From positions 143,652 through 167,651 of the forward strand of contig NZ_JQKV01000001.1 in the NCBI RefSeq assembly GCF_000746205.1: a DNA stretch of 24,000 bases, written 5' to 3'. How positions within the stretch are numbered: position 1 is the stretch's first letter; each line of letters opens with the position of its first letter. This DNA comes from Halorubrum sp. BV1. Its GTDB lineage: Archaea > Halobacteriota > Halobacteria > Halobacteriales > Haloferacaceae. Under the pieces are notes generated by a model, which was not told where the DNA came from, made no database searches, and saw only the letters and a list, made by a program, of their open reading frames with translations. The translations under genes were made by a program, and so were the position numbers. This document shows positions 1 through 24,000 of this stretch, piece after piece.

Positions 1-501
1 AAGCGTTTGGCCCGCCTCGTAGCTCTCGGGTCGGAGGAAGTGCCAGTTTTCGGCGTCGGCGTCGACGCCCTGCTGGCCGGCGTACTCGCGGAGCACGTCG
101 GGCGTGTCGCGCTCGGGGTCGAACGTGAGCGCGAGAAGCGCGAGTTCGTCTCCGTACCCGCCCTCGGCGGCGGCCGCCTGCGCTCTGCGGAGTCGGAGGA
201 TGAGCGCCGGGCAGACGCCGTCGGGACAATTGGTGTAAAAGGAGGTCCACAGCACTGCGCGCTCGCCCTCGTAGTCCGCGACGGTGACGTCCTCGCCGGT
301 GATCGGGTCGGGGACGGTGACGTTCGGCATCTCGTCTCCGTAACTCGGGTGGGAGGCCTCGCTCAGGTCTTGCTCGGGAGGGCCGAGCACCGTTCCCTCG
401 GCTCCGGAGGACCCGAGCGCTCCGAGACAGCCGGCGGTCGCAGCGCTTGCGGCGACGCCGGCCGCACCGGCGACCGATCGAATGTAACTGCGGCGATCCA
501 T
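1..501 (-). CDS. SCO1/SenC-family thioredoxin-fold copper chaperone with a predicted Tat/lipoprotein signal. Partial: the C-terminus runs off the window start.
   Basis: Absent from the ORF track because it is open at the window edge. My reverse-strand translation from the ATG (complement of 499-501) reads MDRRSYIRSVAGAAGVAASAATAGCLGA..., which has a twin-Arg and an AGC lipobox-like motif. It continues ...WTSFYTNCPDGVCPALI (the CxxxCP motif of SCO proteins) ...LTFDPERDTPDVLREYAGQQGV. The frame stays open for 167 codons to position 1. Confidence 0.75.
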   Translation of the reverse strand, partial: MDRRSYIRSVAGAAGVAASAATAGCLGALGSSGAEGTVLGPPEQDLSEASHPSYGDEMPNVTVPDPITGEDVTVADYEGERAVLWTSFYTNCPDGVCPALILRLRRAQAAAAEGGYGDELALLALTFDPERDTPDVLREYAGQQGVDADAENWHFLRPESYEAGQTL

Positions 502-699
502 TGGGTACGTACAGGTTCGTGGACGCTCGTAAATGAACCTCGCGGCTGATCGCACGCGGTGAGCACGACCGATTTCGGCGGTCCACGCCTCTCGGTCGTG
601 TCAAACAACGCGTATCGAACGTGACGATCGGCCGCCACAGTCCGTGGTACCGTGACCCTCGCAAGGGTTATCCCCGAACGGGCAGTACGTTTGTTTGCA

Positions 700-906
700 A
701 TGGCAAACGGTAAGGTTGATTTCTTCAACGACACTGGCGGCTACGGTTTCATCTCGACTGACGACGGCGACCTCGACGACGACGAAGACGTGTTCTTCCA
801 CATGGAAGACGTCGGCGGCCCGGACCTCGAAGAGGGCCAGGAAGTGGAGTTCGACATCGAGTCCTCGCCCAAGGGACCCCGAGCGACGAACCTCGTCCGT
901 AACTAA
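700..906 (+). CDS. csp: Cold-shock domain protein (CspA family)
   Basis: MANGKVDFFNDTGGYGFISTDDGDLDDDEDVFFHMEDVGGPDLEEGQEVEFDIESSPKGPRATNLVRN. This carries the RNP1-like GYGFI and RNP2-like VFFH motifs at the typical ~68 aa length. The track ORF starts at 652, but the ATG at 700 gives the canonical N-terminus. Confidence 0.9.
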   Translation: MANGKVDFFNDTGGYGFISTDDGDLDDDEDVFFHMEDVGGPDLEEGQEVEFDIESSPKGPRATNLVRN

Positions 907-1083
907 CTACCGGATCCCGGCGTCGCTCGACGCGATCGGCGACCGATTCCGATTTCTCACGTACTCTCCACACGACGAGTGACTTCTGTCGGCTCGCGGC
1001 CGCGACGACGCATTCTGTTTCGTCCCCGACAGCATGTGATCGTGTTCCGTCCTCGCCAGCATGCGGCCCGCCGCGATCGACCG

Positions 1084-1090
1084 TTTAAGT
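1084..1090 (+). promoter_or_regulatory. Candidate archaeal TATA box for radB (leaderless transcript)
   Basis: tttaagt lies about 27 nt upstream of the GTG start at 1114, which is typical haloarchaeal TATA-to-start spacing. Confidence 0.4.
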
Positions 1091-1113
1091 ACGAGCGCGG
1101 TTGAGACTCCGAC

Positions 1114-1821
1114 GTGACCGATCCGATCCCGACCGGCTGCGGCCCGGTCGACGACCTGTTGGACGGCGGGTTCGAGCGCGGCGTCGTCACGCAGGTGTAC
1201 GGACCGCCCGCTGCGGGGAAGACCAACCTCGCGCTCGCGGCCGCGGTCGAGGTCGCGGCCGGCGGCGACCGCGCGCTCTACGTCGACACCGAGGGGCTCT
1301 CGATCGACCGGTTTGAGCAGGTGGCCTCGGGCCGGCTGGACCGTTCGGACACCGACGAGACGGTCGAGGAGATCGCTTCGCGGGTGATCATCACGGAGGC
1401 GTACGACTTCGACGACCAGCGCGAGGCGGTCCGCGACGCGGCGGAGCTCGCACCGGAGGTCGACTTGATCGTCGTCGACTCCGCTACCGGCTTCTACCGT
1501 CTCGAACGCGCCGACGACGTCGAGACGGGAGACTCGCTCCGAGCGGTGGCGAAACAGGTGACACACCTCCTCTCTCTGGCCCGCAGACACGACTTGGCCG
1601 TCGTGATCACGAATCAGGTGTTCAGCGATCCGGACAGCGACCGGGACCGCGCGCTCGGCGGCAACACGCTCAACCACTGGACAGGTGCGATCGTCCGCGT
1701 CGACCGCTTCAGAGGGGGGAACCGCCGGGCGACGCTGGAGAAACACCGGTCGAAGCCCGCCGGCGAGTCGGCGGCGTTCCAGATCGTGGCCGACGGCCTC
1801 GCCGAGGGGACCGACGCCTGA
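1114..1821 (+). CDS. radB: DNA repair and recombination protein RadB (RecA/RadA paralogue)
   Basis: 235 aa with a GTG start. It has Walker A GPPAAGKT, a Walker B-like LIVVDS, and the short RadA-core-only architecture. The sequence includes GCGPVDDLLDGGFERGVVTQVYG and ends ...LEKHRSKPAGESAAFQI. Confidence 0.85.
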   Translation: MTDPIPTGCGPVDDLLDGGFERGVVTQVYGPPAAGKTNLALAAAVEVAAGGDRALYVDTEGLSIDRFEQVASGRLDRSDTDETVEEIASRVIITEAYDFDDQREAVRDAAELAPEVDLIVVDSATGFYRLERADDVETGDSLRAVAKQVTHLLSLARRHDLAVVITNQVFSDPDSDRDRALGGNTLNHWTGAIVRVDRFRGGNRRATLEKHRSKPAGESAAFQIVADGLAEGTDA

Positions 1822-1848
1822 TCGGCGATTCATACAACTCTGTTGTCA

Positions 1849-1860
1849 TTTTTGTGTTTT
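1849..1860 (+). terminator. Oligo-T tract, candidate archaeal terminator after radB
   Basis: tttttgtgtttt lies about 28 nt downstream of the radB stop codon. Confidence 0.4.
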
Positions 1861-1872
1861 CGTTCGGACGTG

Positions 1873-1880
1873 AAATTTAA
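1873..1880 (+). promoter_or_regulatory. Candidate TATA box for the S8 protease gene
   Basis: aaatttaa lies about 29 nt upstream of the ATG at 1906. Confidence 0.4.
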
Positions 1881-1905
1881 CCTCGCCGCGACCGGCTACT
1901 GATCA

Positions 1906-4900
1906 ATGAGCGATCGGAGGGACCGCGCACTGACCGTGGCTGTGGGTCTCGTCGTCGCGTGCGTCCTCGCCGCGGCCGTCACGCCGGCGGCGGTCGCGGC
2001 CGGCCTCGAACCGATCGGCGGCACGGATGTCGCCGCCGATGGGAACGGTATCGGGGCGGGAGCGGACGACTCGATCGGCGACGAGACGACCGCACCGTCC
2101 GTCTCACACCCGGCCGCCGTCGACGGGGGCTCGCGCACCGACCGGAACGCGATCGGACCTGGACTCCGGTCGGCGAACGGGACGGTGGAGGTCGTCGTGC
2201 GGTTCGAGGATACCGCACAGATCGAACGGAGCCGGGCGAACGGAGGGGCCGGCGTCTCGACGGCCGACCTCAAAACGAACGCCGATGGGGCGCAGGCCGA
2301 GTTCGACCGGTTCGCGGCTGGTAACGGTGCGATCTCGGTAGACCGGGACTTCTGGCTCGCGAACGCGAAGCTGGTCACGGTCGACACCGACCGCGTGCCG
2401 ATCGACCGGCTCCTCGACGTTCCCGGCGTCGAGCGCGTCCACGAGAACTTCCGCGTCGAACTCGACACCGCGGCGGCGAGCGCGGGGGATGGCGGGTCCG
2501 GACCCACGGCCGGATCGCTCGACTCGCCGACGCCGACCGCCCAGACCGTCTCCACCGCGTCGGTCGACGCGACCTACGGCGTCGAGATGGTTCGCGCGCC
2601 CGAGGTGTGGGCGGAGTTCGACACTCGGGGTGGGGGCACGACGGTCGCCGTACTCGACACGGGTGTCGACCCCGACCATCCGGACCTGACGGTGAGCGGG
2701 TGGGCGGAGATCGACGAGAACGGGAACGTGATCGAGAACGACGACGGCCCGTATGACCTGAACGGCCACGGGACGCACGTCGCAGGGACGGTCGCCGGTG
2801 GCAACGCGAGCGGGACCGCGATCGGCGTCGCTCCCAACGCGTCGGTTCACGCCATCAAGGTGTTTCCTGACGACGATCGATCGACGACGTTCACGCGCAT
2901 TCTCGGCGGCATGGAACATGCGACGCAAGATTCGGAGGTGGACGTGCTCCAAATGAGTCTCGGAGCCGACGGATACTACTCGGAGTTCATCGATCCGGTC
3001 AGGAACGCTCGGAGTACCGGAAAGGTCGTCGTTGCGTCGTCGGGGAACACCGACACCGAACCGTCGAGTACCCCCGGAAACGTATACGACTCTCTCGCTG
3101 TCGGAGCCGTCGATTCGAACCGCGACGTCGCCTCCTTTTCTGGCGGCGAACGGATCAATACGAGCGACACATGGGGGAGCGACGCTCCCGCAGAGTGGCC
3201 CGACGAGTACGTCGTACCGGACGTGACGGGACCCGGCGTCGGCGTGGACTCGGCCGAACCCGGCGGCACCTACGGAACGAAATCAGGCACTTCGATGGCT
3301 GCGCCACACGTCTCCGGCGCCGTCGCTCTGATGATCTCGGCGAGCACGCGAGACGTCGGTGACGACGAGCTGTACGACACCCTCCGGGACACGGCCGACC
3401 ACCCCTCGGACGCCACGGACCCGGACGCGGACTACGGGACCGGGATCGTCGACGCGTACGCCGCGGTGTCGGCGATCACGGAACCGGATTCGAACTTGAC
3501 GGTCACGAGCTTCGAGGCACCCGCGGAGACCGCGCCGGGAGCGACGATCGAGGCGACCGCGACAATCAACAACACCGGCCTCGATCCGGGGGCTGGGACC
3601 GTCGACTACCGGTTCAACGGCACCGCTGGCGACAATCGAACCGTCTCTCTCGACTCCGGCGAGGAGACAACGGTGTCGTTCGAGTACGTCGTCCCCACCG
3701 ACACGCCGACGAACGCGACGTACGAGCACGGCGTGTACACCGACGACTCGAACGCGACCGCCGCCGTCGACGTCGTCGACACGGCGTTTTACGAGGTGAC
3801 GAACGTCTCCGCGCCCGCGATAGTCGAGCGGAACGCGACGCTCGAAGCGACGGCGAACGCGACGAACTGGGGCGTGATCGCCGGCGACAACCGAACCGTC
3901 TCGCTCCGACTGACGGACCCCGAAAACGAGAGCGACACGCGAACGCTCGACGACGCAAACGTCTCGCTCAACTCGGGCGACGCCGCGAGCGTGACGCTGA
4001 ACGGGACCGTCCCGGACGCGTTCGGCACCGGCGTGACGACGCTGTCGATCGCCTCGCCGGACGACGAGACGGCGGCCGGGATCCGCGTCGCCGCGGCCGT
4101 CGGCACGGTGAACGGCACGGTCACCGACGAAGCGACGGACGCGACGCTCGCGGACGTCGACGTCGTCGTCCGGAATGGGACCGAGGTCGTCGGCGAGGCG
4201 AGCACCGACGCGGGCGGAACGTACGCGGTCAACGTGCCGGCAGCGGAGCTGAACGTCACGGCGAGCAACGCGACGTACGCACCGGCGACCGCGACCGTCA
4301 ATCTGAGCGGCTCCGGGGACACCGCGACAGCGAACCTTTCTCTCTCGCTCCGGAACGGCACGCTCGCGGGCGTCGTCGGTGCGACCGACGGGCTGTCGGG
4401 GCCGACGGACGCGATCGTAACGGTCCAAAATGAGACGAACGCGACTGTGTCGACGGCGACGGCGACCGACGACGGGGCGTACGAGACGACCCTCAGACCA
4501 GGGACGTATAGCCTCTCTGCGAACGCGACGGACTTCGCCTCGGCGAACGAGACGGACGTGGTGATCGAGCCGAACCGTACGACCTCCCAGCCGATCGAAC
4601 TCGATCCGCTGCCCGCCACGCTCTCCGGCACGGTAACCGCGGCGGATGGGGGCGAGCCGATCGCGGGCGCGACGGTGACTGCCGGGACGGCGTCCAACAC
4701 GACCGATTCCGGTGGGTCGTACTCGCTTGAAACGGATCGCGGCGAGTACCGCGTGACCGCGTCGGCCGACGGGTACGCGGACGAGCGGCGAACGATCTCG
4801 TTGCCGGCGAACCGCTCTGTGAGCGCGAACTTCGCGCTCTCGCTCCCGCCGGAGTTTGCCATTACCGAGTTCACCGGGCCGAGTGAGATCGAACGGGGCT

Positions 4901-5535
4901 CCAGCGGCGACTTCGCGGTCACGATCGAGAACGCCGGCGGATCGCGCGGGGACGTGACCGTCTCGCTCGCTGTCTCTCCGAGCGGAAGCTCACAGTCACG
5001 CACGTTCTCCGGCGTGCCAGCGGGCGAGAACCGGACGACGACGTTCTCGATCTCGGTTGCGGACGACGCCTCGACCGGCCAGTACGACGCGACCGCGTCG
5101 ACGCCCCACGACACGCGGACCCGTTCGTTCTCGGTCGTGAGCGGAGACGACGAGACGACGGCCGGTGGCGGCGGTGGCGGCGGTGGAGGCGGAGGCGGAG
5201 GCGGCGGAATCGCTCCCCCCACCACCGAAGAACCGGACGAGCCGGAGAACACCACCGCGAACGGGACGGCGGCCCCGGACGACCCCGGTCGAGACGCGTC
5301 CGAGAACACGCCGGCAGACGCCACCGACGGAGCGGACGGGACGGACGACTCGGCCGGGGGCGCAAGCGACAGCGACGGCGGAGCCGAAACCGAGAGCGGA
5401 TCTGGTGACGTGGACGGTGGGGGCGGGTCGGGTGGCGGAACGCCGACGACCGACGGGAGTGTCCCCGGGTTCGGTGGCGCGGTCGGCGTTACCGCACTGC
5501 TCGCGGCTGCGGTGCTCGCGAGGCGGGACGCGTGA
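1906..5535 (+). CDS. Large secreted, cell-surface-anchored subtilisin-like serine protease (peptidase S8, halolysin-like). Architecture: signal peptide, I9 propeptide, S8 catalytic domain, CARDB and carboxypeptidase-regulatory-like repeats, Gly/acidic linker, PGF-CTERM anchor.
   Basis: N-terminus MSDRRDRALTVAVGLVVACVLAAAV is a signal peptide, possibly Tat. An I9-like propeptide follows (VEVVVRFED...VERVHENFRVEL). The catalytic triad motifs are VAVLDTGVD, HGTHVAGT and GTSMAAPHVSG. Repeated Ig-like modules follow (LTVTSFEAPAE..., YEVTNVSAP..., GTVNGTVTDEATDA..., GTLAGVVGATDG..., ATLSGTVTAADG..., FAITEFTGPSE...). The C-terminus is PGFGGAVGVTALLAAAVLARRDA. Confidence 0.9.
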   Translation: MSDRRDRALTVAVGLVVACVLAAAVTPAAVAAGLEPIGGTDVAADGNGIGAGADDSIGDETTAPSVSHPAAVDGGSRTDRNAIGPGLRSANGTVEVVVRFEDTAQIERSRANGGAGVSTADLKTNADGAQAEFDRFAAGNGAISVDRDFWLANAKLVTVDTDRVPIDRLLDVPGVERVHENFRVELDTAAASAGDGGSGPTAGSLDSPTPTAQTVSTASVDATYGVEMVRAPEVWAEFDTRGGGTTVAVLDTGVDPDHPDLTVSGWAEIDENGNVIENDDGPYDLNGHGTHVAGTVAGGNASGTAIGVAPNASVHAIKVFPDDDRSTTFTRILGGMEHATQDSEVDVLQMSLGADGYYSEFIDPVRNARSTGKVVVASSGNTDTEPSSTPGNVYDSLAVGAVDSNRDVASFSGGERINTSDTWGSDAPAEWPDEYVVPDVTGPGVGVDSAEPGGTYGTKSGTSMAAPHVSGAVALMISASTRDVGDDELYDTLRDTADHPSDATDPDADYGTGIVDAYAAVSAITEPDSNLTVTSFEAPAETAPGATIEATATINNTGLDPGAGTVDYRFNGTAGDNRTVSLDSGEETTVSFEYVVPTDTPTNATYEHGVYTDDSNATAAVDVVDTAFYEVTNVSAPAIVERNATLEATANATNWGVIAGDNRTVSLRLTDPENESDTRTLDDANVSLNSGDAASVTLNGTVPDAFGTGVTTLSIASPDDETAAGIRVAAAVGTVNGTVTDEATDATLADVDVVVRNGTEVVGEASTDAGGTYAVNVPAAELNVTASNATYAPATATVNLSGSGDTATANLSLSLRNGTLAGVVGATDGLSGPTDAIVTVQNETNATVSTATATDDGAYETTLRPGTYSLSANATDFASANETDVVIEPNRTTSQPIELDPLPATLSGTVTAADGGEPIAGATVTAGTASNTTDSGGSYSLETDRGEYRVTASADGYADERRTISLPANRSVSANFALSLPPEFAITEFTGPSEIERGSSGDFAVTIENAGGSRGDVTVSLAVSPSGSSQSRTFSGVPAGENRTTTFSISVADDASTGQYDATASTPHDTRTRSFSVVSGDDETTAGGGGGGGGGGGGGGGIAPPTTEEPDEPENTTANGTAAPDDPGRDASENTPADATDGADGTDDSAGGASDSDGGAETESGSGDVDGGGGSGGGTPTTDGSVPGFGGAVGVTALLAAAVLARRDA
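5164..5208 (+). repeat. Run of 15 consecutive glycine codons (GGN microsatellite) inside the protease gene
   Basis: ggt ggc ggc ggt ggc ggc ggt gga ggc gga ggc gga ggc ggc gga, in frame. It encodes G15 between the last Ig-like module and the acidic Thr/Asp/Gly-rich linker. Confidence 0.95.
5464..5532 (+). other. PGF-CTERM archaeosortase (ArtA) sorting signal
   Basis: A PGF tripeptide, then a hydrophobic helix (GGAVGVTALLAAAVLA), then a basic tail (RRDA), at the extreme C-terminus of the protease. Confidence 0.85.
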
Positions 5536-5591
5536 TCGGTGCGAGCGCCGACAGACGTCGTCTCAAGCGCGACAAAACGGAGGGGTCCCGG

Positions 5592-6731
5592 CTACAACTC
5601 GCCGAGTTTGCGGAGGAGCTGCCCGCGGTACTCTTCGTCCGCGTTCACGCCTTTGATCTCTAAGACGTTCCGCTCCAGTTTGTCGAGCGCGACGTGGAAC
5701 GCGTGTTCCGCGCCGTATCCCTCACCGGAGCCGCCGACCTGGCCCTCGTTCGTCCGAAGCCGGATCTGACACTGGATGAGCGGCGTGCCACGGAGCTTCT
5801 CCTTGTGCGCGTGAAAGCGGACGTGCGCGTGGATGACCTGCATCGCGGCGTACTTGTCTGCGACCTGCTCGATGGACTCGACGATGTGTTCTCGGTTGGT
5901 CGTATCGAGCAACTCGACGTTGGTGATCTGCACGTCCATCGAGTCCTGCTCGGTGAACGTGAGCGCGCGCAGCACGTCGGTTTTGGTCACCATTCCGGCG
6001 ACGGTGTCGGCGTCGTCCGGCGTGACGACCAGCCCGGAGATGTCGTTGTCGAACATCCGCTCGACGACAGCCTGTGCGGTCTCGTCAGCGGTCGCCGTGA
6101 CGACTGGGCTCGACATGATGTCGTAGACGGGGATGTCGAGCATCCGGTCGATGTCGCCGGCGCGGTCGCCGCTGCCCTGTCGCTCCTGATCGCGGACGAC
6201 GAACTCGACGATGTCGTTCGTGGTGACGACGCCCGCGAGCCGTCCGTCCTCGTCGAGCGTCGGCAGCCGCGAGATCCCGTTCTCGCGGAGGCGGTTGATC
6301 GCGCTCCCGACGCTGTCTTTCTCGCTGATCCCGATCACGTCCTCGGTCGCGATCTGGGCGACGGTGATCGCATCGAGGCTGTCGATGACCGCCTCCAGGA
6401 TCTGGTCGACCGTGATGATCCCGTACAGCTTCTCGCCCTCGTACACGGGTGCGATCTTCACGTCTCCCTCGACGAGGAGTCGCGCCGTCTCGCGGACGTC
6501 CTCGTGTCGATCGACAGACGGGGCTGGCTTCATCACGGCCGACACCTTCGTGTCGTCTTCCATCCGCGAGCGCATGAGCTGTTTCTCGCCGACGACGCCC
6601 GCGTACTCGCCGTCTTCTACGACGACGATCCCTTTCGGATTCTCCCGCTCAAAGATAGAACGGACCTTTGCGAGCCGCTCATCGACCTCCACTTCGACGT
6701 ATTCCGGCGCTGCAATATCAACGATATCCAT
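5592..6731 (-). CDS. Protein with four CBS domains (two Bateman pairs) and a C-terminal HPF/RaiA-like (ribosome-associated inhibitor / S30AE fold) domain
   Basis: I prefer the internal ATG at 6731 (MDIVDIAAPEYVEVEVDERL...) over the track start at 7019. The upstream extension overlaps the divergent HAD gene and reads as non-acidic junk. CBS-like repeats include VVVEDGEYAGVVGEKQL, IAPVYEGEKLYGIITVDQIL, RLPTLDEDGRLAGVVTTNDIV and GLVVTPDDADTVAGMVTKTDVL. The tail MDVQITNVELLDTTNREHIVESIEQVADKY...QCQIRLRTNEGQVGGSGEGYGAEHAFHVALDKLERNVLEIKG matches the HPF pattern (...ITG.NVE.T..LR.YV..K...L..Y......V.V.L......AID...DKLERQL) that I recall from bacterial HPF/YfiA. Confidence 0.8.
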   Translation of the reverse strand: MDIVDIAAPEYVEVEVDERLAKVRSIFERENPKGIVVVEDGEYAGVVGEKQLMRSRMEDDTKVSAVMKPAPSVDRHEDVRETARLLVEGDVKIAPVYEGEKLYGIITVDQILEAVIDSLDAITVAQIATEDVIGISEKDSVGSAINRLRENGISRLPTLDEDGRLAGVVTTNDIVEFVVRDQERQGSGDRAGDIDRMLDIPVYDIMSSPVVTATADETAQAVVERMFDNDISGLVVTPDDADTVAGMVTKTDVLRALTFTEQDSMDVQITNVELLDTTNREHIVESIEQVADKYAAMQVIHAHVRFHAHKEKLRGTPLIQCQIRLRTNEGQVGGSGEGYGAEHAFHVALDKLERNVLEIKGVNADEEYRGQLLRKLGEL

Positions 6732-6893
6732 GGTCCAGTTCGAAAGTTCGACCGGCCGGGTATTGAAAGTGCGGGAGTCGTCGCGTCGAGTGAGATACTC
6801 CCTCACGGGGCGATATTTCACCTCAGGCGGCCTCGAGCTGCGCGTACTCTCAATAGTGAAAGGTTTTTGCCCGTTACCGACGGACACGAGCGT

Positions 6894-7577
6894 GTGTACG
6901 ACGCCGTCGTCCTCGACAAGGACGGAGTGCTCGTCGGACGAACCTCGTTCGACACGCTCCGGGAGGCCGCGTGGGACGCGTTCGTAAGCGCCGGCGTCGA
7001 AGACCCGGATCTGGCTCACGTCGACGACGTCGCCGTTGGCGTCGACCCCGGGACGCTATCGACGATCTGTGAGCGGTACGGCCTCGATCCGACCGAATTC
7101 TGGCGTATCCGCGACGAGGTCGCGGCGGCGGCACAGATCGCCGCCGCGCGCAGCGGACAGAAGACCCCATACGAGGACGTCGACGCGCTTCGCTACCTCG
7201 ACGCCTCGCTCGGCGTCGTCTCCTCGAACCAGCAGGAGACGGTTGACGCCGTTCTCGACCACTTCGGACTGTCCGGCCGGTTCGAGGTCGCCTACGGTCG
7301 GGAACCGTCGATAGCGAGCCTCTCACGAAAGAAGCCGTCGCCGTACTATCTCGAACGTGCGCTCGACGCGCTCGACGCCGAGACGGCGATATTCGTCGGC
7401 GACAACGAGTCCGACATCCGCGCGGCCGACAACGCCGGCATCGACTCCGCGTTCATCCGTCGACCTCACCGGCGATCGACGGAACTCACCTGTCACCCGA
7501 CCTACGAGATCGACGACCTCCACGACCTCGTGAGCATCTGCGGACGGGCACCCGTGGATAACAGCCGCGAGGCGTAG
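6894..7577 (+). CDS. HAD-superfamily hydrolase (subfamily IA, phosphatase-like)
   Basis: The GTG at 6894 gives (M)YDAVVLDKDGVL, placing motif I (DxDG) three residues from the N-terminus. Motif II is LGVVSSN, motif III is KKPSPYYL, and motif IV is FVGDNESDIRAADNAGI. The 627-aa track ORF (5694..7577) is an artefactual 5' extension antisense to the CBS gene. A TTG at 6867 is an alternative start. Confidence 0.75.
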   Translation: MYDAVVLDKDGVLVGRTSFDTLREAAWDAFVSAGVEDPDLAHVDDVAVGVDPGTLSTICERYGLDPTEFWRIRDEVAAAAQIAAARSGQKTPYEDVDALRYLDASLGVVSSNQQETVDAVLDHFGLSGRFEVAYGREPSIASLSRKKPSPYYLERALDALDAETAIFVGDNESDIRAADNAGIDSAFIRRPHRRSTELTCHPTYEIDDLHDLVSICGRAPVDNSREA

Positions 7578-7739
7578 GGTCGACCGTATCGGCATTGCTC
7601 GTCCACCGAGCCGCCTCGCGACACCGAATCGTCGCGCTCAGGCCGAACGGCCGCATTCCACGGTCTCGCGGGATACGTGTGTCGGTAGCCCTGCTCGGTA
7701 CTGCTAGCAGTACGGTTATTTCCGCCTGCCCCGTGGCGA

Positions 7740-8510
7740 ATGGTGATGTCAACGGATCCCAGTTCTGACCTCGACGAACAGGTAGCGATCGTGACCGGCG
7801 CGTCGTCCGGGATTGGCGAGGCCACGGCCGAAGCTCTGGCTTCCCGGGGCGCGAGCGTTGTCCTCGCTGCTCGTCGCGAGAACGAACTCGACGCGCTCGC
7901 CGACAACATCGAGGCGGACGGAGGGACTGCGCTGTCCGTCCCGACCGATGTCACAGCGGAAGATGACATCGACGCACTCGTCGAATCGACGCTCGACGCG
8001 TTCGGATCGATTGATATCCTCGTGAACAACGCGGGCGTGATGCTCTTGGAACCCGTCGAGCGCGCCGACCGCGAGAACTTCCGGCAGATGGTCGAAGTGA
8101 ACTTGCTGGGGTTGATGAACCTCACCCACGCCGCCCTTCCGGTGATGCAAGAACAGGGCGCTGGTCACATCGTCAACATTTCGTCGACGGCCGGTCGGAA
8201 CGCGAACGCGAACAGTTCCGGATACAACGCGACGAAGTTCGGGGTCAACGCGTTCACCGAAGCCCTTCGTCAGGAGGTTACCACCGAAGGCGTCCGAACG
8301 ACGATCATCGAACCGGGCGCGGTCGACACCGAACTCCCGGATCACATTCCGGACGACGAGATCAAAGAACAGCTCGAAGCGGGCCTGCTCGACTCGATGA
8401 CGCCGCTCCAGAGCGAGGATATCGCACGCGCGATCACGTACGCCGTGACCCAACCGCAGCACGTCAGCGTCAACGAGATGCTCGTCCGGCCGACAGACCA
8501 GCAACGTTGA
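7740..8510 (+). CDS. Short-chain dehydrogenase/reductase (classical SDR family oxidoreductase)
   Basis: Carries VAIVTGASSGIGEATA (TGxxxGxG), NNAGV, SSTAG...YNATKF (catalytic S/YxxxK) and PGAVDTEL. Length 256 aa. Confidence 0.9.
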   Translation: MVMSTDPSSDLDEQVAIVTGASSGIGEATAEALASRGASVVLAARRENELDALADNIEADGGTALSVPTDVTAEDDIDALVESTLDAFGSIDILVNNAGVMLLEPVERADRENFRQMVEVNLLGLMNLTHAALPVMQEQGAGHIVNISSTAGRNANANSSGYNATKFGVNAFTEALRQEVTTEGVRTTIIEPGAVDTELPDHIPDDEIKEQLEAGLLDSMTPLQSEDIARAITYAVTQPQHVSVNEMLVRPTDQQR

Positions 8511-8923
8511 TATCGCTGAAGCGCGCGAGGCTTTCTCTTCGGGTCTCCTAACACCATCTGCGGGTCGTTCCGCTCCGAGACGTCGTACTGTTTCTGTCCG
8601 CCCCTCCCGCCGTTGCTTGAGCGCTCGGTACGCTGTCCTAGGACGACTGTCGAGCGGTGTTTCCGTGTCTTCTCTTCGTTCGGCCTCGGCACGAACGGTT
8701 TCGACTTGGTCTGGTGACCATGCCTGATGGAACCCTTGCCACCCGACTCATCGCCGGCGGAATCGGTGTCTTTCAGTCGTTCTTGTCGACGTGACTGTCG
8801 GACCGAGCGTCGTCGAACCCGTCGTCGCCGCGTCTAGTTTCCGGGTCGCTTTCGGACTGCTCGCGGTCCACTGCCGGCGCGGCGGCACTCTGAATAACCG
8901 AACCCTCAGTGGCCGCCGGTATC

Positions 8924-8950
8924 AACAAAAGTTGAGACCGCGGATCTCAA
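8924..8950 (-). terminator. Candidate terminator of the long minus-strand operon (hairpin plus T-tract)
   Basis: Read on the minus strand: ttgaga-tccgcgg-tctcaa (6-bp stem, 7-nt loop), followed directly by cttttgtt. It lies about 108 nt downstream of the last ORF stop at 9058. Confidence 0.3.
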
Positions 8951-9057
8951 TGCATAGGTAGTCAGTCCAATCCTGTCTCTTTTGGCAGGTGATTTATGAA
9001 TGAGATTCTGTAGAGTACTTGGAGAACGAAACGCCCGAGAACTCAAGCGGAATATAC

Positions 9058-9739
9058 TCACTCCCAGGGTTTGGAGCGGGGCTTTGACGTGACAGATTCG
9101 TCGTCAAGCGCGCGAGTGGGGGCTATAGAGGCGTCCGAGAGTAACTCACAGGTCACGGAATGCCGCGTCAAAATCATCGTCTTCGAACCCGGTAGAGTCA
9201 ACATCTGCCTGTTCTTGGAGTCATCAATTTGTTCCACGAGTCGCCGGTATTCGTCATTCGGCTGGAGGTCTGACTCCGCTATCTCATTTTCAAGGACCGC
9301 CTTCGTCTGAAGCAACCGGTAGAGGTCGTCTACCGTTTCATCATACCGTTCCCGGGTTTGGCATTCGCTCGACCACGTCACGGATCTCGGCTTCCCCAAC
9401 CGGTTTGGTGATGTAGTCATCGAATCCCACCCCGATAACGTCGAAATCAGGTGTCACCGCCGAGACCATCACGACACGCGTTCCCATCTCTTGCTCACGG
9501 ATGCGCTTGAGCACCTCGTCACCAGACAGTCCAGGCATCCGCCGGTCCAAGAGGACAACATCGATCGTAGAATCAAAGATCTCGAGTGCCTCCTCTTCAT
9601 TATATGCGACCTCGACAAGATACTCATCCCGGAGCTATACAGCCATCAGATCGGCGAGGCCCTGATTATCGTCGACAATCAATACCCCTCCTGCGTTGCT
9701 CGATGTATCGTCACTTATCGGATTCCTCCGGGTCTGCAT
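9058..9739 (-). pseudogene. REC-HalX response regulator, disrupted by an in-frame TAG and a 1-nt frameshift
   Basis: My translation from the ATG at 9739 reads MQTRRNPISDDTSSNAGGVLIVDDNQGLADLMAV*LRDEYLVEVAYNEEEALEIFDSTIDVVLLDRRMPGLSGDEVLKRIREQEMGTRVVMVSAVTPDFDVIGVGFDDYITKPVGEAEIRDVVERM. The receiver signature residues are present (DD, LLD, S/T, K-P). The frame then stops at 9341. The HalX-like sequence (RERYDETVDDLYRLLQTKAVLENEIAESDLQPNDEYRRLVEQIDD) continues in another frame, the track ORF 9058..9420. The TAG is at 9635-9637. Confidence 0.75.
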
Positions 9740-12700
9740 CCTGCGTGTCGTCGGCTGTCCTCGACGAGGAATGAGGTTCGTCAGTGAACTCGACACCTGT
9801 GAATTCGAATCGCGCCCCGCCCGTACTACCGGAAGAGACAGTTACTTGCCAACCGTGAGCATCGGCGATCTGTTTCACGATATTCAGACCGAGACCCGTG
9901 CCCTGATCAGTCGTGTATCCCGGCTCGAAAAGCTGACCTCGGTCGCCTTCGGGGATGCCAGGGCCGTCGTCTTCGACGTAGAAGCCACGGTCTGAGTCAA
10001 GGTCTCCGATGGTGACAGCCACGTCCTCACCACCATGTTCGACCGCGTTTCGGAAGAGATTTTCTAGCAACTGTTTGAGCCGGGATCGGTCTGCCTGAAG
10101 TACGCTATCAGTCGTTGTGTGGATCTCGCTGTCGGTTGTTTCCACGTTCTGCCAACACTCATCGCTGAGAGCTTCGAGAGTGACTGCTTCGAAGTCCCCG
10201 ATGGCTTGTCCCGTCCGAAAGAGCGTTAATAAATCCTCGATGAGTGTCTCCATCCGCTCGTGCGCATGCTCGATCGCGTCGAGATGCTCGCTCTCACACT
10301 CTTTTTGAGCCTGCTGTCGCTCCCCTCGTGCAACGTTCAGCGGGTTCTGAAGGTCGTGTGACACGATGCTGGCAAAGTCGAACCGCTCGTTCCGGTGTTT
10401 GAGTTCCCGCACGTACTGTTTGCGTTCGGAAATATCGGGGCTGATTCCGATCATTCCGATAATCTCCCCATCCTCGTCACGGTACGGGTATTTGTTATCG
10501 AGGAAGACGTGCTCCTCGCCATCGATGAACCGGACCGTCTCCGCGGACATCTCCTCGCCAGACTCCATAACCTGCTTATCATCGGCACGAATGTCGGCTG
10601 CGCTTTCAGCGTCGAACAGGTCCTCGTCGTGTTTGCCGATAATCTCTTCGGGCGTATAACCGAACAGCTCAGCGCCGCTTTCATTAATGAACTGATAGTA
10701 GCCCTCTCTATCTTTGATATAGATCGCTTCAGACGTGTTCTGCACGATCGCCTCTAGTTGCCGGGTTTTCTCTGCTAATTTTTCTTCACGTTCGATGCGT
10801 TCGGAGATGTCCCGGAAGATGCCGTACGTGACTGGACCGTCCGGAAGCGGGACCGTCTCGACACTGATCTCGACTGGGACGTGGTCCCCGTTGTCGGTAA
10901 CTATATCGATGGGTGATCCATCGGGAAGTCGTCGCCTGGTTCCCCCCGTTTGAACGTGTTCCTCGAAGAGCTGCTGATAGAGGTCAGCCTGCTCGGAGGG
11001 ATGGAGCTCTGATTGATGCGAGCCGGTGATTTTGTCACTCGCCATCCCGAGCAAGGTTTCGGCAGCGTCGTTGACCTCGATAACTTCGCCCGTCTCGCCA
11101 TCGGCAACGAACACTGGATCCGGAGCCGCCCCAAGCAACGTTTCATACCGCTCTTTCAACTTTGAGAGTTCCTGTTCGCGCTCTTTGTGCTCGGAGATAT
11201 CCCGACAGACAATAAGATGCAAACCTGGGACGATATCATGTGTCACCGTCCACTCGACGATTCGTTCTGAACCATCCGGCCGAACCAACGTTGCAGTCTC
11301 GCGTTGCAGTCCGGAATCTCGATCATCTCTCGGAATATCACGGAACTCAAAACAATCAGTGGTAAATTCGTCGAACGATCGACCTACTACCTTTTCTTTT
11401 GGAAGACCAAAGAGGTTGGCGGTACTTTCATTCGCCCGGAGGGTCTGCCCCTCGTCGTCGACAATCATCAGCGTATCGGCTGTTTCCTCGAAGATACGCT
11501 GGAAGAGGTCTCCAGACTGCTGTCTGATCGGCACTATCTCGTTGGTATCGTCGCTCTCCGTCCCCTCTATGGACTGCGGGAGCGTTATTGTGATCGTCGT
11601 ACCTTCGTCGGAAACAGACGTTTCGATGTCTCCGCCGTGGCCCGTGACGACCCAATAGACCATCCAGAGACCGAGGCCTTCGCCGTGGATCAGCGGCTCT
11701 TCAGTTCCAGTTTCGAGTACCCGATATTCCTGTTCGGGGAGCCCTGGGCCATCGTCGGATATCTCTAATGTGATCGTTCCATGGTCGACTTCAGCGGAGA
11801 CGGTCACCCTGGGGGCGTCTGGGTGCTTGCACGCGTTTTCGATCAACTCGTGGAGCGCCGCTTTGAGGTTCTGATATCCCGATATTGGCACCTCATCTGG
11901 TCCAGTGACTTCTATCGAGGCTGCAGGATACTCGCCTTCGATATCCGCACTCACCTGACGGATCAACGTCATTACGTCGAACGATTGGCGTTCGACATTT
12001 TCCCCCAGGAAGACATCGAGTTCCGTCGCTTTCTCGGCGAGGGATACAATTCTGTCCATGGCGGAGATGACCTCACTTCCATCGATCGAATCGTCGTCGA
12101 GTTGGTCGACTATCATGTCCGTGTAGCCACGGATAACGTTGAACTCGTTGCGAATATTGTGTCGGAAGACTCTCAGCAGGACGGTGTTGAGCTGCTGTTG
12201 ACGGACGAGATTCTGTTCTCGTTTCTTTTGGTCGGTAATGTCGATGACGCCACCTCTGTAGCCCTTGATGGCTCCCTCGTCATCGGTGAGGGCGGTCACG
12301 CTGTCGGACACCCATCGAATCTCTCCATCAGCAGTTCGGACGCGATATTCGAACTGATCGAGTTCGCCGACCGACGTGAGGGTTTCAGAATACGTCGCAT
12401 ACGTGTCTGGATCCACAAATACCTCGTCTTCGATACTGTCTACCGCCGCGCACAGCTCCTCGCCACTCTCGTAGCCGAGCAGATCTGCAAACGCCGGATT
12501 CGCCATGGCATACTCGTCGAGTGTGGCAGTCGTCGTGTAGATGCCTTCGATTGCATTTTCAAAGAGCTGCTGATACTGTTCTTCCAGTTCCGAGGCGAGT
12601 TCCAGCGTGCCCCGGGTGGTTTTTTCCAGTTCTTCTTGCAGGGCTTCCTTTTCCTCAGTCCGTTGTTCCAATTGCATGGCTTCGATTTCGCGGCCGAGGA

Positions 12701-13181
12701 GGCGTGCAACCAGTTCGATGAACAGCTTCTCCTCGGTAGTAAATCCCTCCTCCCGAGGCGTTCGTTGGATAAAACAGACAGTCCCGTAGACCTCTCCACG
12801 CACGAACATCGTGGTTCCGAGATAACAATCGATGTCGTGTTCCTTGTAGGCCGGATCGTTTTGCCATCCCTGCTCTGGGGCATTCGAAATCGCAACGGGC
12901 GAGGGCTCCTGAACCGTATGGCGACAGTAGGTTTTGTCGCGGTCGAGCCTGGTTCCTTCCGGGAGCAGATCGGAATCATTGCCGACGCTGACAAGTATCT
13001 CGTCAGTTGTACTATCGTTGGGATGGCGCTGGATGTGGCCATTTGTGACTCCGAGATACTCTCTGCCTATTGCGAGGACGTGCCGTTGTTTCTCCTCTAA
13101 CGCCAATTCGTCATCATCCATCACCTCGTAGATCCGCTGGGTTGGTGGCGTTTTGTCCGCCGAGCCATTCTTAGTAGTCAT
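9711..13181 (-). CDS. Multidomain sensor histidine kinase with two complete transmitter modules. Order: GAF-like, coiled coil, PAS, HisKA/HATPase_c, three PAS, HisKA/HATPase_c.
   Basis: 1156 aa. GAF-like: TYCRHTV...CYLGTTMFVRGEVYGTVCFIQRTPRE. First H-box: LRVFRHNIRNEFNVIRGY (His341, codon 12159-12161), with N-box HELIENACKH, G1 DDGPGLP and G2 GEGLGLWMV. Three PAS-like segments follow (residues ~555-925). Second H-box: FASIVSHDLQNPLNVA (His942, codon 10356-10358), with ENLFRNAVEHGG, DDGPGIP and GTGLGLNIV. Confidence 0.9.
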   Translation of the reverse strand: MTTKNGSADKTPPTQRIYEVMDDDELALEEKQRHVLAIGREYLGVTNGHIQRHPNDSTTDEILVSVGNDSDLLPEGTRLDRDKTYCRHTVQEPSPVAISNAPEQGWQNDPAYKEHDIDCYLGTTMFVRGEVYGTVCFIQRTPREEGFTTEEKLFIELVARLLGREIEAMQLEQRTEEKEALQEELEKTTRGTLELASELEEQYQQLFENAIEGIYTTTATLDEYAMANPAFADLLGYESGEELCAAVDSIEDEVFVDPDTYATYSETLTSVGELDQFEYRVRTADGEIRWVSDSVTALTDDEGAIKGYRGGVIDITDQKKREQNLVRQQQLNTVLLRVFRHNIRNEFNVIRGYTDMIVDQLDDDSIDGSEVISAMDRIVSLAEKATELDVFLGENVERQSFDVMTLIRQVSADIEGEYPAASIEVTGPDEVPISGYQNLKAALHELIENACKHPDAPRVTVSAEVDHGTITLEISDDGPGLPEQEYRVLETGTEEPLIHGEGLGLWMVYWVVTGHGGDIETSVSDEGTTITITLPQSIEGTESDDTNEIVPIRQQSGDLFQRIFEETADTLMIVDDEGQTLRANESTANLFGLPKEKVVGRSFDEFTTDCFEFRDIPRDDRDSGLQRETATLVRPDGSERIVEWTVTHDIVPGLHLIVCRDISEHKEREQELSKLKERYETLLGAAPDPVFVADGETGEVIEVNDAAETLLGMASDKITGSHQSELHPSEQADLYQQLFEEHVQTGGTRRRLPDGSPIDIVTDNGDHVPVEISVETVPLPDGPVTYGIFRDISERIEREEKLAEKTRQLEAIVQNTSEAIYIKDREGYYQFINESGAELFGYTPEEIIGKHDEDLFDAESAADIRADDKQVMESGEEMSAETVRFIDGEEHVFLDNKYPYRDEDGEIIGMIGISPDISERKQYVRELKHRNERFDFASIVSHDLQNPLNVARGERQQAQKECESEHLDAIEHAHERMETLIEDLLTLFRTGQAIGDFEAVTLEALSDECWQNVETTDSEIHTTTDSVLQADRSRLKQLLENLFRNAVEHGGEDVAVTIGDLDSDRGFYVEDDGPGIPEGDRGQLFEPGYTTDQGTGLGLNIVKQIADAHGWQVTVSSGSTGGARFEFTGVEFTDEPHSSSRTADDTQDADPEESDK
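12222..12629 (-). repeat. Coiled-coil plus PAS cassette, copy A (paralogous to 14409..14816)
   Basis: LEKTTRGTLELASELEEQYQQLFENAIEGIYTTTATLDEYAMANPAFADLLGYESGEELCAAVDSIEDEVFVDPDTYATYSETLTSVGELDQFEYRVRTADGEIRWVSDSVTALTDDEGAIKGYRGGVIDITDQKK aligns without gaps to the kinase-2 segment. Most positions are identical. Confidence 0.85.
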
Positions 13182-13208
13182 CGGTTCAGGTCTCCCAGTA
13201 TGGTTTCG

Positions 13209-14969
13209 TCACCCATTATCCTCAGTGATAAGCAGGGGTGTGCCCCCACTGCCCGTGATTTCGAACCGTGCTCCACCGTCAGCTCCGTCCGTCACGTCAA
13301 TCTCCCACTGATGGGCTTCGACGATCCGCTTGACGATCGCCAGTCCGAATCCTGTTCCGCTCGAATTCGTTGTATATCCCTGCTCAAAGATGTCGTTCCG
13401 CGCCTCCGGCGGGATACCCGGTCCAGTGTCTTCGACGTAAAAGCCATCGTCCAACCGACCGACCGTGACGGTAACCGACTCACCACTGTGTTCGATGGCG
13501 TTCCGGAACAGATTTTCAAAGACTTCGACCAGCCGGCTTCGATCCGCTTCGAGGTGCCCGAGTGATTCAGTCCGGAGGGTGGCATTGGCTCTTGAAATTG
13601 AGTTCCACGCGTCGCGAGCGGTCTCTTCGAGGCGAATTGATTCGGTTTCCCCGACTGCCTTCCCTTGCCGTGAGAGTTCGAGAACATCCTCGATGATGGC
13701 TTCGATCCTATCAAGGGCTGTTTTTGCCGGGTCGAGATTGGTACTGTCACATTCCGCCTCTGCGAGGGCCACGCGTCCGTTTGCCACGTTCAGTGGATTC
13801 CGTATGTCATGAGAGATAATACTCGCAAACTCATCAAGACGGTCGCGTTCCCGGCGGAGCGTCGTTTCAGCCCGAATTTGGTAGAGGGCAGACGTCACAT
13901 GGTTGGCAAGCAAGTTGAGGAGTTCCTCATCATGGTCGTCGAATGCGTCTGGTTCGGTCGCAAACACCTGAATCAGACCTACGTCGTCAAGTGAGACGCC
14001 TAACAGTGCACGAAGATCCTTGCGTGCGTCCTCCCTCAGTCCCGGGGTTGCAGTTTTGGGGGAGTTGGATGAGTTATCTACGTTTACATCTAGTGGTGCC
14101 GTTCCTCGCATCTCGGTTACGTCATCCACGCGAAGAACCTCGTCAGATCGATAGGTTCGCCCGGCAAATCCAGTGTCAACTGGGACCGGATTGTACTGCT
14201 CCAGCGATTCATCACGCGAACTAGCGGTCGGGACAAGGTGATCGACTTCCGCAACGGCAAGATACACACTGGCACCGGGAAAGAGGGCGGCAGCACCGTC
14301 GACTGCACGCTGGTAAATTGCTGCTTCTGTGTCGGCATCAGCGATGTCAGTTGCAATCTCGTGAAGCTGAGTGACCTTGGACATGTGCTCCCGCAGTCGG
14401 TCTATCGCCTCTTTCCGCTCCGTGATGTCGATGACTCCACCTCTGAACCCGCTCATATCCTCCTGACTATCGGAGAGGGCGGTCACGTTATCCGAGACCC
14501 ACCGTATCTCGCCATCAACTGTTTTAACTCGATATTCGAACCGCTCAATCTCGCCCATAGACGATAGTAGCTCTGAACACGTTTCGTATCGGTCGGCGTC
14601 CACAAAGACGTCCTCCGCAATACTATCCACTGCCTCACAGAGTTTTTCACCGCTCTCGTAGCCGAGCAGGTCTGCAAACGCGGGGTTCGCCATGACATAC
14701 TCGTCAAGTGTGTCGGTGGTCGTGTAGATACCCTCTGCCGCCGTCTCGAAGAGCTGTTGGTACTGCTCTTCAAGCTCTGAGGCGAGTTGCAGCGTGCCTT
14801 GCGTCGTTTTCTCCAGTTCCGTGTGCAAGACCTCGTTTTCCTCGCGTAATCGTTCGTTTTCTGTCTGGAGTTCCCGCACTCGGTGGTTGATCGACTCCAG
14901 TGTGGGTTCTACCTCTGGGTCGGCACATGCTTTCGCGTTCTCCAAGAGTTGCTCGATCTGGTCAGTCAT
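13209..14969 (-). CDS. Sensor histidine kinase (coiled coil, PAS, GAF, HisKA, HATPase_c)
   Basis: The preferred start is the ATG at 14969 (MTDQIEQLLENAK...). It overlaps the upstream gene's end by 8 nt (ATGACTGA). The track start at 15002 is an alternative. The PAS is as in the repeat above. GAF-like region: IYQRAVDGAAALFPGASVYLAV...LLGVSLDDVGLIQVFATEPDAFDDHDEELLNLLANHV. H-box: EFASIISHDIRNPLNVA. HATPase_c: ENLFRNAIEHSG, EDTGPGIP, GTGFGLAIV. Confidence 0.9.
   Translation of the reverse strand: MTDQIEQLLENAKACADPEVEPTLESINHRVRELQTENERLREENEVLHTELEKTTQGTLQLASELEEQYQQLFETAAEGIYTTTDTLDEYVMANPAFADLLGYESGEKLCEAVDSIAEDVFVDADRYETCSELLSSMGEIERFEYRVKTVDGEIRWVSDNVTALSDSQEDMSGFRGGVIDITERKEAIDRLREHMSKVTQLHEIATDIADADTEAAIYQRAVDGAAALFPGASVYLAVAEVDHLVPTASSRDESLEQYNPVPVDTGFAGRTYRSDEVLRVDDVTEMRGTAPLDVNVDNSSNSPKTATPGLREDARKDLRALLGVSLDDVGLIQVFATEPDAFDDHDEELLNLLANHVTSALYQIRAETTLRRERDRLDEFASIISHDIRNPLNVANGRVALAEAECDSTNLDPAKTALDRIEAIIEDVLELSRQGKAVGETESIRLEETARDAWNSISRANATLRTESLGHLEADRSRLVEVFENLFRNAIEHSGESVTVTVGRLDDGFYVEDTGPGIPPEARNDIFEQGYTTNSSGTGFGLAIVKRIVEAHQWEIDVTDGADGGARFEITGSGGTPLLITEDNG
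14409..14816 (-). repeat. Coiled-coil plus PAS cassette, copy B (paralogous to 12222..12629)
   Basis: LEKTTQGTLQLASELEEQYQQLFETAAEGIYTTTDTLDEYVMANPAFADLLGYESGEKLCEAVDSIAEDVFVDADRYETCSELLSSMGEIERFEYRVKTVDGEIRWVSDNVTALSDSQEDMSGFRGGVIDITERKE. The similarity is also visible in the DNA (compare 12590-12640 with 14780-14830). Confidence 0.85.
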
Positions 14970-15999
14970 TGGTATCGGTGACGACGAGTGCAGTAGCGTC
15001 ATCCTCCGATTTGCCGTACTGTTTGAGCAACCGGTTCGCTATCGCGCCAGCTGGGTCGTCCCCTCCATCTCGTATGTCGTCCCAGTCCCATCTCGTCGAA
15101 ATACCATCAGAATACAACACCATCGTGAATCCTGGATCCCACTCTCGGGTGACGACAGATGCTCCTGGATTATTGCCCCCCACGACGCCCCGTCGGACGA
15201 TCAGCCCCGTCCATTCCGGGCCAGACAACTTCACATTGATATTTCCTATGTTGGCAAAGGTGAGCGTATGCTCCCTCCAGTCGAACTTCGCGAGTGCCAT
15301 CACGACGCCGCGTGTCCCCTTGCACGCGCGGTCAGCTCCGCGAAAGATTGACGCAAGCGGCCGCTCGACGTGTGACTCGACGTAGCTACGAGCTGTGGTC
15401 GCTGCTTTGTGCGCCCGGGATCCATGCCCGAGGCCGTCGATAACGCCCACCAGCGTCTTGTCATTCCACGTCTTGGCGATGAAGGCGTCACCGTTGACCT
15501 GCTCGGTGGAGATGGCCCGTGATGCAGCCCCAATTGAGGCGGGATTCGGCTTCGTTGTCTCATATTCCGGGATTAGCCACCGATCTGCGACCAGTCGCGT
15601 TCCAGCCTCGGGGCCTTCCGGGGTCGTGACCTCGAGTTCGTCCATCGTTTGATTCACGATGGAGAGGCCGAGCCCGAGCGAGCCAGCGGTCGAAGATCCC
15701 GTCGTGAATGCCGCTTCAATATCTTGGATCCCGGGGCCGGAATCTTCTGATTCAAGCCGAATTCCCGTCTGTGAATCTGCCGCAATTGTTTTGATCGAAA
15801 GTGTTCCGCCCCCGGCGTGTTTATCTAGGTTCGTCGCCAGTTCCGTCGCAACGAGTCCGAGTTCAGAGCTGATATCGTCCTCAAACCCTATCTCGGCTGC
15901 CGTCTGTTCTACCGTATGTTGTGCCCTGGTGGCATCAGCTGACTCGGAAATATCGATGTCGGTTTCAGTAGTAACAACGAGGTCGTCCGGTCTGCTCAT
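14962..15999 (-). CDS. ATP-binding SpoIIE/PP2C-family protein phosphatase: an N-terminal RsbT/RsbW-like HATPase domain fused to an RsbX-like PP2C domain
   Basis: True start is the ATG at 15999 (MSRPDDLVVTTETDIDISES...). The track ORF's 110-aa upstream extension to 16329 overlaps the rsbT-like gene out of frame. N-terminal domain: VATELATNLDKHAGGGTL, SEDSGPGI, TGSSTAGSLGLGLSIV. C-terminal domain: NGDAFIAKTWNDKTLVGVIDGLGHGSRAH...ANIGNINV...VLYSDGIS, the SpoIIE/RsbX-type motifs. Confidence 0.85.
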   Translation of the reverse strand: MSRPDDLVVTTETDIDISESADATRAQHTVEQTAAEIGFEDDISSELGLVATELATNLDKHAGGGTLSIKTIAADSQTGIRLESEDSGPGIQDIEAAFTTGSSTAGSLGLGLSIVNQTMDELEVTTPEGPEAGTRLVADRWLIPEYETTKPNPASIGAASRAISTEQVNGDAFIAKTWNDKTLVGVIDGLGHGSRAHKAATTARSYVESHVERPLASIFRGADRACKGTRGVVMALAKFDWREHTLTFANIGNINVKLSGPEWTGLIVRRGVVGGNNPGASVVTREWDPGFTMVLYSDGISTRWDWDDIRDGGDDPAGAIANRLLKQYGKSEDDATALVVTDTND

Positions 16000-16018
16000 C
16001 GTGATCGGCTCCGTCCTG

Positions 16019-16423
16019 TCATGAGTGCCACTTTGTGATCGTGATTGTCGTGCCCTCTCCTTGTTCCGTGTCGATCTCCATGTCGTCCATGAGCGTCTGT
16101 GTTCCGGACAGCCCACGGCCCAACCCATCCGACGTCGAAAATTCCCCCTCAAGCGCTGCGTCGGGATCGTCGATGCCTGGCCCCTGATCCTCGAAGATGA
16201 CCGTGAGACCGGTTCGATCGTCGTCGGTGATATGCTTCCATTCCATCGTTCCCTCACCGGCGTAAAGGTGGATGTTCCGGGCGAGTTCCGAGACAGCCGT
16301 GACGATCCGCGTGATATCCGTGGTGTCAAACCCGACTTGCTCAGCGGCGTCTCGGGCTTGTTGACGGGTCTGGAGCACGTCAGTTTCGGACTGGATCTCT
16401 ACTCGACCGGAGCCCTCGCTCAT
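16019..16423 (-). CDS. rsbT: RsbT-like anti-sigma-regulatory-factor-type serine/threonine protein kinase (HATPase_c_2)
   Basis: MSEGSGRVEIQSETDVLQTRQQARDAAEQVGFDTTDITRIVTAVSELARNIHLYAGEGTMEW...IFEDQGPGIDDPDAALEGEFSTSDGLGRGLSGTQTLMDDMEIDTEQGEGTTITITKW. This closely follows my memory of B. subtilis RsbT (ISELARNIYLYAG, DQGPGI, GFSTSGGLGAGLPG, LMDEF, GEGT.I...KW). Its ATG at 16423 overlaps the upstream stop as ATGA. Confidence 0.85.
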   Translation of the reverse strand: MSEGSGRVEIQSETDVLQTRQQARDAAEQVGFDTTDITRIVTAVSELARNIHLYAGEGTMEWKHITDDDRTGLTVIFEDQGPGIDDPDAALEGEFSTSDGLGRGLSGTQTLMDDMEIDTEQGEGTTITITKWHS

Positions 16424-16788
16424 GAGGGATCCCAACTTACTCCCAACATTTCGAGTGCATGATCGGTCGACCGGGCAGTCTCAACTGCATCCAACCGGTA
16501 TCCGAGTTCTGCAGCGGTCACAGCGACTTCCGGGCGGATCCCGGCAATCACTGTCGTCCCGCCCATGAGTTCGATCATCTGAGCCGTCTCCGAGATATGC
16601 CGGGCGAAAAACGAATCCATCAGTTGCACGTTGGACACGTCGAGGATGACGCCCTCAGGCTGGCTGGTTTCCATTTCTGCCAAGATCGCCTCTTGTAACT
16701 CGTCGACCACCGGGTCAGTCGGGTTGTTGGGAAACGTCCCCAACAGGATATCGTAGATTCGAACGACATTCGCGCTACCAGCCGACAT
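16420..16788 (-). CDS. rsbS: RsbS-like single-STAS-domain stressosome scaffold protein
   Basis: 122 aa: VVRIYDILLGTFPNNPTDPVVDELQEAILAEMETSQPEGVILDVSNVQLMDSFFARHISETAQMIELMGGTTVIAGIRPEVAVTAAELG. It parallels B. subtilis RsbS as I recall it (VIDLTSVDMIDSFIAK...[26 protein letters not shown]). The phospho-acceptor-equivalent Ser is at residue 59 (codon 16612-16614). Confidence 0.85.
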   Translation of the reverse strand: MSAGSANVVRIYDILLGTFPNNPTDPVVDELQEAILAEMETSQPEGVILDVSNVQLMDSFFARHISETAQMIELMGGTTVIAGIRPEVAVTAAELGYRLDAVETARSTDHALEMLGVSWDPS

Positions 16789-17567
16789 CAGTCGAACGAT
16801 ACCCCCGCAATATCGAGCGCGGTTTTGAGGCCTTCCTGAAGCGACGATTGTGTTTCCACGTCGAATCCAATTCCGAGCTGCACGAGTGTCTGGGAGATCT
16901 CTGGATTGAGTCCCGTGATGATTGTCTGACCGCCCATCAGTTTGACGGCGTGGATCGTATCGATAAGATGTTGGGCGGTCTGGGTGTCAACCGCCTCCGC
17001 ACCGGTAATATCGATGATCGCGACAGTGGCTTCCGTTTCTGAAATCCGTTCCAGGAGCTTCTCAGTGAAATCTTGGGCCTGTGCCGAGTCGAGTTTCCCG
17101 ATGATCGTCGAGAGCAAAATCCCGTCCCAGACCTCGACGATTGGCACTGATCGCTTGGCGAGTTCATCGGCCAACGACTCTTGAATCTCTCGTTGCCGAT
17201 TGCGCTCGGTGATGTTCCGACCGATACTGGCGATCGCTTTGAGACTTTCATCCTCGTCTTCAACGGGAGTCCACTGGAACTCGTACGGGAGCCGCTCTCC
17301 CGTCTTCGTTTCGAGAACAGTCCCAAGCGTGACGGCCGTCCGATCATTGGTGATAGTCTTTATAGCCGTGCGCACGTCCCCGCGCTCTCCCTCGGGGACG
17401 AGATCGGCGGGGTTGAGGTCCCCAATCTCGTTGTTGTCGTATCCTGTGACGCTTGTGAATCGAGCGTTCCACTCCACGTACTCGCCGCCGGGAGTGAATA
17501 CGTAGAACAGGTCATCAAGCGAATTGACAGCGTCTGCGAGTAACCCAGGATCCGAAGAATTGATCAT
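16788..17567 (-). CDS. rsbR: RsbR-like stressosome sensor protein (N-terminal PAS domain plus C-terminal STAS domain)
   Basis: The ATG at 17567 gives MINSSDPGLLADAVNSLDDLFYVFTPGGEYVEWNARFTSVTGY... (PAS). The STAS half is SVPIVEVWDGILLSTIIGKLDSAQAQDFTEKLLERISETEATVAIIDITGAEAVDTQTAQHLIDTIHAVKLMGGQTIITGLNPEISQTLVQLGIGF. That is RsbR-like, including the VDT and SQT threonines. Its stop overlaps the rsbS-like ATG by 1 nt (TGATG at 16786-16790). Confidence 0.85.
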   Translation of the reverse strand: MINSSDPGLLADAVNSLDDLFYVFTPGGEYVEWNARFTSVTGYDNNEIGDLNPADLVPEGERGDVRTAIKTITNDRTAVTLGTVLETKTGERLPYEFQWTPVEDEDESLKAIASIGRNITERNRQREIQESLADELAKRSVPIVEVWDGILLSTIIGKLDSAQAQDFTEKLLERISETEATVAIIDITGAEAVDTQTAQHLIDTIHAVKLMGGQTIITGLNPEISQTLVQLGIGFDVETQSSLQEGLKTALDIAGVSFD

Positions 17568-17670
17568 GGATACCAATTTATCCCCCTGGTTGATATAACC
17601 TCACGCTACTTATTTGGTATTAATTTAATCCATCACTAAATACATAACCTTCCGTTGAGAGCGATTATCT
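17568..17670. promoter_or_regulatory. Divergent AT-rich promoter region between the rsbR-like operon and the Bat-type regulator gene
   Basis: 103 bp. On the minus strand, TTATATCA (complement of 17591-17598) lies ~25-30 nt upstream of the ATG at 17567. On the plus strand, taaataca (about 17637-17644) lies ~27-30 nt upstream of the ATG at 17671. There is also an inverted repeat: ataccaa (17570-17576) and ttggtat (17614-17620). Confidence 0.45.
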
Positions 17671-19308
17671 ATGGCCGATACTGATCCCGGGGATAGGACA
17701 GAGCACAAATCCCTGTATAAAACTGCGGTAGAGCAGTCACCCGATGGGATATTTGCCTTGACGAACGATTTGGAACTGGCGTTAGTGAATAGACGGATTG
17801 AATCATTAGCCGGTGTTGAACGAGAGGAGTTGGTCGGGAGCCACGCGTCGGTTTTCCGCGAAATTGGGCTCGTAGATGGAGCCAATTACGACCGGGCAAT
17901 TGCCGCATGTAGAACGGTACTGGATGGTGACGCTGATTCGGAGCAATTTGAAATTCAACTCACGCCACAATCCGAACCGATCACCGCTGAGTATCGGGTT
18001 GAACGAGTGTCCCGCGAGGAGGAAAACGCGCTCTTGATTGGAGTGCTCCGGGACATCACCCCCCGGATCGAGCAACAAAAACAGATCAAACGCCAACGAA
18101 ACGAGCTCAAAACGGTTAGTCAGATCCAGTCATTACTCCACAATATAATGAAATCACTCCCGTCAAGCACGACGAGAGCGGAAATTAATCAAGTTGTGTG
18201 TAATCAGCTCATTCAATCAAGCTTCTATGATGCTGCATGGATGGGATACAAAGGGCCTCAAGAAGAAGGAGTCAGAGGCATCTATACCGCAGGGGTGGAG
18301 CCTGGTCTCCAAGAGTTCATCACGACTCGTGAGATGGGCCGGGACGGAGCGTCAATTCTGAGCGAGGCGTTCGATACTGAACACATCCAAGTGATCAGTA
18401 GTCCGGCGACGGATCCGAGACTTCCCGATCAATTTCGAGATCAGCTTGTCCGCTATGGATATGAATCAGCGATTCTCGTCCCGCTCACAATCGATCATAT
18501 GTCGTTTGGAGTATTAATGGCCGCAACCCATCGAAAGAATGCGTTCATCAGTCGGGAACGGATGGCGTTCGAAGCGTTAGGAGGTGTCGTTGAATTTGCG
18601 GTGAATGCCGTCGAGAACGTCCAATTACTGCAGGGGGCGAAAATGGTCGAACTCAGATTCCAGATACAGACGGGTGCGATCGCTGCAGACATCTCTGATA
18701 CGTTCGATTGTGAGTGCTATCTTAATGGCATCTCACCCGCCCCTAACGACAACCTACGATGTTTTGTCTCCGTTGAGGATGCACCCACGGATGAGGTAGC
18801 TGTCTTTGCGGAACAACAAGCGGCGGTTCGAAGCGTCGAGGTGATCGACGAGTGGGAGTCGGGTGGGACGTTCGAGATCGTCTTGGGAACGTCCCCGTTG
18901 CAACCGCTCATTGACTCCGGGGTTTACATCGAGGGAGCTTCAGCGTCAGACGGAACCGCACACATATCAGTTCGTATCGGTGCAGATAGAGATCCGGTTG
19001 AGATCCTCGACAGGGTAGAATCGGTCTATCCGGAAATCGAACTCGTGAGCAAACAATTGGTAGAGGATACACGTCACCCCGTCTTTGAACTCAGTGGATG
19101 GGTAGGCGAACATCTCACGAGCAAACAACGTCAGGCGTTGGAGGAGGCGTACTTTCGGGGCTATTTCGAGTGGCCCCGCGAGAACACTGCAGAGGAGATC
19201 GCTGAAGCCCTAGGCGTCTCGTCCGCTACGTTTCACGCCCATCATCGCAAGGCGACTCAGAAACTCCTCTCAGCGGTGTTTGAAAAGAGCACAGAGCGGG
19301 AGATGTAG
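17671..19308 (+). CDS. Bat-type (bacterio-opsin-activator-like) transcription regulator: PAS, GAF, BAT domain, HTH_10
   Basis: 545 aa. PAS: YKTAVEQSPDGIFALTNDLELALVNRRIESLAGVEREELVGSH...IGVLRDITPR. GAF-like: VCNQLIQSSFYDAAWMGY...ESAILVPLTIDHMSFGVLMAATHRKNAF. C-terminal HTH_10 signature: LTSKQRQALEEAYFRGYFEWPRENTAEEIAEALGVSSATFHAHHRKATQKLL. Confidence 0.85.
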   Translation: MADTDPGDRTEHKSLYKTAVEQSPDGIFALTNDLELALVNRRIESLAGVEREELVGSHASVFREIGLVDGANYDRAIAACRTVLDGDADSEQFEIQLTPQSEPITAEYRVERVSREEENALLIGVLRDITPRIEQQKQIKRQRNELKTVSQIQSLLHNIMKSLPSSTTRAEINQVVCNQLIQSSFYDAAWMGYKGPQEEGVRGIYTAGVEPGLQEFITTREMGRDGASILSEAFDTEHIQVISSPATDPRLPDQFRDQLVRYGYESAILVPLTIDHMSFGVLMAATHRKNAFISRERMAFEALGGVVEFAVNAVENVQLLQGAKMVELRFQIQTGAIAADISDTFDCECYLNGISPAPNDNLRCFVSVEDAPTDEVAVFAEQQAAVRSVEVIDEWESGGTFEIVLGTSPLQPLIDSGVYIEGASASDGTAHISVRIGADRDPVEILDRVESVYPEIELVSKQLVEDTRHPVFELSGWVGEHLTSKQRQALEEAYFRGYFEWPRENTAEEIAEALGVSSATFHAHHRKATQKLLSAVFEKSTEREM

Positions 19309-19532
19309 GTTATCGACAGGGCGAAGACGGGAACCTGTCCGGATGCCCCCGACGGGCGATCTATTGGAAAACGCCCCATACGGGGTGACAGAGCCAGCAG
19401 ATCCCGGATGTTCTTGAGGCAAACACAATTTCACTACCACTGGTGCCACCGACACAGGCTTCACGATGAGCCGTCTTCCGGACAATTGCGACAACCACCT
19501 ATAGCGATTGCCCTGTCTACGACTCGACGCCG

Positions 19533-21104
19533 TTGTACGATCGGAGTTCACTCGCTGGCCTCGAAGAAGACATCCGAACCGTTGCGGCCACCTGGTTTGA
19601 CCACGAGGCCCACGACTCTGTCACCGAATTCGTCGCTCACTACCCGTTGACGTATGTCGAATTTCGCCCCGACGACCGGTATTCGAGAGCAACGCGATAC
19701 GAGATGGCGCAGCTGCTCCGCGCGTTCCTGCTCAAAGAAATTCACGGCTGGACCCACGAGACGGCACTCGCCACGTACCTCACCCAACGCCCAAAACTCC
19801 GTGAGCAACTGTGTCTGGAGATGGTCCCAGACCAATCGACGCTCTGGCGCAGCTGGCACGAGCGGTTCACCACTGACCTCCGGAAGTCAGTCGAGACGGT
19901 GGCTCGAATGATCCTCATCAAAGCTCAGGATGCGGGTGTCGCGGTTCCGCGTGAACCGGCACGAAAGCTCCAGCATCACGATGGCAAGTCTGGTGAGTCA
20001 GAATCAGACGATCAAACCACGTTGGAGCAGGCAGCGAAGCTCACCGACCACGTCAGCCGTATCGTCTTCCCGGCGTTTTCGCTGGATCGTGGGGACGGCT
20101 GTGAGATACATGAGAACGCCTACTGGGGATTACAGACGTATCTCGGACTTCGCGAGCAGCTGGCTGCGAACGAAGGAGCTCGCAGTTTCGTCTACGAATC
20201 GACTCGGGATCGGACACCGCTGGGGCACGCCCATCGCGACCACATCCGCGACCTCTCTATCGAGCAGATTCGCGAGATGTACCGACAGGCGATCCGGCAC
20301 CTCATCGGCGAGGTCGCAGAGACAGAGCAGTTCTTCCAGGCGGGTATTGTCGCCATCGACATCACTGAGGCCGATCCCTTCACCGGCAATAGAACGGGCT
20401 ACGAGGACGAGATCATCGGGACGAAAGAACAGACCGACGAGTACGCGTACCAGTGGGCGACAGTCCAGCTGGTCGGCAACGCCGTCCCGCTCGTCCTTGA
20501 TGCCCGCCCGGTACGGAAAGGCGAGAGTCGGAAGGACATCGTTGAGGACTTGCTGGATTCGGCTGAAGAGCTCGTCCACGTCGATAACGTGCTGATGGAC
20601 CGGGAGTTCGATAGCCAGCACGTCCTAGAGATGATCAGCCAGCGCGGGCTTTCCTACGTCGTTCCGAAGCGGATGCAGACCAGCGAAAAAGCTCAGGCAA
20701 AGCGGTTGCTCCAGCGCGATCAAGACCGATACGAGACCGACCGTAAACTCCATCTGGGGAAGAACGAGTGGCACGAGACGACGCTGATCTACCGCCGGAA
20801 AGAAGACTCTGAGCACGACGACCATCGACAGTACTCGGTGTTCATGTCAAACCGAGGTGGTAGCTTCCTCACTGAGTATAGGTATCGGTGGGAGATTGAG
20901 AGCGGCTATAGGTCGATCAAGCGGTTCATGGCCGCGACGACGTCTACGGATTTCGGACTGCGATTCTTCTACTTCGCGTTCGCGTGCCTCTTATACTCAA
21001 TCTGGCGAGCGATCGATCTACTCGTGCAGGCCGAGTTGACTGGAGAATACGAACGGTCACCGATGCTGACTGCAGATAATACACTCACGCTGTTGAAGAA
21101 ATAG
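19533..21104 (+). CDS. IS4-superfamily (haloarchaeal ISH-type) DDE transposase
   Basis: 523 aa. Candidate DDE residues lie in GIVAIDITE, VLMDREFDS and YRYRWEIESGYRSIKRF. The last fits the IS4 Y-(2)-R-(3)-E-(6)-K signature exactly. The track start is a TTG, so the true start is uncertain. Confidence 0.85.
   Translation: MYDRSSLAGLEEDIRTVAATWFDHEAHDSVTEFVAHYPLTYVEFRPDDRYSRATRYEMAQLLRAFLLKEIHGWTHETALATYLTQRPKLREQLCLEMVPDQSTLWRSWHERFTTDLRKSVETVARMILIKAQDAGVAVPREPARKLQHHDGKSGESESDDQTTLEQAAKLTDHVSRIVFPAFSLDRGDGCEIHENAYWGLQTYLGLREQLAANEGARSFVYESTRDRTPLGHAHRDHIRDLSIEQIREMYRQAIRHLIGEVAETEQFFQAGIVAIDITEADPFTGNRTGYEDEIIGTKEQTDEYAYQWATVQLVGNAVPLVLDARPVRKGESRKDIVEDLLDSAEELVHVDNVLMDREFDSQHVLEMISQRGLSYVVPKRMQTSEKAQAKRLLQRDQDRYETDRKLHLGKNEWHETTLIYRRKEDSEHDDHRQYSVFMSNRGGSFLTEYRYRWEIESGYRSIKRFMAATTSTDFGLRFFYFAFACLLYSIWRAIDLLVQAELTGEYERSPMLTADNTLTLLKK
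19533..21104 (+). mobile_element. Insertion sequence. Only the transposase ORF is delimited; the terminal inverted repeats are not resolved.
   Basis: An intact transposase ORF is flanked by non-coding AT-richer sequence (19309-19532 and 21105-21410). I could not identify convincing terminal IRs or target-site duplications by eye. Confidence 0.6.
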
Positions 21105-21410
21105 GCAGGAATCGGGTAGTAGACTGCTCTATCCGTGATAGAGCGTCGTCTAAGTGGCAACGCTACCGAAAGTTTCGAAAAAACCGCCCACATAGTAGGA
21201 AATCCAACAAGAATGGCCGTTTGGAGAGCGATCTGAAGCAGATTCCACTCATCAATTCAGTCGGAACCACGCATCATAGCCCCGCTAAACCCGCTATAGT
21301 CTCAACTTCCAAGTATCAAAAGTTAATATCGCGAAATACGGTTTATTTGATCCGGGCTGACCAGAATTCTGACCACCCAGCCAGTCGAAATTCGTCGGTA
21401 CGTCCCGAGT

Positions 21411-22445
21411 TCACTCGAGTAGCGAATACATATTTCTCTCGTACGTCTCGCGAACTTGGTTCCCCCAATCGTGCGTGTACGTGTCGATTATGTCGTCGGC
21501 GACGTCACCGCGGAGGTACTTGACCACTCCCCGGTCGCCGGTTCGGTCCCGGAGGTGCGTGGTGAAGAAGTGTCGAAAGTAGTGTGGAGTGACGTTTTCA
21601 GTGGCCCCGCCGCCGGTTCGATACCACCCGGCATCTCGGGCGTATCGTTCGACGATGTGCCGCACCGCCTGGGGGTCGAGTCGCGACCCCCATCCCTCTG
21701 CGGTGCCGACAAAGAGCGGATCGGCCGACGAGGGGCAGTCCGGTCGGATCGCGAGCCACGCTTTGAGAACTCGCGCCAACTCGTCGTCAACGGGGATCAC
21801 GGTACTGCGCTTACGCTTGTTCGATGCCGAGCGGACCTCGTCGTTCAACGTTTCGCCAACGGTCGCATCAGGCGTCACGTACACCGAATTCGGCCGACCG
21901 GCGAGTACCGGTCTGGTTCCGAGATCGTACGCCTCGTTCAGCTCGTCGTCGTCGATCGCGACGTCGCGGAGATCGAGGTTACAGCACTCACCGACCCGCA
22001 TCCCGGTCTTCAAGAGCGTCACGACGAGAGCGCGGTGAAGCGGATGGGTGATGCCGGAGACGAACGTTCGCATCGCGGGAATCGAAATGTCCCGGCGGGC
22101 CGGGTCCGTGTCGATCGTTTCGTCCATCTCTTCGACGACAAGCGTCATCGGATTGCCGTCGAACGCGCCGACCTCGGTCATATACCCGTAGAATCGGTGC
22201 AGATACGCCGCGTACGTCGCTACCGTGCTGTCGGCGAGTTCACCTCGGAGCGAGTGAATGAACGCCATACAGTCGCGGTGCGTGGCCGTCTCGGGGGTGG
22301 ACGTCTCGTCGAGAAACGCCTCGAACTGCCGGAGCACGCGCTCGTACGACTCGCGCGTCCTCGACGTCTTCCCGTGATAGGTCAGATCTTCGATGAAATA
22401 CTCAACCGGATCGTCGATATCGGCGGGGGCACGCGTGCTACTCAT
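21411..22445 (-). CDS. Tyrosine recombinase / phage-type integrase (XerC/D-like)
   Basis: 344 aa. N-terminal SAM-like core-binding region: YFIEDLTYHGKTSRTRESYERVLRQFEAFL. Catalytic region: LLKTGMRVGECCNLDLRDV (Arg I), TPHYFRHFFTTHL (HxxR), GVVKYLRGDVADDIIDTYTH (candidate nucleophile Tyr). Confidence 0.9.
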   Translation of the reverse strand: MSSTRAPADIDDPVEYFIEDLTYHGKTSRTRESYERVLRQFEAFLDETSTPETATHRDCMAFIHSLRGELADSTVATYAAYLHRFYGYMTEVGAFDGNPMTLVVEEMDETIDTDPARRDISIPAMRTFVSGITHPLHRALVVTLLKTGMRVGECCNLDLRDVAIDDDELNEAYDLGTRPVLAGRPNSVYVTPDATVGETLNDEVRSASNKRKRSTVIPVDDELARVLKAWLAIRPDCPSSADPLFVGTAEGWGSRLDPQAVRHIVERYARDAGWYRTGGGATENVTPHYFRHFFTTHLRDRTGDRGVVKYLRGDVADDIIDTYTHDWGNQVRETYERNMYSLLE

Positions 22446-22815
22446 CGACGAGCGCGTATCCCCCTCGCCGGCCGTTGTATTTGATGCGGTTCCGATCCTG
22501 CAACTCGTCGAGTGCGTCCTCTAAGCGATCTTCGAAGTCGCCGCGCAGCGCGTCGACGAGTTCGTCCCACGACTGCGGTCCGTCAGCAAGAACCCGTTCC
22601 ACCTCTGTTTCGAGGTCGTGACTCCCGGGGGTTTCGTCCGTGGAAGCGGTCTCCTCGGTGCTCGACGGTTCCGAGAGAGAAAATCCACGTCTCCCGGCCT
22701 GTACCATCGTTCTGACGAACTCGCTTTGCGACATGTCCAGCTCGTTCGCGTGAGTCTGCCACCGATCTTTCTGCTCGGCGGGCACGTACGTTTTCACTGA
22801 ACGGCGATCACTCAT
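22438..22815 (-). CDS. Small DNA-binding protein (ribbon-helix-helix-like N-terminus, winged-helix-like C-terminus), co-transcribed with the integrase
   Basis: The ATG at 22815 gives MSDRRSVKTYVPAEQKDRWQTHANELDMSQSEFVRTMVQAG (CopG/RHH-like). An acidic linker follows, then WDELVDALRGDFEDRLEDALDELQDRNRIKYNGRRGGYALV. An 8-nt overlap (ATGAGTAG) joins it to the integrase start. Confidence 0.65.
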   Translation of the reverse strand: MSDRRSVKTYVPAEQKDRWQTHANELDMSQSEFVRTMVQAGRRGFSLSEPSSTEETASTDETPGSHDLETEVERVLADGPQSWDELVDALRGDFEDRLEDALDELQDRNRIKYNGRRGGYALVDE

Positions 22816-22848
22816 CTCGATGTACCGTTTTGCGGCCGGTACCTTCAA

Positions 22849-23020
22849 TTTACCCCATAATTCAGGATAAGTGACTTTATCTGTGGTTGTAGTACCTTCT
22901 AGATGACGGGGATAACTAGTTATATTGAATTATAGAACTATAAGCGCAGCAAACTGTTCCTAGATTATAGGATATATTACTGCTGCAAAATACTATGTCA
23001 TATGTTTGTATGTTTGTCAG
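22849..23020. promoter_or_regulatory. Very AT-rich non-coding region upstream of the RHH-integrase pair, with a palindrome and a tandem repeat
   Basis: Perfect 12-bp palindrome ataactagttat (22912-22923). Tandem atgtttgt atgtttgt (23002-23017). The motif attatag occurs twice (about 22928 and 22963). On the minus strand, a TAAATT-like element lies ~35 nt upstream of the ATG at 22815. Confidence 0.4.
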
Positions 23021-23708
23021 CCGGAGCCAGCGTGACCGGAGATGGTCGCCGGACGGCGTGTCTCCACAGACAGCCCGATCGCTGGCGCGAATGAATCGTG
23101 CGTCGCACTGGAAAGTACGACAACTCGCTTGTGGGACTCAAGATGCGCTCGATCGATGTGAGCGTCGCGCATCGCTGTCTCTCTCCGTCTTCAAAATAAT
23201 CTGAATGATCCGACATATTATTGGTTAATAGATATGTGTTCTGCAACCTCGACGTACTCATCTGAGCGTGCTGTGTAGGGTGGCTGTCCGGGAAACGGGC
23301 GGTAGAAGGACAACGAGAAACGCTCTCGCTGGTGTCTGTCTCACTACCCGTATCGTTCTATTTCTGACCGTATACGCCGTTGTTCGGCTTATTTCGATGG
23401 CGACAGATACACGCACGATCAGTCAGCGTGGCGGATCTTCTAAGTGATTCTACTCGCCTAGACTGTCGGTTCGTCTCGTGATCAGAGCCAATTCATCCGA
23501 CGAATTGGAAACCAGAACAATATCTGAAAACGAGAGGTCGGAGATTGAGTGACGAGTGAAGATCTACTAACCGCGATACAAGGCGACCGTTCGGGTGTGT
23601 CCAGATCGCGTTGGGCCTGTTCGCGTCTGGGTCTTTTTTACACCGCTGTTTCGGTCGCTGCTCACACAGCACTATTTGTGGCACACACGCCAAGTATATT
23701 GTATAGTG

Positions 23709-23998
23709 CTATACAAACGAACCTGGCCTTGATGAATCGTTCGAGCCGCTTTCGACCGTCTCGCGGAGATCTCGCATGAAGCGCTCGTTTCAGCTGCGCC
23801 ACAGTCTCGATTGATCGGGCACCGTCCCCAACTCTAAGCGCTTACAGAGTGTGGAGTGGCTACCGAGGTACTCGAGAAGTGCTGTTTCGTGTTCCCGCCC
23901 GTGGATTCCTCGTCCTCTGTACCGAGTCGCTGGTTGAACAGGGCGGTCGCTCGTTCGTACCCGCTGTATCCGTCGAACCGCTCTGTGTCGTCGGTCAT
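23709..23998 (-). pseudogene. Degraded N-terminal fragment of a second ISH-type transposase, homologous to the 19533..21104 copy
   Basis: My minus-strand translation reads MTDDTERFDGYSGYERATALFNQRL.... It then shifts frame to ...GIHGREHETALLEYLGSHSTLCKRLELGTVPDQSRLWRS*NERFMRDLRETVESG. Compare the intact copy: FRPDDRYSRATRYEMAQLL...EIHGWTHETALATYLTQRPKLREQLCLEMVPDQSTLWRSWHERFTTDLRKSVETV. An in-frame TGA (23790-23792) replaces the conserved Trp codon. Homology is lost after about residue 130 of the intact protein. Confidence 0.6.
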
Positions 23999-24000
23999 CG

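Follow-up and report, generated by a model that had tools for sequence, protein, structure and literature searches.

RESULTS

Gene Content and Organization of the Cluster

The window analyzed (the whole stretch of 24,000 nt from Halorubrum sp. BV1) carries on its minus strand a cluster of seven genes that, according to open reading frames and Pfam domains, correspond to RsbR-, RsbS-, and RsbT-like proteins, a fused phosphatase (X), two histidine kinases (HK2 and HK1), and a REC-HalX response regulator (Table 1). Reading of the sequence gave a 1-nt overlap between the rsbR- and rsbS-like genes, an ATGA overlap between the rsbS- and rsbT-like genes, and a 19-nt gap from the latter to the X gene. 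The X stop and the HK2 start overlap by 8 nt (ATGACTGA, 14962-14969), 27 nt separate HK2 from HK1, and the REC-HalX ATG at 9739 lies 29 nt within the HK1 3' end; these last three junctions match those given in the original prediction. We infer a single operon and protein contacts within the cluster. As had also been anticipated, Pfam analysis of all long ORFs in the window found no RsbU, RsbV, RsbW, or sigma-factor gene, the sole additional RsbW/RsbT-like domain being the N-terminal half of X.

Table 1. Features of the stressosome-type cluster of Halorubrum sp. BV1 and its upstream neighbor.
Feature	Position	Strand	Basis
Divergent Bat-type regulator, PAS-GAF-BAT-HTH_10	17671..19308	+	Pfam
AT-rich intergenic region of 103 nt separating the divergent rsbR and Bat-like genes	17568..17670	.	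Sequence reading
RsbR-like co-antagonist, N-terminal PAS sensor and C-terminal STAS	16788..17567	-	Pfam PAS_4, STAS
RsbS-like antagonist, single STAS	16420..16788	-	Pfam STAS
RsbT-like GHKL Ser/Thr switch kinase, 134 aa	16019..16423	-	Pfam HATPase_c_2
X, RsbT-paralogue domain and RsbX-type PP2C phosphatase	14962..15999	-	Pfam HATPase_c_2, SpoIIE
HK2, N-terminal helix-PAS-GAF-HisKA (H387)-HATPase_c	13209..14969	-	Pfam
HK2 helix, residues 44-72, divergent copy ENEVLHTELEKTTQGTLQLASELEEQYQQ	14754..14840	-	Alignment, profile-profile match
HK1, 1156 aa, two kinase cores	9711..13181	-	Pfam
HK1 helix, residues 177-205, second copy EKEALQEELEKTTRGTLELASELEEQYQQ, internal after GAF	12567..12653	-	Alignment, profile-profile match
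REC-HalX response-regulator pseudogene	9146..9739	-	Three-frame translation, DNA alignment with L093

The RsbR-like protein had V. vulnificus RsbR (7O0I, 4e-24) and Listeria RsbR (6QCM) as best solved-structure matches, and its candidate phospho-sites, S161 and T195, are both aligned with solved RsbR structures. Its PAS domain was ruled out as a LOV domain, lacking the NCRFLQ cysteine motif; the protein scored just 90 bits against YtvA_fam (cutoff 250). In the RsbS-like protein the conserved phospho-Ser is S59, within an MDSF motif that aligns with IDSF of the best PDB match, B. subtilis RsbS (6JHK, 1.7e-15). The RsbT-like protein presents intact N (E46, N50), G1 (D79), and G2 boxes, and many of its relatives have been named "serine/threonine-protein kinase RsbT" by JGI.

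Protein X, whose true ATG is at 15999, comprises an RsbT-like domain (~aa 1-145) and a PP2C domain (~aa 150-345). The first is 33% identical to RsbT across its full length, indicating an RsbT paralogue, and adopts the SpoIIAB/RsbW fold in the AF2 model (pLDDT 83); the ATP-binding boxes of X are kept, including in this domain. The metal-binding Asp residues of the phosphatase are present (D171, D188, D298, D333/334); MtX (3ZT9) and RsbX (3W40) were the PDB sequence matches, and the modeled PP2C domain matched 3ZT9 with a TM of 0.90. The earlier suggestion that RsbT may act on the HATPase domain fused to the phosphatase found no support; this domain is itself a full-length RsbT paralogue. In relatives from Halanaeroarchaeum and Halodesulfurarchaeum, X consists of PP2C only.

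HK2 has orthologues at the same position and with the same overlap with X in two related loci (L090 and L092; 76% identity). HK1 is ordered as GAF, helix, PAS, first core (H341, HATPase 435-533), three PAS, and second core (HisKA H942, HATPase 1031-1128), and its orthologues share 82% (L093) and 69% identity (Halopenitus, L002). All catalytic residues of the module proteins are kept, and R, S, T, X, and HK1 are under purifying selection (dN/dS 0.08-0.31 vs. Halopenitus, with 0.31 for HK1).

The REC-HalX Pseudogene and the Genomic Setting

Six of the seven minus-strand genes that had been placed between 17567 and 9058 are intact ORFs (7.9 kb together), whereas the seventh, REC-HalX, is a pseudogene with its real stop at 9148..9146, 9058 being just the end of a frameshifted ORF. 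Relative to the intact orthologue in L093 (92% DNA identity), TGG has become the stop codon TAG at 9637..9635, one nucleotide has been inserted near 9361 (+1), and one has been deleted near 9221 (-1). The start called in L093 (ATG in ATGAGTGA) is ATA in BV1 (9718..9716), and the in-frame upstream ATG at 9739 is kept in both. The reconstructed BV1 protein shares 76.5% identity with the L093 regulator, 44% with that of a Halobaculum plasmid, and 47% with that of L003. In close relatives an intact REC-HalX gene ends the cluster and overlaps the last kinase (L093, L090-92, and the Halobaculum plasmid L087). With this gene inactivated in BV1, the proposed output from the kinases to REC-HalX cannot work there as drawn. 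Since DNA-binding or any other function of HalX is undocumented (PMC5847659), the further step by which the signal would reach transcription through this regulator is speculation.

The divergent Bat-type gene, the other output put forward, adjoined the module in none of the other haloarchaeal loci examined; it is a neighbor and no conserved part of the module. The region between this gene and rsbR, in which a TATA-like TTATAT precedes the rsbR ATG by ~31 nt, is likely a promoter region. The BV1 locus is part of a low-GC island that also carries an integrase and an IS element (transposase), and among haloarchaea the module is patchily distributed and plasmid-borne in relatives.

Conservation across Related Loci

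The comparison set consisted of 80 related loci, drawn from many phyla of bacteria as well as from haloarchaea and other archaea; most relatives of the module are bacterial. A separate T gene occurred directly upstream of X in all 67 loci with enough upstream sequence, 64 of which had the S gene and 64 the R gene. Of 72 loci, 55 had a kinase in the same orientation directly after R-S-T-X, Saliphagus loci being without it, and the junction of X with the following (+1) gene had a median of -4 nt, usually a 4-nt overlap. Among 69 +1 proteins, Pfam detected HisKA in 53, HATPase_c in 54, and REC in 22, and RsbU_N in none. The expected coupling of rsbRST-like genes to histidine kinases, as opposed to a sigma cascade, was supported by neighborhood conservation in ~80 loci, including haloarchaea. 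This recurrence, of a comparative-genomic kind, supports the two-component-output reading and argues that the kinase link is no local accident.

A Module-Specific Helix in the Kinases

In related loci the gene after X starts with a helix of ~45 residues (LQxELxETNRGLxALxxELE), which was found downstream of X in 55 of 77 loci. A library-wide search retrieved 591 proteins with the helix, nearly always located at residues 1-58, and when 79 of the long matches were scanned, 72 had HisKA. The motif was confined to the +1 to +3 genes and appeared nowhere else in ~1,400 neighborhood proteins. Its conservation is comparable to that of the catalytic boxes, the remainder of the protein being variable. 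By reverse look-up, three of four motif proteins were encoded directly after R-S-T-X, and because one of these was a GAF-GGDEF-HD protein, the helix travels with the module and not with the effector. Exceptions occurred in both directions, as a motif-bearing kinase (L084) had no R-S-T-X nearby and the Halonotius +1 kinases were without the helix. On a Halanaeroarchaeum plasmid (L086), a locus that may be decaying because the kinase C-terminus is split off, the helix is kept although X has lost its N-domain. We found no description of this helix in the literature.

Both BV1 kinases carry a divergent copy. The invariant Thr corresponds to T55 in HK2, where seven of eight near-invariant positions are kept in the alignment, and to T188 in HK1, and the helix plus PAS unit is 74% identical between the two kinases. 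The HK2 helix was not significant by direct HMM score alone, whereas profile-profile comparison of the BV1-subclade helix with the bacterial motif gave an hhalign probability of 95% (E 3e-8).

DISCUSSION

The BV1 cluster shares with the stressosomes of Bacillus subtilis and Listeria monocytogenes the RsbR (sensor plus STAS), RsbS, and RsbT order, the conserved RsbS Ser59 and two RsbR phospho-sites, and an RsbX-type PP2C, and proteins from these bacteria were among the best solved-structure matches of its R, S, and PP2C. It differs from them in having histidine kinases as output genes in place of RsbU-RsbV-RsbW-sigmaB, a phosphatase directly after rsbT with an extra RsbT-like domain, and PAS as sensor. 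Also related in layout is Vibrio vulnificus rsbRSTX-D1-D2, a sigma-less RSTX of four genes with two-component proteins following within a few bases (Jia 2016, PMC4976288; Heinz 2022, PMC9237108), for which RsbT has been proposed to act on the downstream sensor kinase; its RsbR is globin-coupled, however, its RsbX single-domain, and its output linked to c-di-GMP. The helix motif is absent from the D1-like protein of a related V. aquimaris locus.

In MtR-MtS-MtT-MtX-MtG of Moorella thermoacetica, RsbT acts by way of an N-terminal receiver and a coiled-coil linker on an effector that is not a phosphatase (Quin 2012; PMC12143880), and proteobacterial stressosome-operon kinases with RsbU_N are likewise RsbT-controlled (Ho & Bradshaw 2025, PMC12143880). 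Among solved structures, the single-domain MtX comes closest to the BV1 PP2C domain, but those receivers are RsbU_N four-helix bundles, whereas the BV1 class has one long helix with an ETN(R/K)G signature. The fused architecture of X recurs in the "ATP-binding SpoIIE family protein phosphatase" (NCBI name) of bacterial T-X-kinase-response regulator clusters. That of Paraburkholderia aromaticivorans pBN1 has the gene order of BV1, with an anti-sigma regulatory factor followed by the fused phosphatase, a sensor histidine kinase, and a response regulator; its phosphatase, to which BV1 X is just ~33% identical, is known from annotation only, and we found no functional study of such clusters. The terminal regulator of BV1 and its PAS-GAF-BAT-HTH_10 neighbor are of standard haloarchaeal types, in a census of which STAS or stressosome partners are not mentioned (Galperin 2018, PMC5847659), except that in BV1 the former is a pseudogene and the latter not conserved beside the module.

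The best explanation, which we hold to be reasonably probable, is a stressosome-type partner-switching module with one or more histidine kinases as output. By analogy with Bacillus, Listeria, and Vibrio, the RsbR and RsbS STAS domains would hold RsbT until a signal at the RsbR PAS led it to phosphorylate RsbS S59 and RsbR S161/T195 and go free, and X, as feedback phosphatase, would dephosphorylate both proteins and reset the complex. One RsbT-type GHKL domain, either free RsbT or the X N-domain, may then engage the helix, which is N-terminal in the kinase whose gene directly follows X and lies behind GAF in HK1. Binding, or phosphorylation of the invariant Thr, would alter the coiled-coil input to PAS/DHp and, in turn, autokinase activity; control of non-sigma effectors by RsbT via N-terminal domains and coiled-coil linkers has precedent (PMC12143880, PMC9237108). 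In relatives the REC-HalX regulator encoded at the cluster end would receive the phosphoryl group, whereas in BV1 the kinases would use another receiver or the pathway would be truncated.

In an alternative reading, the kinase would have X, and not free RsbT, as its direct partner. Docking of the RsbT-like domain of X on the helix would keep the histidine kinase tethered to PP2C, or to a kinase/phosphatase pair targeting the invariant Thr, and the stressosome would act on X instead of the kinase. The apparent translational coupling of the +1 gene to X (most loci have a 4-nt overlap, BV1 one of 8 nt) and the ATP-binding boxes kept in the X N-domain are in its favor, as is a mirror-tree test in which the X N-domain gave the strongest correlation with helix divergence (partial Mantel r 0.25, 2/1000 permutations) and RsbT a nonsignificant one (r 0.11). 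This test relied, however, on ragged domain extracts from just 45 loci, and RsbT distances correlated with nothing, which suggests noise; moreover, the helix kinase is kept where X is PP2C only (checked in L086), and RsbX-type phosphatases binding effectors are without precedent. We consider such a role of X unlikely. That the kinases are independent PAS/GAF sensors merely sharing an operon, with the helix as an ancestral N-terminal feature of one kinase family that was passed on together with the module, appears very unlikely: each kinase has its own sensor domains, L084 lacks an adjoining R-S-T-X, and RsbT-D1 interaction was not detected by the Vibrio authors (PMC9237108), but the Vibrio D1 type is without the BV1-class helix, and the helix is conserved like the catalytic boxes in otherwise variable proteins, stays with the module where a GGDEF-HD effector takes the place of the kinase or where the helix is shifted behind a GAF domain, and follows the X N-domain and RsbS better than its own kinase core, with stop/start overlaps with X nearly universal.

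The inactivated regulator and the mobile-island setting are compatible with a BV1 copy that no longer works as a pathway. A decaying passenger with no current signaling role would fit the three lesions, the transposase and integrase, and the patchy, partly plasmid-borne distribution, yet it is distinctly unlikely given the six intact ORFs, the low dN/dS of R, S, T, X, and HK1, and the preserved catalytic residues; moreover, a substitute for the lost regulator could come from the many REC-HalX proteins that haloarchaea possess (PMC5847659).

The partner-switching module with kinase output would have been inherited inside a single haloarchaeal clade, with a bacterial-type origin. The combination had been thought undescribed in archaea, but HisKA/REC outputs of sigma-less rsbRSTX are known "even in some archaeal species" (PMC9237108). 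As a member of a widespread, chiefly bacterial class of stressosome modules without sigma factors, known in outline from Vibrio and Moorella, the module is no archaeal invention; what is apparently new is the subclass with fused X and helix, together with its REC-HalX ending in haloarchaea.

Results

The seven minus-strand genes expected in the stressosome cluster of Halorubrum sp. BV1 were only partly recovered as such. Six of them, encoding RsbR-, RsbS- and RsbT-like proteins (R, S and T), an RsbT-like domain fused to an RsbX-type PP2C phosphatase (X) and the histidine kinases HK2 and HK1, were confirmed by the ORFs and by Pfam, whereas the seventh and terminal gene, the regulator REC-HalX, was a pseudogene. 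Every junction quoted in the original prediction was right: X and HK2 overlapped as ATGACTGA, a 27-nt gap separated HK2 from HK1, and the ATG at 9739 lay 29 nt inside HK1. Further upstream, R and S overlapped by 1 nt, S and T by ATGA, and 19 nt lay between T and X. None of the components of a sigmaB-type output (an RsbU made of RsbU_N plus PP2C, RsbV, RsbW and a sigma factor) was found by Pfam among the window ORFs, as anticipated; R, S, T and X were followed directly by kinase and REC proteins without a sigma factor, the arrangement of Vibrio-type modules with two-component output. Terminator-like hairpins on the minus strand appeared only 3' of the REC-HalX pseudogene, which is suggestive at best for a bacterial-type model in an archaeal host, and the promoter/terminator scan with bacterial-type models on this archaeal DNA gave counts not above those of shuffled sequence.

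Coordinates of the cluster genes and of three further genes in the window
Feature	Position	Strand	Basis or similarity
RsbR-like, PAS-STAS	16788..17567	-	ORF listing, Pfam
RsbS-like, STAS	16420..16788	-	ORF listing, Pfam
RsbT-like, HATPase_c_2, 134 aa	16019..16423	-	ORF listing, Pfam
X, HATPase_c_2+SpoIIE	14962..15999	-	ORF listing, Pfam
HK2, PAS-GAF-HisKA-HATPase_c	13209..14969	-	ORF listing, Pfam
HK1, 1156 aa, two complete kinase cores	9711..13181	-	ORF listing, Pfam
IS-type DDE transposase	19533..21104	+	Resembles transposases of many haloarchaeal plasmids (~80% DNA identity)
Tyrosine integrase	21411..22445	-	
DUF5805 gene	22438..22848	-	

The RsbS-like protein consisted of a single STAS domain in which S59 (MDSF) aligned to the conserved phospho-serine (IDSF) of B. 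subtilis RsbS, its best PDB match. RsbR carried an N-terminal PAS sensor and a C-terminal STAS domain whose best matches were the RsbR proteins of V. vulnificus and Listeria, with both phosphorylatable sites (S161 and T195) kept according to sequence comparison. A LOV/YtvA photoreceptor identity of RsbR was rejected, since its YtvA_fam score of 90 bits fell short of the cutoff of 250 and its sequence lacks the NCRFLQ motif of flavin binding. The RsbT-like protein displayed the N, G1 and G2 ATP-binding boxes of a ~130-aa GHKL kinase in its sequence, and many of its homologues are named RsbT by JGI. Both it and X were 100% identical to proteins of Halorubrum sp. BV1. The N-terminal half of X was a full-length RsbT paralogue (33% identity over 127 residues) and its C-terminal half, in which the metal-binding Asp residues of an RsbX-type PP2C were present, matched MtX (3ZT9) and RsbX (3W40) in sequence. 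MtX was also the closest match by fold to the PP2C domain in the AF2 model of X (pLDDT 83; TM 0.90 to 3ZT9), and the N-domain matched SpoIIAB/RsbW. BV1 thus contained both a separate RsbT gene and an RsbT-like::PP2C fusion, the combination that characterises the fused-X class. Two Dehalococcoidales loci (L007 and L008) presented two tandem separate RsbT-like genes upstream of the fused X, which makes three RsbT-type domains per module.

A scan with the X alignment, taking one genome per species, yielded 215 loci, of which the best 80 were annotated with purpose-made ORF models and iterated domain profiles. These 80 loci spanned many bacterial phyla and included eleven haloarchaea, one MAG each of Helarchaeota and Methanotrichaceae, and one further archaeon. 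Among these best 80 of 215, a separate T gene was found upstream of X in all 67 loci with enough upstream sequence, accompanied by S in 64 and by R in 64 of them; the gene directly after X on the same strand (the +1 gene) encoded a histidine kinase in 55 of 72 loci, a kinase occurred no more than three genes away in 62 of 72, and X and the kinase gene overlapped by a median of 4 nt. This neighbourhood conservation supports the predicted coupling of rsbRST-like genes to histidine kinases. Pfam identified HisKA in 53, HATPase_c in 54 and REC in 22 of 69 +1 proteins. RsbU_N was rejected as the receiver, having no Pfam match in any of the 69.

Alignment of the +1 proteins revealed a common N-terminal segment of ~45 residues, here called the helix, with the consensus LQxELxETN(R/K)GLxAL(T/S)xELExRV. 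The helix HMM matched the +1 gene, at times the +2 or +3 gene, and essentially no other among ~1,400 neighbourhood proteins; the segment was located downstream of X in 55 of 77 loci (best 80 of 215). A word-indexed search with the helix alignment returned just 19 short fragments, which served as seeds for an exhaustive profile search of 1.84 billion representative proteins, resulting in 591 matches (162 below 1e-10), almost all within residues 1-58. HisKA was present in 72 of the 79 long helix-bearing matches scanned, and HD or GGDEF in a few. In reverse look-ups, three of four helix proteins were encoded directly after PAS-STAS, STAS, HATPase_c_2 and the fused phosphatase, one of the three being a GAF-GGDEF-HD protein and not a kinase; the fourth was without such neighbours. 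The motif was absent from the D1-like protein of the Vibrio-type locus of V. aquimaris. No published description of it was found, motif-string full-text search included, within a coverage that ended short of Pane-Farre 2005, a comparative genomics study that may already have noted the fused phosphatase.

The helices of BV1 (residues 44-72 of HK2 and 177-205 of HK1, with a PAS domain next) were of a divergent form, ..ELEKTT(Q/R)GTL(Q/E)LASELEEQY... Direct single-sequence HMM scores were not significant; in the alignment these copies kept seven of the eight near-invariant positions, and the profile of the BV1 subclade was in register with the bacterial one (hhalign 95%, E 3e-8), which places a divergent helix on the +1 gene of BV1. 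Intermediate forms occurred in other haloarchaea, in L004 as well as in L003, L005, L006 and the Halobaculum plasmid locus L087 (E 1e-15 to 1e-18 for the latter four). As we read the alignment, an invariant Thr/Ser falls at a predicted heptad core position; it may serve as a phospho-acceptor or, alternatively, as a polar residue with a structural role.

HisKA and HATPase_c were assigned by Pfam in both kinases, with DHp histidines at H387 of HK2 and at H341 and H942 of HK1. Three PAS domains lay between the two cores of HK1 (H341 with HATPase 435-533, and HisKA H942 with HATPase 1031-1128), an architecture that is not an assembly artefact because it is conserved in Halopenitus and in L093, a relative with an intact regulator. 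HK1 and HK2 had in common a helix+PAS unit of 140 residues (74% identity; window 12500-12660 and 14400-14840), the remainder being far more diverged, which suggests domain duplication or gene conversion inside the cluster. A recent origin of HK2 by whole-gene duplication of HK1 was rejected, since the kinase cores were only 45% identical and HK2 orthologues exist in the metagenomic loci L090-92. Two tandem helix-bearing kinases were seen in L090-92 as well.

Compared with the intact L093 orthologue (92% DNA identity), REC-HalX of BV1 presented three lesions: a nonsense change (TGG>TAG) at 9637..9635, one extra nucleotide near 9361 and one missing nucleotide near 9221. These put the HalX part out of frame; the L093 alignment placed the true stop at 9148..9146. 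The receiver of the cognate response regulator is thus not intact in BV1, and the orthologues were intact in L093, L087 and L090-92.

In a rough NJ tree the haloarchaeal X proteins formed one clade, with the other archaeal X proteins dispersed among bacteria. Gene order was R-S-T-X-HK1 in Halopenitus, and R, S, T, X, HK2 orthologue, second helix-bearing kinase, 107-aa ORF, 768-777-aa kinase and REC-HalX in L090-92, where the HK2 orthologue was 76% identical to HK2 of BV1 and had the same 8-nt overlap with X. L093 contained X, an HK1 orthologue (82% identity) and, through a ATGAGTGA overlap, an intact REC-HalX with 76.5% identity to the BV1 pseudogene. On the Halobaculum halophilum plasmid, R-S-T-X was followed by a helix-bearing kinase, which the REC-HalX gene overlaps. 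On the 35-kb plasmid pHSR-CO of Halanaeroarchaeum sp. HSR-CO (5839-12188), R-S-T was followed by an X consisting of the PP2C alone and by an HK1-like gene with the helix; the module is therefore plasmid-borne there and X is able to lose its RsbT-like domain. The C-terminal HATPase of this HK1-like gene had become detached as an ORF of its own, of 138 aa. The helix was absent from the +1 kinases of Halonotius, and the Saliphagus loci had no +1 kinase. Taken together, the distribution shows that haloarchaea inherited and kept a bacterial-type device, with a REC-HalX ending in several lineages.

For R, S, T, X and HK1, dN/dS between BV1 and Halopenitus lay within 0.08-0.31. The whole stressosome cluster lay in an island of ~55% GC (window 8600-24000) abutting DNA of 66-69% GC, and the IS-type transposase, the tyrosine integrase and the DUF5805 gene were located in the same island. 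The IS transposase was the only match in a megablast of the island against plasmids, and no tRNA or att integration site for the island was found in the window, beyond which its right boundary lies. The high-GC flank contained, unrelated to the stressosome finding, a 1209-aa secreted subtilase (Peptidase_S8; 1906-5535) bearing CARDB as well as carboxypeptidase-regulatory-like repeats; its match to the PGF-CTERM archaeal sorting signal was weak and below threshold (20.7 bits), no stretch of it passing alone. A CBS-domain ORF (5592..7019, minus strand) overlapped a long plus-strand ORF (5694..7577) with HAD hydrolase only in its C-terminal third; the HAD gene probably starts much later than this ORF suggests.

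Discussion

To our knowledge, stressosomes are well understood only in sigmaB control, and the question addressed here is how released RsbT reaches two-component outputs without RsbU_N. Non-sigma outputs of bacterial stressosome modules had, as originally stated, already been described: the literature covers sigma-less rsbRSTX modules whose outputs are of the c-di-GMP, PP2C or HisKA/REC kind, their archaeal occurrence being noted in passing (PMC9237108), and also the control by RsbT of GGDEF enzymes and kinases via RsbU_N plus a coiled coil (PMC12143880). The BV1 locus therefore belongs to an already known type of system. Archaeal signalling reviews mention neither STAS nor the stressosome. 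Vibrio-type systems have a globin-coupled RsbR, a single-domain RsbX and a D1-type output, whereas BV1 has a PAS sensor RsbR and a fused X. With respect to the studied examples, the BV1 subclass differs in the fused RsbT-like::PP2C phosphatase and in having the ETN(R/K)G helix instead of RsbU_N, and the haloarchaeal members differ in their REC-HalX ending.

Comparative evidence supports a two-component output as far as the kinases, but not the routes to transcription proposed beyond them. The REC-HalX gene is dead in BV1, and HalX, a very common haloarchaeal output domain, has no documented function (PMC5847659); the divergent Bat-type regulator put forward as the other route adjoins the module only in BV1 and in none of the other loci examined.

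From what is known of Bacillus, Listeria and Vibrio, RsbT would be sequestered by the stressosome, RsbS S59 and RsbR S161/T195 would be phosphorylated, and the PP2C would reset the complex. Synteny, motif specificity, modularity and co-variation suggest that the stressosome couples to the kinases through the helix. In Vibrio the expected RsbT-kinase interaction could not be detected by the authors (PMC9237108). Either RsbT or the N-domain of X may be the partner of the helix. Partial Mantel tests over 45 loci linked helix divergence with the X N-domain (r 0.25; 2/1000) and with RsbS (r 0.24; 16/1000), whereas for RsbT (r 0.11) and the kinase core (r 0.10) no link emerged. This is a modest mirror-tree signal for the X N-domain; the Halanaeroarchaeum plasmid, which keeps the helix without this domain, points away from it. 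RsbT distances correlated with no other module protein (r -0.05 to 0.2), and RsbS, the X N-domain and PP2C were mutually correlated (0.53-0.59). The lack of correlation of RsbT may be noise from a short, very conserved protein or may reflect a separate rsbT history.

Tentatively, and with the balance leaning somewhat against it, we propose that the helix is an unrecognised receiver element that would place histidine kinases, and in occasional cases GGDEF/HD enzymes, under the direct control of an RsbT-type GHKL domain; the loci would then form a class, widespread in bacteria and archaea, that hard-wires Ser/Thr partner switching to a His-Asp phosphorelay without RsbU_N, and would provide the first upstream input to haloarchaeal REC-HalX. 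The fused-X class offers a candidate RsbT-kinase interface, a short and strongly conserved helix that tracks the module across phyla and effector types. For BV1 itself the message is more modest, that of an ordinary member of the class, on a mobile low-GC island, whose regulator has been lost. Since HalX is common but has no documented role, those relatives in which the regulator is intact (the Halobaculum halophilum plasmid and L093-type organisms) would offer an entry to HalX biology.

What the first reader, a model, noticed from the sequence alone, without database searches (positions are those of the whole stretch)
9711..13181. A single 1156-aa polypeptide carries two complete histidine-kinase transmitter modules in tandem
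Kinase 1 contains two transmitters.
- The internal transmitter spans residues ~330-536 (nt ~11574-12194). Its H-box is VFRHNIRNEF, with the N, G1 and G2 boxes ELIENACKH, DDGPGLP and GEGLGLWMV.
- After three more PAS-like domains comes a second transmitter at residues ~930-1130 (nt ~9792-10394). Its H-box is SIVSHDLQNPL, with ENLFRNAVEHGG, DDGPGIP and GTGLGLNIV.

The two H-boxes belong to different haloarchaeal styles (RHNIRN versus SHDLxNPL). There is no stop codon or frameshift between the halves, so the protein looks like an in-frame fusion of two kinases. Hybrid kinases usually add REC or HPt domains, not a second DHp/CA unit. This protein could integrate two signals or phosphorylate two partners.
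Basis: seen in the sequence. Interest (0 to 1): 0.65.

Follow-up and report, generated by a model that had tools for sequence, protein, structure and literature searches.

The report
Haloarchaeal sensor kinase with two kinase cores
One 1156-residue protein of a salt-loving archaeon carries two complete, apparently working histidine-kinase units in series; this layout is very rare in bacteria, but here it belongs to a recurrent haloarchaeal family that I did not find described in the papers I could search.

Summary
ORF 9711-13181 (minus strand) is open for 1156 aa and reads GAF - coil/PAS1 - [DHp1+CA1] - disordered linker - PAS2-PAS3-PAS4 - [DHp2+CA2].

- Both modules look catalytically intact. 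T1 (RHNIRN class) scores 67.7 bits on HATPase_c. Its AlphaFold model matches whole DHp-CA cores (HK853, WalK, EnvZ). His341 and the N, G1 and G2 residues are invariant in relatives.
- Both modules are under similar purifying selection (dN/dS 0.26 and 0.21 against an ~89-90% identical relative).
- It is not an assembly artefact. An independent metagenome contig reads straight through the T1-PAS2 junction.
- At least 17 cluster representatives among the best 120 full-length hits, and about 22 of the 150 closest T1 hits, share the layout.
- The internal T1 modules form essentially one clade.
- Unfused sensor-T1 and PAS-T2 genes lie 3-20 nt apart on other haloarchaeal replicons, which fits an old stop-codon-loss fusion.
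- The gene lies in a low-GC mobile island, behind an RsbR/S/T/X-like cassette. Its downstream REC-HalX regulator is broken here.

Function is untested. Verdict: a real, undescribed variant of a known kind, of moderate interest. This scan's earlier notes on the same window cover the neighbouring genes but not the tandem layout, and a word search of notes on other genomes found no tandem-transmitter protein.

The parts
9711..13181 (-). Whole tandem-transmitter sensor kinase gene, 1156 aa
   Evidence: Single ORF. Domain scan. In the full-length model all nine domains are folded, mean pLDDT 77.2.
12678..13100 (-). GAF sensor domain (residues 28-168)
   Evidence: Pfam GAF 1.8e-09 and GAF_2. Conserved at the N-terminus of most family members.
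12222..12641 (-). Coiled coil + PAS1 (residues 181-320), a cassette shared with the neighbouring kinase
   Evidence: PAS_3 at 227-308. 74% identical over 140 aa to residues 59-198 of the 597-aa kinase at 13209-15002.
11982..12212 (-). DHp1 (residues 324-400), helical hairpin with His341 in RHNIRN
   Evidence: Pfam gives only weak hits (SPOB_a E 0.014, HisKA E 0.045). phmmer aligns it to the DHp of KdpD and EnvZ with His341 on the phospho-His. AF2 shows helices 316-359 and 369-393. R340, H341 and N345 are invariant.
11562..11981 (-). CA1 (residues 401-540), ATP-binding domain of transmitter 1
   Evidence: HATPase_c 67.7 bits, profile positions 5-109 of 111. N449, D476, G478, G480, G502 and G504 are invariant. 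Foldseek hits HK853, WalK and EnvZ with probability 1.0. dN/dS 0.22.
11520..11561 (-). Acidic, variable linker between CA1 and PAS2 (residues 541-554; low-confidence stretch 538-559)
   Evidence: pLDDT 31-40 in the full-length model. Variable in the family alignment. Continuous in L031.
10416..11519 (-). PAS2, PAS3 and PAS4 sensor array (residues 555-922)
   Evidence: Pfam PAS_4, PAS_9 and PAS with four stretches. Local mapping. L031 has one extra in-frame PAS after residue 666.
10182..10415 (-). DHp2 (residues 923-1000), HisKA type with His942 in SHDLQNPL
   Evidence: Pfam HisKA 45.2 bits. PAS4 runs into it through a continuous helix 918-961.
9777..10181 (-). CA2 (residues 1001-1135), ATP-binding domain of transmitter 2
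   Evidence: HATPase_c 82.1 bits. dN/dS 0.16.
9146..9739 (-). Broken REC-HalX response-regulator gene directly downstream; its start overlaps the kinase stop by 29 nt
   Evidence: Response_reg 75 bits when read through the TAG. HalX 4.5e-12 in the neighbouring frame. Lesions against the intact L031 copy: TGG->TAG at 9637-9635, +1 near 9361, -1 near 9221.
13209..15002 (-). Neighbouring ordinary kinase (coil-PAS-GAF-HisKA-HATPase_c, 597 aa); absent from this position in L031
   Evidence: Pfam. Paralogy to the tandem kinase. In L031 the phosphatase gene is followed directly by the tandem-kinase homolog.
14962..17576 (-). Upstream RsbR/S/T/X-like cassette: PAS-STAS (16788-17576), STAS (16420-16788), HATPase_c_2 (16019-16435), HATPase_c_2+SpoIIE (ORF 14962-16329)
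   Evidence: Pfam. The same gene order stands upstream of both Halodesulfurarchaeum tandem kinases.

Best explanation
This is a soluble, cytoplasmic sensor kinase built from two self-contained sensor-transmitter units on one chain.

- Unit 1 is GAF - coiled coil - PAS1. It runs through a continuous helix into DHp1 (phospho-acceptor His341, RHNIRN class) and CA1.
- Unit 2 is PAS2-PAS3-PAS4. It runs through a continuous helix into DHp2 (His942, HisKA class) and CA2.
- The units are joined only by a roughly 20-residue acidic, disordered linker.

Shown: both cores have the full kinase fold and all ATP-binding and His motifs. Both are conserved and under purifying selection. The layout is a conserved family trait and not an artefact.

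Inferred: each unit dimerises through its own DHp and autophosphorylates its own His in response to its own sensor domains. Both pass phosphate to receiver proteins. Ancestrally the receiver was the REC-HalX regulator encoded just downstream, which is intact in the close relative L031. The protein would then merge two sets of intracellular cues. A third cue may come from the RsbR/S/T/X-like module encoded upstream.

The architecture most likely arose long ago by loss of the stop codon between an adjacent sensor-T1 kinase gene and a PAS-T2 kinase gene. In this genome the adjacent regulator is a pseudogene, so the kinase must now signal to a paralogous REC-HalX or another receiver, or it has recently become an orphan.
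For: - One ORF with all motifs in place.
- Two HATPase_c matches, and HisKA for T2.
- T1 aligns end to end with the KdpD, EnvZ and KinB cores, with His341 on the phospho-His.
- T1 model pLDDT 84.7; Foldseek hits whole DHp-CA cores with probability 1.0.
- H341, N449, D476, G478, G480, G502 and G504 are invariant in 17-23 relatives.
- In the full-length model every domain is folded, the linker 538-559 has pLDDT 31-40, and PAS1->DHp1 and PAS4->DHp2 are continuous helices.
- dN/dS is 0.26 for T1 and 0.21 for T2 at dS ~0.29, against L031.
- 17 tandem relatives among the 120 best hits. About 22 of the 150 closest T1 cluster representatives are tandem.
- On the T1 tree there are 9 internal/terminal changes against 63 when labels are shuffled. 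The window's T1 sits in a clade that is about 92% internal.
- Unfused adjacent gene pairs exist elsewhere.
- An intact REC-HalX stands downstream in L031.
- The same upstream cassette is found in Halodesulfurarchaeum.
Against: - No biochemistry exists for this protein, nor, to my knowledge, for the RHNxRN kinase class.
- T1 has Asn at H+1. HisKA kinases need Asp or Glu there for autokinase activity (Willett & Kirby 2012, PMC3510030). The Asn is class-wide, also in stand-alone kinases, so its meaning is open.
- The cognate-looking regulator is broken here, and the closest relative's kinase copy carries two 1-nt deletions. The system may therefore be decaying.
- Many family members lack T2 altogether, so T2 is dispensable for the family's core function.
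- The AF2 models are monomers, so dimer geometry is not addressed.
Confidence: 0.7

Rival explanations
1. Division of labour: the two cores act on the same regulator with opposite or unequal roles. For example, T2 (H-D-x-x-N) is the main kinase, while T1 (H-N-x-x-N) acts mainly as a phosphatase, a phosphate sink or a regulatory ATP sensor. This would give a push-pull device on one chain.
For: T1 lacks the acidic H+1 residue that HisKA kinases need specifically for kinase activity. It keeps the H+4 Asn needed for phosphatase activity. One REC-HalX gene follows the kinase in L031.
Against: Asn at H+1 is the rule for the whole T1 class, including about 84 of 97 ordinary C-terminal kinases. These include the majority kinase class of this genome, which presumably autophosphorylates. 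The ATP-binding residues of CA1 are invariant. The HisKA rule may not transfer to this DHp class.
Confidence: 0.15
2. T1 is a degenerate pseudokinase, kept only as a dimerisation or scaffold module within one long sensor whose only output is T2.
For: Pfam does not recognise a DHp in T1 above threshold. T1 is internal, which is an unusual place for an output module.
Against: All catalytic motifs are invariant across the family. The model has a full DHp-CA fold. dN/dS for T1 (0.26) is no higher than for PAS2 (0.37) or DHp2 (0.33). Many complete relatives have T1 as their only kinase core.
Confidence: 0.07
3. The gene is a functionless remnant in a decaying mobile island; the open frame is simply not yet broken.
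For: Low-GC island with a transposase and an integrase. The adjacent REC-HalX has three lesions. L031's kinase copy has two frameshifts. No ortholog in the 24 other species of the genus that were searched.
Against: 3.47 kb is open with every domain intact. dN/dS is 0.22 over dS 0.29. The upstream cassette genes are intact. Intact REC-HalX paralogs exist in the genome.
Confidence: 0.06
4. Assembly or sequencing artefact: two adjacent kinase genes were wrongly joined, or a stop or frameshift was missed near 11500-11600.
For: None found. Reads could not be inspected.
Against: L031, assembled independently from another sample and about 89% identical, is continuous and in one frame from T1 through PAS2 to PAS3. 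Dozens of homologs from NCBI, JGI, ENA and Logan have the same order.
Confidence: 0.02

Closest known systems
Non-hybrid two-transmitter ('TT') histidine kinases counted by Williams & Whitworth 2010 (PMC3018481)
   Same: Two transmitter modules in one polypeptide and no receiver domain.
   Different: That census found only 2 among 15,704 non-hybrid kinases and described no family. Here the layout defines a recurrent haloarchaeal family, with dozens of 50%-identity clusters. It combines two different DHp classes, with 2-7 PAS domains between them.
Hybrid kinases with two transmitters plus receivers (TRTR and TRTTRT proteins of myxobacteria, PMC4603909), and eukaryotic 'dual HKs' of Basidiomycota, Amoebozoa and Klebsormidium (PMC6324907)
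   Same: Two HisKA/HATPase cores on one chain. Function largely obscure there too.
   Different: Those carry REC domains after the cores, which suggests internal phosphorelays. This protein has no REC or HPt domain.
Ordinary haloarchaeal cytoplasmic multi-PAS/GAF kinases (Galperin et al. 2018, PMC5847659)
   Same: Soluble, PAS/GAF-rich, of either the RHxxRN or the HisKA class. A REC-HalX regulator is the neighbour.
   Different: The census text does not mention tandem transmitters. Here one kinase of each class is fused in series.
Vibrio-type rsbRSTX stressosome modules with downstream two-component proteins (V. vulnificus VvD1/VvD2, PMC9237108)
   Same: An RsbR/RsbS/RsbT/RsbX-like gene row directly followed by a sensor kinase and a response regulator.
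   Different: The host is an archaeon, the kinase has two cores, the regulator is REC-HalX, and no RsbU_N-like domain was detected by Pfam. The functional link is untested in both systems.
Adjacent unfused T1-class and T2-class kinase genes, e.g. Haloarcula sp. GH36 plasmid WP_324760914/WP_324760915 and Hrr. lacusprofundi pHLAC01 HLAC_RS16085/16090
   Same: The same order, sensor-T1 then PAS/sensor-T2, co-directional and 3-20 nt apart.
   Different: They are separate genes with their own stop and start, and they are not orthologs (T1 scores 120-145 bits against 468 for self).

Membership tests
Class I (HisKA-type) histidine kinase transmitter - module T2 | HisKA DHp with H-box His, followed by HATPase_c with N, G1, F and G2 boxes | tested here: met
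   HisKA 45.2 bits (cut-off 26.9) and HATPase_c 82.1 bits. Motifs SHDLQNPL, ENLFRNAVEH, DDGPGIP, LFEPGYT and GTGLGL are present.
Histidine kinase transmitter - module T1 (haloarchaeal RH[N/D]xRN class) | Two-helix DHp hairpin carrying a conserved His at the position of the phospho-acceptor | tested here: met
   Aligns to KdpD and EnvZ with His341 on their phospho-His. AF2 shows a hairpin. His341 is invariant. The Pfam DHp models are sub-threshold.
Histidine kinase transmitter - module T1 (haloarchaeal RH[N/D]xRN class) | Bergerat-fold CA domain with the Mg/ATP-binding Asn, DxGxG and GxGxG | tested here: met
   HATPase_c 67.7 bits over profile positions 5-109 of 111. N449, D476, G478, G480, G502 and G504 are invariant. 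Foldseek matches HK853, WalK and EnvZ.
Histidine kinase transmitter - both modules | ATP-dependent autophosphorylation on His and transfer to a receiver Asp | not testable with these tools
   Needs biochemistry. For T1 the non-acidic H+1 residue is an open point.
Hybrid histidine kinase / phosphorelay kinase | REC and/or HPt domain on the same polypeptide | tested here: not met
   No Response_reg or Hpt hit at E <= 0.1 in Pfam.
Haloarchaeal [GAF/PAS]-T1-(PAS)n-[T2] family (defined here) | T1-class core in an internal position, followed by a PAS array; T1 falls in the 'internal' clade | tested here: met
   Architecture map. The T1 tree puts the window in a clade of 77-86 tips, about 92% internal, SH-aLRT 76-84.
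Stressosome (RsbRST[X]) output module | Encoded directly downstream of RsbR-, RsbS-, RsbT- and RsbX-like genes in one direction | tested here: met
   Pfam on the upstream ORFs. The same layout is seen for P0006 and P0007, and L031 carries the end of the phosphatase gene. It is not general: P0012, P0015, P0025 and P0026 lack the cassette.
Stressosome (RsbRST[X]) output module | Physical or phosphorylation control of the kinase by the RsbT-like protein | not testable with these tools
   No interaction data. Even in V. vulnificus no RsbT-VvD1 interaction was shown (PMC9237108).

The most novel reading that the evidence does not exclude
The two cores are not redundant. They would form a single-chain push-pull or two-channel device at the output of an archaeal stressosome-like module. 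One core would phosphorylate, and the other (T1, with H-N-x-x-N) would mainly dephosphorylate or buffer the same REC-HalX regulator. Alternatively each core would address a different receiver. Each core would be gated by its own GAF/PAS sensors. This would be a mode of signal integration not described for prokaryotic two-component systems.
Probability: 0.15. Interest if true: 0.7.

Novelty: new variant of a known kind. Interest (0 to 1): 0.45.

Why it matters
Sensor kinases almost always carry a single catalytic core. A second core without any receiver domain was found in only 2 of 15,704 non-hybrid kinases surveyed in 2010. This protein belongs to a conserved haloarchaeal family in which two cores of different classes, each with its own sensor domains, are kept intact and under selection.

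That makes a long-standing design question testable in a natural system. Can one polypeptide run two independent phosphorylation channels, and are they used for integration (two inputs, one regulator), for branching (two regulators) or for kinase/phosphatase opposition?

The finding also ties the poorly understood HalX regulators and the archaeal RsbRSTX-like cassette to a defined kinase. It also corrects a gene call that truncates the GAF domain.

Tried and rejected
- **Read support at the junction.** I replaced this check with the independent contig L031.
- **Pfam and NCBIfam naming of DHp1.** Only sub-threshold SPOB_a and HisKA hits came back. PDB sequence alignment and structure prediction resolved it.
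- **Full-length ortholog in the same genus.** None in the 24 other species genomes searched. The gene is island-borne.
- **Look-up of P0002 (Halanaeroarchaeum plasmid).** It was not on record. I found it through the plasmid collection instead, but it lacks T2.
- **Is a separate T2 gene encoded after T2-less relatives?** No, for P0025 and P0026.
- **Asn at H+1 as a mark of internal, possibly kinase-dead T1.** Rejected as a discriminator: it is equally common in ordinary C-terminal T1-class kinases.
- **Internal promoter or start for a separate C-terminal kinase.** The CDS has no TATA-like motif. The only candidate starts are a GTG at residue 550 and an ATG at 572, which lies inside PAS2. This is weak evidence only.
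- **Literature.** Searches for tandem or dual transmitter kinases in haloarchaea found no description.
- **Earlier notes of this scan, searched by words.** None concerned a two-transmitter protein.

Full report
**1. Observation**

The window holds one ORF at 9711-13181 on the minus strand. It is 1156 aa long with no stop or frameshift.

Pfam finds:
- a GAF domain (28-166);
- four PAS domains;
- HATPase_c twice: residues ~435-536 score 67.7 bits when the module is scanned alone, and 1031-1128 score 82.1 bits;
- HisKA (45 bits) only in front of the second HATPase_c.

No REC or HPt domain is present.

The layout is GAF - coiled coil/PAS1 - T1 (324-540) - linker - PAS2 - PAS3 - PAS4 - T2 (923-1135). 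The gene call held in the protein database (P0001, 1032 aa) starts at Met125 and truncates the GAF domain. The long start is supported by the GAF match and by the identical start in a close relative.

**2. Is the internal module a real kinase core?**

Pfam's DHp models give only sub-threshold hits for residues 324-400 (SPOB_a E 0.014, HisKA E 0.045). Other evidence shows the core is complete:
- T1 aligns over its whole length with the DHp-CA cores of KdpD, EnvZ and KinB in the PDB. His341 falls on their phospho-acceptor His.
- An AlphaFold2 model of residues 317-545, built with 16 relatives, has pLDDT 84.7 and pTM 0.77. It shows a two-helix hairpin followed by an alpha/beta sandwich.
- Foldseek matches that model to complete HK853, WalK, DivL, EnvZ and KinB cores over 215-246 columns, with probability 1.0.
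- R340, H341, N345, N449, D476, G478, G480, H499, G502, G504 and W506 are invariant in 17-23 relatives.

**3. Two kinase classes**

The window's genome (2.77 Mb, 42 contigs) has about 43 ORFs with a CA domain. About 20 have the RH[N/D]xRN H-box of T1, and about 14 have the SHDLRNPL HisKA H-box of T2. In every other ORF the T1-type module is C-terminal. This ORF is the only one with two full cores. The protein therefore joins one member of each of the two main haloarchaeal kinase classes.

**4. Not an artefact, and not unique**

- **Full-length search.** Among the 120 best hits, 17 other cluster representatives have an internal T1-type core plus a C-terminal T2-type core. Examples are two proteins of Halodesulfurarchaeum sp. 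HSR-GB, of 1498 and 1673 aa. The family layout is [GAF or PAS]-T1-(PAS)x2-7-[T2 or nothing].
- **Exhaustive T1 search.** A search with T1 alone against 1.84 billion representatives gave 474 hits below 1e-30.
  - Of the 49 closest clusters, 40 have T1 in an internal position.
  - About 19 of the top 150 are T1...T2, and three are T1...T1.
- **Tree of T1 modules.** On a tree of 191 T1 modules, the internal/terminal state changes only 9 times, against a mean of 63 with shuffled labels. The window's T1 sits in a clade of 77-86 tips that is about 92% internal (SH-aLRT 76-84; quick LG+G4 tree, midpoint root). Kinship inflates such contrasts, but the pattern fits one or few old origins.
- **T2-less members.** Complete relatives without T2 (P0025, P0026) are not followed by a separate T2 gene on the same strand. 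A few ~400-aa stand-alone GAF-T1 kinases are nested next to the window's T1.

**5. The closest relative**

L031 is a 4768-nt Logan contig from another sample. It is ~89-90% identical in DNA to window 13229-9152.

- **Gene order.** It carries the end of a SpoIIE-type gene, then the kinase homolog, then an intact REC-HalX gene.
- **Its three "genes" are frameshift pieces.** The kinase homolog is called as three genes only because of two single-base deletions relative to the window. These lie at CDS nt 863 in PAS1 and nt 2389 between PAS3 and PAS4.
- **The junction is continuous.** Neither deletion is at the T1/PAS2 junction. L031 reads through that junction in one frame, which excludes a misjoin at ~11550.
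- **An extra PAS.** L031 has one more in-frame PAS domain after residue 666.
- **Selection.** Pairwise dN/dS in the window's frame is 0.26 for T1 (DHp1 0.31, CA1 0.22), 0.21 for T2 (DHp2 0.33, CA2 0.16) and 0.22 overall, at dS ~0.29. Both cores have been under purifying selection of similar strength.

**6. Origin**

Each half exists elsewhere as an ordinary kinase.
- Frames of 520-540 aa in the window's own genome and in three genomes of the same genus match residues 8-538.
- Frames of 619-734 aa in relatives match residues ~540-1135.

The unfused adjacent arrangement also exists.
- On the Haloarcula sp. GH36 plasmid, a 740-aa sensor-T1 gene is followed after 3 nt by a 473-aa PAS-T2 gene. The same two-piece match appears on four other megaplasmids.
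- On Halorubrum lacusprofundi pHLAC01, a GAF-PAS-T1 gene is followed after 20 nt by a T2-type kinase gene.

Loss of one stop codon would give the tandem layout. These pairs are analogues, not orthologs.

**7. Structure and likely mechanism**

The full-length model has mean pLDDT 77.2. Its pTM of 0.31 is as expected for beads on a string. All nine domains fold. PAS1 runs into DHp1 (helix 316-359) and PAS4 into DHp2 (helix 918-961) through continuous helices, which is the usual signalling-helix connection. Residues 538-559 between CA1 and PAS2 have pLDDT 31-40 and are variable in the family.

I therefore read the protein as two autonomous sensor-kinase units tethered by a flexible linker. Each unit is gated by its own sensors and autophosphorylates its own His.

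- **Shown:** the fold, the motifs, their conservation and the selection.
- **Inferred:** kinase activity, dimer geometry and partners.

One caveat concerns T1. [quoted passage not shown] This Asn is the rule for the whole T1 class: 86 of 91 internal modules and 84 of 97 terminal ones. It does not single out the internal module, but it keeps a kinase/phosphatase division of labour open as a rival.

**8. Context**

- **The island.** GC drops from ~0.68 to ~0.55 at about 8.6 kb. The low-GC part holds, on the minus strand: PAS-STAS, STAS, an RsbT-like HATPase_c_2, HATPase_c_2+SpoIIE, a 597-aa ordinary kinase, the tandem kinase and a REC-HalX gene. It also holds a divergent Bat-type regulator, a DDE transposase and a tyrosine integrase.
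- **The same cassette elsewhere.** The same STAS / STAS / HATPase_c_2 / SpoIIE row stands directly upstream of both Halodesulfurarchaeum tandem kinases, near mobile-element genes. Other family members lack it. This resembles Vibrio-type rsbRSTX modules with downstream two-component genes (PMC9237108).
- **The broken regulator.** The REC-HalX gene is broken here. It has TGG->TAG at 9637-9635, a +1 near 9361 and a -1 near 9221, compared with the intact L031 copy. Intact REC-HalX paralogs exist elsewhere in the genome; the closest is 51% identical.
- **The extra kinase.** The 597-aa kinase is absent from this position in L031. It shares a 140-aa coil-PAS cassette with the tandem kinase, 74% identical.

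**9. What is known, and the verdict**

- Williams & Whitworth 2010 found two transmitters in 2 of 15,704 non-hybrid kinases and in 51 of 4,650 hybrid kinases (PMC3018481).
- Myxobacterial TRTR/TRTTRT proteins (PMC4603909) and eukaryotic dual HKs (PMC6324907) carry receivers.
- The archaeal census of Galperin et al. 2018 does not mention tandem transmitters in its main text.
- I found no paper describing this haloarchaeal family. Its members are annotated only as 'PAS domain S-box protein'.

My verdict is that this is a real feature and a new variant of a known kind. The interest is moderate. The architecture is rare in general and conserved here, but nothing yet shows that it works differently from two ordinary kinases tied together.

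Noticed in passing
window 9146-9739 (-): The REC-HalX response regulator directly downstream of the kinase is a pseudogene. Against an intact copy in L031 it has a Trp codon turned into TAG (9637-9635), a +1 insertion near 9361 and a compensating -1 deletion near 9221.
   Followed up: yes
L031:363-4203 (Logan contig, SRR16248214): The closest relative shows the opposite pattern. Its REC-HalX is intact, but its kinase homolog has two single-base deletions, so it is called as three genes. It also has one extra in-frame PAS domain. I could not tell real decay from contig errors.
   Followed up: partly
window 13209-15002 (-) and 12222-12641 (-): The neighbouring 597-aa kinase shares a 140-aa coiled-coil+PAS cassette with the tandem kinase (74% identical). 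It is missing from this position in L031, so it was inserted here or deleted there.
   Followed up: partly
window 14962-17576 (-); L023 and L025 3816-6017: An RsbR/RsbS/RsbT/RsbX-like (stressosome-type) cassette precedes the kinase. The same cassette, duplicated, precedes both tandem kinases of Halodesulfurarchaeum sp. HSR-GB, next to conjugation and transposase genes. In the window the phosphatase carries an extra HATPase_c_2 domain.
   Followed up: partly
window ~8600-24000: A low-GC (~0.55 against ~0.68) accessory region with a DDE transposase (19533-21104) and a tyrosine integrase (21411-22445). No ortholog of the kinase was found in the 24 other species of the genus that were searched.
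   Followed up: partly
P0025, P0026, P0002 (loci L028, L029): Complete relatives have a kinase core near the N-terminus followed only by 2-5 PAS domains and no second core. This is an unusual 'output before sensors' order with no obvious explanation.
   Followed up: partly
P0121, P0122, P0126: Some relatives carry two cores of the same RHxxRN class (T1...T1) instead of T1...T2.
   Followed up: no
window 9711-13181 (-), residues 1-124: The gene call stored in the public protein collection starts at Met125 (1032 aa) and cuts the GAF domain in half. The 1156-aa form fits the domain and the relative's start.
   Followed up: yes
window 1906-5535 (+): A large secreted subtilase (Peptidase_S8 with CARDB, CarboxypepD_reg repeats and a PGF-CTERM anchor) lies in the high-GC part of the window.
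   Followed up: no

Follow-up and report, generated by a model that had tools for sequence, protein, structure and literature searches.

The window, a 24,000-nucleotide stretch of the Halorubrum sp. BV1 genome, carries on its minus strand four consecutive open reading frames, R, S, T and X, of 259, 122, 134 and 345 aa, just where the first-pass annotation had placed a stressosome-type module. R (16788-17567), an RsbR-like co-antagonist and sensor, has its stop codon overlapped by the start codon of S (TGATG, 16786-16790); S (16420-16788), an RsbS-like single-STAS scaffold or antagonist, shares ATGA (16420-16423) with T (16019-16423), an RsbT-like serine/threonine kinase, and a 19-nt gap separates T from the ATG, at 15999, of X (14962-15999), all three junctions reading as originally given. 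A Pfam profile search returned every domain family that had been expected: it gave PAS plus STAS in R, STAS in S, HATPase_c_2 in T and HATPase_c_2 plus SpoIIE in X, with E-values of 1e-9 to 1e-16, so that the assignments are far beyond chance. The unit had been described as one of four genes and R-S-T-X is indeed complete, but the unit is longer, with two histidine kinases and then a REC-HalX response-regulator pseudogene. On its other side is a divergent intergenic region (17568-17670) where, as read from the sequence, a TATA-like TTATAT (17593-17598) precedes the start codon of R by ~28 nt, a position that would fit a leaderless archaeal transcript. No gene for a sigma factor, RsbV or RsbW is present in the window.

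R consists of a PAS domain (residues 7-118, 17214-17549; PAS_4, 2.7e-12), a linker helix (residues 120-138, 17154-17210) and a STAS domain (residues 143-253, 16809-17141; 8.7e-16). Its best PDB sequence matches are Vibrio vulnificus RsbR (7o0i, 4e-24) and Listeria RsbR, and the best full-length fold match of its AF2 model (pLDDT 82.9) is YtvA (2MWG, 1.7e-16), whose PAS-helix-STAS architecture it has in common; in a model superposition its STAS domain lies on B. subtilis RsbS with TM 0.90 and rmsd 1.5 A. The PAS sensor is without the LOV signature, as had been noticed: the flavin cysteine is absent, YtvA C62 aligning with P53, and R scores 90 bits against the YtvA family, for which the cutoff is 250. 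Two threonines had been put forward as phospho-acceptors. That of VDT, T195 (codon 16983-16985), is by alignment the equivalent of Listeria T209 and B. subtilis T205, and D194 and T195 are invariant among 50 homologues. That of SQT, T227, corresponds to no known site and was rejected, since the alignment (offset to 7b0u_A, query +14) puts S161 (LDS, codon 17085-17087) at the position of Listeria RsbR1 T175 and B. subtilis RsbRA T171. S161 precedes T195 by 34 residues, the very spacing found in RsbRA, and position 161 is S or T in 9/9 haloarchaeal homologues.

In S the serine singled out at the start, S59 of MDSF (codon 16612-16614), does align with B. subtilis S59 and Listeria S56, with the chain of a Listeria S56A mutant aligning at that column, and DSFFAR is invariant in nine haloarchaeal homologues. 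B. subtilis RsbS (6jhk, 1.7e-15) and Listeria RsbS (4.6e-15) are the best PDB matches, SpoIIAA being at E 0.5, and S gives 65-69 bits to Bacillales RsbS versus no more than 16 to the RsbV of the same operons. For the two STAS proteins together, 4e-24 and 1.7e-15 to RsbR and RsbS stand against E 0.03-0.5 to SpoIIAA, and their attribution to the former pair holds. The three acceptor positions, S59, S161 and T195, are kept in all haloarchaeal homologues, with the S/T latitude at 161.

T (HATPase_c_2, 1.3e-14) is 45-46% identical to the RsbT proteins encoded in three Bacillales sigB operons, scoring 108-114 bits to them versus 22-30 bits to their RsbW, and in a neighbour-joining tree without bootstrap it falls within the RsbT clade with RsbW as outgroup, as had been anticipated; its N, G1 and G2 boxes show no variation (E46, N50, D79, G81, G83, G102, G104). 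X was less fully anticipated. It had been taken for a SpoIIE/PP2C phosphatase, and residues 154-342 (14974-15540) are an RsbX/MtX-type PP2C, but the fusion to a second HATPase_c_2 domain, the RsbT-like ATP-binding X_N (residues 8-141, 15577-15978), had been missed. Pfam detects HATPase_c_2 (residues 21-129, 3e-11) and SpoIIE (4.5e-9); PDB sequence matches are to MtX (3zt9, 2.4e-16) and RsbX (3w40, 4e-13), and the PP2C domain gives 53-65 bits to RsbX versus 34-36 to RsbU. In the AF2 model (pLDDT 88.9, pTM 0.87) the predicted PP2C fold matches 3ZT9 with TM 0.89 and rmsd 1.9 A, and that of X_N matches SpoIIAB with TM 0.71-0.74. Across 103 homologues the ATP-box and PPM metal-binding motifs vary little or not at all. 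A fused X occurs in 41 of 80 bacterial loci; two haloarchaeal lineages, Halodesulfurarchaeum and Halanaeroarchaeum, are without X_N, which is accordingly dispensable. By family placement Halorubrum sp. BV1 carries a complete RsbR/RsbS/RsbT/RsbX-type module, each member grouping away from RsbV/SpoIIAA, RsbW/SpoIIAB or RsbU.

The ATG of HK1 (586 aa, 13209-14969, minus strand), at 14969, overlaps the X stop codon by 8 nt (ATGACTGA). From its sequence and Pfam matches HK1 has a coiled-coil helix motif, PAS, GAF, HisKA and HATPase, the motif, ELEKTTQGTLQLASE, being a strict regex match at residues 51-65 (14775-14819). HK2 (1156 aa, 9711-13181, minus strand) begins 27 nt past HK1 and has, by Pfam and motif scan, GAF, the helix motif (12588-12632), PAS, an internal HATPase, three PAS, HisKA and HATPase; its N-terminus resembles that of the Halopenitus and Halanaeroarchaeum kinases encoded immediately downstream of X. 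The regulator pseudogene (9058-9706, minus strand) has an in-frame stop codon in REC and a frameshift before the HalX ORF (9058-9420; Pfam 4.5e-12), and by tblastn is 49-50% identical to the intact REC-HalX regulators of locus L087, with the stop falling within REC; the pathway may therefore be truncated in this strain.

What is new here is the conserved helix motif, ELEETNxGxxALxxEL, in each kinase encoded just after X. The strict regex matches only kinases directly after X (at two loci the next operon kinase as well), in 9/9 haloarchaeal loci, 27/41 bacterial fused-X loci and 1/17 single-domain-X loci, and among 1611 ORFs it had no match beyond these kinases. No Pfam family covers it, and Pfam comparison led to rejection of its being RsbU_N. 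Several bacteria encode a kinase that carries the motif and is joined directly to a domain of the RsbT clade, which makes a Rosetta-stone link. From its sequence the helix is a candidate docking or regulatory site for stressosome output. Counting against docking of RsbT on the kinase, V. vulnificus RsbT has no detectable binding to its downstream two-component protein (PMC9237108).

Archaeal occurrence as such is not new. Published papers have rsbRSTX in ‘some archaeal species’, JGI already labels haloarchaeal homologues RsbT and RsbR, and the layout is close to a common bacterial one; the novelty first claimed was to that extent overstated, though it stands that we found no experimental work on an archaeal rsbRSTX module in the literature. 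The suggested survey for the same neighbourhood yielded R-S-T-X-kinase order at nine haloarchaeal loci, two of them on plasmids, spread over about 9 genera, with a kinase after X in 9/9. In the neighbour-joining tree without bootstrap, haloarchaeal T forms a monophyletic clade, as does haloarchaeal X_N, and both nest within one and the same bacterial subgroup (L002, L003, L009, L011, L032, L055, L060), so that bacteria were probably the source of the module, taken over as a single block. These same loci are the closest bacterial ones (T 46-51%, PP2C 42-48% identity).

Comparison with known systems is instructive. In Bacillus subtilis and Listeria (6JHK, 6QCM, 7B0U) RsbS S59/S56 and RsbR T171/T205 (T175/T209) are the counterparts of BV1 S59, S161 and T195; unlike them, BV1 has no RsbU, RsbV, RsbW or sigma-B, and X comes directly after T. 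Moorella thermoacetica MtR-MtS-MtT-MtX (2VY9, 3ZT9) has the RSTX order and a non-sigma output, and its MtX is the top sequence and fold match to the BV1 PP2C domain, though without an N-terminal kinase-like domain. There a diguanylate cyclase serves as output, and MtR has a globin-like sensor. Vibrio vulnificus (7O0I), where an RSTX module with downstream two-component output lacking RsbU_N has been described (PMC9237108), has the R-S-T-X order with no sigma-B cascade and two-component genes directly downstream, and its RsbR, besides having the best-matching STAS, has Ser at the T171-equivalent position; it differs in host, in a haem globin sensor instead of PAS and in an RsbX described as a single-domain PP2C. 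Identical to BV1 in five-gene architecture are bacterial R-S-T-[HATPase_c_2-PP2C]-HK modules, with fused kinase-phosphatase and ELEETNxG helix at the kinase N-terminus, although their hosts are bacterial, their proteins non-acidic and their R often equipped with a protoglobin-like or multi-PAS sensor. Uncharacterised examples are found in Ca. Anammoxibacter (L003), Bryobacteraceae (L009), Methylococcales (L032), Pseudomonas (L014, L076) and Stenotrophomonas (L057). In the Pseudomonas kinases after X, which are minimal (~290 aa), the H-box follows the motif after ~12 residues, whereas haloarchaeal ones have PAS, or PAS plus GAF, in between.

How might such a module work? We infer that a megadalton complex forms, that RsbT is captured and released, and that RsbT is coupled to the kinases. 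R and S would co-assemble, each via its STAS domain, into a large core holding the RsbT kinase, and a signal other than blue light through flavin would act on the YtvA-like PAS ‘turret’ of R. RsbT would then phosphorylate S at S59 and R at S161 and T195 and be released, free RsbT acting on co-transcribed HK1 and HK2 via their conserved N-terminal helix motif. To our knowledge archaea lack sigma factors, and for that reason the kinases after X would, at intact loci, signal to REC-HalX regulators. The PP2C domain of X would reset phosphorylated R and S, and X_N may either dock X on the STAS core or supply a second kinase activity.

Could the contig be bacterial, for instance Salinibacter-like, or the STAS proteins be anti-anti-sigma factors of RsbV/SpoIIAA type? 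NCBI protein names such as ‘anti-sigma regulatory factor’ and ‘STAS domain-containing protein’ lean that way, as does the bacterial nature of the nearest relatives outside haloarchaea. The idea has next to no chance and is already refuted: the proteins are 100% identical to entries of Halorubrum sp. BV1; the contig bears, as had been reported, a PGF-CTERM subtilase, HalX, BAT/HTH_10 (Pfam) and RadB (410 bits), and also DUF5805; matches to SpoIIAA and RsbV are negligible; and sigma factor, RsbV and RsbW genes are missing from the window. Quite improbable is that in BV1 the module is a decaying passenger on a mobile island. It does lie in a low-GC island (GC 0.55 vs 0.67), beside an IS element with its transposase and a XerA-like integrase, and so is accessory; plasmids carry related copies, and the terminal regulator gene has its stop codon and frameshift. 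Yet there is no lesion in R, S, T, X, HK1 or HK2, catalytic and acceptor residues are kept, Ka/Ks is 0.08-0.21 for the operon proteins against their two closest homologues (Halopenitus and a metagenomic relative), which is purifying selection, both regulator lesions may be artefacts of sequencing, and HK1 and HK2 could work through other response regulators.

The assembly and output steps of the scheme have their own competitors. R and S, though true homologues, might titrate T as a small soluble partner-switching set of dimers or tetramers with no megadalton cage; the AF2 monomer of R (pTM 0.49) says nothing on oligomers, and acidic surfaces (pI 4.1-4.3) with high salt could alter STAS packing. 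We consider this unlikely, as the R STAS aligns with RsbR of V. vulnificus (88.6 bits) and Listeria (~73-75 bits), both cryo-EM stressosome formers, its fold is nearly identical to the known one, a long plus short STAS gene pair in R-S-T order is the signature of cage-forming systems, and S is the most constrained protein of the operon (Ka/Ks 0.075-0.084), as expected of a scaffold. Somewhat less readily dismissed, while still rather doubtful, is output by Ser/Thr phosphorylation in place of docking, with RsbT or X_N phosphorylating the motif threonine (HK1 T55), PP2C reversing this and X acting on both kinase and STAS core. Threonine is at the motif centre in almost all examples, X_N retains all its ATP-binding residues in the 103 homologues, and X_N and motif co-occur. 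However, the regex itself demanded threonine, which makes the conservation of this residue partly circular; Q takes its place in some variants (L006, L007), and Halodesulfurarchaeum and Halanaeroarchaeum have the motif in the absence of X_N.

Every protein of the operon is, as initially remarked, strongly acidic (pI 4.1-4.8). The preferred reading, in which we have reasonable confidence, is of a functional stressosome-type R-S-T-X module that belongs to the class ‘RSTX plus two-component output’, acquired as a block from bacteria and since adapted to a high-salt cytoplasm.

All four genes of the stressosome core proposed in the first-pass annotation are present on the minus strand of Halorubrum sp. 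BV1, but the unit to which they belong extends further, taking in kinases and a regulator gene downstream. R (RsbR-like; 16788-17567, 259 aa counted from ATG), S (RsbS-like; 16420-16788, 122 aa) and T (RsbT-like; 16019-16423, 134 aa) lie where they had been placed, and the coupling claimed for their junctions is borne out, with TGATG at 16786-16790, ATGA at 16420-16423 and a 19-nt spacer, itself containing a GGAG-like element, ahead of the ATG of X at 15999. In Pfam terms R consists of PAS + STAS, S of STAS, T of HATPase_c_2 and X of HATPase_c_2 + SpoIIE. While the coordinates of X stand (14962-15999, minus strand, 345 aa), its description as a plain phosphatase does not, an N-terminal kinase-like domain, X_N, having been overlooked. 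The histidine kinase HK1 (13209-14969, minus strand; PAS-GAF-HisKA-HATPase; ATGACTGA) has a start that overlaps the X stop by 8 nt, another kinase gene, HK2 (9711-13181, minus strand), begins 27 nt beyond HK1, and directly after HK2 comes a disrupted gene for an archaeal-type response regulator, REC-HalX (9058-9706, minus strand). R to REC-HalX are seven co-directional genes with gaps of at most 27 nt, and with kinase genes adjoining rsbX at few-base spacing the two-component-output feature of RSTX (R-S-T-X) classes is present in the window. RsbU with its RsbU_N domain, RsbV, RsbW and the sigma factor of a Bacillus-type sigma-B cascade are all absent from the window. HK2 has an internal HATPase domain at residues 435-533 and looks like two fused kinases.

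R and S are an adjoining pair of long and short STAS proteins, the long one with an N-terminal sensor and a linker helix (Pfam, AF2). Against PDB sequences the top matches of S are B. subtilis RsbS (1.7e-15) and then Listeria RsbS, SpoIIAA reaching only E 0.5, and those of R are the RsbR chain of the V. vulnificus stressosome structure 7O0I (cryo-EM; 4e-24) and Listeria RsbR. The first-pass annotation had exposed itself to refutation on just this point, and the two STAS domains do group with RsbR and RsbS (SpoIIAA E 0.03-0.5, SulP STAS E 0.3-1). Three genuine Bacillales sigB operons (loci L041, L053 and L077, order R-S-T-U-V-W-sigB-X) served as a control set, to which S scores 65-69 bits for RsbS and at most 16 bits for RsbV. 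The AF2 model of R (pLDDT 82.9) runs from PAS through a 19-residue helix (120-138) to STAS; YtvA, RsbR and RsbS are among its fold matches, its STAS superposes on RsbS at 1.5 A, and its closest fold over the full length is YtvA, the LOV-STAS stressosome member of B. subtilis. The likeness to YtvA is one of fold, the R PAS domain being LOV-like yet without the flavin cysteine: where YtvA has NCRFLQ, the flavin-binding motif of its LOV domain, R reads NPADLV, and with NCBIfam YtvA_fam R reaches 90.1 bits where the cutoff is 250. Sensing by LOV and flavin was accordingly rejected for the R PAS domain.

The best PDB-sequence match of T is SpoIIAB and, since the returned PDB set had no RsbT chain, T was grouped with the help of the sigB operons. 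It scores 108-114 bits (45-46% identity) to their RsbT and 22-30 bits to RsbW, it falls inside the RsbT clade in a neighbor-joining tree of HATPase_c_2 domains with RsbW as outgroup, as had been supposed of it, and its gene directly follows rsbS, as in RSTX modules. In the same tree X_N is sister to the RsbT clade. The PP2C domain of X matches in sequence MtX of the Moorella stressosome (3ZT9) and RsbX (3W40), in fold it fits 3ZT9 at TM 0.89 and rmsd 1.9 A (AF2 model, pLDDT 88.9, pTM 0.87), and against the control operons it scores 53-65 bits to RsbX and 34-36 to RsbU. Canonical RsbX is single-domain, and it is in its fused N-terminal domain that the X of the window departs from it.

The residues on which such a system would turn have been kept. 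Ser59 of S, as claimed, aligns to B. subtilis S59 and Listeria S56. For R, two threonines had been put forward as phosphosites, of which that in VDT holds (T195, equivalent to Listeria T209 and B. subtilis T205), but that in SQT, the conserved T227, corresponds to no known site. The other position is instead occupied by S161 (LDS, codon 17085-17087), which, aligned with the full-length chain from Listeria, falls at the T175/T171 position (Listeria numbering from PMC8942246) and lies 34 residues upstream of T195, a spacing as in RsbRA; V. vulnificus RsbR likewise has Ser for Thr at the T171-equivalent position. The positions of S59, S161 and T195 are S or T in all nine haloarchaeal homologues. 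In T the ATP-binding boxes N, G1 and G2 are invariant and, across 103 X homologues, so or nearly so are the ATP-box residues of X_N (E53, N57, D86, G88, G90, G109, G111) and the PPM metal motifs of the phosphatase domain (G170-D171, D188-G-x-G-H-G193, D298-G299, D333-D334). On this conservation X probably binds ATP and is also active as a phosphatase.

That the contig is archaeal is confirmed by RadB (410 bits, cutoff 278), a PGF-CTERM subtilase, HalX, BAT/HTH_10 and DUF5805, and a 918-kb contig of Halorubrum sp. BV1 at NCBI encodes proteins with 100% identity to R, T and X. Window GC is 0.67 up to about 9 kb and drops to 0.55 there, and the whole module is within the low-GC block (~9000-24000), together with an IS4/DDE transposase (19533-21104), a XerA-like tyrosine recombinase or integrase (21411-22445) and the DUF5805 gene (22438-22848). 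The block probably represents a mobile island that has integrated here and continues past the right edge of the window; a tRNA gene as integration site was not found in the window. The REC-HalX gene has an in-frame stop in REC ('DLMAV*LRDE', with Y or W at the stop position in homologues) and a frameshift upstream of the HalX ORF (9058-9420), and is either a pseudogene or the product of sequencing error. Given the island location and the broken response regulator, the pathway may be truncated in strain BV1. Apart from the module, two long ORFs with real Pfam matches overlap on opposite strands at 5592-7577: that on the minus strand (5592-7019) has four CBS domains, and that on the plus strand (5694-7577) has a HAD hydrolase match confined to its C-terminal third, the HAD gene probably starting much later than the listed ORF.

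The module is not peculiar to this strain. Haloarchaeal loci were gathered one at a time, eight beyond the window and so nine in all, and the gene order R-S-T-X-HK is found in every one, R being PAS-STAS also in Halorhabdus utahensis, Halodesulfurarchaeum sp. HSR-GB, Halovenus marina, Halopenitus sp. H-Gu1, Halorientalis brevis, a hypersaline metagenome contig, a 35-kb plasmid of Halanaeroarchaeum and a 187-kb plasmid of Halobaculum halophilum, the last with response regulators after the kinase. Halonotius and two Haloarculaceae isolates are further carriers from homologue lists. Every protein is acidic (pI 4.1-4.8), and Ka/Ks of the window against its two nearest relatives is 0.075-0.21 for the five genes, lowest for S. 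The kinase right after X is of HK2 type in Halopenitus and Halanaeroarchaeum. X is fused in seven of the nine loci; in Halodesulfurarchaeum and the Halanaeroarchaeum plasmid (L082, L085; P0011/P0015, P0171/P0188) it is a single-domain PP2C of 214-219 aa, and these two have lost the N-terminal kinase-like domain. Halodesulfurarchaeum sp. HSR-GB has the module twice, on separate contigs. A Bat-like regulator (PAS-GAF-BAT-HTH_10; 17671-19308, plus strand), divergent from R and sharing with it a 103-nt intergenic region, was considered as a conserved output and rejected, not being a neighbor of the module in the other eight haloarchaeal loci; in Halorientalis (L086) there is a short BAT/HTH_10 gene ~2 kb downstream of the module.

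A profile scan of genome contigs with an alignment of haloarchaeal RsbT gave at least 80 loci, all bacterial among the matches listed, and in 41 of the 80, again among those listed, the gene after T is a kinase-like/PP2C fusion of about 335-375 aa. Its bearers include Pseudomonas, Stenotrophomonas, Methylobacterium, Streptomyces, Microcoleus, Acidobacteria and Ca. Anammoxibacter. X has 680 database relatives at E <= 1e-10, which NCBI names 'ATP-binding protein' or 'ATP-binding SpoIIE family protein phosphatase'. Haloarchaeal T and X_N are each monophyletic, and both are nested in one bacterial subgroup (neighbor-joining, no bootstrap) made up of L002, L003, L009, L011, L032, L055 and L060, which, among the matches listed, also tops identity for S, the R STAS and PP2C. 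The shared nesting and the highest identities suggest that the module as a whole came from bacteria, and it would then have spread among haloarchaea. The module sits on plasmids or islands of low GC (0.52-0.57) in Halorubrum BV1, Halopenitus, Halobaculum, Halanaeroarchaeum and Halodesulfurarchaeum; in Haloarculaceae its GC equals that of its flanks (about 0.64). Judged by eye, R of L003, L011, L032 and L060 appears to have protoglobin or globin-coupled-sensor-like N-termini, not PAS, and that of L009 (Bryobacteraceae) is apparently PAS-type and of similar size. It seems that R exchanged its sensor but kept the STAS core, at about 50% identity.

How might such a module speak to its kinases? Those encoded directly after X, from Pseudomonas to haloarchaea, share an N-terminal helix with the consensus ELEETNxG(V/L)xALxxEL, present in HK1 at 14775-14819 (minus strand), where it reads LHTELEKTTQGTLQLASELEE, and in a second copy in HK2 at 12588-12632 (minus strand). 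A strict regular expression finds it in 9/9 haloarchaeal loci and, among the matches listed, in 27 of 41 bacterial loci with fused X and one of 17 with single-domain X, counts that are lower bounds as variants are skipped (QLEDTNRG in L058 and L063); several of the 14 fused-X loci lacking a match are truncated contigs or have variants of that type. It was not found elsewhere among 1611 ORFs (313,000 residues), nor in other kinases flanking haloarchaeal modules. The Halodesulfurarchaeum and Halanaeroarchaeum kinases keep it despite an X devoid of the kinase-like domain. In Pseudomonas, where the kinases are minimal (about 290 aa and devoid of a sensor domain), it stands ~12 residues before the H-box. 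A Pfam search returned no family that covers it, and RsbU_N, entertained as the docking domain of the kinases, was rejected for lack of any match, the Bacillales RsbU control giving 1.5e-27. HK1 and HK2 are nearly identical over the motif and first PAS block (ELEKTT(Q/R)GTL...GGVIDIT) and are thus paralogous outputs.

In several bacteria a motif-bearing kinase has an RsbT-clade domain joined to its N-terminus, and such a Rosetta-stone fusion supports the view that RsbT and the kinase are directly linked in function. Nine loci (L043, L058, L059, L063, L066, L067, L071, L074, L078) have a third HATPase_c_2 domain, in or beside the RsbT clade and N-terminal to a motif-bearing kinase of 450-850 aa with its motif at ~residue 175-410, so that there are modules with up to three RsbT-like domains. 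The favored mechanism is the usual stressosome cycle. R and S, their STAS domains being homologous to cage-forming proteins, may be expected to assemble into a pseudo-icosahedral complex of ~1.5-1.8 MDa, the core on which T would be held sequestered. On a stimulus T would phosphorylate S59, S161 and T195 and then be released, the PP2C domain of X would reset the phosphorylated system, and output would pass via the helix motif to HK1 and HK2, a presumed coupling, and from them to HalX-type regulators. Taken jointly, the propositions that the ELEETNxGxxALxxEL helix is the output receiver of non-sigma-B stressosomes, that it is bound or Thr-phosphorylated by RsbT or X_N, and that in haloarchaea it couples a megadalton hub of bacterial type to archaeal transcription through HalX regulators are unlikely all to hold; were they to, this would be the first stressosome working in an archaeal, multimolar-salt cytoplasm.

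For the archaeal RSTX module the identity proposed at the outset is supported, but its novelty was overstated, as both archaeal occurrence and the two-component class are in the literature. Heinz et al. 2022 describe RSTX classes with downstream two-component outputs without RsbU_N, and report no detectable binding of V. vulnificus RsbT to its downstream protein (PMC9237108). A passage in Guerreiro et al. 2022 places stressosome genes in 'both bacteria and archaea', citing Pane-Farre 2005 (PMC8942246), and JGI labels for haloarchaeal homologues are already RsbT and RsbR. A full-text literature search turned up neither experiments on an archaeal stressosome nor any description of the helix motif or of a fused RsbX, though the 2005 survey may contain one of the latter. 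The module of the window is a well-conserved haloarchaeal case of the known RSTX-plus-two-component class.

Downstream signaling of stressosomes outside Bacillales is an acknowledged open question, and the helix motif and the kinase-phosphatase fusion are mutable targets on the signal output, in bacteria and archaea alike. The plasmid and low-GC-island positions would document the transfer of a whole multi-protein signaling system from bacteria to archaea. From a haloarchaeal stressosome one would learn if the STAS cage can form and signal at multimolar salt, and by what route such a hub reaches transcription without sigma factors.

Follow-up and report, generated by a model that had tools for sequence, protein, structure and literature searches.

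The locus described here raises the question of whether a gene for a Bat-type regulator, placed head-to-head with a stressosome-like operon across a spacer of 103 bp, controls that operon or is simply located next to it. Bacterial stressosomes are well studied, and their signal ends at a sigma factor or at a two-component system. The window, meaning the whole stretch of 24,000 nucleotides that was analysed, belongs to a haloarchaeal genome of 2.77 Mb, 99.99% complete, from the family that also contains Halopenitus and Halonotius.

Genes of the locus

The regulator gene is located at 17671..19308 on the plus strand and encodes a protein of 545 amino acids with the architecture PAS-GAF-BAT-HTH_10; no in-frame start was found farther 5'. 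In the Pfam search the HTH_10 domain (PF04967, residues 482-533) reached 64.6 bits against a cut-off of 23.1, and the BAT domain (PF15915, residues 325-468), situated between GAF and HTH_10, reached 105.6 bits against a cut-off of 25.8. The sensor domains identified were PAS_4 (33.7 bits, cut-off 23.1) and GAF (24.7 bits, cut-off 22.4), with GAF_2 scoring slightly below its cut-off (27.4 versus 28.6 bits). The protein thus belongs to the large haloarchaeal Bat/HTH_10 family of one-component transcription factors, which is restricted to the Halobacteria (PMC5847659). As judged on a search of 401 genomes and on the scanned neighbouring genes, it is apparently not Bat proper, being neither a likely orthologue of the bop activator nor linked to bop, brp or crtB1. 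Among these 401 Halobacteria genomes no orthologue of the protein was identified, the best match being 38% identical over part of the length, and its close relatives are only two (86% and 84% identical) among 5.8 billion proteins. Comparison with three full-length relatives indicates purifying selection on the intact regulator genes (dN/dS 0.27-0.29). No opsin or retinal genes were identified by Pfam among the scanned genes of the window, Pfam detected neither a receiver nor a STAS-like docking domain in the regulator, and no related solved structures were found. A sensor common to the PAS domains of the regulator and those of the operon was considered and discarded, there being no special similarity between them. 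The genome contains 9 HTH_10 genes.

The operon is located on the minus strand and begins with the rsbR-like gene (16788..17567), which encodes a PAS-STAS protein of 259 amino acids (Pfam STAS 58.1 bits, PAS_4 47.3 bits). The rest of the operon (9711..16788) comprises, according to Pfam, rsbS, a single-STAS protein (16420-16788); rsbT, a HATPase_c_2 kinase (16019-16435); a HATPase_c_2+PP2C (SpoIIE) fusion (14962-16329); and two histidine kinases, kinase 2 (13209-15002) and kinase 1 (9711-13181). The core is that of a stressosome (RsbR-RsbS-RsbT) gene module, formed by a sensor-STAS protein, a single-STAS protein and an RsbT-type HATPase_c_2 kinase in this order, which is shared by about 30 haloarchaeal loci. 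As expected for RsbX, a SpoIIE/PP2C domain (35.8 bits) lies directly downstream, yet it is fused to a second HATPase_c_2 domain. RsbR as a LOV-type photoreceptor was ruled out, since the YtvA model did not reach its cut-off and RsbR lacks the cysteine motif.

The G+C content is 63-70% over bases 1-8000 versus 52-58% over bases 9001-24000, and a DDE transposase and a tyrosine integrase are encoded within the low-G+C part (Pfam), so the whole locus belongs to a foreign, mobile stretch. An IS element (19509..21340, plus strand) with a DUF772/DDE transposase identified by Pfam (19533-21104) is found about 200 bp 3' of the regulator gene, and the same IS comes after Bat in the related loci L063, L064, L065 and L156. 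That the regulator gene is a passenger of this IS was ruled out: a second genomic copy of the element matches only 19509-21340, and the Bat gene is therefore outside the IS and not its cargo.

The shared spacer

The preliminary description had placed the Bat-type start at 17671, the rsbR-like start at 17567 on the opposite strand, and between them an AT-rich spacer of 103 bp with TATA-like elements for both genes. Pfam and the coordinates agree with this; the spacer (17568..17670) has 36% G+C, and an A/T-rich hexamer is present about 28 bp before each start codon. Its length of 102-103 bp is kept in L064, L065, L146, L151 and L157. On the rsbR side the putative promoter element is the hexamer TTATAT (17593..17598, minus strand), 26-31 bp before the start; each of the seven aligned relatives has an A/T-rich hexamer at this position, even where the Bat gene is dead. 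On the other side the TATA-like sequence AAATACATAA (17638-17647, plus strand) lies 24-33 bp before the Bat ATG. These proximal elements, each centred about 28 bp before its start codon, are about 47 bp apart, a spacing that fits back-to-back archaeal core promoters, their promoter function being putative. A second candidate element for Bat, TTAATTTAAT (17620..17629, plus strand), is a stronger A/T run 43-52 bp before the start and is mostly conserved among relatives; if used, it would yield a leader of about 20 nt. The start codon of rsbR is ATG in the window; among the seven close relatives whose spacer is 102-103 bp long, six have GTG. Leaderless initiation and GTG are a poor fit, as known from work on Haloferax, so the leaderless spacing proposed earlier for both genes is not to be assumed for rsbR.

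The 40 bp directly 5' of the Bat start (17631..17670, plus strand), which contain AAATACATAA, form a conserved block in the alignment of relatives. Where the Bat gene is intact or recently broken, the block differs at 1-3 of 40 positions (2.5-7.5%), versus 21-24% at the synonymous sites of Bat (binomial P 0.001-0.008, in tests that count related sequences as independent). Where Bat is an old pseudogene, the differences rise to 11/40 (27.5%) in L151 and 5/40 (12.5%) in L156, and the middle 30 bp of the spacer, including the right arm of the inverted repeat described below, present 13/30 and 14/30 differences, respectively. L151 is no more diverged than the others over Bat codons 1-96 (25/288 differences, versus 25-37/288 in the other relatives). 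The 33 bp proximal to rsbR are poorly conserved throughout, with 24-42% differences.

The block thus decays where Bat is long dead and the operon genes are present and unbroken, which argues that it serves Bat and not rsbR. The comparison shows that purifying selection acts on the 40-70 bp beside the Bat gene only as long as that gene is alive. The block is the putative promoter or operator of Bat, and the same pattern is equally expected if it is merely Bat's own promoter. Since the operon genes of L151 and L156 are unbroken despite the decay of both Bat and the block, transcription of rsbR cannot strictly need either of them. A search of the genome for further copies of the conserved spacer blocks, allowing up to 3 mismatches, identified none, and thus no regulon. 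A direct repeat, ATAACCT (17595 and 17644), was dropped from consideration because it is not conserved in L064.

Distribution of the pairing and loss of the regulator

Of 401 sampled Halobacteria genomes, 15 encode RsbR-like proteins, and no such protein was found in the window's own genus (51 genomes). The set of loci for comparison comprised the survey loci and the haloarchaeal species representatives from an RsbR profile search. At about 25 other haloarchaeal rsbRST loci, inspected over 10 kb to each side, no divergent Bat-type gene was found; these belong to Halopenitus sp. H-Gu1, Halovenus marina, four Halonotius, Halorientalis brevis, Halodesulfurarchaeum sp. HSR-GB (two copies), several Salinarchaeum and Halobacteriales MAGs, and Saliphagus. 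The nearest genome is that of Halopenitus sp. H-Gu1; there, the DNA upstream of rsbR is unrelated to that of the window and contains a SAM-hydroxide-adenosyltransferase-like gene and a transposase in place of a divergent Bat.

Most close relatives of the locus are short metagenomic contigs. L064 and L065, both of metagenomic origin, contain rsbT-rsbS-rsbR, the 103-bp gap, an intact Bat gene and then the IS. L146, which has the closest rsbRST core (RsbR 89%, RsbS 96%), presents the 103-bp gap followed by Bat codons 1-312 up to the contig end, and L063 has an intact Bat gene with just 70 bp of upstream DNA on the contig. Unrelated DNA is found 5' of rsbR in L147, L148, L149, L150 and Halopenitus. 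In a maximum-likelihood tree built on 1.4 kb of rsbR-rsbS-rsbT the sequences fall into two well-supported sub-clades, and Bat or a remnant of it is present in both, so the pairing is ancestral to the clade. The head-to-head linkage of the Bat gene with the rsbR-rsbS-rsbT-PP2C-kinase operon therefore arose in the common ancestor of these few low-G+C mobile islands. The divergent arrangement is kept in some relatives (L064, L065 and L146) but absent from most genomes that bear the operon.

Disruptions of the regulator are of several kinds. In L151-L155 (five loci from five runs; seven contigs were read) the homology to Bat stops after codon 96, leaving a stub of 110 amino acids, and the six operon genes on the contig are all unbroken, the last one running off the contig end. 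L156 has an internal deletion of 1238 bp in Bat (window 17689-18926), with an out-of-frame remnant and the IS still adjoining. In L157 the homology breaks at window position 17798 (codon 43), 30 nt before the contig end, which may represent an insertion. The pairing was disrupted independently at least three times and replaced two or three times, which makes five or six losses, and the operon persisted. This repeated loss indicates that the regulator is dispensable and the link optional; the Bat-like factor would regulate the operon only locally and optionally, if at all. Three points speak against the earlier suggestion of a dedicated activator: most genomes with the operon lack the pairing, an outcome that the preliminary description itself had named as refuting; the regulator has been broken at least three times beside unbroken operon genes; and the inverted repeat is at chance level and not well conserved.

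The divergence between the window and its close relatives is not uniform along the locus. Values of dS are 0.24-0.28 for Bat, 0.21-0.23 for the transposase and 0.38 for the N-terminus of kinase 1, versus 0.70-0.87 for rsbR, 1.0-1.1 for rsbT and 1.4 to about 4.0 for rsbS (the top value being saturated). The rsbRST core of the window is nearer to Halopenitus (dS 0.50-0.65). This contrast indicates that the core cassette was swapped between island variants by recombination. One breakpoint is located in or beside the spacer, and the Bat flank retained the exact junction.

Relation between the regulator and the operon

The reading preferred here, with a probability of roughly 0.45, is that the Bat-like protein acts as an accessory and dispensable local regulator whose gene would share back-to-back promoters with the operon. 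The spacer would be composed of two back-to-back archaeal core promoters, and the conserved block would be Bat's own promoter and probably its operator. Seen from rsbR, the block would occupy the region 35-100 bp upstream, where archaeal activators act. Bat itself is encoded beside its targets bop and brp. DmsR is encoded beside its target, the dms operon (PMC1447603). Together, the putative promoters, the position of the block and the location of these relatives beside their targets make autoregulation with modulation of the operon the most likely function: the factor would most likely regulate its own gene through the conserved block, and would probably also modulate transcription of the divergent operon on a signal sensed by its PAS/GAF domains. 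The functional link put forward in the preliminary description is retained in this reduced form. The recurring spacer of 102-103 bp, the dN/dS of about 0.27 and the factor found in Saliphagus (see below) are in its favour, but the losses, the absence of the pairing elsewhere and a repeat at chance level are not.

The losses with the operon kept, five or six in number, are also compatible with a second explanation, which is possible although less probable than local regulation: the two units would be neighbours by descent, carried on the same mobile island with two independent promoters, and the factor would control only itself or unlinked genes. Mere neighbours would likewise account for a spacer conservation that follows Bat and not rsbR, for the chance-level repeat and for the low dS of Bat and the IS (0.21-0.28) compared with rsbR, rsbS and rsbT (0.70 to about 4.0, saturated at the top), which points to partly separate histories. 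Three observations fit it poorly, however. HTH_10 genes are rare (9 per genome), yet one of them is found 103 bp from rsbR; the exact junction outlasted the exchange of the rsbRST core; and a Bat-family gene is found independently inside the operon of Saliphagus.

In four Saliphagus genomes a GAFx3-BAT-HTH_10 gene of 825 codons is located directly after the PP2C fusion, as the last gene of the operon. Other haloarchaea have a kinase gene at this position. The Saliphagus gene is co-directional with the operon, and its reading frame starts before the fusion gene has ended. Orthologues of this factor (91-100% identical) were identified only in 4 of 9 sampled genomes of the genus, those with the module, the next best match being 47%. 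Saliphagus has 39-43 HTH_10 genes, and by a rough estimate such genes represent 0.3-1% of all genes; with this rarity, two independent adjacencies among about 10 lineages are unlikely to arise by chance, according to an estimate made post hoc.

The Saliphagus gene suggests a third explanation, in which the Bat-like factor would be the output or target of the stressosome, with RsbT, the kinase-phosphatase fusion or the histidine kinases acting on it by phosphorylation or partner binding. If so, a GAF/PAS-BAT-HTH_10 protein would be the direct substrate or partner of RsbT or the fusion, and would replace the sigma-B cascade of Bacillus in organisms that are not known to have sigma factors. We consider this explanation unlikely for the window. 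The gene is divergent here and not downstream, the window factor is 30% identical to that of Saliphagus, no closer than any other paralogue, its PAS domain has no special likeness to the domains of the operon, it carries no receiver or STAS-like docking domain detectable by Pfam, and most operons have no such factor nearby. These points outweigh the position of the 825-amino-acid protein directly after the PP2C fusion and the restriction of its orthologues to the module-bearing genomes (4 of 9), as well as the known coupling of bacterial rsbRST modules to varied downstream outputs (PMC9237108, citing Pane-Farre 2005). The more general proposal, that Bat-family factors might serve as transcriptional outputs of haloarchaeal stressosomes, with their genes inside the operon of Saliphagus and divergent from it in this clade, is equally doubtful.

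The inverted repeat

The preliminary description had also pointed to an inverted repeat in the spacer. Its arms, ATACCAA (17570..17576) on the left and TTGGTAT (17614..17620) on the right, are exact complements, and the right arm is about midway between the two TATA-like elements. The repeat itself is at chance level in a single sequence: perfect inverted repeats of at least 7 bp occur in 24% of mononucleotide shuffles and 28% of dinucleotide shuffles of the spacer, and in 33% of the 103-bp tiles of the window. It is also poorly conserved, the outer 2 bp being gone in six of six relatives and the 7-mer not being maintained.

The inner five positions (ATACC/GGTAT) pair at 5, 4, 3, 4, 0 and 4 of 5 positions in the six relatives. 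Four cells have changed on both sides with complementarity retained, two of them from L151, whose left half is poorly aligned. For the four sequences that contain both arms, the covariation score was equalled in 29 of 500 shuffles, which is not significant; with seven sequences the figure is 2-17 of 500 depending on the measure, slid controls being lower, for a structure that was picked from one sequence. Covariation of the inner 5 bp is thus marginal. The right arm is degraded in two lineages with old Bat pseudogenes, and degradation extends to both arms where Bat is long dead. When the spacer alignment was folded with RNAalifold, the consensus did not include the ATACCAA/TTGGTAT helix; the program paired 17611-17618 with 17635-17642, plus the two coding 5' ends.

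That this repeat would be the operator by which the factor controls both promoters is the least probable of the explanations, because the midway position of the right arm, the pairing and two-sided changes of the inner 5 bp, the 2-17 of 500 shuffles with lower slid controls and the degradation of both arms with a dead Bat are offset by an expected chance occurrence in a quarter to a third of such sequences, by the loss of the outer 2 bp in all six relatives, by the non-significant result with four sequences (29/500) and the doubtful alignment behind two of the four compensatory cells (L151), by a distance of 44 bp between arm centres, unusual for one dimeric helix-turn-helix site, and by the fact that compensatory change is typical of a folded strand and not of a protein site, with no transcript expected across both arms.

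Comparison with known systems

In the literature searched no description was found of a stressosome linked to a Bat-family factor. The regulator resembles Bat of Halobacterium salinarum and the Bat/HTH_10 family, DmsR included, in having a C-terminal BAT and HTH_10 module after PAS and GAF sensors, and, as DmsR does beside dms (PMC1447603), it adjoins a candidate target operon. It differs from them in that none of the sampled proteins is its orthologue (best 38% in 401 genomes) and in that its neighbours are signalling genes and not opsin, retinal or respiratory genes.

It was already known that 'some archaeal species' have rsbRSTX modules and that such modules are coupled to two-component outputs (PMC9237108). 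In its gene order the operon is similar to the bacterial rsbRST(X) modules with non-sigma outputs, of the Vibrio vulnificus and Moorella type, in which R-S-T and a PP2C phosphatase are followed by two-component proteins (PMC9237108), and it shares with them a patchy distribution and mobile contexts. It differs in being archaeal, in the fusion of the phosphatase to a second RsbW/RsbT-like ATPase domain, and in the linked one-component transcription factor, divergent in the window and inside the operon in Saliphagus.

Divergent pairs of a regulator and an operon, such as those of bacterial LysR-type regulators and many archaeal one-component regulators, usually combine autoregulation with control of the neighbouring operon. 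The present pair is like them in its head-to-head arrangement, its spacing of about 100 bp and the conservation of the DNA proximal to the regulator. In contrast to them, the regulator was repeatedly lost here and the operon stayed, and no conserved operator common to both promoters was found.

Three aspects of the locus are of wider use. Two independent linkages of rsbRST to the Bat family represent a concrete and testable candidate for the step from stressosome to transcription in archaea. The lineages that lost the regulator provide natural 'knock-out' alleles to compare. Finally, the locus is an example of how conservation in a shared spacer can belong to only one of the two genes that flank it.

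Mosaic structure of the island

The island is a mosaic in which, judging from dS values, the rsbRST core cassette was swapped through recombination. The analysis covered window positions 9711-21104, compared with L065 and L064 (metagenomic contigs carrying a Bat-like gene beside rsbR) and the comparison sequence L030. The Bat-like gene (17671-19308, + strand), the IS element (19509-21340) and the N-terminus of kinase 1 presented dS values to relatives of 0.21-0.38, and rsbR/S/T values of 0.70 to about 4.0, the highest being saturated. The nearer match of the window rsbRST core was identified in Halopenitus sp. H-Gu1.

A variable component of the operon is kinase 2. It intervenes in the window (13209-15002), in L147/L149 and in L151; in L065 (1-2102) and L150 (1800-5030) the kinase-1 homologue comes immediately after the PP2C fusion.

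In contigs L151-L155 the Bat-like gene is reduced to a stub of 110 aa, a PAS fragment (L151:7210-7542) with 89% identity across 96 residues, and nitroreductase genes take the place of the remainder. The stub is retained in 7 contigs from several sequencing runs, and the adjoining operon genes are unbroken.

Coding starts around the spacer

The start codon of rsbR is ATG in the window (17567) and GTG in L146, L157, L151, L065, L156, L064, L150 and Halopenitus, a difference relevant to the question of a leaderless transcript. Consensus folding paired an 8-bp inverted repeat whose arms, at 17547-17554 and 17681-17688, fall within the first codons of rsbR and Bat respectively and flank the entire spacer. 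The arms are GGATCCGA with TCGGATTC in most relatives and CTGATCCC in the window, and may be just a product of like N-terminal peptides (S/T-D-P/S-G).

Modules in other haloarchaea

Halodesulfurarchaeum sp. HSR-GB contains the rsbRST-PP2C module twice in a single genome (contigs L013 and L014), each copy followed by a giant multi-PAS kinase of 1572-1689 aa. Its RsbR copies share 61-62% identity with the window RsbR. A Cdc6/Orc1 gene lies near one module copy, which suggests a replicon origin or plasmid setting for it.

The Saliphagus operon (L038:9630-14609; also L039, L040 and L042) comprises RsbR, RsbS, RsbT, the HATPase_c_2+PP2C fusion and a GAFx3-BAT-HTH_10 protein of 825 aa, whose orthologues are confined, among the genomes sampled, to those bearing the module. 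In these four genomes the transcription factor occupies the slot held by a histidine kinase in other haloarchaeal operons.
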